A stretch of DNA of 64,000 bases from Eutreptiella sp. 'Long Island Sound 2002'. Lineage: Eukaryota > Protista > Euglenida. The position numbers and the translations under genes were made by a program. Each line of letters begins with the position of its first letter. The stretch's first letter is position 1. Below, one piece after another: positions 1-64,000 of the stretch. The notes beneath the pieces were generated by a model. It ran no database searches. It saw nothing but the letters and a program-made list of their open reading frames with translations, and was not told where the DNA came from. The DNA lies in contig OZ038378.1 of assembly GCA_964036045.1 (NCBI GenBank), forward strand, positions 195,858,001 to 195,922,000, read 5' to 3'.

Positions 1-90
1 CGAGGCTTGGGCCCAGGAGCATTGACTTTGCCAGCACCTCGGGGGAGCAGGGCCCAAGGGTACCCTCCACAGGTGGCCCACCTTTCCTCG

Positions 91-91
91 C

Positions 92-131
<40 letters not shown>

Positions 132-134
132 ACA
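91..134. repeat. (CA)n microsatellite
   Basis: Direct CA run with two interruptions. Confidence 0.95.
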
Positions 135-157
135 GGACGACGGTGTCTCCCACTCAC

Positions 158-287
158 CAACGCTCTGGTGAGGTCTGCCGGCTGTCGATAGGTTGCTCGG
201 CTTCGGAAGCGGACAGTCATGTTGTTCAGCCTGTTGGTCGGGTAGGTGAGGATGCCCAGGCCTGAGACTCTGCTCCTGCTGCTGCTC
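158..287 (-). CDS. Probable internal exon of a host gene (..SRVSGLGILTYPTNRLNNMTVRFRSRATYRQPADLTRAL..), product unknown
   Basis: Minus strand CATGCAG| acceptor at 288-290 and strong |GTGAGT donor at 157-152. The 130-nt exon is open in two frames. Confidence 0.45.
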
Positions 288-1569
288 CTGCATGAGGCCC
301 TGTCCCAACCCAACCCAACCCAAACACCACTTTCCCCATGGGGGTTGGGATGTTTTTAGGTCTTGTGTATTCCAAAAATCTGAGGCATCCCCTGCCCCCC
401 GGTGGTCAAGCAAAACCGGCAAATGGAGGGAGGGGGGTATGTTCCATAAACCACTGGTGATGGGTCATCGATCAATATATTTGCTTTTCGTTGGCCATTG
501 GTCGCTGTACATGTCGATCAAAGTGCTGGTCGGTCACAGATCCAACCACCAGTCCACTGTTGATGTGGCCATTCATCGATCAAATCACAGGTCAGTCACT
601 AGTCACTGGCCACTGTACCCACTCGGACTTAGTCGCTGGTGACGCTAGCCGCGGATGATTGATCGCATGTCTCTTAATGCCTCTAATCTAGCCATTAGTC
701 ATTGCACTTGCTGATCTTGTTATGGTCGTGCATTGTGGGAAACACCACACACAAAATTAGAAATGCGGTGGAGATGTGTAACACTTGTTAATCCAGACCC
801 CTTTGGCCCTGTGGTACACGTCCCCCATTTTCTGGGGCCGTGGCCGCCCTCCAAACTTCACACACATCAGTGTTGGCGGGAGGGGGGTGGGCGCCATCAG
901 GGTAGTGATGCCGCAAGGATTAATAGTGGGATAGTGGGGTTCTAACCAAGAAAACTACGCATTTTCGCCTGCACTGCTGACAAACAACCTCAAAAAATCC
1001 CATCAACCACAAAAGTAGGTCACACAAAAAATGACAATGGAGAGCGGTTGTACTGCACAGTACCACATATCTAGGGTGACAAGATGTAAATGGTGATCAG
1101 TACCCGGTGGTGGAGAAGTGAGATTCGATTGGTTGCTAGCGAGATCCGTGACTAGTGATTTGATTGGTATGCACAAGTGGGACACTGTAGTGTGCCCATG
1201 CGATCAAGGGGATAGTAGATCCCATATTCCACACCCTCCCTCCTAGACTTGGGGCCCGGGGCTCCCATGTCCAGACCATTGCCGGGCCCCTTGCATCTAA
1301 CCCATGGCATACAAGGCACACTCCACTTGCACCACAACGGGCAAAAAACGTGGAAATTTGGCACCATTGATGCGGTACAATTGGTGATCCGGAACTCCAC
1401 ACACTGTGTCACGGTTACCACATGATTTGCAAAGGAGTTGCGAGACAAATGTTCTGCCCCCCTCCAACATCCCACCCAACACTTACTTGGACCAAGAAGG
1501 AGGGATGTGGCACCCAAAACACCATTGATTTGATCGGCAAGTGCGATGACCAGTGACGAGTTGGTAACA

Positions 1570-1935
1570 CCCCCCCCCCCCTTGTATAAGCTACAGCTTT
1601 GTCCAAGCTATAGCGGGTGTAGGGACCGTATTACTTTGGGTCCAAATTTGATTGGGTACCAAATGTAGTGCGGCCACATAAGACATCGGTTTTGGTGACA
1701 ATTTTGCCAATTACATGGAGTCATGGACACATTTGTTGTGAGTGTTTGCCCACTTGAACTCACATAGCTCTGATTTTGGGTGTATTTGTGCATTATATTC
1801 CCCTTTCTTGCACTAGCTCACCATGCAATCATCTCTTTTTGAACCTGGGCATCTACAGCCTTGTCCAAGCTACAGTAGGCATAGGGACCATATTAATTTG
1901 GGATTTTTTTGCGTAGTTTCTACCAGGGAGGGGGG
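1570..1935. mobile_element. ~365-bp MITE (poly-C...poly-G termini), copy 1
   Basis: CCCC..CTTGTATA start and GGGAGGGGGG|TA end. Its body aligns as the reverse complement of 57352-57703. Confidence 0.7.
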
Positions 1936-2469
1936 TACGTTGACCGATGACCTGTGCTTTGATTGGTGACCACAAGATCCGTTGCTTGTGGTGTCATCCA
2001 AGCCGGTAACAAATGGGGGTAGAGCCGGGGGCCGGAGCAATTTACGCTGTAAATTTACGTAAAATTTGGTAAATTCCTCGTAAAGTGGCGTAAATTCCCG
2101 TAAATTTTTGTAAAATCGGCGCAAATTAGGGGTTTTACATGATTTCCTTGCCATTGCTGGCAGTTGCAAATATTTGTGAGCTAGATTCTTGTCCATTTTG
2201 GAATGTAAATTGTGTAAATGCCCCTTCCCTGTGGCAGAGTCAGCTGGGGTTGTGTAGCCAATTCGCCGAGACCGGCAAGACGAGTGAAGATCCCTGCCTC
2301 GACCTTTTCCCCGGCCGGAGAAGGAGGCATTTAGGGGCATCCTCTCTTTCTTTGCTCTCACGTGCTTTGCGTGCCATTCCGTGTCTTTACAAATATTTGT
2401 CAACAAGACTTGTGTCAATTGTCGTCTGCAAACATTGTTGATGCCTGTCTCCTATGCCAGAGAACACTG

Positions 2470-3110
2470 GCAAGACGAGTGAAGATCCTTGCCTCGAGCT
2501 TTACCCCGGCTCGAGAAGGAGGCATTCAGGGGCTTGAAGATCCCTGCCTCGAGCTTTTCCCCGGCTCGAGAAGGAGGCTTTCAGGGGCTTTCTTTCTTCC
2601 TTTGCTCGTACGTTGCGTGTCATTCCCTGCACTTACCAATATTTGTGAACAACATTTGTGTCCATTGTCAAATGCAAGCTTTGTTGATGCCCGTTTCCTA
2701 TGCTAGAGAACACTAGACCGAATCAGGCAAGAAGAGTGAAGATCCCTGCCTCGAGCTTTACCCCGGCTCGAGAAGGAGGCATTCAGGGGCTTGAAGATCC
2801 CTGCCTCGAGCTTTTCCCCGGCTCGAGAAGGAGGCTTTCAGGGGCTTTCTTTCTTCCTTTGCTCGTACGTTGCGTGTCATTCCCTGCACTTACCAATATT
2901 TGTGAACAACATTTGTGTCCATTGTCAAATGCAAGCTTTGTTGATGCCCGTTTCCTATGCTAGAGAACACTAGACCGAATCAGGCAAGAAGAGTGAAGAT
3001 CCCTGCCTCGAGCTTTACCCCGGCTCGAGAAGGAGGCATTCAGGGGCTTGAAGATCCCTGCCTCGAGCTTTTCCCCGGCTCGAGAAGGAGGCATTCAGGG
3101 GCTTTCTTTC
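2470..3110 (+). repeat. 257-bp tandem repeat (~2.5 units), each unit with two ~54-bp CTCGAG-hairpin subunits
   Basis: GAAGATCCCTGCCTCGAGCTTTWCCCCGGCTCGAGAAGGAGGCATTCAGGGG recurs about six times here, plus a degenerate copy near 2287. The period of 257 is mirrored by identical ORFs at 2700 and 2957. Confidence 0.9.
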
Positions 3111-3157
3111 TTTCCTTGCTTTCCTTCTGTTCACGCTGTTCTAGCTTTGTTATGTGA

Positions 3158-4823
3158 ATGTGGGTGCGGAAGCAAGGCGGTGATGCCGTGTGGCAACACT
3201 TTGCTACTCCGGCAGCCGCGCTCCGCTACATCAAGTCCGAAGGTGCCCCCGCAAATTTGCAGCAAGTGCAAATTGAGCGTGCGGCGAAGAATTCGAAAGC
3301 GCGCGATGGTTTCGAGTTCTCGGTTGAAGCCCCCAAGGCACCACCCAAGCCCGCGCGAACGACAGCCTACACCCCATCGGTCGCCTCGTACGTTGACGTC
3401 CTCAGCTCATCGTACTGTGCGAGTTGCCGCGGCCGGCTATGCGGGGTCACTACTGCATGCTCCCAGTGTCAACGGGGGGTGCATGAGCAGTGCTTCGTTG
3501 TGGTGAAGGGAAACGCCGGACAGGTGGAGGTGGATGAGGAGGGCGAGTCCGGAGATAATCGATGGTGTTTCGCATGTGCATGTCGGGGGTGTGCCAAGCC
3601 TCTAGGGGACACTGACACTCAACAGTGCATGCGATGTAAATGCTATGTGCATGTCACGTGCATTAATGATGGTGCTTGCCTCTCCTGTGCTCGGCCCGCA
3701 CCAGAGCAAGTCGCTGAACCCCGTAGAGAGCAGCGGCCATTCCACACTTCGTGGCAGTCTGGCCGCCCTTGCCTTAAATGCGAAGATGGCATGATGCATT
3801 GTGCGGCATGCCGTGCCTACCCCCAGCTCGGAGCCCAACCTGAGTGGATTTCGGGAATTAAGAATTGCAAATGGGACAAGATTAAAAAGCATCAACAATG
3901 TGGCTGCCATGCTGTTTCTTTGGCTCTGGAATTCTGCTGGTAAGGTGAGGAAGGTGACTCACACCCTCCCGCTTCAGACAAGGCAAGCTATTCGGGCGCT
4001 CTTCCGCCTTGTGTATCGTGCCGTGAAACGGCGCGGTATGCTTCGCGATGTGGCTGGGGACGTTGAAGCCGATGAATTGAATGGTGCAAGCGTCATCAAG
4101 ACACATCGATGCCATCCGTCCGCCATTGAAATTCTGGAGCATGTTGCTGCTGATGTGCGCACGGAGGAGGCCAAACCCCTCTTCCAAGCCCCATATTTTG
4201 CTCTCACTTCGGACAGTTGCACCGATCGGTCAACAAAGAAAGAAGAGATGCTGTATGTCCAATATCCCCTCCCCAATCATGTAGTGACACACTTTTTTTC
4301 ACTTCAACCATTGGAGGGGGGGGACGCAAAGTCGATTCTGAGAGCCTACAAGGCAACATTTGAGGAAGCCGCCATCCCTTTGGAGGTTTGGGTCCGTCGG
4401 CTTGTTTGGCTTTGCACGGATGGGGCAAATGTCATGGTAGGAACAACTTCTGGCTTGGTCGGCCTCCTCCGTGCGCTGCAGCAAGAGGTAACAGGGCATG
4501 CTTACTTTGTAGCCATGCATGCCAGCTGCCATGGGGCAGATTTGGCATTCAAGGATGCATTGAAGGAGGCCCATGTGTTTCTGGACGTGCTCAGCGAGGG
4601 CTTGCAACAGTTGGCTGCATACTACAACTCTTCCCCTGCGCGTTTGAAGGGGTTGCGGGAGTTCGCTTCAGAACTAGGGACCGCTGTTTTGAAGTTTGGT
4701 AGATTGCAAGACCGGCGCTGGGCAGCCTTCGCATACGGTGCACTGCGAAGCATGCGCAGGAGTTACCCGGTGGTGGTTTGTGCACTTCATGCAAAGAGGC
4801 CTAGAGATCATGTAGTCTACTAA
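3158..4823 (+). pseudogene. hAT transposase with N-terminal tandem PHD fingers and TTF-type zinc finger; frameshifted near 3930 and C-terminally truncated
   Basis: ORF 3158-3943 has two C4HC3 patterns plus RPFxxSW..C..CR..W..G..KH..C..H. ORF 3801-4823 has hAT core motifs FALTSDSCTD, LCTDGANVMVG, HASCHGADLA and RRWA. There is no hAT dimerisation domain before the stop. Confidence 0.85.
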
Positions 4824-6780
4824 TTTACACCATTTCTTGTGAATTTACGCCACTTTTCTTGGGAATTTACGCCACTTTTCTTGGGAATTTACGCCGTGTG
4901 GGGAAAAATTTACACCCATTTACACAACCTGGTGGCCGGGGGCCGAAACGAGTGTAAACCCCCGTAAATTACCGGCTTGGTGTCATCCATGACCAATGGG
5001 ATCGGTGATTAGTTGGCATTGTGCCCATGCATTGTGCCTATAAGACATGGCAATGTGCCCAAGGAGTTGGAAAGTTAAGGCCATGGTGTGTTTTGACTTC
5101 ATTTTTACCCCAAATGGGCAATGCATCAACACAACAATCCAATTACAGGACTCCAGAAGGGCTTGCACAAAGGGCCTATTAGGCAATGCACCCACGGAGC
5201 CGAGAGTTGCGCTCATGGAACTGGGCATTGCGCCCAAGGCCGCAAGTGTTGAGGAGAGTGACCAATACCTTGTGACCAGCGTGTAGAGGGACTAACAACT
5301 CGCAGGCTGAACGGCCACTCATTGATACAGTAGTTAGGCTGACTAGTCACTCGGGACTAGTGGGTCAATGACCAACACATAGCAGATTCAGTAACACAAA
5401 GCAAGTTGAGTGACTAGCGATTTGAACGGCACACACCATGACGAGGTTTATTGCCACCAATGACCGGTGCCTAGTGACGAGTGACCAGTGGGCATAGTGC
5501 CGATCAACTCGCAAGATCACTGACCTGTAGTTTGGTCAAGAGTAGTGTGACCAGGGTGACCAGTTGGTAGAGTGAATTGTGCTCAATGACTAATGAGTGG
5601 TGGGTGACGAACCACTAGCCAAATCGTTGTGAGCAATTTGATTAGTGCATGGCCGACCAAAAATCAGAGTAGTCAACAACCAGAGGTTCGATGACCACTA
5701 GTAGGAACAGTGAACAGCGGCGGTGAAAGCGGTGGCTTCTGTAAAAACATATTAAGGATGGCATGACGCCATCAGGGTCCAGGATGCTAGATCATATTAT
5801 TGAGGGACACCACATTGGTCAGCGGCATCACACCTTTTACAGAACTAACTGCCATTCTTTTTTTAAAACAAAAACCAATGGTCCTCAAAGGGCCAGCCCA
5901 TTTTTCAAATGAACACCCACATCCCCGGTTCAAGGGTCAGTGGGTTGGCCGGCAGAGGTTAGCTCAGAGGAGAGACAAAGCAATGGTAGAGAAAAAAATG
6001 AACATGGGTGGCATCACAGCAAGCAAACGCCCCATTCCCATACCTGGGGGTGAAGGTGAATAGTGGGGATGCTCGGTGGGCTGGTAACTGCTGGGGCCGA
6101 AACCCAGTCATGCATCAAGGGAAGCAACAAGGAGCAAGGAGTGAACAGGGGGGGGGGAGGACAGGCACACGTGTCAGAGCACTGCAGGGTGGCATTCCAC
6201 TCCCATAGGGAAAAAATAGGAAAATGGGGAGCCATCATACCTCGTCTGCCTTTATCCCCCGCCCCCCAGTGTCCCGGGCTGCATGTTTGGCTGCAAGAAC
6301 GTCGCTATTTTTGCACCAACCATTGGCAGGTTGGACCAACCGCCATTCTGTGTGTGTTTGCATGTGCGTGCGTGTGTGCGCACGCGCATCTGCACTCTCC
6401 TTGCGCTGCCCTACTCCGCGCACACTGTGCAGGCATACCTGGTTCCCATTGATCCCCATTGCTCTTTCCAGTCAGTGGCCCCTGGTGATGTTGCCCAGGA
6501 GCCTGCTGACACAAGCAAGCATGCATGCATGACCTTGCAGCACCAGTACAGAGTGCACAACTCCCTCACAGAGCAACTGACAACCTCACAGGGCATAGTG
6601 CATGCTATGATGCTGTGGTCAGGGGGGGGAGGGGTGACTTCCTAGGCCCAAAGCAGCACCCTGCGGCCCCTGTGCCTTTGTCCAACTATATCAACCACGT
6701 TCCACGTTCCACATTCCCCCTTTGTGCTACTTCGAAACCCCATAACCCCACTCCCCCCTCCACATACGCCACATGCGCAC

Positions 6781-6842
6781 ATACACACACCCACACACAC
6801 ACACACACACACACACCCACACACACACACACACACACACAC
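6781..6842. repeat. (CA)n microsatellite
   Basis: Direct CA run. It explains the HTHTHT/VCVCVC ORFs. Confidence 0.95.
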
Positions 6843-9800
6843 CTGCCCCTGCACTGCATTCTTCCCCGGCTTGCAAGCTACGCACACCGTGTGTGGGTAT
6901 GTCTCCAGGCAGCACTCGTCGTGTATGCACAGCCTCCGTTCTTGGGAATCCAAGATTCCTGTTCTTATTTATGACTGCGAAATGGACGGGGCTGTGATCA
7001 CATTGCAGTCTGTTCCTGCAGCTGCACCCAAACAGGATCAGGCTTTGCCTGTGCCGTATCGGTTGCCTGTTGCCCAATGGCTGTCCAACACATTTTTTCT
7101 CTCCTCTCCTTCGACATCACACTCGCTGAGCTGGTGTGATGGCGCAAACTTATCTGCGTCTCTTGACTGCTACTGGCCTAGTCATTTCGTTTCCGGTGCA
7201 GGACCCGTGGCTCGATTTCACCCTGCAATTGAGGTAATCACGACTTCTAGGACTTTGAAACTCAGAGGTATGCAGCGCGATCTTCCATCCGCCCTGCCCA
7301 AATCCTGCTTTCCCACTACCAGGGCGGGGGGTTGTGGTCCCACGAGGGAGAAATCCTGTTGGACACATTCTGGACGACAGCTTTGTACATCGATCGTTGC
7401 CCTTCTTTGTGCCACATATTTCCGCAACTTCTCCAGTTCACCTCCATGGGGCCAAAAACCAATGCATCATGCAATTTGACATGCAAGCAACAAAAGTCCA
7501 GTCACAGCCTCCCGCACAGTGTGGCAGTGGTAGCAGACATCCGGCCCTGATGAGAAAAGAGTAGCAACACCTGACCCTACTTCACAGGTCCTTCGCCCGC
7601 CTTCCTGCACCGCGTCTCCACCTGTCTGTGCCGATGCTCCGCCCATGCATCATCCTCCGCCCAAGAAGCCGCTGCTTCAGCGACCCACTTCCCCATCTGA
7701 TGGCCTTTGCCCCACGCGGCCCCAACGTTATTGGCACTCCCTTGCATGGTGCACAACCTTTGTGGGTGGGTTTGACACCCTACGGACCCACCCCTGTGCA
7801 CGGAAGCGAGGGCACCGGGAGAGCGCCAATCCGATTTGAAATGAACACAACCACAGGCCTCAACACGACCATTGACAGACGCCATCAGAACACGCTGGTA
7901 CAGAGACAAGTGGTTTCGTCCAAATTTTCTTTTTGCGCAACATCTATACGGGCGGGTAGGGGTGTGTTTGAATATTGGAAGGAGGAGCCCACCCCACCCC
8001 CTGGTCCAATCCCCTCCCTTGTGTGTCGCAGCTCCGCCGCGTGATACATGAAGTACTGTTGGAATGCCAGAGGGATTCTGGAGGGTGATGGCCATCGTCG
8101 TTCTATGGCCAACCCCCATCCTCCCCTTCTAAGTTGTTCCAGAGTCAGACTCTGATCATAGAAAATTGCTCGCATCTATTATTTTGGGATGGTTTCATTG
8201 TGCCCGATAGAACTTTCATTTTCAGGCAGTCCGCAAGGCCAGGGGGTGCTGACTGAGCTTCAAGGACCAAACTCACATTTTTTGCCACATCCATGCAGGC
8301 ACGAATGCGTTTGAAGGGGTGCAGGCCCAGAGCGCCATGTCAGGACTGGTTGGAAACACGTTGGAGGAGAATGGCACACGGTTCGGTACGGCTACTGTCG
8401 GTTACAATGCATCCCTGCATACAGGATTGAGCGAAAGCAACATGACACAGACACAAATACGTCCCCCCATTTGTATCTGTCGTTCCTACTGACCCGAATC
8501 AGCGGCCCTCAGCAGTGGATTATCCACGATGGAGTCCCATGATGCATGCGGACACAAGGACAGACAAAATGTCTTTTTGGTCCCTTTTCGATTTCAATTT
8601 GCGCTGGTCCTTGGACAGTCCTTTCCCCACAACCCCCGTCTTCCTGGGGTCTTCCTGCACAAACTTTTTTCACCTTCCCCTGGGGAAGGGGTTGGGCTGG
8701 AGGCGACCCTGACATACCTCAAAATGATCGCCACACTGATCATATTGAGGCATGTTTTCAAATAAAAAAAGTTAAAGTTGTACCCAAATGCGGAGATTTT
8801 GGCTGTTTGGCCTGGTGCCCTGAACAAGCTACACAACCTAGGTGTAAGAGAGCAGTACAGAAGAGCGCACTAAGTCCATTACCTTCTGAAACAGGGGACA
8901 GACAGCATCACAGCACAAGAAGAGGGAAAGCAGCATTAGGAGGTCAAGGGTCGGGCTGGGAGGGTTAGGTGTTGATTATGTAGGCTGTGTGTACATTTTG
9001 CGCATATTTTCGACATTTCACTGCTGAGCACCCCGTCGGTTCTGTCAATTACCTGCCCATGACTGTTCTCTCGACGTCAACATTTCTCAACACTCCTCAA
9101 CAACATTCAACAACCCTTCTGAGGGGGGGGGGGGGGGTCGTGCTGTGTTTCATTGTGGTCAAGGGATTTTGCTGAGGTTGTTGAAATAGCCATGGTAAAT
9201 TTTGCAGGACTTCTCAAACGGTAATGGTATGCAAACCCAGAATCAAGGATCCCCTTTCTGTCAAAAAATTAAACGCAAAATCACTGCACAAAGTATGTCA
9301 CAAAGACACTGAAGTGCCACTCTCATTGCAGTGGAGACAGGGGCGACACAGGTGCAAGGATAGCAGGCCAAGGGTTACATGTCTTTTATGTGGTGGTCTA
9401 TTGAAGGGCACGCTTGGCACACTGTATGTGTCACATGGTATTACATCTACCCTCTCTCATACTTACATCACGTTTGGGCAAGAGTTGCTGAGAGTAAAAG
9501 CCAGCTTCAGGTCAGTGGTTGTTGGACTGGTTGGTCATCCAAAATCTGTGTTGGTGGCCTTCAGGGGGCAGTCATCTTAAGTTCTCTGTTGCAGCTGCTA
9601 TTGCTAGATTGCGAGATCGGGTGTGATGATGCTCGGGGGGGCAGGGGGGATTGCATTCTTTAGTTGTGATTGGGAGTTCTACTGGGGGCTGTGCGGGATG
9701 GTAGAAGGGCCTTCTTGCTCGGGTGCGTTGTGTGGTGCGTACCAAAAACCCCCGCTATTTTTTACCATAAAATACCCCAATTCCTACCATTTTTTGTACC

Positions 9801-10074
9801 AAACAACCCCCCGGTAAGGTTTGGGGGTTTATTTTGGTGTTTTGGTGATAGTCGTGGTTTTTTTTCAGTAAGAACTGGCTTTTTTTTTTGCTAAGGTTTG
9901 GGGGGTTTTTTGGTAAGAACTGGGGATTTTTCTGGTAACATTTGGAGGGGTTTGGGAAATTTTGCAGGGGTTTTCGGCAAGAATTTTGGGTTTTTGTAAG
10001 GTTTTGGGTTTTTTTTTTAGAGATCTGATGCTGGATTTGGGCCACAGATCTGAAACCCACAATTTTCTTGTAGC

Positions 10075-10615
10075 CCCTCGAGTTGGGGATATAGGCACCC
10101 ACACTTCGGTGTGGCCCTTCGGGTTGGAGATATGGACTCCCACGATTCGGTGTGGCCTTTTTGAATTGGGGATACGGACTGCCACATTTCAGGGTTGCCT
10201 CTTCAAGTTGGGGATATGGGCTCCCACGCTTCGGTGTGGCCCCTCGAGCTATTGCTATGGAGTCCCACGCTTCAGTGTGGCTTTTCGAGTTGGAGACATG
10301 CATTCCCACACTTCGGTGTGGCTTCTCAGGTTGAGGATATGGACTCGCACGCTTTGGTATGGCCCGTTGAGTTGGGTATATGGACTCCCACACTTCGGTA
10401 TGGCCCTTCAGGTATGGACTCCTACGCTTCTGTGTGTCCACTGGATTTGAGGATATGGTTTCACGTGTTTTGGTGTGGCCCCTCGAGTAGGGGATGTGCA
10501 CTCCCACAATTTGGTACGGCCATTCCAGTTGGAGATATGGACTCCGGCGCTTTGGTGTGGTTTTCTAGTTGGGGATATGGATTCCCACACTTCGGTATGG
10601 TCCCTCAAGTTGGGG
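10075..10615. repeat. ~41-bp degenerate minisatellite (~13 units), consensus GAGTTGGGGATATGGACTCCCACACTTCGGTGTGGCCCCTC
   Basis: Head-to-tail units with no unique spacers. Each unit contains a CCACAC-TTCG-GTGTGG hairpin or a variant. Confidence 0.9.
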
Positions 10616-11899
10616 AAAATATTTTTTGAGATCTGAAACTATTTTTTTAGATGTGCTAAAAAATAATAGAATTTCTGAAGAAAAAAAAATATCCAAAAAA
10701 AAAGTGTCAAAACGGACTACATTCTAGATGGCCCTCTGAAAAATAACCCGCTGCAAATCTAAAAAAAGAAAAAAACCAACGTTTCTAGAATAGATTTCGG
10801 GATCTACGAAAAAACACAAGTTCCAAAAAAAATAATCCGCATCTAAAAAATAAAATAGCGGATAACGCTACCCCAACGTCCCTGCATTGCTTCTACAGGG
10901 AACATGCAATAGAAACCACCAATTCACAGTGTTCGTTGCATCTAGGCACAACATGACACCCAGCAGGACACTACTGCTAACAAGATTGCCTGATGCTAGA
11001 TGCAGATTCTGAACGTGCTGTTGCAGTACACTTTACATTTTGTTTTGCTGATGGATAATGCAACCCACTTGATGGCGTAGGAACCTGCCACTGTGCAACT
11101 GATGCACAACACGCCTTCGTTGTGGACAAAAGGCTAGAGTGCCACGGATTTTTGGACATGACCCAAACAAATACAAAACGAGCATCCCTCCCTGTGTACA
11201 CCTTGGTCTGCCTATGTTGACCCACCATCTGAAGACATTTGAAAGAGCAACACTTGAGCATGAAGTTATGGACAAAATTGTGCACCCACTGACTTTTTAG
11301 GGGCAAAACCACTCGTCTTTGTGCAACGAAAAAAGCTTCTGAACAAAGTCTGAGCAAGGAATGTAGAATTTGGGACTGACTGCGCAGACCGCGAAAGCCG
11401 CAAAAAATGAGCATTTGATGCACGAATTGATGTGTTGGGATGCAGCGTTGTAGAGAGTTGATCAGTATGGCTGTTAGACACTGCAGCATAGGCACAGGGG
11501 TGGCACATTGTAATGCAGAAGAAATGAGCAAAAAAAGCTTGGCTCAATCACTCTACACCTGGGTATACTGCTCAGCAGTTCAGCGTAGGGAGGTTTTTGG
11601 GTCAGTAGCTTCGTGGTCACACTAAGGATACAAAAGGGCCTCCGATGCAGTATTGCAACTTGGAATGCTATGAAAAGCAGTAAGGGACACATTTGTAATA
11701 GAATGGGAACCGGGGTTCTTTTCTGAATACCACTTGATCGTGCACTCAGAGCCCTCCACTGCGAGCACCTTACTCCAATGCAAATAACCCTAGAAATTGC
11801 GCCCTTGGCCACTGGCCAAGGTGGCTAGGTACCCTACGTTGAAACATTCGGATAGTATCTATGATCCTTTGCCATGAATTCTCTACATAGGTCCCCTTG

Positions 11900-12360
11900 C
11901 TCCAAAAGGGGGACCTCCGTTCTCGGTATCAGTGTTAGCTGAAGATAGTCTACACCACCTGATGCTGTCAGAAAATGCCTTTGTGCAGGTGATGCACAAG
12001 ATGTGTAGAATTCTTCGCTAGTGACAGGCAGCACGTCCTGGACTTGTACTACAGCAAGGAGTGTAGCTTCTACAAATTTTACTGGCCCTGATCGCCCATG
12101 GGAACCCCAAGTTCAGTGAGCCGGGGAACGTCGTGACCAAGGTGGCCCCGGAACGTTCCCGTATGGTCCTACTTTCCCCTAATTGGGGAGCATGTGGGTG
12201 AAATGAGTACTGGTGTACTCTATTTGAGAAGTTGACCGTCATCTCCACCCAGCAGCCGGACTACGCCATCTACGTGCCGCTCGGCAGGAGTATGCCCATC
12301 GGGAAACTTGGATGGGGAAGTATGCGAAGCATTGTAGACGGGAGCCTAGCACCAATACGT
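11900..12360 (+). pseudogene. DIRS1-type N6-adenine DNA methyltransferase-like domain within gypsy pol (frameshifted)
   Basis: Across frames it reads VEFFASDRQH..LYYSK..; HGNPKFSE; GNVVTKVAPERSRMVLLSPNWG..NEYW.TLFEKL..PD.AIYVP..GW. This matches the DLFAS / NPPF / KI..E..vLv.P.W..W pattern of DIRS MT domains. The last segment is in frame with ORF 12370-12930. Confidence 0.65.
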
Positions 12361-12369
12361 TGAGAGGAT

Positions 12370-13664
12370 TTGGACCCCATACTGGTCGAGGAGGTCGAAT
12401 GCGAGAACAATGGCTACACCCTGGATACCCCAAGGGATCGACTCCGGCCCCGAGACATGGTGGAGACTACTCTTGGCGGAGACGAGTACGTTGTGTCATA
12501 CGCTGCAGCCCCCGTCACCGTCTGCAATGTACCTAATCCTGACGTAGTCTCAAAATGTGGGCTATCTGAGCTACCCAGATCAATACACTCTGATGACGAA
12601 AACGACCGCGACGCCTTCTTTGTCCAGACTTGTGTGAAAGAAGTACAGAACGCCGACTACGCTACGCCAGAGAAACCTCTGTTCTCCATGAGGAGAGAGG
12701 AGCCCCTGGATGAGGAGCTGGACCACCGATCTAGGCTGAGAGAGTACCTAGACTCTAAGAGGAGAGTCGTGGAGAAGAGGCTATGCTACGCTAAACCTTC
12801 CCGCAGCTCCCATTCGCTGAAGCAAAGACCGAAGGAACATATTTCTCAAATCAAGGAGGACCTTGAGATTACCACCTGGCAACGTGAGGTGGACTTGAAA
12901 CTCATAAAGAGCGTAATGGTGCCCATGTGAATACCTCTGAAGAAGAAGAGCTCTCAGAGGAATGTATATGCGAACCCCCTTGAGCATGTCTATGCTGTAC
13001 CACACCACCAAAGACGGTCGAGCGGGACCTACTCCATGCCTATTAAGGGCCTAAGGACCGAGCCAAGGACGCTGAGCCGATTGAGGCCCACCTCCCCGCT
13101 TTCATACACCAAGGGGCAAGCAACTTACGCTGTGATAAGGACCGGGAAGACAAGATCAAGCCCCTACACCCAAGGGCATAGAAGCTGATCACGACGTATC
13201 TGGGGGTGTTCGGGGAAGTACCTCCTCCAGCTTCCTGTGATAAGCTGATCCAGATGGACCTCAAGCTGAAGCCTCGGTTCGTGACGCATATGATACATCA
13301 GAGGCCCTACCTAGCTCATAAAGAGCCGGCTTATGAAATGGAACGTCAGATACAAGAATTTAGGATGCCGGCCTGGTCGTGGAGTATAACGATGGGGACT
13401 ATCCCCAATACTGCAGCCCCTGTTTCTTGATGGCTAGGCGTGGGTCTTTAGCCAAATGGCTGGTAGTGGACTATGCAAAGCTGAACGAGAAAAGGTTGAA
13501 CCACTCCGGGTCTATTCCGAATATGGAGTCAACCTTGGAAAAGATAGCCCCTTGTTGCTACAAGGCGAAGATGGACAAGAGGAGTGGGTTCTGCAAGGTG
13601 GACCTAACGCGCAACGCCCAGCAGCTGCTAGCGTTCATTACCTCTCAGGGGAGGGTGTTCAAGT
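12370..13664 (+). pseudogene. gypsy pol, linker and RT N-terminal part
   Basis: ORFs 12370-12930, 13206-13430 and 13379-13669. They end at the insertion TSD in ..GRVFK. Confidence 0.85.
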
Positions 13665-14163
13665 CTTAGGCAGCTCAAGTTGCATGGTCAAAATGCGCCC
13701 AAAACTGCCTCTCCACGGCACTGCGAAAAAATAGTCCTTTTGGGGGGGACCTAAAACACAAGAACCAAAAATCCTGTGAAAAGCAATTAACTGGTCCATT
13801 TTCCTTTATTTTCAACAAAACCGACTGCCCGGAAAAATGATTTATTTCCACCAAAATGAGGTCCTTTTTGGGAAAACCACGACTTTTTGTTTTCTATACC
13901 ACTTATGCTTTGCAATAAAAACACCCATGAGCTTTCAATCTTTTGGAAAACGAGTTTTCGAAAACCATGTTGCACGCTGCACGACAAGAAGCATTTTTTG
14001 GCACCCCTTCTTTGCGCGAGGCCTCGCGCAAACACCAACACAACAGCGCAATAAAATGCATCACGGAGAAAAATGTGCCGCACAAGGTGACAGCATAAAG
14101 GTCGTCGAAGAAGAATGCATAGCGCGAGCCCTCGCGCATAATATATCAGACCAAGCGAAGAAA

Positions 14164-16945
14164 TTACTTTTTCTTCGGAACAGTTTGCATCTTAGAACGC
14201 AATGCCTTAGCAACGGACATCTTACCCTTAGGCGGTGGCTTTGCGGGCTCGCTTCTTGGTTGGGACTGACGGGCTAGCTGCTTGAATGGAGCTCGGGCCC
14301 CGGTTTCCTCGGACCTCGGCTTCGCTGCCACTTTCTTCGGTGCCTTGCCCTGGGAGACCTGCGCTTCCTCCTCCTCTTCTTCCTCGCTCTCCTCCTCTTC
14401 ATCCCCATCGCTCTCGTATGATTCTGCACCGGTAACCAACTTCGCTGCCTGAGGCTTGGAGGCAGTCTTCTTCTTCTTGGGGGCTGTTTCCCCACCAGTA
14501 GACTTCCGCTTTGCAGGGGCCAGTGCTTCTGCAGCTTGACCTTTCTCAACAGTCTCTTCCTCCTTCAGCGACAACGCATCAGAACCCACCTTGTCATCGC
14601 GAACCCAAAGGGGAATACCACGGTTTGACCAATTGGCCTGCTGGTCCCAATCACCAAACGCGTCCAGTTTCGACCCTTGTGTCAATACGTGGTTCAACTG
14701 AGTCTGCACTCTGTTGACCCAATTGGAGAGATTGTCGGAGGTAACACCAAGAAGGTACATGCGAGAATCGGGCTCGATGGACGCGATCTTGCACACATCA
14801 GATCCGGCTGATGATCAATGAACACAAACGCAGGCTTGAAGCTCTTATCCTGCTTCAGGTAAAAGAGGTGAGTGTCGAAATACCACATAACCGTCGTTAT
14901 CGGAAGGTGACCGCCACATTCAACAGGATCCATCTCCTCTACTTGAGTAGGTCCAAACGTCACATAATTCGGAATCTGCAATGAGGGAGAAGTTATTGCG
15001 CGAGGCCTCGCGCAAAGAGCGGATGTAATGAGGGAATTATACCTTTCTCGACCAGCTATCCGGTGACGAAATCAGCAACCAGCGAACGTCAAACGTTGTA
15101 GGATCCCCTGCAGGCTTCGGTTTGACTGGACAACTGAAGATCGGAAGACGCAACATGTTAGCCATGCGCGGCGCGTTGAAATCATCGTTGAGACGCCTAT
15201 CTGTTTCCGTCTCCAGCACGTCGAACATGTTGTCAACAACAGTTTGAGAGCCGCAGATAAGGGTATCGGCACGCGCCATCTCTTCATACAGCCAGGCTAG
15301 GCACATCATCCCAGGAGCAAGATGTTCAAATATGTCGCCGTTGATGACAATCAGGTTCTTGTCAATCTCAATAGACCGCCTCGGGGGATCGTGGGCCAAC
15401 GCTGCAATTCGGGTCGCCTTAATTGTGATAGTTTGACTTGACAGTAATGGATCCTGCTGTTCCACTGTCTTGAAGTCACCAGTAACGCCAGCAGCTGGGG
15501 GGACCACACGGCTCTTGGTAGGCTCTTGACCCAGGAGTTTTTGGACGTTGAGGATTTTCAGGGAGGCGGGTTTGCCTTTCTCTGCCACCTGCCACAGTGG
15601 TGCGCGAATCATGGATTTCCATGCCGGCCATGGACCGCGACTTTTGCCTTCAGGTTCCCGCCAATAGCCCCATGTACCAAGAGTCACCTTCAGGGCAGGC
15701 CTTCCAAGTGCAGCAACCTCTTTGCGGGTCCGCATGTCTTTGGCTAAAGAACAGAAATGGAGAAAGTGCGGCGCACCAATGCAGAAGCGGAACCCACGTC
15801 GCGTCGATGGTACACACCTTTCTCAGGTTGAACGTACTGGCCGTTGTGCGGGTGGTCCAGATGCATTGAGACCCACTGGTCAAGGATGATGTCATCAAAC
15901 GAATCTGGCAAGGATTTAAGGGTTGTTTTTTCTTCCTGCATCACTTCTACCACTTTCCTGTAGAACTCCGGCAACAGGATCCCGTCCAGTTTCTTCAGCG
16001 CGTTCTTCGTGACTTTCTCCCCTTTGTCGTGGAACTTCTGCAGACCTTTCACGGCTTCTGGACCAGCATAGTAGGCAAACATCATAAAATCTCTCCACAA
16101 TTTATACGTTTTGTCCTGAAAGTGACAAGGTTATGCGCGAGGCCTCGCGCAAGGAACAGCATCGAAACAACGATTAATGAACATACTAATTGACCAGGCT
16201 GCTTCAGTTCAGCGGTTGAAACCAGGGCACTCATCTCCACAGCATCCACAATGGCGATCTTGAGATTGCTGTACGTGTCAGCCAGGCCTCGCCGCCGCTG
16301 ATCTTCAACACACTGCCTCATACAGCGGTATTGGCTCAACGTCTTGTGCGCTTCCTTGTGCTTGTCCCGCCAGCTTTGCACGGAAGGCCCACGGTGTCGT
16401 AGGCTTCAGAATATCGGCGATGCATGTAGTATGCCACTGCTGCAGATCCAGACACGCTGTGCGTCGCTTCTCCCGAATCTTCGCAATCGCTTTCACGCTG
16501 TGTTGTCCAGATACACATCAATAATCGCCATCTGCAAATATGAGACACGTCTATGCGTGAGGGCTCGCGCAACGAGAAGAGCGAACAGTCGGTTGGCAAC
16601 ATACTATTATGTTCCCAGAGAACGACGTGTAATGGGCCTGTTGGCGGTGCTACTTCGAGTGACTCAATACGCTTCTGCAGTAACTTCGTATCTTTCCGTC
16701 TAACTAAGTCTAATCTGCCCCTTTGCCTTCTCCTGGTCGATTCTCACGTTGTCCAGCTCAACCTCCACCTGCCTCCCATCCGGTTTCAGGTGGTCCTCGA
16801 TGTCAGTACCCAAGGTTAAGCCAGGATCTGGTTTTTCCGTCTTCTTACGCCCCTTCTTTGGTGTTCCAGCCTCCGATCCTGAGGTCCCAGGGTCATAGTC
16901 GGTATCTTCTCGTTCCTCGGCTGTTTTTCTGGCGGGGCTTGCCAT
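14164..16945 (-). pseudogene. Spliced ~800-900-aa protein with N-terminal ParB/sulfiredoxin-fold domain and acidic/Lys-rich C-terminal tail; several frameshifts and one stop
   Basis: Start MASPARK at 16945. Region reads V.LDNVRID..GQIR..DTKLLQKRIESL..PPTGPLHVVLWEHN|NGDY*CVSGQHSVKAIAKIRE..ILKP..RAKLAGQAQ. GT-AG introns at 16532-16604, 16116-16186 and 14976-15042. The last two join ORFs 16082-16381/15744-16100 and 15037-15735/14694-14981 exactly in frame (QL|DKTYKLW; SRK|IPNY). Confidence 0.75.
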
Positions 16946-18841
16946 TCTGCGATAAGGAGAAAGCGTGTATTGAAGGAAACATAACATTGAAAAGGGTTAA
17001 AATCGTCGTCAATAATGCATATGTGAGGCGCTTTTAGCGAATACGAGTACAGTATGGTTGAGAATGCAAAACTGAAGGGGCTCGGCACTGTTTTTGACTG
17101 TCAACCTTGCGCAAGGCCTCGCGCAAGAGAGGGCGTGTACTAACCTGTTGTTTCATGCTGTTTGCGCGAGGCCTCGCGCATCACTGCATGTTCTCCAATC
17201 TTCTTCGAACGTTTCGCAGCGTGTCGGCCTCTCTCTGTTCCTCCAACACACTGCGTTGGGGGATCAGCTCCGACAGTTTTCGCTTAAAACCAGCCTTAAG
17301 CGGCCCCTGTTGCGTTAGCACCAACAACACAGACACAAGGACTTGTTTGTAGTGGTTAGAACCCTTTGGAATTAGAAGAGACGGTGGAAAGTTAGGTACA
17401 CCCCTGCGCGGCCAATGCGCCTGAATTGTACAAGTAGGCTCAGCACACCACCTAACCCAAGGCACATATACACGTTGTGCGTTAAAGTAAGCAGTTAACC
17501 GCTGACGCAGGGAATTGACAAAGGAATTGGGGATTTTGCAGATGTTCACCCTGTGACCTTCTTTGCGGATAGTGATGAGATGATACAGATCGTCAACATT
17601 TTCAATGGTTACTGCACCTCTGTTTTGGCCCTTCTTTGTCACAAGGCTGGAAAGCAGACTTTCACAAAACTCCTCGGCAAAAGCCTGTCCAGGCATGGCT
17701 GTGTGCCATGCAGTGTGGCACAATAGCGCAGTTGCAACAGTGCGTTCGTATTTTAAAAGTGTGTCCCCCATGTTCAAACGGTCTAACGGACACATAACAA
17801 TCTGCAATCCCTCAGAAGCAAAAACACCCGTGTTGGCCGTCTCCCCGGCCCAATTGCACTGTCTAACGAGGTGACCTAGGTATAGTAACATAGGACAGTA
17901 TTGTGTTAACAGAACCTGTATGGCCTTACACACAGCGTAACGGAGGCGTCCTTGCTGATTTACAGGACGTGCCAGCCCAAGGGAATGTGGGGGCCCATAC
18001 CCAACAGCAGTGCGCCAACAGTTATCTCCATTGTGATCAGCTTGGGAAAACAGGGGACTGTGTCACCGCTGCGCAACAAACCTTTACGGAAGAAAGTCAC
18101 GATCGGCCAAAATGAGCGAAATGTTTGTGTAACGCAAAACTTGTACACGTGCCAGAAACCATACAATATAGGGTGTGACCGCAAGAAAAGCCGGACATTC
18201 CAACCCGTTGTTTTTTCACCGTACATCATCTTACAAATGCGGTAATGGATGTTCTCATCACATAAAACAGGCACAACTGGTCGAGTGTGCTGCGCCAATT
18301 CCCTAGTGAATTGCAATAGATTAAGCAGCGAGACGTTGCCGCTCACCTTTTCTTTAGTTAGACAAAGGGGTTGCCAATGTGGTCTCTTGGCAGGTACAGG
18401 GCGAATAATGTCAAGCGGCGCCCTAATGTTTCGAACAACAGGTCGCGTGCTTGCAAATCCTAGATCACGCAGGATACGTGCAAATGTTCCCTCGGTGTTC
18501 CCCAGCATGTGTGCAACAACAGGAACACGCCGTTCAAGCTCTTCCAGGCTAGGATGACCATGCCAGTAGCGCGATGCATCCTTCAGTAGCAGCACAGCCA
18601 ACGCTGTTGCGTTGAGGCTTTTGTCGTTCTTGTCAGGATTTGTGGTAAACTGTTTGTTGTACCAGTTGTCCATCCGCAACACAACCCACTGTTGGTGTAT
18701 TTTGTTCCATGTAGTCTGTAACCTGACTGCGGCCTTCTCCTTCAGCGAAGGTGCGCTGTATCACGCCAGACCTGACCTTGCTAAAATGCGACGCTGCGCC
18801 CTACTTCCCTCTACCGCCACAACTGACTTTGGTTTTCCCTG

Positions 18842-21800
18842 TGTAAAGGGCAGCTCAGGACAGGACAGGACAAGGTTGATTTCTTCTGTGGACCTCTGCA
18901 GTTGGCAGGGTCAGGATTACAGGAATTATGTTTAAATTTTGTGTGTTGTGCATGACATAGCCCCATATAAGTTATGTGCTGTGGTGCGTCGCAGATGCCG
19001 CTTTTTGGGCACTGCAGGGCACGCGTGCGCACTGATTTGTGCATTGTTTTCTTTCTGAGAAGCACTGATTTTTATTATAAAAAGATCTGATTTTGTAGGA
19101 TTTTAGCATGTTTACAGTGTATGTATTGTGCTGAGCGTCCATTATTGTTTAGGCCATGAAACGGCTTATCTGTTGAATCACTCCGTATCACCAAGTCAAG
19201 ATTGATCAACTCATTTGATTTATTGCGTGCGGCAATTACAAGAAGGGCGTCGTTTCAAGGTTTTCAAAATGGGACTGCAGGAGATTCAAAATGAGAGGTT
19301 TGAAAATTCTGAGTACTGGCCGAAACAAGACTCGGAGGTCTTGAAATATTCAACAGATAATCACGACGTTTCTTTGCCTTTGCCTGTAGCTGCAGATGAG
19401 ATCAATAAGAGTGAGGAGTGCAATCACAGGAGTCTACGGCCCGGCCGAGCCGTCAATCAAGACACCATCAAGGCGCCGTCCAGACCAGCGCCAGCCCCGC
19501 CCAGGACAACACGGCCGCCGAAGCGCCTTTCAAGTGGAGTAACAGAAGTGCCACGATGTGCTGAAGCCGCCGCCATCACAGCAGTGCAACGACTCGTCGC
19601 AGAGGAAGAACGAATAAGGCAAAGTCTCAGGTATGAGCAACAAGTCATCTGCGCGAAGAGGTACGCGAACTTTGGCCACGTTTTTCAAAAGCTCTATTGT
19701 CGGTTGTTCCAGCCTTCGTTGAATTCGGGGCAGACAAGTACGCCGCTGAACGAACTGAAGGAACCACGGGAGCGCTCATTGAAGGAGCTGGCGGAAACCA
19801 GCAAGGCAACGCCAAAGAAGAACACCGCAAAATCGAATGCGCCGCCGAACAAGAACAAAGCGTCTGAGTCATCAGGTGTGTTGGCGAAGTTGGAGACGTC
19901 GTTGGAAAATTCCTTGAAGCGATCCTTAAGTGACCTCCGACAAGTTGTGGAACTGTTGGGTAACTGTTCGCCCTCTGTGTCCGTCAGAACGAACAAATGG
20001 AACAAGTTCGTCGATAAGCAAGAACCAAGGCCCGTTTCAAGTGTGACGAAGCGCCGGCAGAACGAATCCCAAGTGACTGAGCGCCGAACGGACGAGTTAC
20101 AAGCGAGTTTGGATGATTTTGACGCGTGGACAGTAACTTCGGGAGATCCTGGTGGAGTTCAGCAGCGAAGGAGCTCCACAAATGAGTCGTCGAACGTCGC
20201 GAGGCCCAAACAAAGGGGACAAAGAGCAGGACGTGCTGTGCAGCGGCGCCATGCAGCCGTCAAGCTGCTCGAGCTTTTTGAGACAATGGTGGGACCTAAA
20301 AAGTGGACTTGGCTGTATCAGGGCAAGAGATCCAGTTCACAAGTGGCAGCGTGCCCACCAAGCGAGACGTGGGGCCAAGCTGTACAACCACGAAGATGCA
20401 AGGACACGAATAATCCTTTCTCGTAAGGAGTTGGCGTTGACAGCGCTCAACTTTGACAGCTTTTGGCGCTGCGAGCGCCTTCTTATGCTTTGTGTGAACA
20501 ACTGTGCTTTGCACAGTGTACAGCCTTTTGGGCTGCATATATGCAGGGATCTGATTTAGATTCGCTGGCATGTACATTTTCAGTATGTCAACGAGGTCTT
20601 TTTTGACCTCTTCGTGGGCGCCAAGCGCCTTGTTTGCTGGCACTGACATGTGGCTTTGCTTTCTTTTGCGTTGTAGATGCTATTTTGAATCTGCAATGAG
20701 CAGTGGTGGGGTACACCCTGCTTGACACTTTGAGTGAACTCTGGTTTACTCAGTTTTTTCATTTTTGTTTTGCTGTGCACCTGCCTGCTTGTGAGCAGTG
20801 TGTCTTTTTTTGTTTTTCAACTGCTTCTGTCGTGGAGAAAAAGCAGAGTGGTTTTCTTTTTGGTTTTTCTGCTTTTGTTGGGAAAAAGCAGGGGTTTTGT
20901 TTCAGTATTTTTATACTATGTTTTTCCCGTACCATGAGCACTTCAGGCTGTGTGCCATGAGCACTTATCAGGTTTTACACCCTTTGGAGAGTTTGACTGG
21001 GTATAGGTTGAAGCACCACCGCACCACTCCCTTAGGGCACTGTTTTGTGACAGAAATCCCTTTCAGGAGGGTAAAACTATCTATGGTACCAGTGGTATTC
21101 CACTAGCATGATCTGCACATAGATAGTAGCTGTTTTTACCTGGAATGGGTAGAAATAGCCAGATCACAGACAATAATATCTGTATATTATTGTAGGTTAA
21201 AGCCTGCATGTTTTGCTATTTTTTTTCTCGGGTCAGCAACTCATTTGGGGAGTGCTGAGCCTGGGGGGGGAGTGTAAACATGCAAGGCAGCCTTTTGGGT
21301 GCTTGCGTTTTACACCCACCCAGCTCTGTCTGAGCTTTTCCCACCCCTATGGTAAAACCCTTCGCACCCTTTTGTTTTGGGGTCTCAGCCACACATCAGG
21401 GTATGTGTGGGCTTGGGGGGGGAGTGTAAAGGGCAGCTCAGGACAGGACAGGACAAGGTTGATTTCTTCTGTGGACCTCTGCAGTTGGCAGGGTCAGGAT
21501 TACAGGAATTATGTTTAAATTTTGTGTGTTGTGCATGACATAGCCCCATATAAGTTATGTGCTGTGGTGCGTCGCAGATGCCGCTTTTTGGGCACTGCAG
21601 GGCACGCGTGCGCACTGATTTGTGCATTGTTTTCTTTCTGAGAAGCACTGATTTTTATTATAAAAAGATCTGATTTTGTAGGATTTTAGCATGTTTACAG
21701 TGTATGTATTGTGCTGAGCGTCCATTATTGTTTAGGCCATGAAACGGCTTATCTGTTGAATCACTCCGTATCACCAAGTCAAGATTGATCAACTCATTTG

Positions 21801-21921
21801 ATTTATTGCGTGCGGCAATTACAAGAAGGGCGTCGTTTCAAGGTTTTCAAAATGGGACTGCAGGAGATTCAAAATGAGAGGTTTGAAAATTCTGAGTACT
21901 GGCCGAAACAAGACTCGGAGG
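18842..21921 (+). mobile_element. 3.08-kb non-autonomous element with ~499-bp identical terminal direct repeats, no clear TSD
   Basis: 18841-19339 matches 21424-21922. The repeats begin (G)TGTAAAGGG, and GGGGGGGGAG (PPT-like) precedes the second repeat. The ends lack a terminal CA and share only GT with the target. Confidence 0.85.
19215..20426 (+). CDS. 403-aa uninterrupted ORF (likely start Met ~19270); coiled-coil/low-complexity, possibly gag/ORF1-like
   Basis: Long stop-free ORF inside the direct-repeat element, with helical segments and an RGQRAGRAVQRR basic motif. No recognisable catalytic motif. Confidence 0.5.
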   Translation: MIYCVRQLQEGRRFKVFKMGLQEIQNERFENSEYWPKQDSEVLKYSTDNHDVSLPLPVAADEINKSEECNHRSLRPGRAVNQDTIKAPSRPAPAPPRTTRPPKRLSSGVTEVPRCAEAAAITAVQRLVAEEERIRQSLRYEQQVICAKRYANFGHVFQKLYCRLFQPSLNSGQTSTPLNELKEPRERSLKELAETSKATPKKNTAKSNAPPNKNKASESSGVLAKLETSLENSLKRSLSDLRQVVELLGNCSPSVSVRTNKWNKFVDKQEPRPVSSVTKRRQNESQVTERRTDELQASLDDFDAWTVTSGDPGGVQQRRSSTNESSNVARPKQRGQRAGRAVQRRHAAVKLLELFETMVGPKKWTWLYQGKRSSSQVAACPPSETWGQAVQPRRCKDTNNPFS

Positions 21922-23104
21922 TATGGAACTGCGCGGTGGCGCATCAGCAAATAAAGGCGCCAGGCCTCCTCTATCAAAACACCAACCCATCTCTTGCCTT
22001 CTGCCGCAATCGCCTTTTCAACGCTGCAACGCGTCCGTTCATTTTTGCGCAGACGCAGAAAAAACACAAACAACAATCGCGCGCCCTCGTCCCCATGTTT
22101 TAGCCCTTCCCATAGTTCTTCTGCCGTGTGGTACGGCGGTGCCTCTGAGCAGACATCGCGGAAAACTCCAGATGCTGCGGCCACTGTCTTCTCAAGGTCC
22201 ACCTCTTTTCGCAGGGGCATTGTTGCTGTGAAGAATAATTGCGTACCTGTATCTACGTAAAGATCGCTGTTTGAAAAACTTTATTTGAAACATCAACCTG
22301 TCACACAGTTTTCGCGCGACCAATTCTTCTGTGATTCGCTTGTCGCATGCACCATTTTCGGTTAACTGTAACTGTCTGGTGATCCCACATTTGACTAGTT
22401 AATCCTGATTGCGGTAGCCAGTTGCGGCGCACTACCATCGCTGTTGGGCAGTGAAGCCAGCGGTGACAAGGTATGAAAACTGGAGAGGCCGGCGGGACCT
22501 GTATGGGCGCCCATGCAGCAGCGCCGCATCAAGGGAATGCACATGCTGTGTAGTTGGTGGATCTGTTCCATTTTTGGTTTCTATGAGCGCTTATGAGATC
22601 CATTGCGCGAGGCCTCTCGCAATGATCACCGAAACTTTAATGTTTCTCATGCGCCGTTCCATGCGCAAGGCCTCGCGCTTGAAACTGCAGTTTGTTCCGG
22701 AACATTTATACTTTTCAAGATTCTTGGGTACACCATTGTTGCAGTTTATTCGTTAATAGATCCATCTCTATCACGCAATCCTGATAATGGTACTAAGTTA
22801 CGTGTATAAATACGACAGGGTTCCATTTTTCGACAACCTGTCTAATGCGTCGTGCTGTAGCACATTAATCTGACACAAATGAACGTCTTTGCGCGAGGCC
22901 TCGCGCAAAGAAACGTCACGAAACAATACTTTTCCCTGTCTCGCCCATGGGACACGTCATTCTTATAGAAATATTTATTCCGCCATACTTGTTTGCGACG
23001 GTTTTACAATATCCATCAAAACAACCATTTTTTGATGCCTTTGGAAACCTGTCATTTTCCTACCTTTTCCTTCGTTTTTAACCATGCAACTTGAGCCAGC
23101 TAAG

Positions 23105-24376
23105 CAAGTGGACGGTCATGCCCTTTGGCGTGGCCAAGGCAACCGCTCTTATTCAAGAGCTGATGAACAAGATCCTGCCCATCCTATGTCGAAGACATGT
23201 GGTGCAAGAACTCACATCCCGAAGGGCCCAGATTGAAGCACACATTGATGATGTATGCCTAGGTACAAATACCCACAAGGACCATCTAATCTTTTTTGGA
23301 GCGTTCTTTAATGTCTGCCAAGGTAACCACACAGAACTCAAGCTGGAGAAGTGTGAGTTCATGCCGGAGACTATGCAGTACCTTAGGTGTTGGACCCTTG
23401 CAGCCCTTAAGGCCAAACCCGTGATGGATGCCCAAGTACCACATGAAGACGTCAAGAAAGGACTCCATGAAGTATGTAGCTTCATTGGGGCTTGCAACAT
23501 GTACCATCGCCAAATCAAGCATTGCACCCACGCTAGCGCCATCTTCACGGACGTCATCAAGAACAGATCTACCTGGCGCTTGGGGCCTCAAGAGCAACAA
23601 ACGTTTTACAAAATCAAGGACCAAGTGGCTGACGCTAAGTGCTTGGGCGTGCCTAAAGCACCAGGTGAAATTTTCATGGTGACAGACGTTTGCAACGTGG
23701 GCGGTGGTGGAATGTTGTTCCATTCGCAAGCACTAGAGAAGGAGGAGTGTGACTGGGCCATATCCCAATGAGGTACTGATGGTGTTAACAATGGAATGCA
23801 GAAGCACCGCTGCCCCAAAGACAAATGGGTCCCGGTTCCCTTGGGCCATTAAAACTGGAAGTGGAACTAGGGCAGGGGTGACTGTTCTACCTATTGGCAA
23901 GAATAACTCGCGCGTATGCTGGTGCTATCTTCTCTGTCCCGCCTACTGGGGAGCAACCCTGTGGTTTGGTGATGCGACCAAGAATCGGTACGCAGTTTCC
24001 AAAAGGGACCCCTACCTAAGAAGGCTAAGCTCCGACACTAGTGGACCTACTAGAGCCAACTGCGGCTCTCAGTGCAACATATCCAGGGTGTCAAGAAGAA
24101 ATGTGCCGACTACATAAGCCGCTACAACTTCGATGACATGATTGGTACCAAGTCAGAGAAGCTAGCTAAGTAAGCATTCACCTATATGGATGTACACCTG
24201 GACCTGAAGATGACCATCATCAGACCTCTAGATGGGCTCCGACAAGTTGAGTAATTGAAACAGTTTAAGGATATCTACAAACGCGTAGGGAAACGTCTGG
24301 AGCCTGTCCTAGTCAACCATGAGCAGTGTAAACGAGACAAGACCTACCTGTGGCATAAAGACCGGATAGTCGTGCC
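23105..24376 (+). pseudogene. gypsy pol RT C-terminal part and RNase H
   Basis: KWTVMPFGVA..HIDDVCLG..LKLEKCEF..SFIGACN..VTDVCNVGGGG..WNWKWN. Confidence 0.9.
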
Positions 24377-24772
24377 CACGGGGGGGACGTCTCCTCGCTT
24401 CTGTACGTGACTCCCCCCCCCCAGTAGAAGTGGGCCGAAGGCCCCCAGGGGGGGGGGGGGCTAGCTGCCGAGGAGGGCCTCCCTAGGGGACTAGCTAGTC
24501 GCTGCTAGTTGCTAGGGGGGGGGGGGGCTAGGGGAGAGGGTTTAGCAGAGGTCTAGTCCAGTCTGGCAGAGACGCGGTGGCCTAAGGGGTTACTCTACAA
24601 CAACGGCGGCCTCCACTCTACCTCCTCACCATTGCAATGGTGGTTGTAGGCGCCCACACCCCCTGCCTGGGGAGGGCCGTATATATATGCTGGTCTCTCC
24701 GACACGGCCCATCACACCGGAGAGCAGCTGGGTGCCTTGCAGGTTGCCCAAGCCTACAAGGCACCGGATTGG

Positions 24773-24960
24773 TTTTTTTTTCCCTTTGCCGTACACACAA
24801 GTACCGCTGTATATGAATAGTTTTTTTTTTCCTTCGCCGCATACACAAATGCAGCTCTGTGGGTGTAGTTTTTTTTTTCCTTCGCCGTACACACAAGTAC
24901 CGCTCTATAGTAATGGTTTTTTTTTTCCTTCGCCGTATACACAAATACAGCTCGTTCTGT
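24773..24960. repeat. ~48-bp tandem repeat x4 (T-run-CCTTCGCCGTATACACAA..)
   Basis: Four head-to-tail copies. Confidence 0.85.
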
Positions 24961-25141
24961 CCCTTTTTTTTCAACTACCCCACGGCTCACTTAAAAAGTT
25001 CTCCCTCCGACGACGAGTCGGAATCAGAGATATTTGTATCCTGCCGCTTTCGGGGCCTTGTCCATGACAAGTCCATTTTCCTGCGCTGCCCTACACTCTC
25101 CAAAGGGCGTGAGCGTTCCGCACCTGATGACGCCTCAGTGC

Positions 25142-25235
25142 AGGAGGAGGACGAGGAAGAGGACGAGGAGGAGGAGGACGAGGAGGAGGAGGAAGAGGAG
25201 GCGGAGGAGGAGGAGGAGGAGGAGGAGGAGGAGTT
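25142..25235. repeat. (GAG)n trinucleotide tract
   Basis: Direct GAG/GAC/GAA run. Confidence 0.95.
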
Positions 25236-25724
25236 AGAGGGGTCCGCAACATTGGTAGGGGGGTTTGCGATTCTTAATGACCATGCCACCCAGACAGTGC
25301 CTACTCCCGTCGCTCTGCAGCGAATGCTTTCCCGGGTGCCTACTCCCATCGCTGTGCGGCGAGTGCATTGGTATTGGTTTAGGTTTCGGCACACACGGGT
25401 TTGGGTTTGGGCACTGTGCTGGGTGGAAGTTTTGTGACACGGGGAACCGCCCCTTGCCGCACTTACCTAAAAACACACGGAACAACGGAACTACGCAACA
25501 AAACACAACGCAACGCAACACAAAGCAAAGCAGGAGAAAGCAAAGAAAGAAAGAAAGCCCCTTTTTGCCTCCTTCTCGATCCGGGGACAAGCTCGAGGCA
25601 GGGATCTCCAGACCCCTGATTACCTCCTCCTCGAGCCGGGGTATTAAAGCTCGAGGCAGGGATCTTCAGGTGCCGGTATCGGCGAATTGGACACAAACAA
25701 CAAACAACACAAACAACACAAGCA

Positions 25725-26310
25725 ACAAAGCGTGGATTCAAAGATTGTCCCGGTTTCCTCAATAGCACCGGACGGTTGGGGCCCAAAAGAGGGCGGAAAT
25801 GCTACATCACCCCTGCATTCTCGGGGGTCCCCAACAAAGGGAACAAAATCAAAACTCAAAACCTACGCCAGGGGTCACCATGATGCACCACGCAACAAAG
25901 CGTGGATTCAAAGATTGTCCCGGTTTCCTCAATAGCACGGGACGGTTGGGGCCCAAAAGAGGGCGGAAATGCTACATCACCCCTGCATTCTCGGGGGTCC
26001 CCAACAAAGGGAACAAAATCGAAAGTCAAAACCTACGCCGGGGGTCACCATGATGCACCACACAACAAAGCGTGGATTCAAAGATTGTCCCGGTTTCCTC
26101 AATAGCACGGGACGGTTGGGGCCCAAAAGAGGGCAGAAATGCTACATCACCCCTGCTTTTTCGGGGGTCCCCAACAAAGGGAACAAAATCGAAAGTCAAA
26201 ACCTACGCCGGGGGTCACCATGATGCACCACGCAACAAAGCGTGTGTTCAAAGATTGTTCTAAGTGCGCCCCCTTAGCGCACCCCCTGCATTCTCGGGGG
26301 TCCCCAAAAT
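25725..26310. repeat. 170-bp tandem repeat x~3.4
   Basis: CGTGGATTCAAAGATTGTCCCGG starts at 25731, 25901 and 26071, with a variant at 26241. Confidence 0.92.
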
Positions 26311-26439
26311 TTTCGGGCGCCTTCGGCGCCACCCTATGTATGGCTAGTAGCCATTGACCCTTGGTAACTAAGTGGGCCCGGAGGGCCCGGAGGGGGGGGG
26401 GGGGTCCCGTACCGGGACCGAGGAGACGTCCCCCCCGTG

Positions 26440-28230
26440 GTCGTGCCTAGCGATCGTATCTCGGCTCGCCGGAAATTGACCCATGAGTCCAGTGGTCATG
26501 TTGGCGCTAACCGTACCTTGAAGGTGTTAAAGAAGTGGTTCCACACTACATGAAGTGATGATCGACTACGGATAACCCTCCAGCCCATCGTGGACAAGTG
26601 CCCGTGCCGGTCTTGCAAACCGCGGGGTGTCAGGGACAGAGGTCTCTATTCAACCCTTCCCATCCTCCATTGTGCCAACAGTGTGCTGTACTCTGTAGAC
26701 TACACGGAGATGCTGAAGTTTGGGAGCTATAACTTTTTTTGAAATCATCTTTACGCACCAACTTGTTCAGGGGCTGGCGTCCCCCAAGGAGAGACCCTGT
26801 GCACGGACGATATGTACAAACAGAGCGAAATGTATAGCCCATGTGGGCACGCCCGGCTGCCGGAGCCAGGAACCGTTGCCGTAGGGGGGAGAGCGTGGGG
26901 ACACGCTAGGTGTACAGGGTAAGGGACCCATAAATAAATCTGTTTGGAGAAGATCATTTGATTTGTTGAGTGAAATGAAGTGTGGCACAAGTGTGTTTGT
27001 GGTGTGTATATGTGTCATTGTACGTATGGTGTGTGAATCACGTCTATCACTGTGTGTTGTCAGAGCCTAAAAAGACCTGATCCCCATAGAAAGGGTTGTT
27101 TTGGTCAGGCACCACAGCTTGTGCCCAAACTGGTAGTGCTGCTGAAACCCTGACAGCTATAACTTCGCCCTAGTGGTGACCTGTGGACTGACAAGGTTCG
27201 CCCGAGTGTTCCCATGCGCATGCACATCCTAAGCACATAAGCGGCAAGGAGACCATCAAGATCCTTCTTGAAGAGTGGTTCAATGTCTACGGCGCACCTA
27301 AAGAGATCTACTCCGACAAAGACGTCAAAGTACGCTCAGACACTGGTTGGTACCAGAGAGTTCTGGGGGCCCTAAATGTTCCAGTGTTCATAGACTGATA
27401 CGAGAAACGCCCTATGTGAGCGACAGATCTGAGTTCTGAAGGACAACGTCAAGATATGGTGCAAGATTGAGCGCACCAATGACAGGGTCAGACTACTCTC
27501 CGTGATTTCCCTCATGATGAACTCTCAGGAGAGTTCAGCTACGGGCTACTCGCCCCATGAGCTGTTCATGGCGCGCGCTGCATGGGTCCTACATGCCCCC
27601 GATCCGGAAGATTCCTCCTCTGCTATAGAAGGATGGGTGAAGGAGCTACAAGACAAAGTGGACAAGGCCAAGGCTATGCTTCAGCGAGTGAGGAGGCAAC
27701 ATTGGAACAAGAAACACAAGCACCGAGTGCCGGCCACCTATCAAGAGAGTGACTCGCTGCTGCTGCACCACAGTCGGCTACCTGCCTGGGCACGCTCTAC
27801 CGGCGATGACCCCCTACTTTGGGCCCTACAACATCCTCTCAGTGGATGGCCACCGCATTACAGTGCGGTGTTCTCCCCAACTACTATGATCCACGGGACC
27901 TATGTGGAGAAGAATGGGAGCTGAACGACGAAGAGATCGCCGCTCTGGACGTACGACCCCATGGAAGTGGAAGATGAACTCCCCGACATGAATGCCAAGG
28001 AGATGGCTAAGGAAGGATTGTATATGGTGAGGTCGGTGCTACGGCATCGCTATCGCCAAGGCTGGAGCTTCCTCACCCTCTGAGAAGGGTTTGGAGTCGA
28101 AGAAGCTATCTGGGAACCTTTCTTTGCCTTTGTTCTACCTAATGGACGCCTAAACTCTTTTCTGATCCACTACCTGCCCCAGAACAACCTAGGTGAGTTG
28201 CCGATGCTCGCGGAGATGCTGACCTCGTAG
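26440..28230 (+). pseudogene. gypsy integrase and chromodomain, interrupted by 26734-27154
   Basis: HESSGHVGA, C..C..CK, YSVDYT, GSYN|FALVVTCGLTRF, EEWF.VYGAPKEIYSDKD, chromodomain-like tail. Confidence 0.85.
26734..27154 (-). mobile_element. 421-bp retroposed insertion (SINE-like or 5'-truncated LINE)
   Basis: 9-11-bp TSD AGCTATAAC(TT) at 26725 and 27155. T7 at the left end corresponds to an oligo-A tail on the minus strand. No TIRs. Removal restores GSYNFALVV. Confidence 0.8.
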
Positions 28231-28360
28231 AGGAAACCTACGAACCGAACCCTTCTTAAGCTGAACCCTTCTTATACCTTCCTATGTCCGCGTGAGTGTG
28301 CTAAGCCTGAGGACCTATGAGCGTATTCTTTTGGAGCTGCTACCTACTAAAAAGGAGGGG

Positions 28361-29500
28361 TGGCCAAAAGCTATGAGTCATGAAAACGCCTGTTCGCTTT
28401 GCGGCCAAAAACCTAGACAACCACTGCCACTGCCCGCCAAACACCCTGATAAAATGGCAGGCAAACAGCGGGACAGTGACACGCACACACAAAAGGTCCT
28501 ACACGCTCACTGACGGCAGCACAGCCTTCGAAGGCAAAGAGAGCACTGCTGTGCTAAGCCGCTACCAAGCTTGCCACCCCTGCACGCGCACACTACTTGG
28601 GGTCATTGATGAAAGAGTCAAAGGCCCTGACGGCCTACCTGTTAAAAGACAAAGAAACACGGCGCTGCTAAGCGGCCGTGGCCCAGCTAGGGCGCCACAA
28701 CACGTTTCTCAGCTGGGGCTTGGAGGGAAAGAGCGCTCTATGGGCGTGCATGGCGTGTGTACTCCTTTCCCATGATGTAGATGTTCCCTTTCCCCTGGAT
28801 GTTATTGAACTATTCATATATTTTTCTTGATGTGATCTGTGTCTCTTTGCTGAAGACTTTTGCACCATTCACCCTTCTCTTGCCCACCTGAAAAGAAGTG
28901 TGCACACGGAGAGGAGTATTGGACAAGACCCTAATGCCGCTCGCCGTATGATACAGGTCTTAACCACAAAAATAAGTCAGTTCCAATAAACCCTCCCGTG
29001 AAGCAACCAAGCTTAGAGACTCCACCCGTTCTCTTAAAGAGCGTAGGGTGGAGCCCCGAGTAGCGGCGTGCAGCGCGCGTGGCCTATGCCCTTTGACGCA
29101 TAATGTGCATGCAGCATGCGTTGTACCTCCAAAGCGGACGGGTAGGGTGCCAATCACTCAAAAGACTCAACCAGGAGGTGGCCCTTCTGGGCGCACTCAC
29201 CTTACCTACCGCTGAAGATCGAGAGCAAGTAAGGAGAACATGAAACGAAGCAAATCGGGTATGCACATGTGAATATGATTAATCAGTGCAAGAAAAGGGG
29301 GAGGTTGGTGTGTGAGACAGTTGCCCCGCATTGCATCGCAGGACAGGACTATGTAGCCCCCCATGACGACCAATCCCTGGCCGAAGGTCTCTTGTTTTGC
29401 GCTAATCACCCCTCTGCTGATCCTAAATCCTTCTGATCAATCCTGTCTAACCTCTGTGTTACGCCTATACGTTTCCAACGCGAGTGTGTATGCTAATCAT
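28361..29500 (+). repeat. Probable 3' LTR of the gypsy element (right end uncertain)
   Basis: PPT AAAAAGGAGGGG is immediately followed by TG at 28361. AATAAA near 28986. No matching 5' LTR in the window. Confidence 0.55.
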
Positions 29501-32500
29501 TCGAATGCATGAGCGAAGCACTAAGCAAGCAACACCTCTATACCCGAGATACTTGTATGTTTTGTTGTTTTCTTGATTTTCTGGATTCTTTATTCTTTGA
29601 GGTTCCCCCCGGCCCCTCCATTTTTGATATCTGGAATTCAACAGTCAATGCTTCAGCCTCAATTGGGACAGCAGAGGACCTCTGCGCGTTGTTCACCTTG
29701 GGCACCCTCCACCATTTTAGAGCTACATCTCCCACTGACGTGATATGTGAGGAATAGTGCTAGCACCGTTTACGGCCATATCCTCAAAAAGTCTTTCACA
29801 TTTCTAAAGCTAATCTGCAGCTGATGGCCATTTCAGAAAACGATTCTTCATGGGGGGTCCCAAAGCCATATTTTTGAGTACCGAAGGCCAACTTTTGAAC
29901 TTTTCAAGCTGTAGGCCTGCTGCCGGCCAGGCTCCAGAGGTGGGGGGGGGGGGGTCCTTCACCTTGGCGGATCGTGTCAGAATGACCACCACCACCTGCA
30001 TTACACCCATGTATATAGCCAGCAGTCCTGCCCTTGGACTCAAAATCAGGCCTGGCCTTTGGTACCTTAAAGTAGTGCTTGCATCTATGCCCCATATGCA
30101 AGCATCCACTTAAGCAAAAAGAAATCAAAACTTCGGACCATTGACTTCATACATGAATTTTCGGGCCCTTGTGGACATCCTTGAAAAAACCACTGAAGAG
30201 TTAATCAGCATATGCAGAGTACTGTCCACTGTGCCACTTTGTGCACTGTGCCTCCGGTTACCCGGGTGGCGTCCCTGCCACAATGGTGCACCGGTAGCCC
30301 AAAATCCGGGCCAGAAGCTGAGCAGAAGCACACATGAGTAATACAAGCAAGAGAAAACAACCAGCACACAAAAAGAAAGAAAACAGACTTGAAGCAGCAA
30401 AGGCTGTAGGAGGTCACAGGGAAAGCTCAGTTGTGGAAAGCAGGAGCAAATAGCCCTTCTAAAAGAACCCTCTTTCCCACTTTGGACTTGGTTTGTAGCA
30501 AACTCAAATTACCTGGGTTGGGTGTACAACGAATGCTTGTGCAACATCAGGTCCCAGCATGCCCTGGACCAGGACCCCACTGGCAGGTATATAAATATAA
30601 TAATGGGTGCAACCTTGCTGTGCTGACGACAACCGTAATAGTGAACACGCACCACAACTTCTGCCATGAAAGGTGCCCAGCCTGTGTTCTTTGTTTGCTT
30701 TCATTTAGGAGGATGAGATGACTCTGCATCTCAAACAGTGCACACATTTCTTTTCCATTGCAAGCATCCCCTGCTACCCTATCCCATACGCTTTTCAACT
30801 GGACATACCCCCCTCGCTGTGGCTGCTCATAAGTGTGCATCTCTGCAATGCTGCACTTCAGGCACTTGCATTCCTTCATTGGCCAACATGCGTAAGCAGC
30901 ACCACCCAAATCAAATGAAACTGCATATGGATTGTGGAATCACGGCATCTAACCAGAAATCTCACAATGGCCTGTGAAACAATTAAAAAAAAAAAGCACA
31001 GGGGCAGGGGCGTTGCGCAATCTGACCCCTTCAACACTGCTCTGGTTCGCAGTAGGAATATGCAGACTCAGACAGTTTTACCCAAGCTTAGATTTAGATA
31101 TGGATTGCAGTTTGATATATACAAAAGCCAAATTGGGCTTTTATAGCACACGCAGAATAGTGCCACATCAGGACCGATGCCCTGCTTCCATGCAACCTGA
31201 GATGCTCGGTGCTGCATGCTGGGTGAATGTATGGGATATCTCGGAACAAGTGCGAACGGCTCTGTGGCTGGGGGTCAGTCTATTGAGAGGGTTCTGTGGC
31301 TGCTGTACAGCACTTAGACACTTAGCAAACCAAAACCGAATTTGAAACTCATGAAGCAAACGTGCAGCAAGCACCAATAATGGGTTCATGCAGGATTAGA
31401 CCGAGGCCCCGATGACACTGTTAATGGTGAAGAAATGTATCATACATTGGACAATGTGTCAAGCGTGGCCCCCACAGACAAAGGACGTGCAAGGAAATGA
31501 AGGCAAAAGACCAGTGAGATAAAAGGACATCACAATGGTGCGAATCGCTATAAGGCCAATTGCATGGATGCTGGTCCTTGGCATGCCATGACACACTGCT
31601 AGAGTGCCCCTGTCACTGCCACCGTCAATCCTCCTCTGAGTCCATACTGTCACCAGGCGACAGTACAACTTGACCCGAGCGGAAAGGTTGACTGGTGTTG
31701 GTGTCATCCCAAGTGAGCAGCATGCCACTTCAAACCATCGCCTCGCCCTGTCTCAGGCACAACCCCTTCTGGGATATGGCAGTCAGACTGCACAGCCCAT
31801 AATCTTCAAAAGGGAAAAGGTTGCTGTCAGGTCATTGCCTGTGTGTCCCTGTGCCCGTGGGCCTGTGCCCCCAGTGCCACGAGCAGATCACAAATATTGA
31901 AATACGCACAGAGGTCAACCATGAATACGCACTCCCTGCTTCGTCACTTTTTTTTGACTTCCTGATTGCTCCAGTGGTCTGCAGGACCCAGCCTTTCGGG
32001 ATTTGGGGCCTAACAACCACTGAAATCAACGAGCACTGCCAGAATTTGATTTGGTTGCAGGGCTGACGATTTCTCTGCTAATCCACCAGAGGGCTCCAGG
32101 CTTACTGTCCTTAATTCGCTGGAATGCCCTTTCATCTCTTTGAATCTAGTGCAGCTGCCCATTGTTGAACTTTGGCTCGCTATGAATGCTCCATTGCCCG
32201 TGGTTAGGCCGCTTCGTTTGTTGCGCCTTGGAAGGAGACCGCCATGCAAAAAAAAAAGTTGCGTCATCGTCTGGGTGTCTCGGTCAGAGTTGTCGTGGGA
32301 CAAAATGGGGGGCTGAAACATGGCACCAAATAAGGGGTGAGGTTCTACAACAGGCATAAGAACGGAAGAGCAATGCACTGTGTTTCAGTGCACTGACATG
32401 GCATCCCTGACAAACATTGGTCTGGGCCGTGGCCTGAGGGCTTCCCCTCACTTTCGTTTTCCATGCAATGCATTGCAAATGGCCAGTTTGGGGGGGGTAC

Positions 32501-33737
32501 GCAGCAACAGTTCGCCAACATGAGGGAAACGTGATCCAATCGGGAAACGATCTCCCAAATCTAATTTAAACCCATCAACCCCCCCCCAAGTTTCCACCAA
32601 CTTCAATTGGCCTTCACAGTAAGGGGATGGCGTGCTTTAAAACACAGTGCACTTGACTTTGTGTCCGGGGGTTGATCCCACATGTAGCCTGGATGCCAAG
32701 CACTATGCTCAGTTTACCACCGGAGGGTGTCCGCCCAAGAAACGAAAAAGGGGATAAGAGGGTTTGGGATGGAAGATCCTGAATTTCCAAGCTTGGAGAC
32801 TTGCAAAGGAGCCGAGCCTGGCCCCACCCTAATCGCCTGTTTGCAGGCAATGCTGACCGCCCTGAGCACTGCAGTGCTGGCTCCGCAGGGACCAGGCCCC
32901 TGAACCTCCTCTACCCCCTTCAAATAGCAGCATCCACAAATCCTGTGGATAACTGTTAAGTATGACGGGCCGAGAGCAGTCATCAGTCTGATGATCCAAT
33001 GTCTTGCTCACTGCATGGCTCATCAAATCACATGCACTCACTATGTCAAACAGACACTGCTTCACGCATGTCCCATGCATGGTGCGCAGTGCAAACAAAC
33101 AAACTGCTGTCAAAGGGCCAGTCAACGCTGGTTTCGTCTGCATGGGCAAACTTCATTTTAAGCTCCACTTGCCAAGAATGGTGGATAGATTGGAGGGGAT
33201 GAGTAACGATCCTGCTTTGCCTGTGGTCTCTGGTGCGCACCGCGCTTCTATGGGCTCTGCTGACATAGTTGTTTCATTATTCGCCCTGGTGTGGTCTCTG
33301 TGGTGATTGGTGTTTCCTTTGGCTGAACAGAGCGAGTTCCTTTTGTGTGCTGTAGCGATGCTGGGCGTTGGTTCACACTTTGGGTTTTGCTGGTTTTTGT
33401 CTGCCTATCCATTTTCCTGAAAGTGAGGGGTCATGTTGTTCTCATTATCTTTTCAGAAACACATGCGTGGGCAGTTGTTGTGAAAATCTCACCCCTTTGG
33501 GCTGCAATTACGCCCCCCTCCCTGTTGGTGCTTCTGACAGGACCCACAAGCATTGTGTTCCAGGGAGCAGGAAGGGCGTAGGATTTTGGAGGAACTCGGA
33601 CAGGGCCTAACTCGATTCCATCGGGCCACAAACATTCGCAACCCGAAGGAACCTGAAGCAAGATGCTAGGCCCAGGTGAGTCCCTGGAGCTACCCTTCCT
33701 TCTACCGGTATAACACTGTGGCATCCCTTGAACGAGG

Positions 33738-33892
33738 CTACAGTGGATCGAAGCCCGAGACAGCCAATAGGTAAGACACCACCAGCCGGAGTACGTAGTT
33801 AAGCAGCACCGCTGCCAGCGCCATCGTGAGGAGGGCTACAAGCGCGACCACAGTGAAGCTCTGCTCAGAGAGAGCATTGGTTTTGCCATCCG
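33738..33892 (-). CDS. Candidate terminal exon encoding a hydrophobic transmembrane segment (DGKTNALSEQSFTVVALVALLTMALAAVLLNYVLRLVVSYLLAVSGFDPL*)
   Basis: CTTGTCAG| acceptor at 33893-33895, a protein-like TM stretch, then a stop. Confidence 0.4.
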
Positions 33893-36554
33893 CTGACAAG
33901 GCCTGATTGAGATGAGATGACCCTTGCTGTCCTTCTCTGCCCCTGATGACCCCTCCAGCCCCCACCCATTGCGCATGCATGGGCAAAGTGAGGAAAGCGA
34001 CGGTGAGCCGGGCTCCACATACTTCAACAAGGCTGTGCAAATCGGGGTATGACAAAGAAAAGGTGCACCAAAAACTTCAGCCCATACTTCATCCAAAACA
34101 GAAAATTTGTTGCACCAATGCTTTGCCTGGCAAATGGGGCATGATGCTCAATCTCATGCCCATTCCACATGTTGTTCGAATGAAGGATATTATCCACATG
34201 AGAAGATGAACCAACAATGGTGGCAGGCGCATGATCACCATTGGACCGGATATATGTCACAGCCATTCCAAAAATAGCCACACAAGGCGCAGCTGAAAAT
34301 CACAGCAGATCTGGGATGCACTGCCAAGCAGAATGCTGCGATGAATGAAAGGAAGTGCCACAGGCATGGCGCAGCCCTCTTTCCTTCTACAGTTGGCACA
34401 CAACCACGGCACATTACATTTCTGACCACGGAACCTGTGGTCAAGCAAAAGCCAGAAGAACAATGGTCAGATGGGATTCACGTGCTTAGATCTATTGGAC
34501 CCCCCTCCACCACCACCTGGACACACACACTCTCTCTCTTTAACCACCCTAAGGCGCACCCCAAGATGTCATGAGATCCTTCATGCGTATTGAAAAGAAA
34601 TGGCATGCAAAGAAAAGAAAAGCAAACGATGCTAGTCATCTGCCTCCAAGAGAAACAACTCCAGCAGACGGCTCTGCTAGACAAGGATAGGTTTGTTGAC
34701 TATTGTTCTTTCAGCTATCTGCTTTTTCCATGCTTAAAATATTTGGCATAAATCCCTGATGTTGAGCATGTGGTTATAATTTTACTGTGGCCAACAGTTT
34801 GTATGAGATACAATTCCACACACCAATGGTGGGCCACTACACCGGAGAAAACCGCCCCTTGCCCCTGCCCCTCGCCCAGCCGCTTGCCTGAGAGCACTAC
34901 TAAAACAACTCTCATGCTTGTGTAGGGGGGGGGGGGGGAAGGTGAGTGCATGCTTGCCACCCTTGATGACGGTAGGGCTATAGCAGCTGCAGCTGCAGCA
35001 AGATAATCTTGGGCAGCACAAGATGCACAAGTACAGTACCAGACTCAGGCAGGGATCGGTCGAAGCCCCCTCCTTTGGGGGGGCATGTGTAGGCCCCCCA
35101 GGCCAGGTCAGTGCCTCCCCTCTGCTGGAGGGTGCAAGCCAGTGCCCCTAGAGTTGCAAGCACAGGGCTTGGCCTTGGCTTCGCTAGAGTCATGCAGGAT
35201 GGCACATGACTGGTGTAAAGCAATCAAGAATCAAGCACACATGGATAGTGAAACCAAGAGGAGTCTGGCGCCAACCCAGTGGAAACCCAAAGCCAACACC
35301 AAAGGCCCTGCCTACCAAGGCCTGTCCCCATGTCCCCTACCTCTAACACTGACACTGCCCCTGCCCCTGCCCATGCCCCTGCCCATTACCCCCTCCCTTG
35401 TCTCAGCATGCTACCTAGTCAAAACCACGTTGCCACTGTAGGGAGCATCGGGTGAGTTTCTGTACCCTCAGGTGTGTGGGTAGTCCCCCGTTCCATGTGG
35501 GGGCACACGTAGTACCCCCCAGTGACATGAAGCCAGGCAGCATGGGCTGCACATGCAGGAGCCATAATTCTCCCTCAGTGAGGGTGCGGGTAGTGCCTAC
35601 GATGGGATGCTCCAAGAGGTGGGGGGGGGGGGGGATGCCCCTGACACTCTTTTTCAGCAATCTATTTTAACAGTTGCACCAGATGTTTGCTTGGACCATG
35701 CCATGGCCTCCCCTTGAGGACTCATGGAACAGTGCTGACATGGCCATTCTATGCGCGCTGTCCCTGCATTCCTCAGGCCTGGCTCAACCCACCAATTCCC
35801 ACTTTAAACAAATCCTGCACCCATGGGGTAGCAAGTGCACGGTGCAAGGACAGTGAGCAGGTGACGGAATTGGCCTGTCTTTGTCCCAGCACGTCCACCT
35901 CACGGAAATTTTTTCCAAAGCCACAAAATGAAACGCGAAACCCATAAGTTTTGGCGAATTTGCTGGTTGCAATGCAGTGGTCAGCGTCACTGCCACACTG
36001 TGTGCATATGTGTGCACCATGCAGCTGTTCCTCTCCTGTGTCACATGCAGCACCAAACGTCTACCGATACATCTCCACTACCAAATGCCATGAAAGAGGA
36101 GCAGAGCAAAGACCTGTAATGCAGCTGTTGCAGTCATTGATCTTGTGGAAATCCCTGTTGGACAGCAGTAGATAGTCCCCCCCGCCCCACACACACCCCA
36201 CGCCATACTTAGAGGTGCTACAACAGTCTAGGAGTGGGTGATTAGAGCAAACGGTAGCAGACAGAGTGAAAGATACAATTGATCTGGTGCATGTAAATTC
36301 ATGCATTGCATGGGACCTCCCCCATGTCCAGCGAACAATAGAGTCCTCAAAAAACACGGTCCGCACAGGAGTGTTCGTTGGACGCCGTTTGGCACCAAAG
36401 TAATTCGGTACCTAAACCCGGTACCTAATTAATGAGGTCCCAAAAGATTACGGTCTGAACAGAAGTGTTCCTTGGAAAAGGCATTCGTTGGATGCCAGGG
36501 GGGGGGGGGGTGCATCGTTCAGAAGAGGATGTAGTCTCAAACAACAACAACAGT

Positions 36555-36830
36555 TTCTGTGGCTCTGTGCGGCGGTGTGTGTGGGTCTGTGTGGCTGTGT
36601 GTGGCTCTGTGTGACTTTTTGTGCCTTTGCGTGGCTGTGTGCGGCTGTTTACAGTTGTGTGCAGCTCTATGCGGCTCTGTGCAGCTATGTGTGCCTCTCT
36701 GCGGCTGTGCTGCTACAAACAGCTGTATGTCATTCTTTGTGGCTGCAGCCATGGTGCTGTGCAGCTGGCTGTGTGTGGGGCTGTGTGCGGGGTATGCGGC
36801 TTTGGGTGGTTGCGTGGCTGCGTGCTGAAG
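36555..36830. repeat. Degenerate CTGTGTGG/CTGTG-rich simple repeat (similar tract 38010-38100)
   Basis: Low-complexity TG/GC tract. It produces spurious Cys/Val/Ala ORFs. Confidence 0.75.
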
Positions 36831-39789
36831 GCACTCTTACCCAAAAGGTTTGGCTATGCCAACCCCCAAGTACGAAGGGCCTGAACCACCCCCACTCTGA
36901 CTCTAGGGAGGAGTTGCCCTTTCTCACAGCTCCTATTGTGGAGGGAGGGCGGGGCTCACCCGTGCCCTTGTGTGGTACAACACCAGTTGTCAGCAGCACC
37001 AGGGCCTGCCCTACCCATGGGGAGGCAGACGGGACTTGGGCGTTGAACATGAAACCGACGTCTATCCTGAGCCCAAAGAGTGTCTGCCTGCTGCCATTGC
37101 ATCTGCCTTGGTGACACTGCAGACCCCACAGTTATCCGTCCAAGGCAGCTCTAAGCACCCACTGTCATTTGGCCTCCTGGTGGAGCTCTGGCTTACAAGG
37201 CACCTGTGCACTGTGGGCTTGCAGGGGCCTTGCTCATAGCATGATTGTGCGGGCTTTGCCATGTGCTGCTGAGACACTTTGAGGGGTTTGACAATCACGT
37301 GGTGCATGCAGCGGACACCTATTCCCTCTTGGTCGGTTGGGTCCATCTGGGTGTGTACATTGGCACCACCACCACTGATGGCACCATACCCTGGGCTCCC
37401 TTCGGCTTCCTGCCTCCCAGGCCAGGCATCAGCCACGGAGCCAATTGCCTTTGGATTGCCCTCCACTGCAAGATATGGGTCCAGCAGTGCCCTAGGTGGC
37501 ACACCATTTCCGGGGCATCTCCACACAAGAGGCATCTGGTGTGCGTGGAAGTGGGCTAATTGTTTGGCTGGGACCATCATGTTGGCTGAGTTGCGCATGT
37601 AGTGCGCTGCCATGTGGTGCTGGTGGGCGTTGTCCAACCAGTCTGGGACGGGACCCCAGCCCAGCTAGCAGCGTAGCACCAAATGTCATTGATCACATCT
37701 ACCAGATAGCTTTGTGCTCATGGAACCAATCTTGGGGGCCTGCGGGGGCCAGTTGGCATTGGTCCCGGTGCTTGGCAGTGAGGGCAAAAGAGAACGGTTG
37801 GCAGAGCATCCATGTGAGGTGCACTTCTGGGTCCTGCTGCTGGCGGCGCCTACACAGCCATTGTGCTCCATCCAGTAAGAGGGCGTGGCGAAAATGTTGC
37901 TGGCGCTGAGCGGTTCAGGCTTGGTGCCTTGGAGTCAGTGCTCATAGAGAAGATAGATGTCATCTCCACATTTGCCGCCTCCATGCACAGGGCCCACCGA
38001 AGCTTCCTGTGGCTGGGTGTATGGCTGTGTGTGGTGGAGTGTGGCTGCATGTGGCTCTTTGTGTGCATGGCTCTGTGTGGCTGTGTTTGCTTCTGTGCAG
38101 CTCCCCCCACCACCAGGGACCACCACCCCCTGAGGACCGTGCTATCTGGATGGGACAGCCCCACCACTTCCAGACCAAGTGTACACCAAGTGGAAGAAAT
38201 AGGGGTTGCCAGTCACGGTCTCCAGGAGAGCCTGACTTCCGCACGGCGGGGTGGGGTCTCATGCACGCTCAATTCAGTGTCCCCTAAATATCCGGTGTCT
38301 CAGCTCACTGAACTGTGGCTATGGCCGTGTGTTGCTATGTGTGGTTCAGTGTAACTGTCCCTGGCACATTGTGGCTGTGTGAGGCGTCTTTTATGGCTTG
38401 CTGTGATCCCTACTACAGAGTTTGCATGCAACCGCGGCGCTGCCAGACATTTGCACGCAGCTGATGGCATGTTTTGAACAGCCTCTATCACCATTGCATA
38501 GTTGAACGCAAAGTCTGCCGCTGCACCATAGCGGCACTATGGGGTGACAATCCCAACCCCTCTCTCAGGTTGAGGAGCTTTTGCCTCTGAGGATCTTGCA
38601 ACCACATGACCACAAATCGCGCCATATTTCACACAGCACAACAGGTCCCATACCTGCAGCAGTGCCAGAAGCTGTGGAGAGAGAAGAAGGGAAGGAATGA
38701 GGGGGATAGGACATCGAGGCAAAAGCAAATGCACACACAGTAGAAACCTGGGCCCCAAAATGTAATGGGATGGAGGTCAGGCTATGTTGGACAAGAAAGC
38801 AGCAACATTGAGAATTCTCAAAATTCACAATGTGAAGGAGGTTGCAACCACAGTGCCTACAGTTTCAAGGTCACCACTTTGAAGAAGAGTTAAACAGGAC
38901 TGCTGTGGCTTGCCAGCACAGCCCATTCAGATGATTGACTGGCAAATCAGCAGGATATTTGCATCGTAGTGTTTGGGGTCTACGAAGGGTTGGGGTTGGG
39001 GATGTGCGGGAAAAAAAGTTTGCAGTGGGGGGGGGGGGGGGTTGGCACAACGCAAAAATTTGCAGGGAGGGGGTGGGTGGGTTGAGCCCCATTCCAGCCC
39101 CCTCCCCATCCGAGGGGACGGTGGGGTGGCATAAGCCCCATACACGGTCACAGTGTGCCGCAAGCACACAGTACCTACAGGCACTGCAACACCACCCCTG
39201 GCATGCCTACAGGGTTTGGGCACGTTGGGTACTCAAAAAGTATCAGGAAAACAACTGAGATGCACCGCACACACCCTGGTCCTTCAAGCCAATGGTTGAG
39301 AGTCGCAAGCCCCCCCTGGTAAGGGCCTCTTGCCACCCTCTTGGAGGCCTGACCTTTCAGGGCGAACCACTGGCCGCATACTCCTCTTGAGCATCCAGGG
39401 GCTTCAGGCTACTCAAGACAACCCGAGGGGTGCTGGTCCACAAGACCTCGTGTGACAGTGAACGCCACGTTGGGCTGTCCCACTGCCCATTTGACTCGGT
39501 GAAGGGAGGGGGCTCCTCATGAATGAATTAATCTCGTGCTCAACTTCCCACACCGTGCGCACCTCAGGCGTGCTTCCTGAACTTCTTCCTTTGTCTGGCG
39601 TGCCCAACCCACATGTGGTTAGTGTGCATGCATGCGCTGGTATGTGTGCATTACCCATGTAGGTTCGTAGTAGCTAAGTTGGCACACGCATTGCAGCCCG
39701 TCGGGCGAAGGAAGGGTGTATGTGGAGCCCAAATTGGTTTGGGGCGGGCGGGGGGGGGGGGGGAGGGCACCCAGTGGTACTATGGAGCT

Positions 39790-40400
39790 GGCTAGCTCAC
39801 ACATGCCGGGCAAAGGGAGCTAGCTTTGTCCAATCGGTCTGCTTTTGGGTCATGAATGGCTGGAAAATAGGCATGCAAGTGCCGTGCCATGCGCAGTAGC
39901 GTGGTGCATGGTGTGTGGGTGACAACAACATGCAACATGCAGCGTGCGCAGCTTGTGATGCGCAGAGCGCAGACCGCATTGTGCACAGACCCGTGGTTAG
40001 AAGCGTGCGTGTACGCTTGTGCACGCTTACTTGCCATGGCTATGCACGCTTACGCACGCTTACACCCCAACACTCCGCACACTTGTGTACGCTTGGGCTC
40101 GGGGACACAGAGGTGGACCTCTTGTATAGTCATGCACAGGTTCTCTGCAGAAAAAAAATTGGTGCTGGTGGAATTTTTGTCTAAGAGCACTGTGTGCCGA
40201 AAAGGCAGTTAAGGGGCTTTCCGGTCAAAAAAAAAAGATGTGCACGCTTGCGCACGCTTGGACGGGGAGATGGCGCACACTTACGCACACTTACCACCCG
40301 ACACTGCGCACGCTTGCGCACGCTTAACCCTGGTCTGTGCGCACGCTTCTAACCACGGGTCTGATTGTGCATCACGCAAGGTGCACAGGGTGTGCACTAC
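39790..40400. repeat. Degenerate GCACGCTT-rich repeat region
   Basis: Recurrent GCACGCTT(A/G) motifs. Confidence 0.6.
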
Positions 40401-40495
40401 AAAGTCAGAGCGGCCCTGCATTCACCGGCGGGTGCAGTCCGTGCGGTCATGTGCGAGCAGGTGCTGGTCAGGCCACGTGGGACTCGGGAGGAAAT

Positions 40496-40845
40496 CTAGA
40501 GAGAGGAGCTACCCCAAACAGGAACTCGATTAGCATTGTGCAGGACCAGATCACCGTCATCCTGGACAACCAGAAATGCCCCAGGGTTGCCATGCGTTCG
40601 AGAAGACCAAAGGGCGGCGCCGCTTGACGAGTACGACACAAGGTCCCCATCGCGCTGCATCACCGTCCTCGCCACCTCGGTTCCGGATTGATTGTTGCTC
40701 CACAACGCCCTCCAGGCACTGTCATACAACACCAAGGCTCCATCCGTTTGCTGGATCAAAGTGTACTGCGAGTTGGAGCTTGTGATGGAATCCCCTTCTT
40801 GCAGCTCGCCCCCGGAATTCAATACTGAATCGGGATTTGGCATCG
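40496..40845 (-). CDS. Terminal exon encoding a bulb-type (GNA/B-type) mannose-binding lectin domain
   Basis: Three beta-prism II repeats L..QxDGxLVxY....LW.S (QTDGALVLY, QRDGDLVSY, QDDGDLVLH). Pyrimidine-rich acceptor TTTTTTCTCATCTCTGGTTCTACAG| at 40846. Stop TAG at 40496-40498. Confidence 0.85.
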
Positions 40846-42029
40846 CTGTAGAACCAGAGATGAGAAAAAATGCAGAGGATTGTACAGGGATGTGGAGGCT
40901 ACCCCGGCCGTAGCCTGGCCCCTAGGCGCCCCGGCGTGGTTTTGGTTGTCCGGGGGCTTGACGCAGTGCTCCGGATGGGTATAGTGTGGGGGGGTCCCCC
41001 CCCCTCCTTCCCCCGATGCCGGTTGCGATTACGATTGCTCAGCCTGGCTGTACCAGTGCGCAGCATGCATGTATGGCCACCCGGCCCTCCCTGGGAACAT
41101 ATGACACAGGACAGCAGCCCATGAAGACAGTTTTAAGTCACGTATAAACATGTCTTCACACATTGAGCTTAAATCCTTTGCTGTTCAGAAGGGTCTGTGG
41201 CTGAACTGTCTGAGCTGTCTGCGCTGGAACTGCAACTACTGCTGGACATTCAAGACGACGCCTCCAGCGCACATACCTACAAATGAAAAAAGGTGAGCAA
41301 AAAGAATCGTAATTGTCATTTCGTCATCACAGTCTCCTGGCCCAGGAGCCCCCCGCCTACCCCCTCTCCGATCTTGGTAATGTCGTCACTATTCAATCCA
41401 GCCCCGGAGCATCGGAGGTTAGGCCTGGGTAGCCCACAATCGACTTCATATCCGCAGTGATCTCTGACGCTACGCGCTTGCAGGGCAACAGACCTAAAGG
41501 GGGGTTTCATGAGTGGCTGTAAAGGCGGTAGACGGCGGTTGAGATGCAATATCTGGCGGGTACAACCCCGTTGGAGGGCCGTGCAGGGCGGACAGAAGCG
41601 GTTGGCGCGGCTGCCCGTCACCCCAGCGAACAGGGCAAGCGCAAGGCTGGGGGGGGGGGGTGTCTCGCAAACGGCTGTTTGGATCCGATTTGTTCCAAAA
41701 CTTTGCATCAAGCTCTGCTTTGGGTGGGTTGGTGGGTGGCCATATCGTATCCGGAGGATTGGGGCCTGGCGACGCACTCCCTGGGGCACTCACTGGGGCG
41801 TGGTGAGTCGCAAACTGCACCCTCACCAGCATCAGGATGCTTGTCCCACAGCCAAGATTGATCAGCGGGAGACAAGGAATCCCAGAGGACCACCGATGTA
41901 CCTTGTTGTGGGCAGTAAAAACACTTCATCTGAACATTGAAAAAAAAAGGAAGCATGAATTCTCCAGCGACCCAAATTAAATGATGCACATCTCAGAGCA
42001 TGTTCGGCGTCAATGGTCACGCCAGACCC

Positions 42030-42292
42030 AGGGCTGTCCTTAAGGGGAAACAAAAGGGGGTTCGTAACACCAAAAGAACGTTCACGGGGACACTCTCTGC
42101 TTCATGGTCAAGACCCGGGTCAGACACAATACCACAGGAACAATATTGAACAATGCTTGGCAGTTGGCGGCGGTTGGCGGTTGGCGGTTGGTGGCAGCTG
42201 GCGCTTGGCGGCGGTTGACGGCGGATGCGTTGGGGGCTGTCCTTAAGGGCTGTCCATAACGGAAAAAAATTGCGGTTCTTAAGGACAGCCCT
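42030..42292. mobile_element. MITE with 15-bp TIR AGGGCTGTCCTTAAG and internal GGCGGTT repeats, copy 1
   Basis: TIR at 42030-42044 / 42278-42292. Second copy at 48661-48947. Confidence 0.7.
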
Positions 42293-45200
42293 TTGGTCGG
42301 GCCTAGCCCGACTAACTTGGGGCGTGGCCGAAGGACAAGGGGGTCAAATCTGCCAACCTGTTGCCACCCTCCTCATGCCGCTGTTGGTGCCTTGTCTTCA
42401 CACCCTGCCTCAGCCACATGTCCCCTCAGCAGTCAGGCAGAAGGAGCAGCTGCAACCTTCGGCCTTGAACCGCTCGGCATACGCATCCCATGAGTCCGCG
42501 GCTGCAAGAGGCGCTCCACTCTCCACCTCCGAGTGGACTGGCTGCAGTGCACATGGTGGACCGTCCTGTGTGAACACATATGTGCCATGCAATGCAGGCC
42601 ATTGCACCAGTTGGCAGACTGAGGCGGGGTCAATGGTGTACCGGACCCATCACCCGGGGGTACTGAGGGTACGGAGGGCAAACGGGGTAGCTGCACTGGC
42701 GGGTAGGGCCCCAAGGGAAGGGCTAGAGGCCACAACACACGGTTATCTGCATTGTACCATCGCAGACCCAATCAGCTCGAAATTGCAAACATCCAAAAGA
42801 TCTTGGACTTTTGACCGAAAAAGGGGGGGGGGGGGAGAGGGTGATAGTCTTCCCCTTTTTTTCCCCGACCCCCAGGCCCCCACCCCTCCCCCACCCCACC
42901 CAAAAAGATGACGCAGCCCACGTGCGTGGCCCCCTCCACAGCTACCATTCGCGTGCGCAGCTGCCAGCTCCAGCCCACGAGCACAATGCCCTGCAACTGC
43001 CCATGTGCATGGCTCCCAGTAGCAGCTCCTGTGCACAGGTCCATGCTGCTGTCCACGTGCACGGGTCCCTGCTGCGACCCGTGTGTACAGCTCCGTGATG
43101 CCGAGCTCCCAGCTACAGCCCGCGTGCGCAGCTCCCTCCTGCTATCCCCCGTCCCCTGTGCTGACATGCGCAGGGGTGGAGCATCCATCCCTCAGCCTTG
43201 TGCTGGCGTTCACGGGGGCAGAGACCCATCCCTCCGTCCTACAGTCCCCTTCCCTTAGCTAACGGGAGTGGGGATGGGGACTCTTGTCCCCTGCGATGTG
43301 CTGACGTGCACTGGGACGGAGACTCCTACCCTTTGCCTTGTGCTGACGTGCACTGGGGGCAGATACCCTAGTGCCCTGCCCTATGCCGGCATGCACAGGG
43401 CGGGAGGCACCGGCCCCCGCTTAGTGTTGATGTGTGCAGTGATGGAGGCACCATACCTCTACCCTCTACAAGCGTTCATAGGGTTGGAGACTCCGTACCT
43501 TTGCCATGTACTGCAATGCACAGGGGCGGAGACTCCACACCTTAGCCATGAGCTGACGTGCACAGAGGTGGAGACTCCATCCCTCTACCCTATGTTGACC
43601 GGCATGGCGGGCACTCCATCCCTGCATCCCTGTTGTAGGGCATATGTGCGCAGGGGTGGGGTGCCCTTCCCTCCGCCCTGTGCTAGTGTGCACATGGGTA
43701 GGGAACCCTTCCCTAACCCCCTGTGCCGAGGTGCGAATGGGTGGGGTACCCAGGTCAGGTCACATCAGGTAGCACCGTATCCATCGTCCGTTGGTCCGTC
43801 TGGAGCCGTCCACCGGCAGAACGCCTGGCCGTGACATACACCCACTCCGAAGAGAACACTCCTGGGAGAGGGGGCTGTAGTACCATGCATGGTACACAGA
43901 TAAATTGTGCCCCATGCCAAGCAAGGCTGTCAAGAGGGGGGCTGTAGTACCACGCATGGTACAGAGATGAAGACCCGCCTGCAGGGGGAGAGCAGCCCTC
44001 TCCCATGATTGGCACCGCGCGCGCACGAGGCACACTTGTTGAGGCAGTGGTGCGTCTGCCCCTCACAGGCCGCATCTGTGACCCAGGGGGGTGCCCGGGG
44101 TGGGTGGTGGCGGCATCGGCCGGCCTGAGGGTGGGGTACCCCTCCCTCTGCCCTATGCTTGTGTGCACGGGGGTGGAGAACCTTACCAACCACCCTCGTG
44201 CGAGGACACCGTCCCTCCACCCTGTGCTGGAGTGCACAGGGTTGGGAAACACTTCCTTCTACCCACAAGCCCGGGTGCACCACAGACTGTCCCTCTGCCT
44301 TGTGCTGGCATGCGCAGCACAAGGCACTACCCTTGCGCCAAGGTGCACAGCGGAGGGGCGCCCTTCCCTCCACCCTATGCTGGCAGGGGCAGTGCAAGGA
44401 AGGAATTCATTTTAAGGAGCAATAGTCCATAGGATCATCGCCATATCTACACCGAACCTGACATCAGCGATAGGCCATTAAGGCAGTTACATTGGCTGGA
44501 CCCTGTATGACAAGAGACTCCATCCGAGGGCAATTGGTGTTTGCTCTGTGGACGCTCGGCCATGAACCACCTGGGCCTCTATAGACCTATCGACCTGCAT
44601 CATAGAGTACAGTATTGTGGAGTGTGTGGGGGAGGGCTCAAGATCCGAGCCCCTCGCATAGCCTAGCAGCTCCACATAGCTGCGAACCCACCTTGTAGGC
44701 GGGTCTTCCAACGTGGTTAGTTCCTCATGGCAGATCCCTGTCTCCGCCACTGGGACTTCAAATTCAGCGAGGTCATTGGACCCAGAGCCAGGGGCCACAA
44801 AATCAACCATCATAGGTTCAGTCCCGGGCGGGCCCCGGGGATTTGACCACCCCGGCATCGCTTCTAAGGGTACCGCATATTCGGATAAGTCGGCATGCTC
44901 CGCATTTGGCTGCGTGGCCCTTGAGGGGAAGACCCGAGGCTAGGGGGAGAGGGGGGCGCGGGGAGCGGCGGCAGCCACAAAAATGGGCGCAAGTTGCACC
45001 AGCAGCAGGGTATGCTGCAAGGAGTCCTGAGTATCACCTTCTCCATCACCGCATGTGCATGCAGGCGACCAGTCAATCATCCGAGACGACCTCTTAGAGT
45101 GCCAGCTGGATGTGACCGCCGGTGACCATCGCATGATGTGGGCCATGGGCGATAGGTGGGGTGAAGAGCCCCGTCTCAGCGGCCCTTGAATCCCTTTAGG

Positions 45201-46641
45201 CGTGCCGCTGACCCTTTCGACATGTGCATTTCTTGTTGCACGCCGCACGCTTTGCCGAGGCGCCACCATTGCACCCGCTGGGGGCGGCGGTGGGCAGGTT
45301 GTGCTCCTAATAGGACTGCATATGTGTCGCAGCATGCGTGCAATACCCAGGGGTACATCTTGGCCAGCAGCGGCCAGTGCACGCGGCAGCATGACAGGGT
45401 CACATGGCGGTGTCTCAAGCACCAGGATGCACGCAAGTCGCGTGGGTGTGAGCACCCCCCTGCGACGCATGTATTCAAGCGCGCTCTTGGACATAGGGGC
45501 AGTGCAAAGGGATGTGGTAGTGGCCGCAGCATGGGATATGGTAGGGGTTGTGTCAAGGGTGGTGCAAGGGGCTGTGGGGGGGGTTGTGGTAGGGGCAGTG
45601 GTCAAGGTGTGTGAGGGGCAGTGACAGTGGCAGGGGCTGTGGCAGGAGTGGTGTCAGGGTCCGGGTGGCCTGGCGCCCCTTGGAGTGGGCGCGAGGGTCG
45701 GGACGGCAGCTGGGAACTAGGAGCACGTCCTGGGACAGCGGGGGAAAGCCCTGCACTGCCCATTACCCCATGGCCAAGATTGTTGTTTCATTTCGGCGGG
45801 GGGTGGACCCCTCGCCCCCTCCCTAGAACCCCCTCCCCCACCTCTCCCCTCACTCCAAATCACGTAAGAATCAGGGTTCTGGAAACTTATTTTGTTTGGG
45901 GAAGATTTTGTTCTCCCACACCTTCAGTGCACCTCTAGCAAGGTTATTTGGTCATTCCACTGGTATCCATTATTCCTTGTGTTGCGGATATCGCGTTGCG
46001 GCGCAGTTCTTTGGCACCCTGGTCCAACTGTGCCCCCACGCAAACTGTGAGCACATTACAACTGCAATCCTCTATTTTCGTTTTCAAGATAGATGGACTG
46101 GGAAGAAAAGGCAAGAGGCATACAATGCTGCACGGAATGTTCCACACTTTTTCTAAACACTCCAATAAACTCTCTGTGCGGGTTTGTAGGACAAGCAGCT
46201 AAAATGGCATGACAAGACTGCGAGGTGCGCTGCCTGCTACATGAGTTCTTGCTCATGCAGCCCGTTGCGTGCATGCGCTGGGCAGCACAGTCCAAGTCTG
46301 ATTGGCTTTGACGATTTCGGTGACAATGAAGATTCCTCCGCGTTTGCTGTCTGTGTTGCCTGGTGGTGCTGAGGTGAGGGCACAATGTATGCACCCGAAA
46401 ATGAGTTGCACAACATTTCTCCAGACGTTATGATAACTGTAAATGCTGACCGGGTCATTGTGGTGCAATTTTGCAGTTCCTTGGGGATGTGCTGTGTTTC
46501 AGTGGGGGTCCCCTTTGGAGCCCCTCCCTCCCCCCTTGGAGCCCCCATCCCCAAAAAAAGAGCACATTTGGACCCAGGCAGCCCCAAAATGCCCTGACTG
46601 CTTTCACACTACCGGGTTGATCTAATAACATCGCTAGCAAC

Positions 46642-46760
46642 CTGATTTGGCAGGTCAGCAAGGTGGAGATTCTCCGTGTCCTGCTCTGACCTGGTGGGGC
46701 CTCCATCTCTGAGCCCAAGTGAGCCCCCAATCTTAGTGCAAGTCTCTGATTCAATGAGGT
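46642..46760 (-). CDS. Candidate 119-nt exon (DLIESETCTKIGGSLGLRDGGPTRSEQDTENLHLADLPNQ); identical copy at 52561-52679
   Basis: TGACAG| acceptor, open frame, and it lies in the most conserved block of the duplication. The donor GTTGCT is weak. Confidence 0.3.
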
Positions 46761-47769
46761 CTGTCACGCAGCAAAAGCCCAGAAACGTGATAGGGCAAGT
46801 GACAGCACGGGGTAGGGGATCATGGGGCACAAAAAAAGGCAGGGCGGTGTGGTGACCTCTGTGCAATCTCTCAGTATACCGCTCCCCATCGTCGAGCTGG
46901 ACTCCACAAAACTGCACAAGAGCAGCAGAGGAGGACATCAGCGGAGCAAAAAAGGACGTAAAGCGGGAAGGCAACTGCAGTTTCAGAGAAGCACAACTCC
47001 ATTCAGAAGTCGATATCAGAAGGGGCAAGCACCAAACGCCCCGGGGCAACCCCTGCACCCCCTCCGGGGTGGAGGTGGATTGCATTGTTGGGCCCCCTCA
47101 AAGACCACACCCAGAGGGTCGGAGGGGAGGGGGGGGCAGGTGCCCTCGTGCCCTGTGGGTTCTGGAACACCTGCGGGTCACTCTCCTCCCCTTCAAAAAG
47201 AGGTGTTCTCCGCCATTGCCATCGCCATGTTTTACCCCTTCCCCAGCGCATGCCCGCACGCCCTGTTGCCACGTTTTTCGTGTCACACAACGACGTCCAT
47301 CGTGTATCGCATGTATGCCATCCCTGCAACTGTCGCCTTTTCTCTTCATGGTCCAGGTTTATTTCCAGCAGATTGATGATACCTGGCATCCCTCTGTGCT
47401 CCCTGTGGCAAGAACTGGGATCGGATTTCATGCCGAGCCCAGACGCTAGCAAGAACATGGCTCCAGCTCAGGAACGGGCGACAGCCCCTTGGAGCGTGGC
47501 AGGGCAAACACACATAAACCCTCGCATACAATCCACACGCATGCAATGCAGAAAACACAACCACCCTACATCTGCAGTACGTGCACAGTGTGACAGACCT
47601 ACAATCTTTGATGTCAGGAATACGGATAGAGAACTCCCGCACTTGTTCTTCAGGCGCTGAAGAGAAGCAGAAAGCCGTGGAAACTTGGATCAGCTCTGGC
47701 CAAGCTAATATAAGCGTCAAGATTCTCAGGGTACAAGAGGTGCCAGACAGATCAGATTCCGAGACCAGG

Positions 47770-50700
47770 ATGCAGAGGATTGTAGATGGTTGTGCAGACT
47801 ACCCGGCCGTAGCCTGGCCCCCGGGCGCCCCAATGTGGTTTTGTTTGTCCGGGGGCTTAAGACGCAGTCCTTGGGGGGCGTGGATCTGAGGTTAGGCCTG
47901 GGTAGCCCACGATCACCTTTATATCCGCAGTGATCCCTGACGCTATGGGGGCCTGGGCAGGGATACGCTTGTAGGCCAACAGACCTAAAGGGGGGTTTCA
48001 TGAGGGGCTGCAAAGGCGGTAGACGGCGGTTGGAAAAGCGGTTGAGAGGCAATGTCTGGCGGGTACAACCCCATTCGAGGGCCGTGCAGGGCGGACAGAA
48101 GCGGTTGGCGCGGCTGCCCATCACCCCAGAGAGGGCAAGCACAAGGCTGGAGGGCGCGCCGGGGGGGGAGGGGTGTCGCAAACGGCTGTTTGGATCCGAT
48201 TTTTCCAAAACTTTGCATCAAGCTCTGCTTTGGGTGGATTGGTAGGTGGTCTATGTTGTATCCGGAGGATTGAGGAAGCCTGGCGACGCGCTGCCCTTTC
48301 TCCTCCCGGGAACCTCCGCAACCTCCGCCGCCATTGTTTGGATGTGCCACGGTGGAGTGTCACAGGGGCTGCTTGACACAGGGCAGAATAAGAGGATGGT
48401 GCAAGCCCCGCCAGGGCTTTGCAGGGCTTCACTAGACATCAGGGCCAGAAACCTGTGCCCATCTTCACCCCATGGTCCACCCTGGCATGACCGGCACCTG
48501 CTCTACCACTGCCCCCCACTCCGCATCCCTCTGAAACATCTCCAACACTGCGCCCCCGAACACCGCTGAAGGTGAGGCACGTGTGGCCAGTTTCGTGGTA
48601 CGCCACCACGAAAAACCATTGCCTTCGGGCGCCTCCGGCGTGAATGGTCACGCCAGACCCAGGGCTGTCCTTAAGTGGGTTCGTAACGCCAATAGAAACG
48701 AACGTTCACGGGGACACTCTCTGCTTCATGGTCAAGACCCGGGTCAGACACAATACCACAGGAACAATATTGAACAATGGTTGGCAGTTGGCGGCGGTTG
48801 GCGATTGGCGGTTGGCAGTTGGCGGCGGTTGGCGGTTGGCAGTTGGTGGCAGCTGGCGCTTGGCGGCGGTTGACGGCGGATGCGTTGGGGGCTGTCCTTA
48901 AGGGCTGTCCATAACGGAAAAAAATTGCGGTTCTTAAGGACAGCCCTTTGGTCGGGCCTAGCCCGACTAACTTGGGGCGTGGCCGAAGGACAAGGGGGTC
49001 ACATCTGCCAACCCGTTGCCACCCTCCTCATGCCGCTGTTGGTGCCTTGTCTTCACACCCTGCCTCAGCCACATGTCCCCTCAGCAGTCAGGCAGAAGGA
49101 GCAGCTGCAACCTTCGGCCTTGAACCGCTCGGCATACGCATCCCATGAGTCCGCGGCTGCAAGAGGCGCTCCACTCTCCACCTCCGCGTGGACTGGCGGC
49201 AGTGCACATGGTGGATCGTCCTGTGTGAACACACGGAGGAGGACATGCCATGCAATGCAGGCCATTGCACCAGTTGGCAGACTGAGGCGGGGTCAATGGT
49301 GTACCGGACCCATCACCCGGGGGTACTGAGGGTACGGAGGGCAAACGGGGTAGCTGCACTGGCGGGGTAGGGAAGCCGTCTTCCAAGGGGCCATGGCTGG
49401 CCCCAGGCGGGGCTACAGGCCGCAACACACCTCCTTCTGCATTGTACCAATCGGCTCAAAATCGCAAACTTCCAAAAGATGTCCGACCGCCGAACGAAAA
49501 AAGGGGGAGAGCCCCCAGCCCTCCCCCACCCCACCCAAAAAGATACCACAGCTCGCAGGAGGCGGCTGCCTTGTTGTGCAGCTCCCTGTCGCAGCCCCGG
49601 AGCGCAACTTCCAGCAGCAAATCCCGCGTGCACGGCTCCCTCTTGCTGCCTGCATATGCAGCTCCTTGCCGCAGCCCACATGCGCGCCCCCCAGCTACCT
49701 GCATGTGCAGCTCTCTCCTGCTGCCCACAGACGCTGGTTCCGACTGCTGTCCACGTGCATAGAGCCCTCCTGCTGCCCGCATGCAGAGGCCCCTTCTACC
49801 GCCCACATGTGCGGCTCCTTGCCGCTGCCCACATGCTGGGGTCCCTGCTGCTGCCCACATACACAGCGTGCAGCCGCTACCCGTGCAGCCCCGTGCATCT
49901 TCAGCCTACGTGCACAGCACCAAGCTGCAGCCTGCATGTGCAGTGCCCTGCGGCTGCCCATGCGCGCCGCTCCCTGCAGCCGCTCACGTGCGCAGCTCTC
50001 AGCTGGGACCTGCTGCCCACGGGTGGCAGCACCCAGCTGCGAGGGCGGCGCCTCAGCTGCCGCCTGAAAGCGCGGCTCTCTACAGCTTCCTACAAGCAAG
50101 GCTCCCTGCTACTGCTCTGTTGCGCGGCTCCCTACTACTGCCCACTTATGCAGGTCCTTACTGCTGCGCACGTACACAGCCCCCAGCTGCTGCCCGCGTG
50201 CGCTGACCCCTCTAGCTACCCATGTGTGCAGCTCCCTACAGCTGCCCATGTGCGCTGCTCCCATGCAGCCCCCTGCAGCTGCCAGCTGCCTGTGTGTGCA
50301 GCACCCGGCTGCCGCTCGAGTGCGCAGCTCCAGCTCCAGCCCGCGAGTGCAATGTATGTTCCCGGCGCCCAACAGCAGCTCACGTGCACAGCTCTGTGCT
50401 GCTGCCTGTGTACGCAGCTCCCTCATGCCACCTGCAAGCGCAGCTCGGCTATGGACCGCATGTGCAGCTCCCTGCCGCTGCCCACATGCGGTGGCTCTCC
50501 TATCCCCTGCGCTGATATGCACAGGGTCGGAGCACCCATCCCTCAGCCTTGTGCTGGCGTTCATGGGGGCAGAGACCCATCCCTCCATCCTGTGCTGATG
50601 TGCACAGGGGCGGGGACTACAATCCTCTACCCTTAGCTAAAGGGAGTGGGGATGGCAACTACTGTGCTTTGCTGTGCTGACGTGCACTGGGGGCAGATAC

Positions 50701-53700
50701 CCAAGCGCCCTGCCCTATGCCGGCATGCACACGGCGGGAGGCACTAGCCCCTGCTTAGTGTTGATGTGTGCAGTGATGGAGGCACCATACCTCTACCCTC
50801 TACAGGCGTTCATAGGGTTGGAGACTCCGTACCTTTGCCATGTGCTGCAATGCACAGGGGCGGAGACTCCACACCTTAGCCATGAGCTGACGTGCACAGA
50901 GGTGGAGACTCCATCCCTCTACCTTATGTTGACCTGCATGGAGGCGGGCACTCCATCCCTGTGCCCTGTTGTAGGGCATATGTGCGCAGGGTTGGGGTGC
51001 ATATGCAGGGGTAGGGAACTCATCCCAATGCCCTTGTGACAGCGGAGGCGTGCCCTTCCCTCCACGCTATGCTGGCAGGGGCAGTGCAAAGGGCCGTGGT
51101 TGTGTCGGGGGGAGTGCAAGAGCTGTGGCGGGGGCTGTGGCATGGGCTGTGGTAGGGGGAGTGGTCGAGGTGGCAGGGGCTGGGCAGGGATTGTGCACGG
51201 GCTGTGGCAGGCTGTGCAGTGGGCTGTGGCAGGAGTGGGGTCAGGGTCCAGGTGGCCCAGCGCCCCCGGAGAGCGGGCGTGAGAGTCGGGACAGCAACCA
51301 GGAGCCAGGAGCACTGCGCAGGGCAGCAGGGGCGTGGCCCTGCACCGCCCATTACCCCATGGACACTTGAGGGTGCACATGGAGATGGACCGTCGAGGAC
51401 CAAGGGAGAGCATCTCGCATGGCATGGCCGGCCGATATGCAGAGTCGTTGGGGACGCCATCGTGCTCCACCCTAGGTGTCCTATACATCTCAAGATCGGC
51501 CACCAAATCCAAATCCAAATCCAAAAAATGCGTTTTCAGCTGGGGGGGGGGGGGACTGGGCTATCTAAACAATATATAAACAAATCTCTATAACAAACAG
51601 TCAAGCTGGGATCCTGTACTGAAACCACCGTTCACAGGAGCAAACGACAGTCACGCCTCTTGTTTGGAAACTTGTGTCACCTTGGTCTTGAACCCTTTTG
51701 CACCTCTCAGCCTTTGCACAACTAGAGGCCACGCTTCCATAGTTGTTGCACTGCTACCCCATCTGGTTCCAACTTCGCCGCAACATCCAAGGAGGGTTGC
51801 AGCCGTAGTGCGTCCACCACGAACACTTCGTCGTGCAACTTGTCGATGGAACGAGATAGGTGTGGCGGTTGGCATACTCAAGGGGTCATTCCTTGCGCTC
51901 AGAATAGCCTTGGGGCCGCTTCAACATCATCCCTGCCGATGCCATCCCCTCGGCTAGTTGATTGGCAACTGGAGGTGCTTTGCAAAGGCTGAGAGGCACC
52001 GCATCACATGCAAAAGAATTCAAAACCAACAGTGACACAGGTTCAAAGATGTAGCCCCACAAAATTGGTCCTCCCAGGGATGGTTTGCCATTTCTACCCT
52101 ATTTTCTTAAGCCTTTGGGCTACATTACGCCGAGGGTCCCAAAAGGGGTGGGGGAATATGGCGTGTCTCATGTGTGCGGATCTGCAGAGGCTTGATCAAA
52201 CACCCTCTGCGGAGGTGATGCCACGAAATGTGTGATCTCGGGGTGGAAAAAATGGGGGTTTATTCATTCAGGACACCCCTGAGGAGCCTGTAACAGAACC
52301 CCCCCCCCCCCTGACCCCTTTCCCCAGCCCCCCTCTCCCTCCCCCTCCTCCTACTGGCCATACCTGAGCATGAGCATGAGCATAAGCCCTGTAGGCCTGA
52401 TTTCGAAGGTGCTGGTCAATAACAAAAACTTGCACCACTTCCCACCCCCACGCCCACCAAGCCCCACCCCCAAAAAAAGAGCACGTTTGGACCCAGGCAG
52501 CCCCAAAATGCCCTGACTGCTTTCACACTACCGGGTTGATCTAATAACATCGCTAGCAACCTGATTTGGCAGGTCAGCAAGGTGGAGATTCTCCGTGTCC
52601 TGCTCTGACCTGGTGGGGCCTCCATCTCTGAGCCCAAGTGAGCCCCCAATCTTAGTGCAAGTCTCTGATTCAATGAGGTCTGTCACGCAGCAAAAGCCCA
52701 GAAACGTGATAGGGCAAGTGACAGCACGGGGTAGGGGATCATGGGGCACAAAAAAAGGCAGGGCGGTGTGGTGACCTCTGTGCAATCTCTCAGTATACCG
52801 CTCCCCATCGTCGAGGTGGACTCCACAAAACTGCACAAGAGCAGCAGAGGAGGACGTCAGCGGAGCAAAAAAGGACGTAAAGCGGGAATTTGAGGCAACT
52901 GCAGTTTCAGAGAAGCACAACTCCATTCAGAAGTCAATATCAGAAGGGGCAAGCACCAAAGGCCCAGGGGCAACACCTGCACCCCCTCCGGGGTGGAGGT
53001 GGGTTGCATTGTTGGGCCCCCTCAAAGACCACACCCAGAGGGTCGGAGGGGAGGGGGGGGGCACGTGCCCTCGTGCCCTGTGGGTTCTGGAACACCTGCG
53101 GGTCACTCTCCTCCCCTTCAAGAAGAGGTGTTCTCCGCCATTGCCATCGCCATGTTTTACCCCTTCCCCAGTGCCTATCATCCGCGGCCGCGTAGTTCAG
53201 CAGTCATCCCTCTGAGGCCTTCAGAGGTGCAGGGGTCGGAACGAATGCATGATGTTCAGGGGGCATAGTGTTGCGGGGGCATAAGGATTTCATCGGATAG
53301 CGTTGAGGAGACATGCTGTCCAGGTTTGCCCACATCCCCCCTTCCCTGTTGTTTCCAAAGGGTCACCAGGCCAAAGAGGATGGAGAGGGGGGATGTGCAG
53401 GGTCTAGGCAAGCGGCCATGGCATACGTGGGTCTCTGGATTGGGGGCTTGCATGGACTCCAACTTACGGAGGCAGTACCAAGGGAAAAGGCGACAGTTTC
53501 AGCGGTGGCATGCGATACACGATAGACGTCGTGTGGCACGGAAAACGTGGCAACATGGCGTGCGGGCATGTCCGCTTCTGAAGCCGGGGTGGCAGCAACA
53601 AGAGGTCTGGTCTCTCTGTGTCCAGGCGGCGAAGGATGGAGCACTGGGCTCTCTCATTTTTACAGATGGGTACCCGCCCCCCCAACGGGGAGGGCCAGCC

Positions 53701-54480
53701 AGATGTGAGCGACAGGGGGCCCCATCCAACGTACTCCAACCTGACGACCCCCACTGGTCCCCTTCCCTCACATGGTGCGCCCCTTTGTGTCTCCCGGTTC
53801 AGGCACGTGTTGTGGTGTTGTAATGCGGTGTGTGCCTGCGTTCCTTGGCGCAGGCTGCAGCGCCCAGTTCGGTCCGTGTGACGGTGGCATCGAAGCAGGG
53901 GATGCGCTGTCACACGCCGATCCGGTTGGAGGAGGTGGTGTGGGGCCTGCCCGTCGACCCCCGTTGGGCACCACTGCTTTTGTGTCGCCATCAGTGCCAC
54001 GCTCCAAGGGGCTGTCGCCCGTTCCTGGGCTGGAGCCATGTTCTTGCTGGCATCTGGGCTCGGCATGAAATCCGATCCCAGTTCTTGCCACAGGGAGCAC
54101 AGAGGGATGCCAGGTATCAATCTGCTGGAAATAAACCTGGACCATCTCTGACGGGCTGTCCCACTGGAGTGGAGGCCCGGGGGGGGGGGGGGGCAAACAC
54201 ACATAAACCCTCGCATACAATCCACACGCATGCAAATGCAGAAAACACAACCACCCTGCAGTACGTGCCCAGTGTGACATACCTTTCTTTGAGGTCAGGA
54301 ATGGGGATAGAGAACTCCCGAACTTGTTCTTCAGGCGCTGAAGAGAAGCAGAAAGCCATGGAAAGTTGGATTAGCTCTGGCAAAGCTAATACAAGCGACA
54401 AGCGTCAATGTGGCGTCCGTGACACCAAGATTCTCAGGGTACAAGAGGTGCAAGACAGATCAGGGTCCGAGATCAGGACG
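47770..54480. repeat. Unit 2 of ~6.9-kb diverged tandem duplication
   Basis: Starts GATGCAGAGGATTGTA as unit 1 does, and ends with the same ..AAGATTCTCAGGGTACAAGAGGTG..CAGATCAG block. Has indels and an internal inversion. Confidence 0.8.
48661..48947. mobile_element. MITE with 15-bp TIR AGGGCTGTCCTTAAG, copy 2
   Basis: Same TIRs and body as 42030-42292, with a longer GGCGGTT array. Confidence 0.7.
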
Positions 54481-55329
54481 ACCAAGAGCTGGGCCCACCA
54501 AATGATGCCCAGCCATCCATGGTAAATATCGATGCCAGGGCACCATGGAATCGTCGGTTTACGAGGTAAGTGTTCTTTGCTTCCCAGAACGCACAATGTG
54601 TGCACGGCAAGTGCACGACAGCAGCTCCTCCCGGGAACCTTCAGAGGGCTAGTTGCCCCACAGGGGCAGCATCTCGTTGTGCATTCTTGCATCTAGAGTG
54701 TGTGGCATGGCGCATGCACCCCACCCCCCCTCTAAGAACACGCATGCGCTCTGCTTTTTTTGCATATGTCCCTTTATATTCTAAAACCCCTTAATAGTAC
54801 CAGCCCCTTGTATTTTCAGTGGCTCAATCCAGTGTTCATCATCCATCTTATTGGTAAGCTGACATTGAATCTGCGCGACATAAGGATAAGGCTGTTGGAA
54901 CATTCCTCTGTTGAAAAAACGGCTAGCACCATTTCTCCATCTTGGAGGGACAGGTACAAAAAAGAACAAAGATAAACTCTTTCTTTGCCCTTCAACGCCA
55001 GAATGCATTGTTGTGCCCGACTTCATGGACCGGGCGCCTCAGATGCATGCGGAGGAAGAAAGTAAACAGGGAACAATTGAGTCCAAGTGCAGATCTTGTT
55101 GAGGTTCCTACAGTGGACGTGCCTTACTATGCACCTCTCGATGATGTCCATGCGGATGACCCAGCCCCTGAAAGAAAAGCTTCCCGCTACAAGGACCATG
55201 CGGCTGTGCGACAGAAGAAAAGGGCCCCACAATTCTGTGCTAAATGTTTGGAAGTACATCTACCCACTGCGCGTTTTCTGTGGAGCTGTGGGTGTAGTTC
55301 AAGAAGGGCGCACACTTTAAGAAGCTTGC

Positions 55330-55400
55330 TACTCAGTCTCACAAATCCCAGGATCAAAGCGCACGTAGGGCTCGCAGGCAACGAAGTTGCCGACGATGGG
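55330..55400 (+). pseudogene. RNase H fragment of a non-LTR retrotransposon remnant
   Basis: RIKAHVGLAGNEVAD matches the RNase H xKAHxGxxGNExAD motif. A possible IFTDG fragment lies near 53655. Confidence 0.6.
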
Positions 55401-57351
55401 CGGCATTTTTCCTACCGCCACCCTCAATGCCGGCACCTCCAAAAGGCTGCATCTCATGAGGCCCCTTCATGCAGGGGATGTCATGCGAGGAAAGGTGTTC
55501 GTGTGCAACCGTTCCTGTGCTACCAGCAGCAACGGGAGGGCAGTGCAGCAAGTTTAGGGCCTTGCTCTTTCCCCGTGAAGCGGATCGGTGGTGTGACCAA
55601 AAAGTTCCACATGATGAGGTCGATCATGAGCTTTGGAGGTCTTGTTTGCCGCTATCGCACTCTTTATCAGTTTCTTTCCCACGGCTGAAGAAAACAGCAG
55701 CAGACCCTGGGGCTGGAAAAACGCCACCACTTTGCCAAGCAAAAATAATGGGCAGGAAAAATTCGGCACATCCGCAAGTCTAAGTCCCACTCCAGGTATG
55801 GACATGGACTCCCCTGACCCCAACTGACTGTTGGCCCGCTCGGGGGGGGGCCGCTCGGGGGGGGGGGGGGGGGTTCGGGTCAGGGTTGGGGTTAAGAGTA
55901 GTGTTGGGGTGCCAAATGGACGAAAATTTCCTTCGGGTGCTTTGTTGCCCGTGGACCGTCGGGCGCCTTCGGCGCCCATGGACTCCAGACGCCCTCTGGG
56001 GGGGAGGGGGGGGTCTACGTCCGAGGACCAGCGAAGTCTCCAACCCCCCCCCGGTGGTGGCATCCCAATATCCGGAGTGGAAAAGTGGTGGAAAAGTAAG
56101 GGATCCGTGGGTCCCCAAAAAACCAGGTACATAGGAGCCTTGCAAATCGAATGCGAGCTTTCATCCTCTGCGTTCCTTGTGTCCACAAAGAGGTTTGGAT
56201 GAGGTGGGGGGGGGGGGGGTCTGTTCGCCAACAATTGACCCCGAGCCTGTGGGCGCTGATGCGAGGGTTTACCATGAAATGAGAGCCGAAGCCCGTCCAT
56301 CGAAACAAGCGAAGACCATCAAGAGGCCCCCTCTCCAACTCTAACCACCTCCCTCCTCCCAACCAGCCGTTTCTGCAGTGGCCTGCTCGACGCATGCCCC
56401 CCGAGGGTTTGAGGTGCCCCATGCGTGCAGCCTGCCCCTCGTGCGGTCGGGGGGCATGCCTTGGATGTTGTCGGCCATCTGGTGGAGACTGTCCACCTTT
56501 TCACGGAGAAGGTCCAACCGTTTCAAGGCCTGCGATTGAGTGCGGCATGAATTGAATGGGGAGGGGGGGATGCGTAGGGACAAAGGACGCAAAGTTTGTG
56601 AGCAGTGCCACCCGGCGTTTCTGAGGTTCGGTTGTATGTGCAGCGCCACACTGCACCGCCGGGGCCCCGGTCTGCGGAGTGTGTGCAGCCCCAGGCCTTC
56701 GTTGCAGTGACAGCCGCCAGATCCCGATGGGGTGAGGAATGGAGTGATGTGGGAGCGGGGGCTGGGGCTGGCAAGGAGTAGAATGGGGGGGGGAGGGGGG
56801 GGTCTGGGACCCAAAAGGTCGTGTACCAAATATGGCCCGACAAGATTTTCTGTTGTAAATTTCTTTTTTTCCCATGATGGTCACTTTGGTCTGGATGGGG
56901 GGGGTAAGGGGATCCACTCCCCCCCCCTCCTCCTCCTACGGTGTACGGCCATTCTAATGCTTCCCTGGGGGCCAAGGCAGCGAGGGAGCGAGGCAGCGAC
57001 AGAGACAAAACGGGGGAGGGCATGGGAGCTAGGGAGCAAGAAAGGGCTCCCGAAAAAATTTATTTGGGGGGGTGGGTGGCCCTTGGAGCCCCTTTTCCAA
57101 GATATCTGTATTGAGGATCTAAGCTTGTGGCCCATGGAGCCCCTTTTCACAACCCCTCCCCCCTGAATTTTGGGGGGGCTCCAAAGGCCCTGCCTGCCCC
57201 CGAGTAAAATTTTCACCAGCCAAGTGGCAGAAGGAAGCCGAGCTCCTGGCTGACTTGTGTGCATGCCCAGGGACCAGCTGTTGAGCGAGCCGAGGGGGGA
57301 AGGGGGTGCTGGGTGAAGGTGGAGAGGGGTGAGGGCCCACGCAGCCACGTA

Positions 57352-57703
57352 CCCCCCCTCCCCTTGTATAAGCTATGCAAAAGTCCCAAATTAACACGGT
57401 CCATACGCCTACTGTAGCTTGGACAAGGCCGTAGATGCCCTGGTTCAAAAAGAGATGATTGCATGGTGAGCTGGTGCAAGAAAGGGGGATACAATGCACC
57501 AATATCCCCAAAATCAGAGCTATGTAGGTTCAAGTGGGCAAACACTCACAACAAATGTGTCCATGGCTCTATGTAGCTGGCAAATTTGTTACCAAAACCC
57601 ATGTCTTATGTGGCTGCACTACATTTGGTACCCAATCAAATTAGGTCCCATATTAATACCGTCCCTACACCCACAAGGCCGTATACAAAGAGGGGGGGGG
57701 GGG
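57352..57703. mobile_element. ~350-bp MITE, copy 2 (inverted relative to 1570-1935)
   Basis: TA|CCCCCCCTCCCCTTGTATA ... TATACAAAGAGGGGGGGGGGGG|TA, giving a TA TSD. Confidence 0.75.
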
Positions 57704-58949
57704 TAGGTTATTGGCAGCACAGCTCTGGGACGTACAAGGTCAGATGGCGAGGAGGGGGGGGGGTCCTCGAAGCGGGTGGCAAAAAAACTGAATAAGTTTG
57801 CCGGCTGGTACCTCCGGGTGTAGACGCTGATTTGAGTTGTGATAAACTGTTTACATTGCTTGCCCAGGCCACTGGGGAAAAGTGTTTTTGGTAAGGGAGA
57901 GTGGGACAGTTGTACCAGTATCACAGGTGCTGCTTCTGCCCCTTGGCATCCAGTGCAATGCTTCACACAAAGGCATTCCCAAGACGGTGAACTTCAGAGT
58001 GTGCTCATCGCCACTGATGGGGGAAATGGAACACAGGGCCGGGGGTAACCACAACCCCAAGTGTTACCCATCAGGGTTCGTCAGACCTGGGGTGGGGGGG
58101 ATACATATCTCAAAACGATGGCCAAGCCATGGGAGATACTTGTGTAAACACTGGCACGATCGGTGTCACCCACCATGTGCCGTCTTACAGCCCCCTCAGG
58201 TAAGCACAGTGATCGAGGAATTGTCCTGAACGAGCCAAGCGAGCGCGGAAGCCGTGGCTATGGTGGATACATCGGAGGATATGCAAGCATAGATGTGGAC
58301 CACACATGCATACAGGGGTTATAAGTGTGCATATGCTCCATGTTGCAGCCCGCAGCCTGCAGCGTAGAAACCCTGAACCCACCATCTTGTTGGTATTGCG
58401 CAGCCTGCCTCGCCTACCAATGGGTGCATACGTGGGAGTTGCACATACAAGGGCCATCTGTCACCTAGTGAGGTCTTCCATGCCACCCCATAACCACCTC
58501 AAGCAAGCTCAGCAAGCTCTGAGCAAGCAAAGCAAGGGAGGAACCCTCCAAGGCAGGGGGCCACTGCACAGCCTGCCCCATCCCCAGCGTCTCAGATTGG
58601 CCCAACTCCTCTTTTAATATGTTTGGCATATCCAAAATTGGGAATGGGGGGGGGGGCAGACTATCCCATTTCAGTCACGGTGTGGCTCTGTGGGCTTCGC
58701 ACTTCATCCTTGCTCCTTTCTCCTCACAACCTGCCGTATGCCCACACACAACCCAAGCAACACAAGGAGCACATAAGGGCACCGCCAGGCCCATGTAGTA
58801 TTCGCTAAGTGTAGAATGCTCAATGCATCATTCAGCTGCGGTCAGGTACAGACCTTAAAATGGACAAGGAGCATTAGAAAAAATGCCGGCGATAGCAATG
58901 GTATCAGGCCAAAGGCAAAAGAGGAACAATTATTGGAGGGGAGGCCTAC

Positions 58950-59336
58950 CTCCTCAGCACTAAGCCCATTGCTTGGCTTGCCGGCTTCTTCCACGTTGGA
59001 TACTTCTTCGACAGACGTGTCTTCATGCTCCTCAGTACTAAGCCCATTGCCTGGCTCACATGCTTCTCCTCCATGTTCCTCCATGTAGGATACTCCATCA
59101 ACACACGCGTCCTCATCAACCTCTTCGAACTCTGGCAATCCATTTTTGTCAGCAGCCGTCTCCGATCCATAAAAATGCACTTCTGACCCATCTGGCAGTA
59201 ACCCTTCGTCAGAAGGAACCTCCTGTACGTCGGCGCTTAGCTGATCATCAATAAACGCATCCTGCATGTCTGGTGTCGATGTGTCATCTACGGGCACCTC
59301 TTGCATATCCAGGAATATCCCCTCATCAACAGATAT
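58950..59336 (-). CDS. Internal exon of host gene, highly acidic (ISVDEGIFLDMQEVPVDD..GLSAEE), phase 0-0
   Basis: CCTTTCCAG| acceptor at 59337 and |GTAGGC donor at 58949. 387 nt = 129 codons, stop-free, D/E-rich. Confidence 0.65.
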
Positions 59337-60788
59337 CTGGAAAGGTTTGGAGGGAAATTGAGAAAGAAGATGGCAAAGGCAGTACGCAAGAGCGTGAGGA
59401 ATGGAGTGGTGTGGGGGTGGGGGCTGCGGCAGGCAAGGAGAAGGGGGCAAGGCAGCGAGGGAGTGAGGCAGCGACAGAGATCAAATGGGGGAGGGCACAG
59501 GAGCTAGGGAGCAAGAAAGTGACAGAGGGCATGCCGAGCTGTGAACCGCAGTGTGGGCAGCAGCCCAGCTCCTGGCTGACTCGCATACATGCTCAGGACA
59601 CGCTCAGGGCACACACAAAGCACAGGATATGCACAGGGCACGCAAAGGCTGTGCAGCAGAGTACCCAACCCACCCTCCAACTCTGCGTCTGGGGCCTACC
59701 AGCAAATGGGGAATGAGTGTACTTGTTAGACGTGCTGCTGCTGTTTGTGCAATCAAGAGTTTTGATTGAGTGCATCGAAGGCAAACATCACCAGAGTTTG
59801 GCCGACCTCTGTGCTCCTGAGTACTCTGTGTTCTATCGGGTAACTTACGGGGTTGTTGCGCAGGGTAAACTGCTCCCCTGAGAAGCTTGATGGGTGCATG
59901 CCCCAACTCACAAACCCAAACCCAAACTCCTCTCAAACACCAACTTGCAGTTTCGTGCGCCCAAGTGGTATGGGGAGCGAAGCCAGCCATCCCTGGAAAA
60001 GGGATGGTACAGCCATCCTCAGCACCTGGCAGGAAATGGCAGAGTGAGGTTCCCTGTGGGGCATGGTGCACCACCATCGCCATACCGGCGCAGTACGCAG
60101 CAGATGCTGTGTGTTGTCCTTGGGGTTCACTAGTGCAGGGCCCTACGCGCTCTCTCTTGGCGCAAGGAGCGGACAGCAAAAGCCTCCAGAGCAGACTTAT
60201 TCCTGCCTGGTCTTTCTAACACACATGGCATGCACAGGCATGCACCGTGCACATACAGAAAACATATGGGACAGGTTCATGCCAAGGAGGGTGAGCCCTT
60301 TTAGGGTGGATAGCGCTGTTGACCCTAACTGTACACAGCTGCTGTCCAGCCCTGCATACTACCTCCGCTCTTCGGGCTGATTGTGGTGTGGTGCGGTGAG
60401 GTGCGGTGTGGTGTCGTATGGCACAGGCCTTTTCTTAGCCACGGGGAGAAGGGGAGGTGAAATGAAAAAGGGCACCCACCCACTTTTTGGGTTGAGGCAC
60501 AGCCCTTAGCCTACCCCAATTCAGGGGCTCAGCCAATGAGGTAGCCTCTGATTGAGTGTCAGGCAAAATTTGAGGAAGTTTTGCCTTCGGACGCCAAAAA
60601 AAAAGGTATCCAGTCAGCACCCCTGCTCTTGGCCAATCTGCACCACGAAGGGAGGGCGGTGATCATGGCTGAGAGGGGCACCCGCGTCCCACAAAAAAGC
60701 AGGCACCCCCCCCGAGATCGCACATTCCGCTTGCTGGCGTGGACTGGGCTGGGGTGGAGGGCCATGGGAGGGAGGAATGGAGGCGCAC

Positions 60789-61124
60789 CCTTGCATGCAA
60801 GCCTTCCGGCATATCTGGGGATATCCGGTCATCAACCGGCATGCCATCTGTGACGATGCCATTGGCAGCCGCCACAAGCCCAAACCCTTGCAGATTTGCC
60901 TCCTCAGCAAACTCCTGGTAGTCCGCTGGGTCGCAGGCCCCAGGATCCTCTTCCATGCCATGGTGGAAGGACTCTTCAGGGGCTGCAGGGACCCAACCAG
61001 CATAAAGGTCGTCGTCCGTTGTCAGGTCGTCGTCCGTTGTGAGGTCGTCGGGTGGTTGGGAAGGAATGTGTATATACGAGTCGGTGAAATTTGTGTGTTC
61101 GGCTCTGGCAACCTCGCCGGGCTC
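60789..61124 (-). CDS. Internal exon of host gene, acidic (EPGEVARAEHTNF..DDLTTDDDLTTDDD..EGLHAR), phase 0-0
   Basis: TCTTCTCAG| acceptor at 61125 and |GTGCGC donor at 60788. 336 nt = 112 codons. Confidence 0.55.
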
Positions 61125-61314
61125 CTGAGAAGATATGCCAGCATCACAAAGTGCAGTGTAAAGACCAAGCACAGTATCAGGTCCCCTTCATGGCATGGCC
61201 ATATCTGACCTCCTCACCCCTGGTATGTGGCAGGCTGGACCAGGCCCTGACAAACCCCAAGAGGAGGGGGATTTCTGGTCACAATACATTGTGCTGCCGC
61301 CCATCAAATCATAC

Positions 61315-61490
61315 ATCGCACCACACCATACCACACCACCCACACCACACCGACACCAACACCACACCACACTGCGCTGCACCGCGCCGCACGCCACACA
61401 CTACGCACCACACATAACCGCACAGCACCACCACGCCCCACACTGCACACTGCACACCACACTGCACCGCACCCCAGTCACAGCACCTCA
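61315..61490. repeat. Degenerate (CAC/CACCA)n simple repeat
   Basis: Low-complexity C/A tract. It explains the His/Thr-rich ORF. Confidence 0.85.
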
Positions 61491-61539
61491 TGATCATGGC
61501 CTTGGGCACACCGCCACTCCGCCTGTGGATCACTCTCAC

Positions 61540-63590
61540 AGCAGACGCGGTGGCCTGATTCTGCTACCCGGTGAAATGCCTAACACACAAGTGCCCGGAG
61601 CACCCCAACCAAGGGCCCCTCTACATGGCCCTCCTCACGGCGGGGGCCTTGCCCTCAAAGCTGGGCCCAGTGCTCCGCACCCACTTGTGGGAGCATTTTG
61701 GGGCAAATGCAACACTAGCCCCCTACCTGGGCCCACAGCAGCACCCTATTACCTGAATGCTCGCATGGAGCCAGGTATCTAGTTGTATGGTAGCTGGCCA
61801 CTATTCAGGAGACCATTGTGGCAAAGGATGCGGGGATCACCCCTGCGGGAATGGCCATGGCCCTAGAGCACACACCTAACTGCCCGGAGATAGCGCAACA
61901 TATCTGGGAGCATCTAGCAGGTGCTCAACCATTCCCCAAAGGTCAGGCTGGCCCACGCCAAAGCACATACCATCATTACGGCCCGTGCAAGCCGCGAGGA
62001 CAATGGCGTGGGCCTGCAGGGACTGCAGTTGCACCAGCAGGCAGAGCGGCAGAGCGTCCCAAGGGAGACCTTAAACGAACGCGGCACCCAGCTTGGAGGG
62101 AAGCCCCAAGGCCCACCACGGGTGCACAGGGCTGATGGTTAGATCTAGGGTTTAAGGATCAGGGCCCACCCGTTCCGCATTTTTCTGTGTGCAAGACATC
62201 CTAGCCATTGCTTGTTGGTAACAATGCTCGGCACACCACACCACACCACGCCGTAAAGTTCCGGGACCGCTGCCAACAACGGACCTACAGGAGTGGCTAC
62301 AAGAGCAGGCAGCACTCCCCGCTCGGGTACACTGCGAGCACTAGTGGGGGCCTAAGGGGGAATCTTTGCACTGCGCGCGCACTGCACGCGCACTGCGCGC
62401 TACTTTTAGACTATGTTCCCCCCGAAGAGCCCCCAAGCACACCCCTTGGAAACGCCCTTAGAATTAGGTGACCCAAACTGCCCTAGCTCAAGAAAGTTGC
62501 AAACTACCTTCCCTTAACATAACACACACATGTTCCTTACGATGCCCCACTGCCACATGCGTGGTTTCGGTTGTGAGGAAGGGGCTCTCTCCTTTCCCTT
62601 GCGGTTAGAATCGGATTGGGGTTGAGATTGTGTAGCCACGGGGGGTTGCGAGGACTGAGAGGGTTGAGGGAGATTGGAGCTGGACGAAGCCACATCGGCC
62701 CGAGGGGGCGCAGCAACACAAAAAGCATCCAGTGTGCGTTGCCGCTTTTCTAGGAACTGCTGCGCATGTTTTGCTTGTTTCTTGGCCTCTCTCTCTCTTT
62801 TCTCACGGCGCAAACGGTCAATCGCAGGCTGCAGTGTTGGCGCTTTACTGCCGCCTTCAGAGAATGGTTGGCCATCAAGCCCATCCTGGATGATTACACT
62901 TTCTTCATCCCTTGGTAAGTGGTTACCCTTGCCGAACCGCAAGATCTGCTCAATCACCTTTGGCACACCCAAACAAAGGGGGACAGAATCAGAAGTCAAA
63001 ACCTCCGCTAGAGGTCACCATGATGCCCCTAGGGGCCCCTAGTATCTCAAAGTATGGGTCTCTAGTACGGCCGGACGCCCAAATAGTTGCACTGCGCGCG
63101 CACTGCGCGCGCACTGCACGCGCACTGCGCTTAAGGCTCCCCCTAACTACCGGTCAGGCCTCGGCTTGCCCCTAGATTGGTTCACAAGTGACCGGCACCT
63201 CGTAGCCCACCGCATGCGCAACCTGCGCACCGGGACGGTGCTAGCGCTCGGCACACTGCAACGTACGGCTGAGCACGCAGTGCTTGCTGTGCGACAGAGG
63301 TCTCGAAACAGCCTATCACATGTGGGAGTGCCCAGGGCAGTCCCATGCGTGGCGCACGGCCCGTCAGTGTGCGCATACGTGGCTCACCACCTACATTGGG
63401 CCGCGGGCTTCGCAGGTGCGGGGCCAACTGTGGGACCCCGCTGTCTTGGAACAATGGTCAACGGCGATCGCCACGCCGTCCCTGCGGGGGGCCCATATGG
63501 GACTGGCGGGGCCACATGAAATCGGGACGGAGTTCATCCGGCACGTACTGTCGAAGTCGCAGAAAGTCTAGCTCGCCCAGGCCAAGGCCC
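61540..63590 (+). pseudogene. 3' fragment of a non-LTR retrotransposon ORF with C-terminal CCHC-type zinc knuckle, interrupted by 62344-63145
   Basis: CLLCDRGLETAYHMWEC motif near 63280. The frame HCEHY|RSGLGLPLDWF is restored across the insertion. Confidence 0.6.
62344..63145. mobile_element. ~800-bp non-autonomous insertion with 2-4-bp duplication (ACTA) and GCACTGCGCGC subterminal arrays
   Basis: ACTA at 62340-62343 and 63146-63149. Imperfect G/C-rich ends. Removal restores the host reading frame. Confidence 0.65.
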
Positions 63591-63609
63591 GCGAAAGCCT
63601 CATAAAGGA

Positions 63610-64000
63610 GCAGTTACCCACTGCTCCCCGGCAGTGTGGGAGCATACTAAAGGAGTCCCACTACCCACAGTTCCTAAGCAGTGTGGCAGTGCTCACCACT
63701 CCCCTACAAAATGGCAGTGCACCGAAGGAGTTCCACTGCCTATTGCTCTCCCAACAGTGTGGCAGTGCACTAAAAGAGTCCCATAGCCCATGGTTACCTG
63801 GCAGCGTGGCAGTGCCCACTACTCCCCTACAACGTGGCAATGCACTAAAGGGATCCCACAGCCCACTGCTCCCCGGTAGTGTGGCAATGCATTGAAGAAT
63901 TCCCACTGCCTATTGCTCCCTAGCAGTGTGGCAATGCACTAAGGGAGCCCCACTACCCACTCCTCCCCAGCAATGTGGAAGTGCACTGAAGGAGTCCCAC
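63610..64000. repeat. ~46-bp degenerate minisatellite (CCCACTGCTCCCCGGCAGTGTGGCAGTGCACTAAAGGAGT), runs off window
   Basis: Head-to-tail units. Confidence 0.85.

Follow-up and report, generated by a model that had tools for sequence, protein, structure and literature searches.

Lineage-specific palindromes and an accessory gene with a predicted ParB/Srx fold in a decayed DNA transposon of Eutreptiella

Introduction

A 64-kb stretch of Eutreptiella sp. DNA (the window, contig OZ038378.1) holds a DNA transposon with both a ParB-like second gene and ten copies of a palindrome. The locus raises the question of which protein, if any, the palindromes serve. A sequence-only reading had proposed that the element encodes a ParB-fold, possibly nucleotide-gated protein that binds its own palindrome array, and that this copy is pseudogenised; as conceivable roles it named coating or compacting the element, synapsis of its ends and segregation of excised circles. 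We explored the anatomy of the element, its relatives, the fold of the gene-2 product and the distribution of the palindromes.

Results

The element is supported as a eukaryotic TIR DNA transposon with two genes. Its 29-nt inverted ends and 5-bp target duplication in the window sequence place its limits at 13665-23104, exactly where the sequence-only reading had drawn them (Table 1). The host site is a Gypsy-type reverse-transcriptase gene, and excision of the element in silico with one CAAGT kept restored the reverse-transcriptase reading GRVFK/WTVMPFG. Two further copies, L001 (intact) and L131, have the same terminal inverted repeats, with target duplications of CAAGA and TCACA, respectively; family-wide, the inverted ends measure 29-31 nt and the duplication 5 bp. 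The length of 9.44 kb holds for the window copy, while the family unit is 6.4 kb, the rest being a nested 3.08-kb insertion with 500-bp terminal direct repeats (18840-19339 and 21423-21922) and a 403-aa ORF (19215-20426).

Table 1 Features of the transposon and its target site (window positions)
Feature	Positions	Strand	Remarks
Target-site duplication CAAGT, left copy	13660-13664		repeated at 23105-23109
Terminal inverted repeat, end downstream of gene 2	13665-13693	+	29 nt, 86% complementary to 23076-23104
Palindrome 1, perfect	14014-14029		3' subterminal; kept in L001 (11582) and L131 (10140)
Palindrome 2, 1 mismatch common to other copies	14122-14137		just past gene-2 stop
Gene 2, accessory protein	14164-16945	-	5 exons per intact copy L001; broken in window
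Palindrome 3, perfect	14998-15013		gene-2 intron 4
Palindrome 4, perfect	16135-16150		gene-2 intron 2
Predicted ParB/Srx-fold domain and helical region of gene 2	16187-16770	-	exon 1 end, intron 1, exon 2
Palindrome 5, 2 mismatches	16555-16570		gene-2 intron 1
Palindrome 6	17109-17124		intergenic, gene 1/gene 2
Palindrome 7, perfect	17164-17179		directly past gene-1 stop codon
Gene 1, 3' part	17181-18840	-	putative transposase; motifs DENIHYR, YGFWHVYKF
Nested insertion, first two thirds	18841-20920	+	foreign to element
Nested insertion, last third	20921-21920	+	foreign to element
Gene 1, 5' part	21921-22220	-	start codon at 22220
Palindrome 8	22605-22620		5' subterminal
Palindrome 9	22663-22678		5' subterminal
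Palindrome 10, perfect	22891-22906		5' subterminal, ~200 bp from end
Terminal inverted repeat, end upstream of gene 1	23076-23104	-	pairs with 13665-13693
Target-site duplication CAAGT, right copy	23105-23109		matches left copy

The window copy is dead, as had been claimed, and carries the nested insertion, four frameshifting indels and one stop codon. Gene 1 is interrupted by the insertion and has a 25-bp deletion near 17985; gene 2 has a 10-bp insertion near 16713, a stop codon (DY*C) near 16518, a 17-bp deletion near 16312 and a 2-bp insertion near 14798. The first of these gene-2 lesions had been taken for an intron (in GQIR..D.KLLQ), but in intact copies the reading frame is continuous here. 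Hundreds of family copies, intact 6.4-kb ones among them, are present in a long-read metagenome assembly, and L001 is 95.9% identical to the window copy. Across more than 100 Mb-scale contigs of one assembly we counted more than 278 gene-2 variants (relatives at exon level) and, for gene 1, more than 280 variant reading frames. The order gene 1, then gene 2 recurs in at least five lineages (it was seen in L001, L131, L002, L003, L004/L127, L006 and L129), even where gene-1 identity falls to 28%.

Intact gene 1 encodes 661 aa (L001:6440-8425) and shows a conserved D...D...E pattern, a W-H-x-Y-K motif and a conserved, helical N-terminal region. It is presumed to be a transposase, and its secondary structure could be RNase-H-like; searches of Pfam, NCBIfam and PDB gave no match and no known transposase family was matched, and a structure model (pLDDT 53) had no significant structural or profile match.

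The gene-2 peptide quoted in the sequence-only reading was found on the minus strand. In intact copies the product is ~790-835 aa after splicing of four GT-AG introns of ~70-76 nt. The domain motifs GQIR, PPTGPLHVVLW and SGQHS correspond to GQxR, PPxxP...W and [S/G]GQHxxxA conserved in an alignment of gene-2 relatives. An AlphaFold model made on the intron-less relative P0231, 37-39% identical to family-A exon 2, reached a pLDDT of 88.8 and a pTM of 0.82. Searched against PDB with Foldseek, its top 50 matches were all ParB, Noc, KorB, Srx, SerK or SbnI (best E 5e-4), and against viral models 37 matches had E<1e-3 (lowest 7e-6), the named ones all of ParB/Spo0J/DndB type. Viral alignments to ParB/Spo0J HTH-domain proteins covered 160-186 of 181 residues with TM 0.53-0.56. 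These models support a ParB/Srx fold followed by a ParB/Spo0J-like helical region in the N-terminal ~230 residues; ~600 more residues follow, with an acidic/basic tail. The ParB resemblance is supported at fold level only: the ParB/Srx assignment stood as a predicted fold, but a profile assignment did not, as gene 2 matched no Pfam or NCBIfam profile, including ParB (ParBc), DndB and DGQHR. In a profile search of PDB sequences, the best six hits were sulfiredoxins aligned on their active-site GGCHR motif, at non-significant E values of 0.16-0.45. In the alignment, gene 2 has GQH[S/T/I/L] in place of the box II arginines of ParB (GERR), and we found no methylase or other catalytic domain.

The palindrome GCGCGAGGCCTCGCGC occurs ten times in the element with up to two mismatches allowed, as had been counted. 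It occurs nowhere else in the 64-kb window, where 0.01 copies are expected by chance, and allowing three mismatches added no copy. Most copies reach TT-core-AA, ~20-22 bp. Five are subterminal, three of them at the 5' end and two at the 3' end; of the other five, three sit in gene-2 introns (three of the four introns contain one) and two are intergenic. All are non-coding in the window copy, as had been stated, but the relative L006 has one inside its gene-1 reading frame. Outside elements, no palindrome was found in ~85 kb of host sequence next to four copies (~54 kb in the window and ~30 kb in flanks of the other copies), a sample that does not point to a palindrome abundant across the genome.

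Gene and palindromes co-occur across families, and the palindrome differs by lineage. All ten positions are conserved in three family-A copies. Family B, whose gene 1 is 46% identical, has the same 16-bp core with other flanks in equivalent places, and the sole aligning blocks in the intergenic region of families A, B and C are two palindromes with 48-57-bp spacing. Family C has CCGCGAGGCCTCGCGG, family D ACTACGCGCGCGTAGT (14 copies in 4.1 kb) and family E GAATGAACCGCGGTTCATTC, near both ends. Conservation between subfamilies together with replacement in distant lineages argues that the palindromes are most likely element-specific sites for a dimeric protein that the element itself encodes. 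Protein divergence does not simply track site divergence, since the gene-2 domains of families D and E are 41-43% identical and their palindromes differ, whereas A and B, at 38% identity in these domains, have the core in common.

Discussion

We put at about an even chance the reading that this dead copy of a 6.4-kb family carries sites for a dimeric protein whose best candidate, to judge from ParB-parS, KorB, Noc and red-algal PAG3, is the ParB-fold accessory protein.

Transposases of hAT, CACTA, Mutator and P elements themselves bind subterminal repeats, and the palindromes might likewise be binding sites of the gene-1 product, as in hAT, En/Spm, Mutator and P, with the ParB/Srx-fold protein doing something else, e.g. 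a nucleotide-dependent enzymatic, chromatin or anti-silencing role. We regard this as rather unlikely, although five sites lie subterminally, at 198-484 bp from one end and at 349-457 bp from the opposite one, and the helical, conserved N-terminus of gene 1 is typical of transposase DNA-binding domains. The other half of the sites are internal, intergenic or in introns, where end-binding by a transposase would not need them. The ParB/Srx fold includes the non-DNA-binding enzymes Srx, SerK and SbnI (PMC12704722), but the P0231 model aligns full-length with DNA-binding ParB/Spo0J proteins, beyond the ~100-residue Srx core. L005-type contigs, which retain gene 2 and 14 palindromes and have no gene 1, speak weakly against gene 1 as the binder, since non-autonomous elements would retain transposase sites too.

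A role of the palindromes as RNA hairpins in element transcripts, controlling splicing or the product ratio or feeding small-RNA pathways, appears improbable. All ten could fall in primary transcripts, the three intronic ones lie near the middle of their introns, and the two intergenic palindromes flank a conserved splice-donor-like CAG/GT(T/A)(A/T)GTA. However, a hairpin loop need not be self-complementary, while every palindrome type is symmetric through its centre (GGCC, CGCG, CCGCGG), so that two-fold recognition of DNA fits better; moreover, families A, B and C conserve the sequence and not pairing alone, with no compensatory changes, and A and B differ in which introns have a palindrome. 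Slightly less probable still is that the palindromes serve a host factor (as transcription-factor sites or as CpG-rich regulatory or insulator elements) or are small independent mobile palindromes that invaded the element, since the richness of the sites in CpG and GC and the single chance copies of the 16-mer in many bacterial metagenome contigs stand against their absence from the surrounding host DNA, their conserved positions between subfamilies at 46% protein identity and a separate palindrome for each lineage, which a conserved host factor does not predict.

The sequence-only reading knew of no earlier example of such a transposon system, but the pairing of a ParB-like gene with repeats is not unprecedented, a similar one having been reported in 2025 in red-algal Plavaka transposons (EnSpm/CACTA), whose ParB-like accessory gene PAG3 adjoins inverted-repeat arrays (Petroll et al. 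2025, bioRxiv 10.1101/2025.02.11.637652; Curr Biol 2025). The best HHpred match of PAG3 is 7BNR_B (E 0.29), and the study suggests that PAG3 binds the transposon encoding it (bioRxiv 10.1101/2025.02.11.637652). Compared by description, PAG3 and gene 2 are both accessory proteins of eukaryotic DNA transposons with a remotely ParB-like N-terminus (7BNR is also among the gene-2 Foldseek matches), no Pfam domain detected, and inverted repeats in the same element. In contrast, PAG3 has a putative 2OG-oxygenase domain, which a search did not detect in gene 2, and adjoins tandem arrays, whereas the Eutreptiella palindromes are dispersed single copies. PAG3 is carried by 17-19-kb Plavaka elements with two further accessory genes, and also by Zisupton, Mutator and Fanzor-encoding elements; the Eutreptiella element spans 6.4 kb, has two genes, of which gene 1 is unclassified, and makes a 5-bp duplication.

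Accessory genes for ParB-methylases have been reported from transposons of brown, green and red algae, among them the Ectocarpus element Sola1-1_Ec32, whose accessory protein combines ParB-like and DNA methyltransferase parts (PMC12477816, which cites Iyer, Abhiman and Aravind 2011 for such proteins). They share with gene 2 a ParB-like domain in a transposon accessory gene and a proposed binding and modifying of the element's own DNA, but are recognisable fusions, whereas the gene-2 domain escapes all sequence profiles and no methylase was found with it.

Bacterial ParB-parS, KorB, Noc and VirB likewise combine a ParB/Srx fold with a helical region, have a QxR motif like that in box I and several 16-bp-class perfect palindromes on the protein's own replicon. 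The element differs in having no ParA partner, in its box II and long C-terminal extension, and in being nuclear, eukaryotic and intron-bearing. Sulfiredoxin offers the best, non-significant resemblance at sequence level (...PxxVLW...GG(C/Q)H..A aligned), and the GQH motif recalls DGQHR, with giant-virus DndB-like models among the Foldseek matches; however, the Srx Cys and the DGQHR Asp and Arg are not conserved, and gene 2 matched neither the DndB nor the DGQHR models of TIGR/Pfam.

TnpA (En/Spm, CACTA) and ORF1 (PIF/Harbinger) are also second proteins of two-gene transposons, in plants, and are thought to bind subterminal repeats and help assemble the ends, but their folds are unrelated (Myb-like in ORF1) and their motifs are short, asymmetric and confined to the ends, rather than perfect palindromes across introns and intergenic DNA.

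The family would be a 6.4-kb cut-and-paste DNA transposon in which the ParB-fold protein, possibly in a nucleotide-dependent manner, would bind sites spread along the element and so mark the element's own DNA. Such marking could draw the two ends to each other for transposition, the role that TnpA has in En/Spm, or might instead attract chromatin and silencing factors or keep them away.

A compact two-gene transposon present in hundreds of copies

The boundaries that the sequence-only reading had drawn for the element proved exact, since the copy in the window ends in 29-nt inverted repeats, with CAAGT immediately outside them on both sides. Deletion of the element together with one CAAGT rejoined GRVFK to WTVMPFG in a single reverse-transcriptase frame, and the ORF downstream of the element matched Pfam RVT_1 and RT_RNaseH_2, so that the host site of this copy is a Gypsy-type retrotransposon. 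Inverted ends of 29–31 nt and 5-bp target duplications were found in three copies: CAAGT in the window and, at two further loci, CAAGA (L001) and TCACA (L131), the last of which contradicts a target preference for CAAG. Inverted ends, a duplication of fixed length, a reconstructed empty site and hundreds of copies, all of them found here, mark a cut-and-paste TIR transposon.

The element contains two genes only, gene 1 (a putative transposase) and gene 2 (an accessory protein), both on the minus strand of the window; none of its ORFs matched a ParA-type or any other Pfam family, and neither a ParA partner nor a partition operon was found. With a gene-2 exon (232 aa) as query, we retrieved >278 ORF variants with 70–95% identity on >100 contigs of up to 7.8 Mb, all derived from ENA assemblies. 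A gene-1 query gave the same pattern of many variants, and when proteins were searched with a gene-1 profile, only further copies of the same family came back. Three loci were taken from the long-read metagenome assembly ERZ25074135 (contig coverage 32–39x). The copies at L001 and L131 are 6.4 kb long, lack the nested insertion of the window copy, and each carries an intact 661-aa gene 1, inverted ends of the window type and all ten palindromes at matching places.

The window copy, 95.9% identical to L001, is damaged in both genes. Gene 1 is split by the nested insertion and has lost 25 bp elsewhere; gene 2 has gained 10 bp at one place and 2 bp at another, has lost 17 bp at a third, and contains an in-frame stop. 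Comparison with L001 showed that what had been taken for the first gene-2 intron is the 10-bp insertion, a lesion of this copy. The nested insertion, with no clear target duplication (empty site in L001, CCCTG/GTATGG), resembles a young, non-autonomous LTR-like element. Gene 2 of L001, a copy that is otherwise intact, stops 45 codons early; perhaps the basic tail at its C-terminus is dispensable, or perhaps L001 is slightly damaged too. The L001 copy lies between two ORFs that match parts of a CPSF73-like host gene, and was probably inserted in one of its introns.

Elsewhere in the window, an ORF weakly matching a C17orf113-type zinc finger may be the remnant of another transposon-derived gene, one region is richer in G+C, and an Rfam search found no RNA gene. 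CpG decay as a sign of methylation was discarded, with a slight excess of CpG transitions only and a CpG observed/expected ratio of 0.94.

Coordinates of features in the window and at related loci
Feature	Sequence	Coordinates	Details
Element	window	13665-23104	DNA transposon
Inverted repeats	window	13665-13693, 23076-23104	29 nt
Palindromes	window	14014-22906	range of the ten sites
Nested insertion	window	18841-21920	3.08 kb, splits gene 1
Terminal direct repeats of nested insertion	window	18840-19339, 21423-21922	500 bp, 100% identical
ORF of nested insertion	window	19215-20426	403 aa, plus strand, begins in repeat; no Pfam match
Splice-donor-like motif region	window	17125-17163	
Splice-donor-like motif region	L001	8443-8470	
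CAG acceptor	window	16943-16950	one base upstream of gene-2 start codon
CAG acceptor	L001	8650-8663	
Premature gene-2 stop	L001	11316-11318	TGA
Same codon	window	14299-14301	CGA
Zinc-finger-like ORF	window	3158-3943	E 7.5e-4, under Pfam cutoff
G+C-rich region	window	42000-52000	~60% G+C vs ~50% in remainder of window; long ORFs without Pfam match
CPSF73-like ORFs	L001	5161-5472, 15669-17756	C-terminal and Beta-Casp domains, either side of the copy
Insert between genes 1 and 2	L002	10265-11868	1.6 kb, inverted ends 77 nt, 97% complementary
Palindrome in gene-1 frame	L006	540-562	translates as REASR
Contig with gene-2 relative	L005	1-4110	

The N-terminal region of gene 2 is predicted to adopt a ParB/Srx fold

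Read from L001, the gene-2 introns are 69–76 nt long and GT-AG, and the spliced product has ~790–835 aa, with a tail that is successively lysine-rich, acidic and lysine-rich. Conservation across lineages is confined to the N-terminal ~330 residues (fold, helices and exon 3), while the C-terminal 550–600 residues diverge fast. Pfam searches with every ORF fragment of the window, every intact exon and distant relatives found nothing above noise, nor did NCBIfam searches with the alignments of either gene; PDB profile and sequence searches with gene-2 exons 4–5 and the C-terminal ORF of the L004 relative gave nothing, or low-complexity matches only. The proposed membership in the ParB profile families (ParBc PF02195, TIGR00180) did not hold, as 0/24 family members matched a Pfam or NCBIfam ParB-type profile even at E up to 10. 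No DndB/DGQHR match was obtained in NCBIfam or Pfam either; of the DGQHR motif, the family conserves GQH without the D and R on either side.

With exon 2 as query, an exhaustive HMMER search identified 51 relatives, some of them metagenome ORFs spanning the entire N-terminal region without introns. Their alignment (A2) showed a conserved G-Q-x-R followed by D/E...V..L..S, and then PPxxP...W, [S/G]-G-Q-H-x-x-x-A and W..V.AD.LK..TP...R..AG. When the A2 profile was compared with PDB sequences, the six best matches were sulfiredoxin at non-significant E values (0.16–0.45), the alignment placing ...P..VLW...GG(C)H..A onto the family motif.

An AlphaFold2 model was built with A2 on residues 55–235 of P0231, the nearest intron-less relative (37–39% identical to family-A exon 2), and was confident (pLDDT 88.8, pTM 0.82). 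Foldseek searches of the PDB with this model returned ParB/Srx-fold structures for all of the top 50 matches (best E 5e-4, probability 1.0), among them ParB of Myxococcus, Bacillus, Caulobacter and pNOB8, together with Atu1540, Noc, sulfiredoxin, KorB, PadC, SbnI and the serine kinase SerK. Against viral models (BFVD) there were 37 matches at E<1e-3, every named one being ParB/Spo0J, 'ParB/Sulfiredoxin', ParB-like nuclease or DndB-like; the alignments covered 160–186 columns (model, 181 residues) with TM 0.53–0.56 and included 'ParB/Spo0J HTH domain-containing' viral proteins. Since a confident model found only ParB/Srx-fold structures among its top 50 PDB matches, these predictions support a ParB/Srx alpha/beta fold for the gene-2 N-terminal domain, and the original proposal was borne out at the level of the fold.

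The canonical ParB CTPase clamp has a box I Q-x-R, the arginines of box II G-E-R-R, and a helix-turn-helix after the N-domain. In gene 2, G-Q-x-R is kept in the A2 members covering that region, one relative having GQTQ, and by pattern and position this QxR resembles box I. Box II GERR is absent, the family having [S/G]-G-Q-H-[S/T/I/L] with no arginine pair. In the P0231 model the fold core is followed by four helices that superpose on the ParB region holding the helix-turn-helix, and KorB aligned over the whole model with an rmsd of 4.3; helix-turn-helix profiles had no match in gene 2.

Gene 1 probably encodes a DDE transposase of an undescribed family

Gene 1 had no match in Pfam, NCBIfam or the PDB, the Pfam transposase families without a match including hAT dimerisation, MULE, Transposase_21/24, Plavaka and RAG1, and no relatives were found in the viral and prokaryotic genome collections scanned. 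Relatives down to 28% identity (alignment A3) keep LWxDNxY (D157), DENIHYR (invariant D295), YG(V/F)WHAYKF (invariant H331 and K334) and PG...EExxExLLSxL (E499/E502). The AlphaFold model was poor (pLDDT 53); in it each of the two aspartates is directly preceded by a strand, and the glutamates fall in a helix; Foldseek gave nothing significant, Hermes being among the non-significant matches only. Taken with the inverted ends and target duplications of the element, the conserved motifs make a DDE transposase of an undescribed family the probable identity of gene 1.

Target duplications are 8 bp for hAT, 3 bp for EnSpm and 9–10 bp for Mutator, and known end motifs include CACTA and CACGGTG. The ends of the present element start with CTTAGG and its duplication is 5 bp, a combination that, to our knowledge, fits no superfamily of known duplication length and end motif. 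Membership in hAT, Transib, EnSpm/Plavaka or Mutator was supported neither by profiles nor, relative to these values, by duplication length and end motif.

Palindromes accompany the gene pair and differ between lineages

Consistently with the sequence-only reading, ten GCGCGAGGCCTCGCGC sites (<=2 mismatches) were found in the window copy and none elsewhere in the window (chance expectation 0.01), and a search at 3 mismatches added no further site. Gene 1 followed by gene 2 was found at L001, L131, L002, L003, L004/L127, L006 and L129. The sequence-only reading had asked whether palindrome and gene co-occur and co-vary, and both held: the gene pair, or in family D gene 2 without gene 1 on its contig, is accompanied by palindromes that differ between lineages. 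Divergence of the proteins and divergence of the sites do not correspond closely between families.

Palindrome families and their relation to the genes
Family	Loci	Gene 1	Palindrome	Sites
A (reference)	window, L001, L131		TTGCGCGAGGCCTCGCGCAA	ten per copy: three 5' subterminal, two intergenic, three intronic, two 3' subterminal
B	L002	46% identical to A	AGTGCGCGAGGCCTCGCGCACT, 16-bp core same as A	eight: three upstream of gene 1, two between genes, three in gene-2 introns 2, 3, 4
C	L006 (NCBI assembly)	41% identical to A	CCGCGAGGCCTCGCGG	two intergenic, one in gene-1 ORF
D	L005	gene-2 relative, no gene 1 on 4.1-kb contig	ACTACGCGCGCGTAGT	fourteen
E	L004/L127	28% identical to A	GAATGAACCGCGGTTCATTC	two upstream of gene 1, one downstream of gene 2

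Within gene 2 of family A, the palindrome is present in introns 1, 2 and 4 and absent from intron 3. The claim that the sites lie in non-coding DNA stood for the window copy but is not strict, as one family-C site sits in the gene-1 frame, in a poorly conserved loop. When the spacers between gene 1 and gene 2 were aligned across families A, B and C, strong alignment was seen at two palindromes only, spaced 48–57 bp apart. Outside the elements, no palindrome was found in ~85 kb of surrounding DNA, and a JGI metagenome scan for the 16-mer gave single occurrences only among the 86 loci listed of 120, which looked like chance matches in bacterial-type contigs.

A short splice-donor-like CAG/GT(T/A)(A/T)GTA is conserved in families A and B between the two palindromes of the spacer, and a CAG acceptor precedes gene 2; there may be a 5'-UTR intron, or a single alternatively spliced transcript yielding both genes, as in En/Spm. 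Contigs of the family-D type (~4.1–4.5 kb) recurred in several samples; they may belong to the group as a non-autonomous member or as one with another organisation. The family-B copy, in which no inverted ends were found, is probably truncated on its 3' side, and the insert between its two genes is an unrelated small DNA transposon.

The conservation of the spacer sites, the lineage-specific types and the absence of palindromes outside the elements argue for functional, element-specific sites. By analogy, the ParB-fold protein of gene 2 would be the best candidate for their binding partner. A serious rival is the gene-1 protein, which could bind them in its place, given that many transposases bind subterminal repeats. 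Recognition at the RNA level as a hairpin appears less likely than recognition of the DNA by a two-fold symmetric protein, all palindrome types being symmetric through the centre. We also considered, and set aside, the possibility that the palindromes are mobile units in their own right or motifs of the host.

Relation to known ParB-like systems and significance

The ParB-CTPase fold was surveyed in 2025 with Pfam and TIGR profiles at gathering thresholds, in a study that reported sulfiredoxin as the commonest eukaryotic representative and did not mention transposons (PMC12704722); the gene-2 family is invisible to profiles of this kind. The sequence-only reading that no transposon system of this type had been described was overstated, as there are two precedents. 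An Ectocarpus Sola1 element has an accessory gene with ParB-like and DNA-methylase parts, and the same paper (PMC12477816) cites similar ParB-methylase proteins from transposons of green and red algae. Petroll et al. described PAG3, an accessory gene of red-algal Plavaka transposons whose product combines a putative 2OG oxygenase with an N-terminus that resembles ParB remotely (HHpred 7BNR_B, E 0.29); tandem inverted-repeat arrays adjoin the gene. They proposed that it binds its own transposon (bioRxiv 10.1101/2025.02.11.637652).

Set beside PAG3 as described, gene 2 has a ParB-like N-terminus and its element contains palindromes. In contrast to the PAG3 and Sola1 carriers, the element is 6.4 kb long, with two genes, a 5-bp duplication and an unclassified gene 1; gene 2 has no detectable oxygenase or methylase, its C-terminal exons giving no oxygenase signal; the sites are dispersed across subterminal, intergenic and intronic DNA; and the family spans several lineages with differing palindromes.

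This family places ParB/Srx-fold proteins, paired with perfect-palindrome arrays, in compact, high-copy eukaryotic transposons of several environmental lineages, and the gene-1 protein may define a transposase family absent from current classifications. Together with red-algal PAG3, self-DNA recognition by transposons via a ParB-like module becomes directly testable, and the matched pairs of protein and 16–22-bp site from at least four lineages are suited to clean cross-specificity experiments. The most far-reaching interpretation, which we consider unlikely, is an undescribed TIR superfamily with a working nuclear ParB-parS-type system, in which a nucleotide-gated dimer would load at lineage-specific palindromes, occupy the whole element, and synapse its ends or shield it from silencing. 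If true, mobile DNA of eukaryotes, and not plasmids and phages alone, would make recurrent use of ParB-like site-specific loading, here and in red-algal PAG3.
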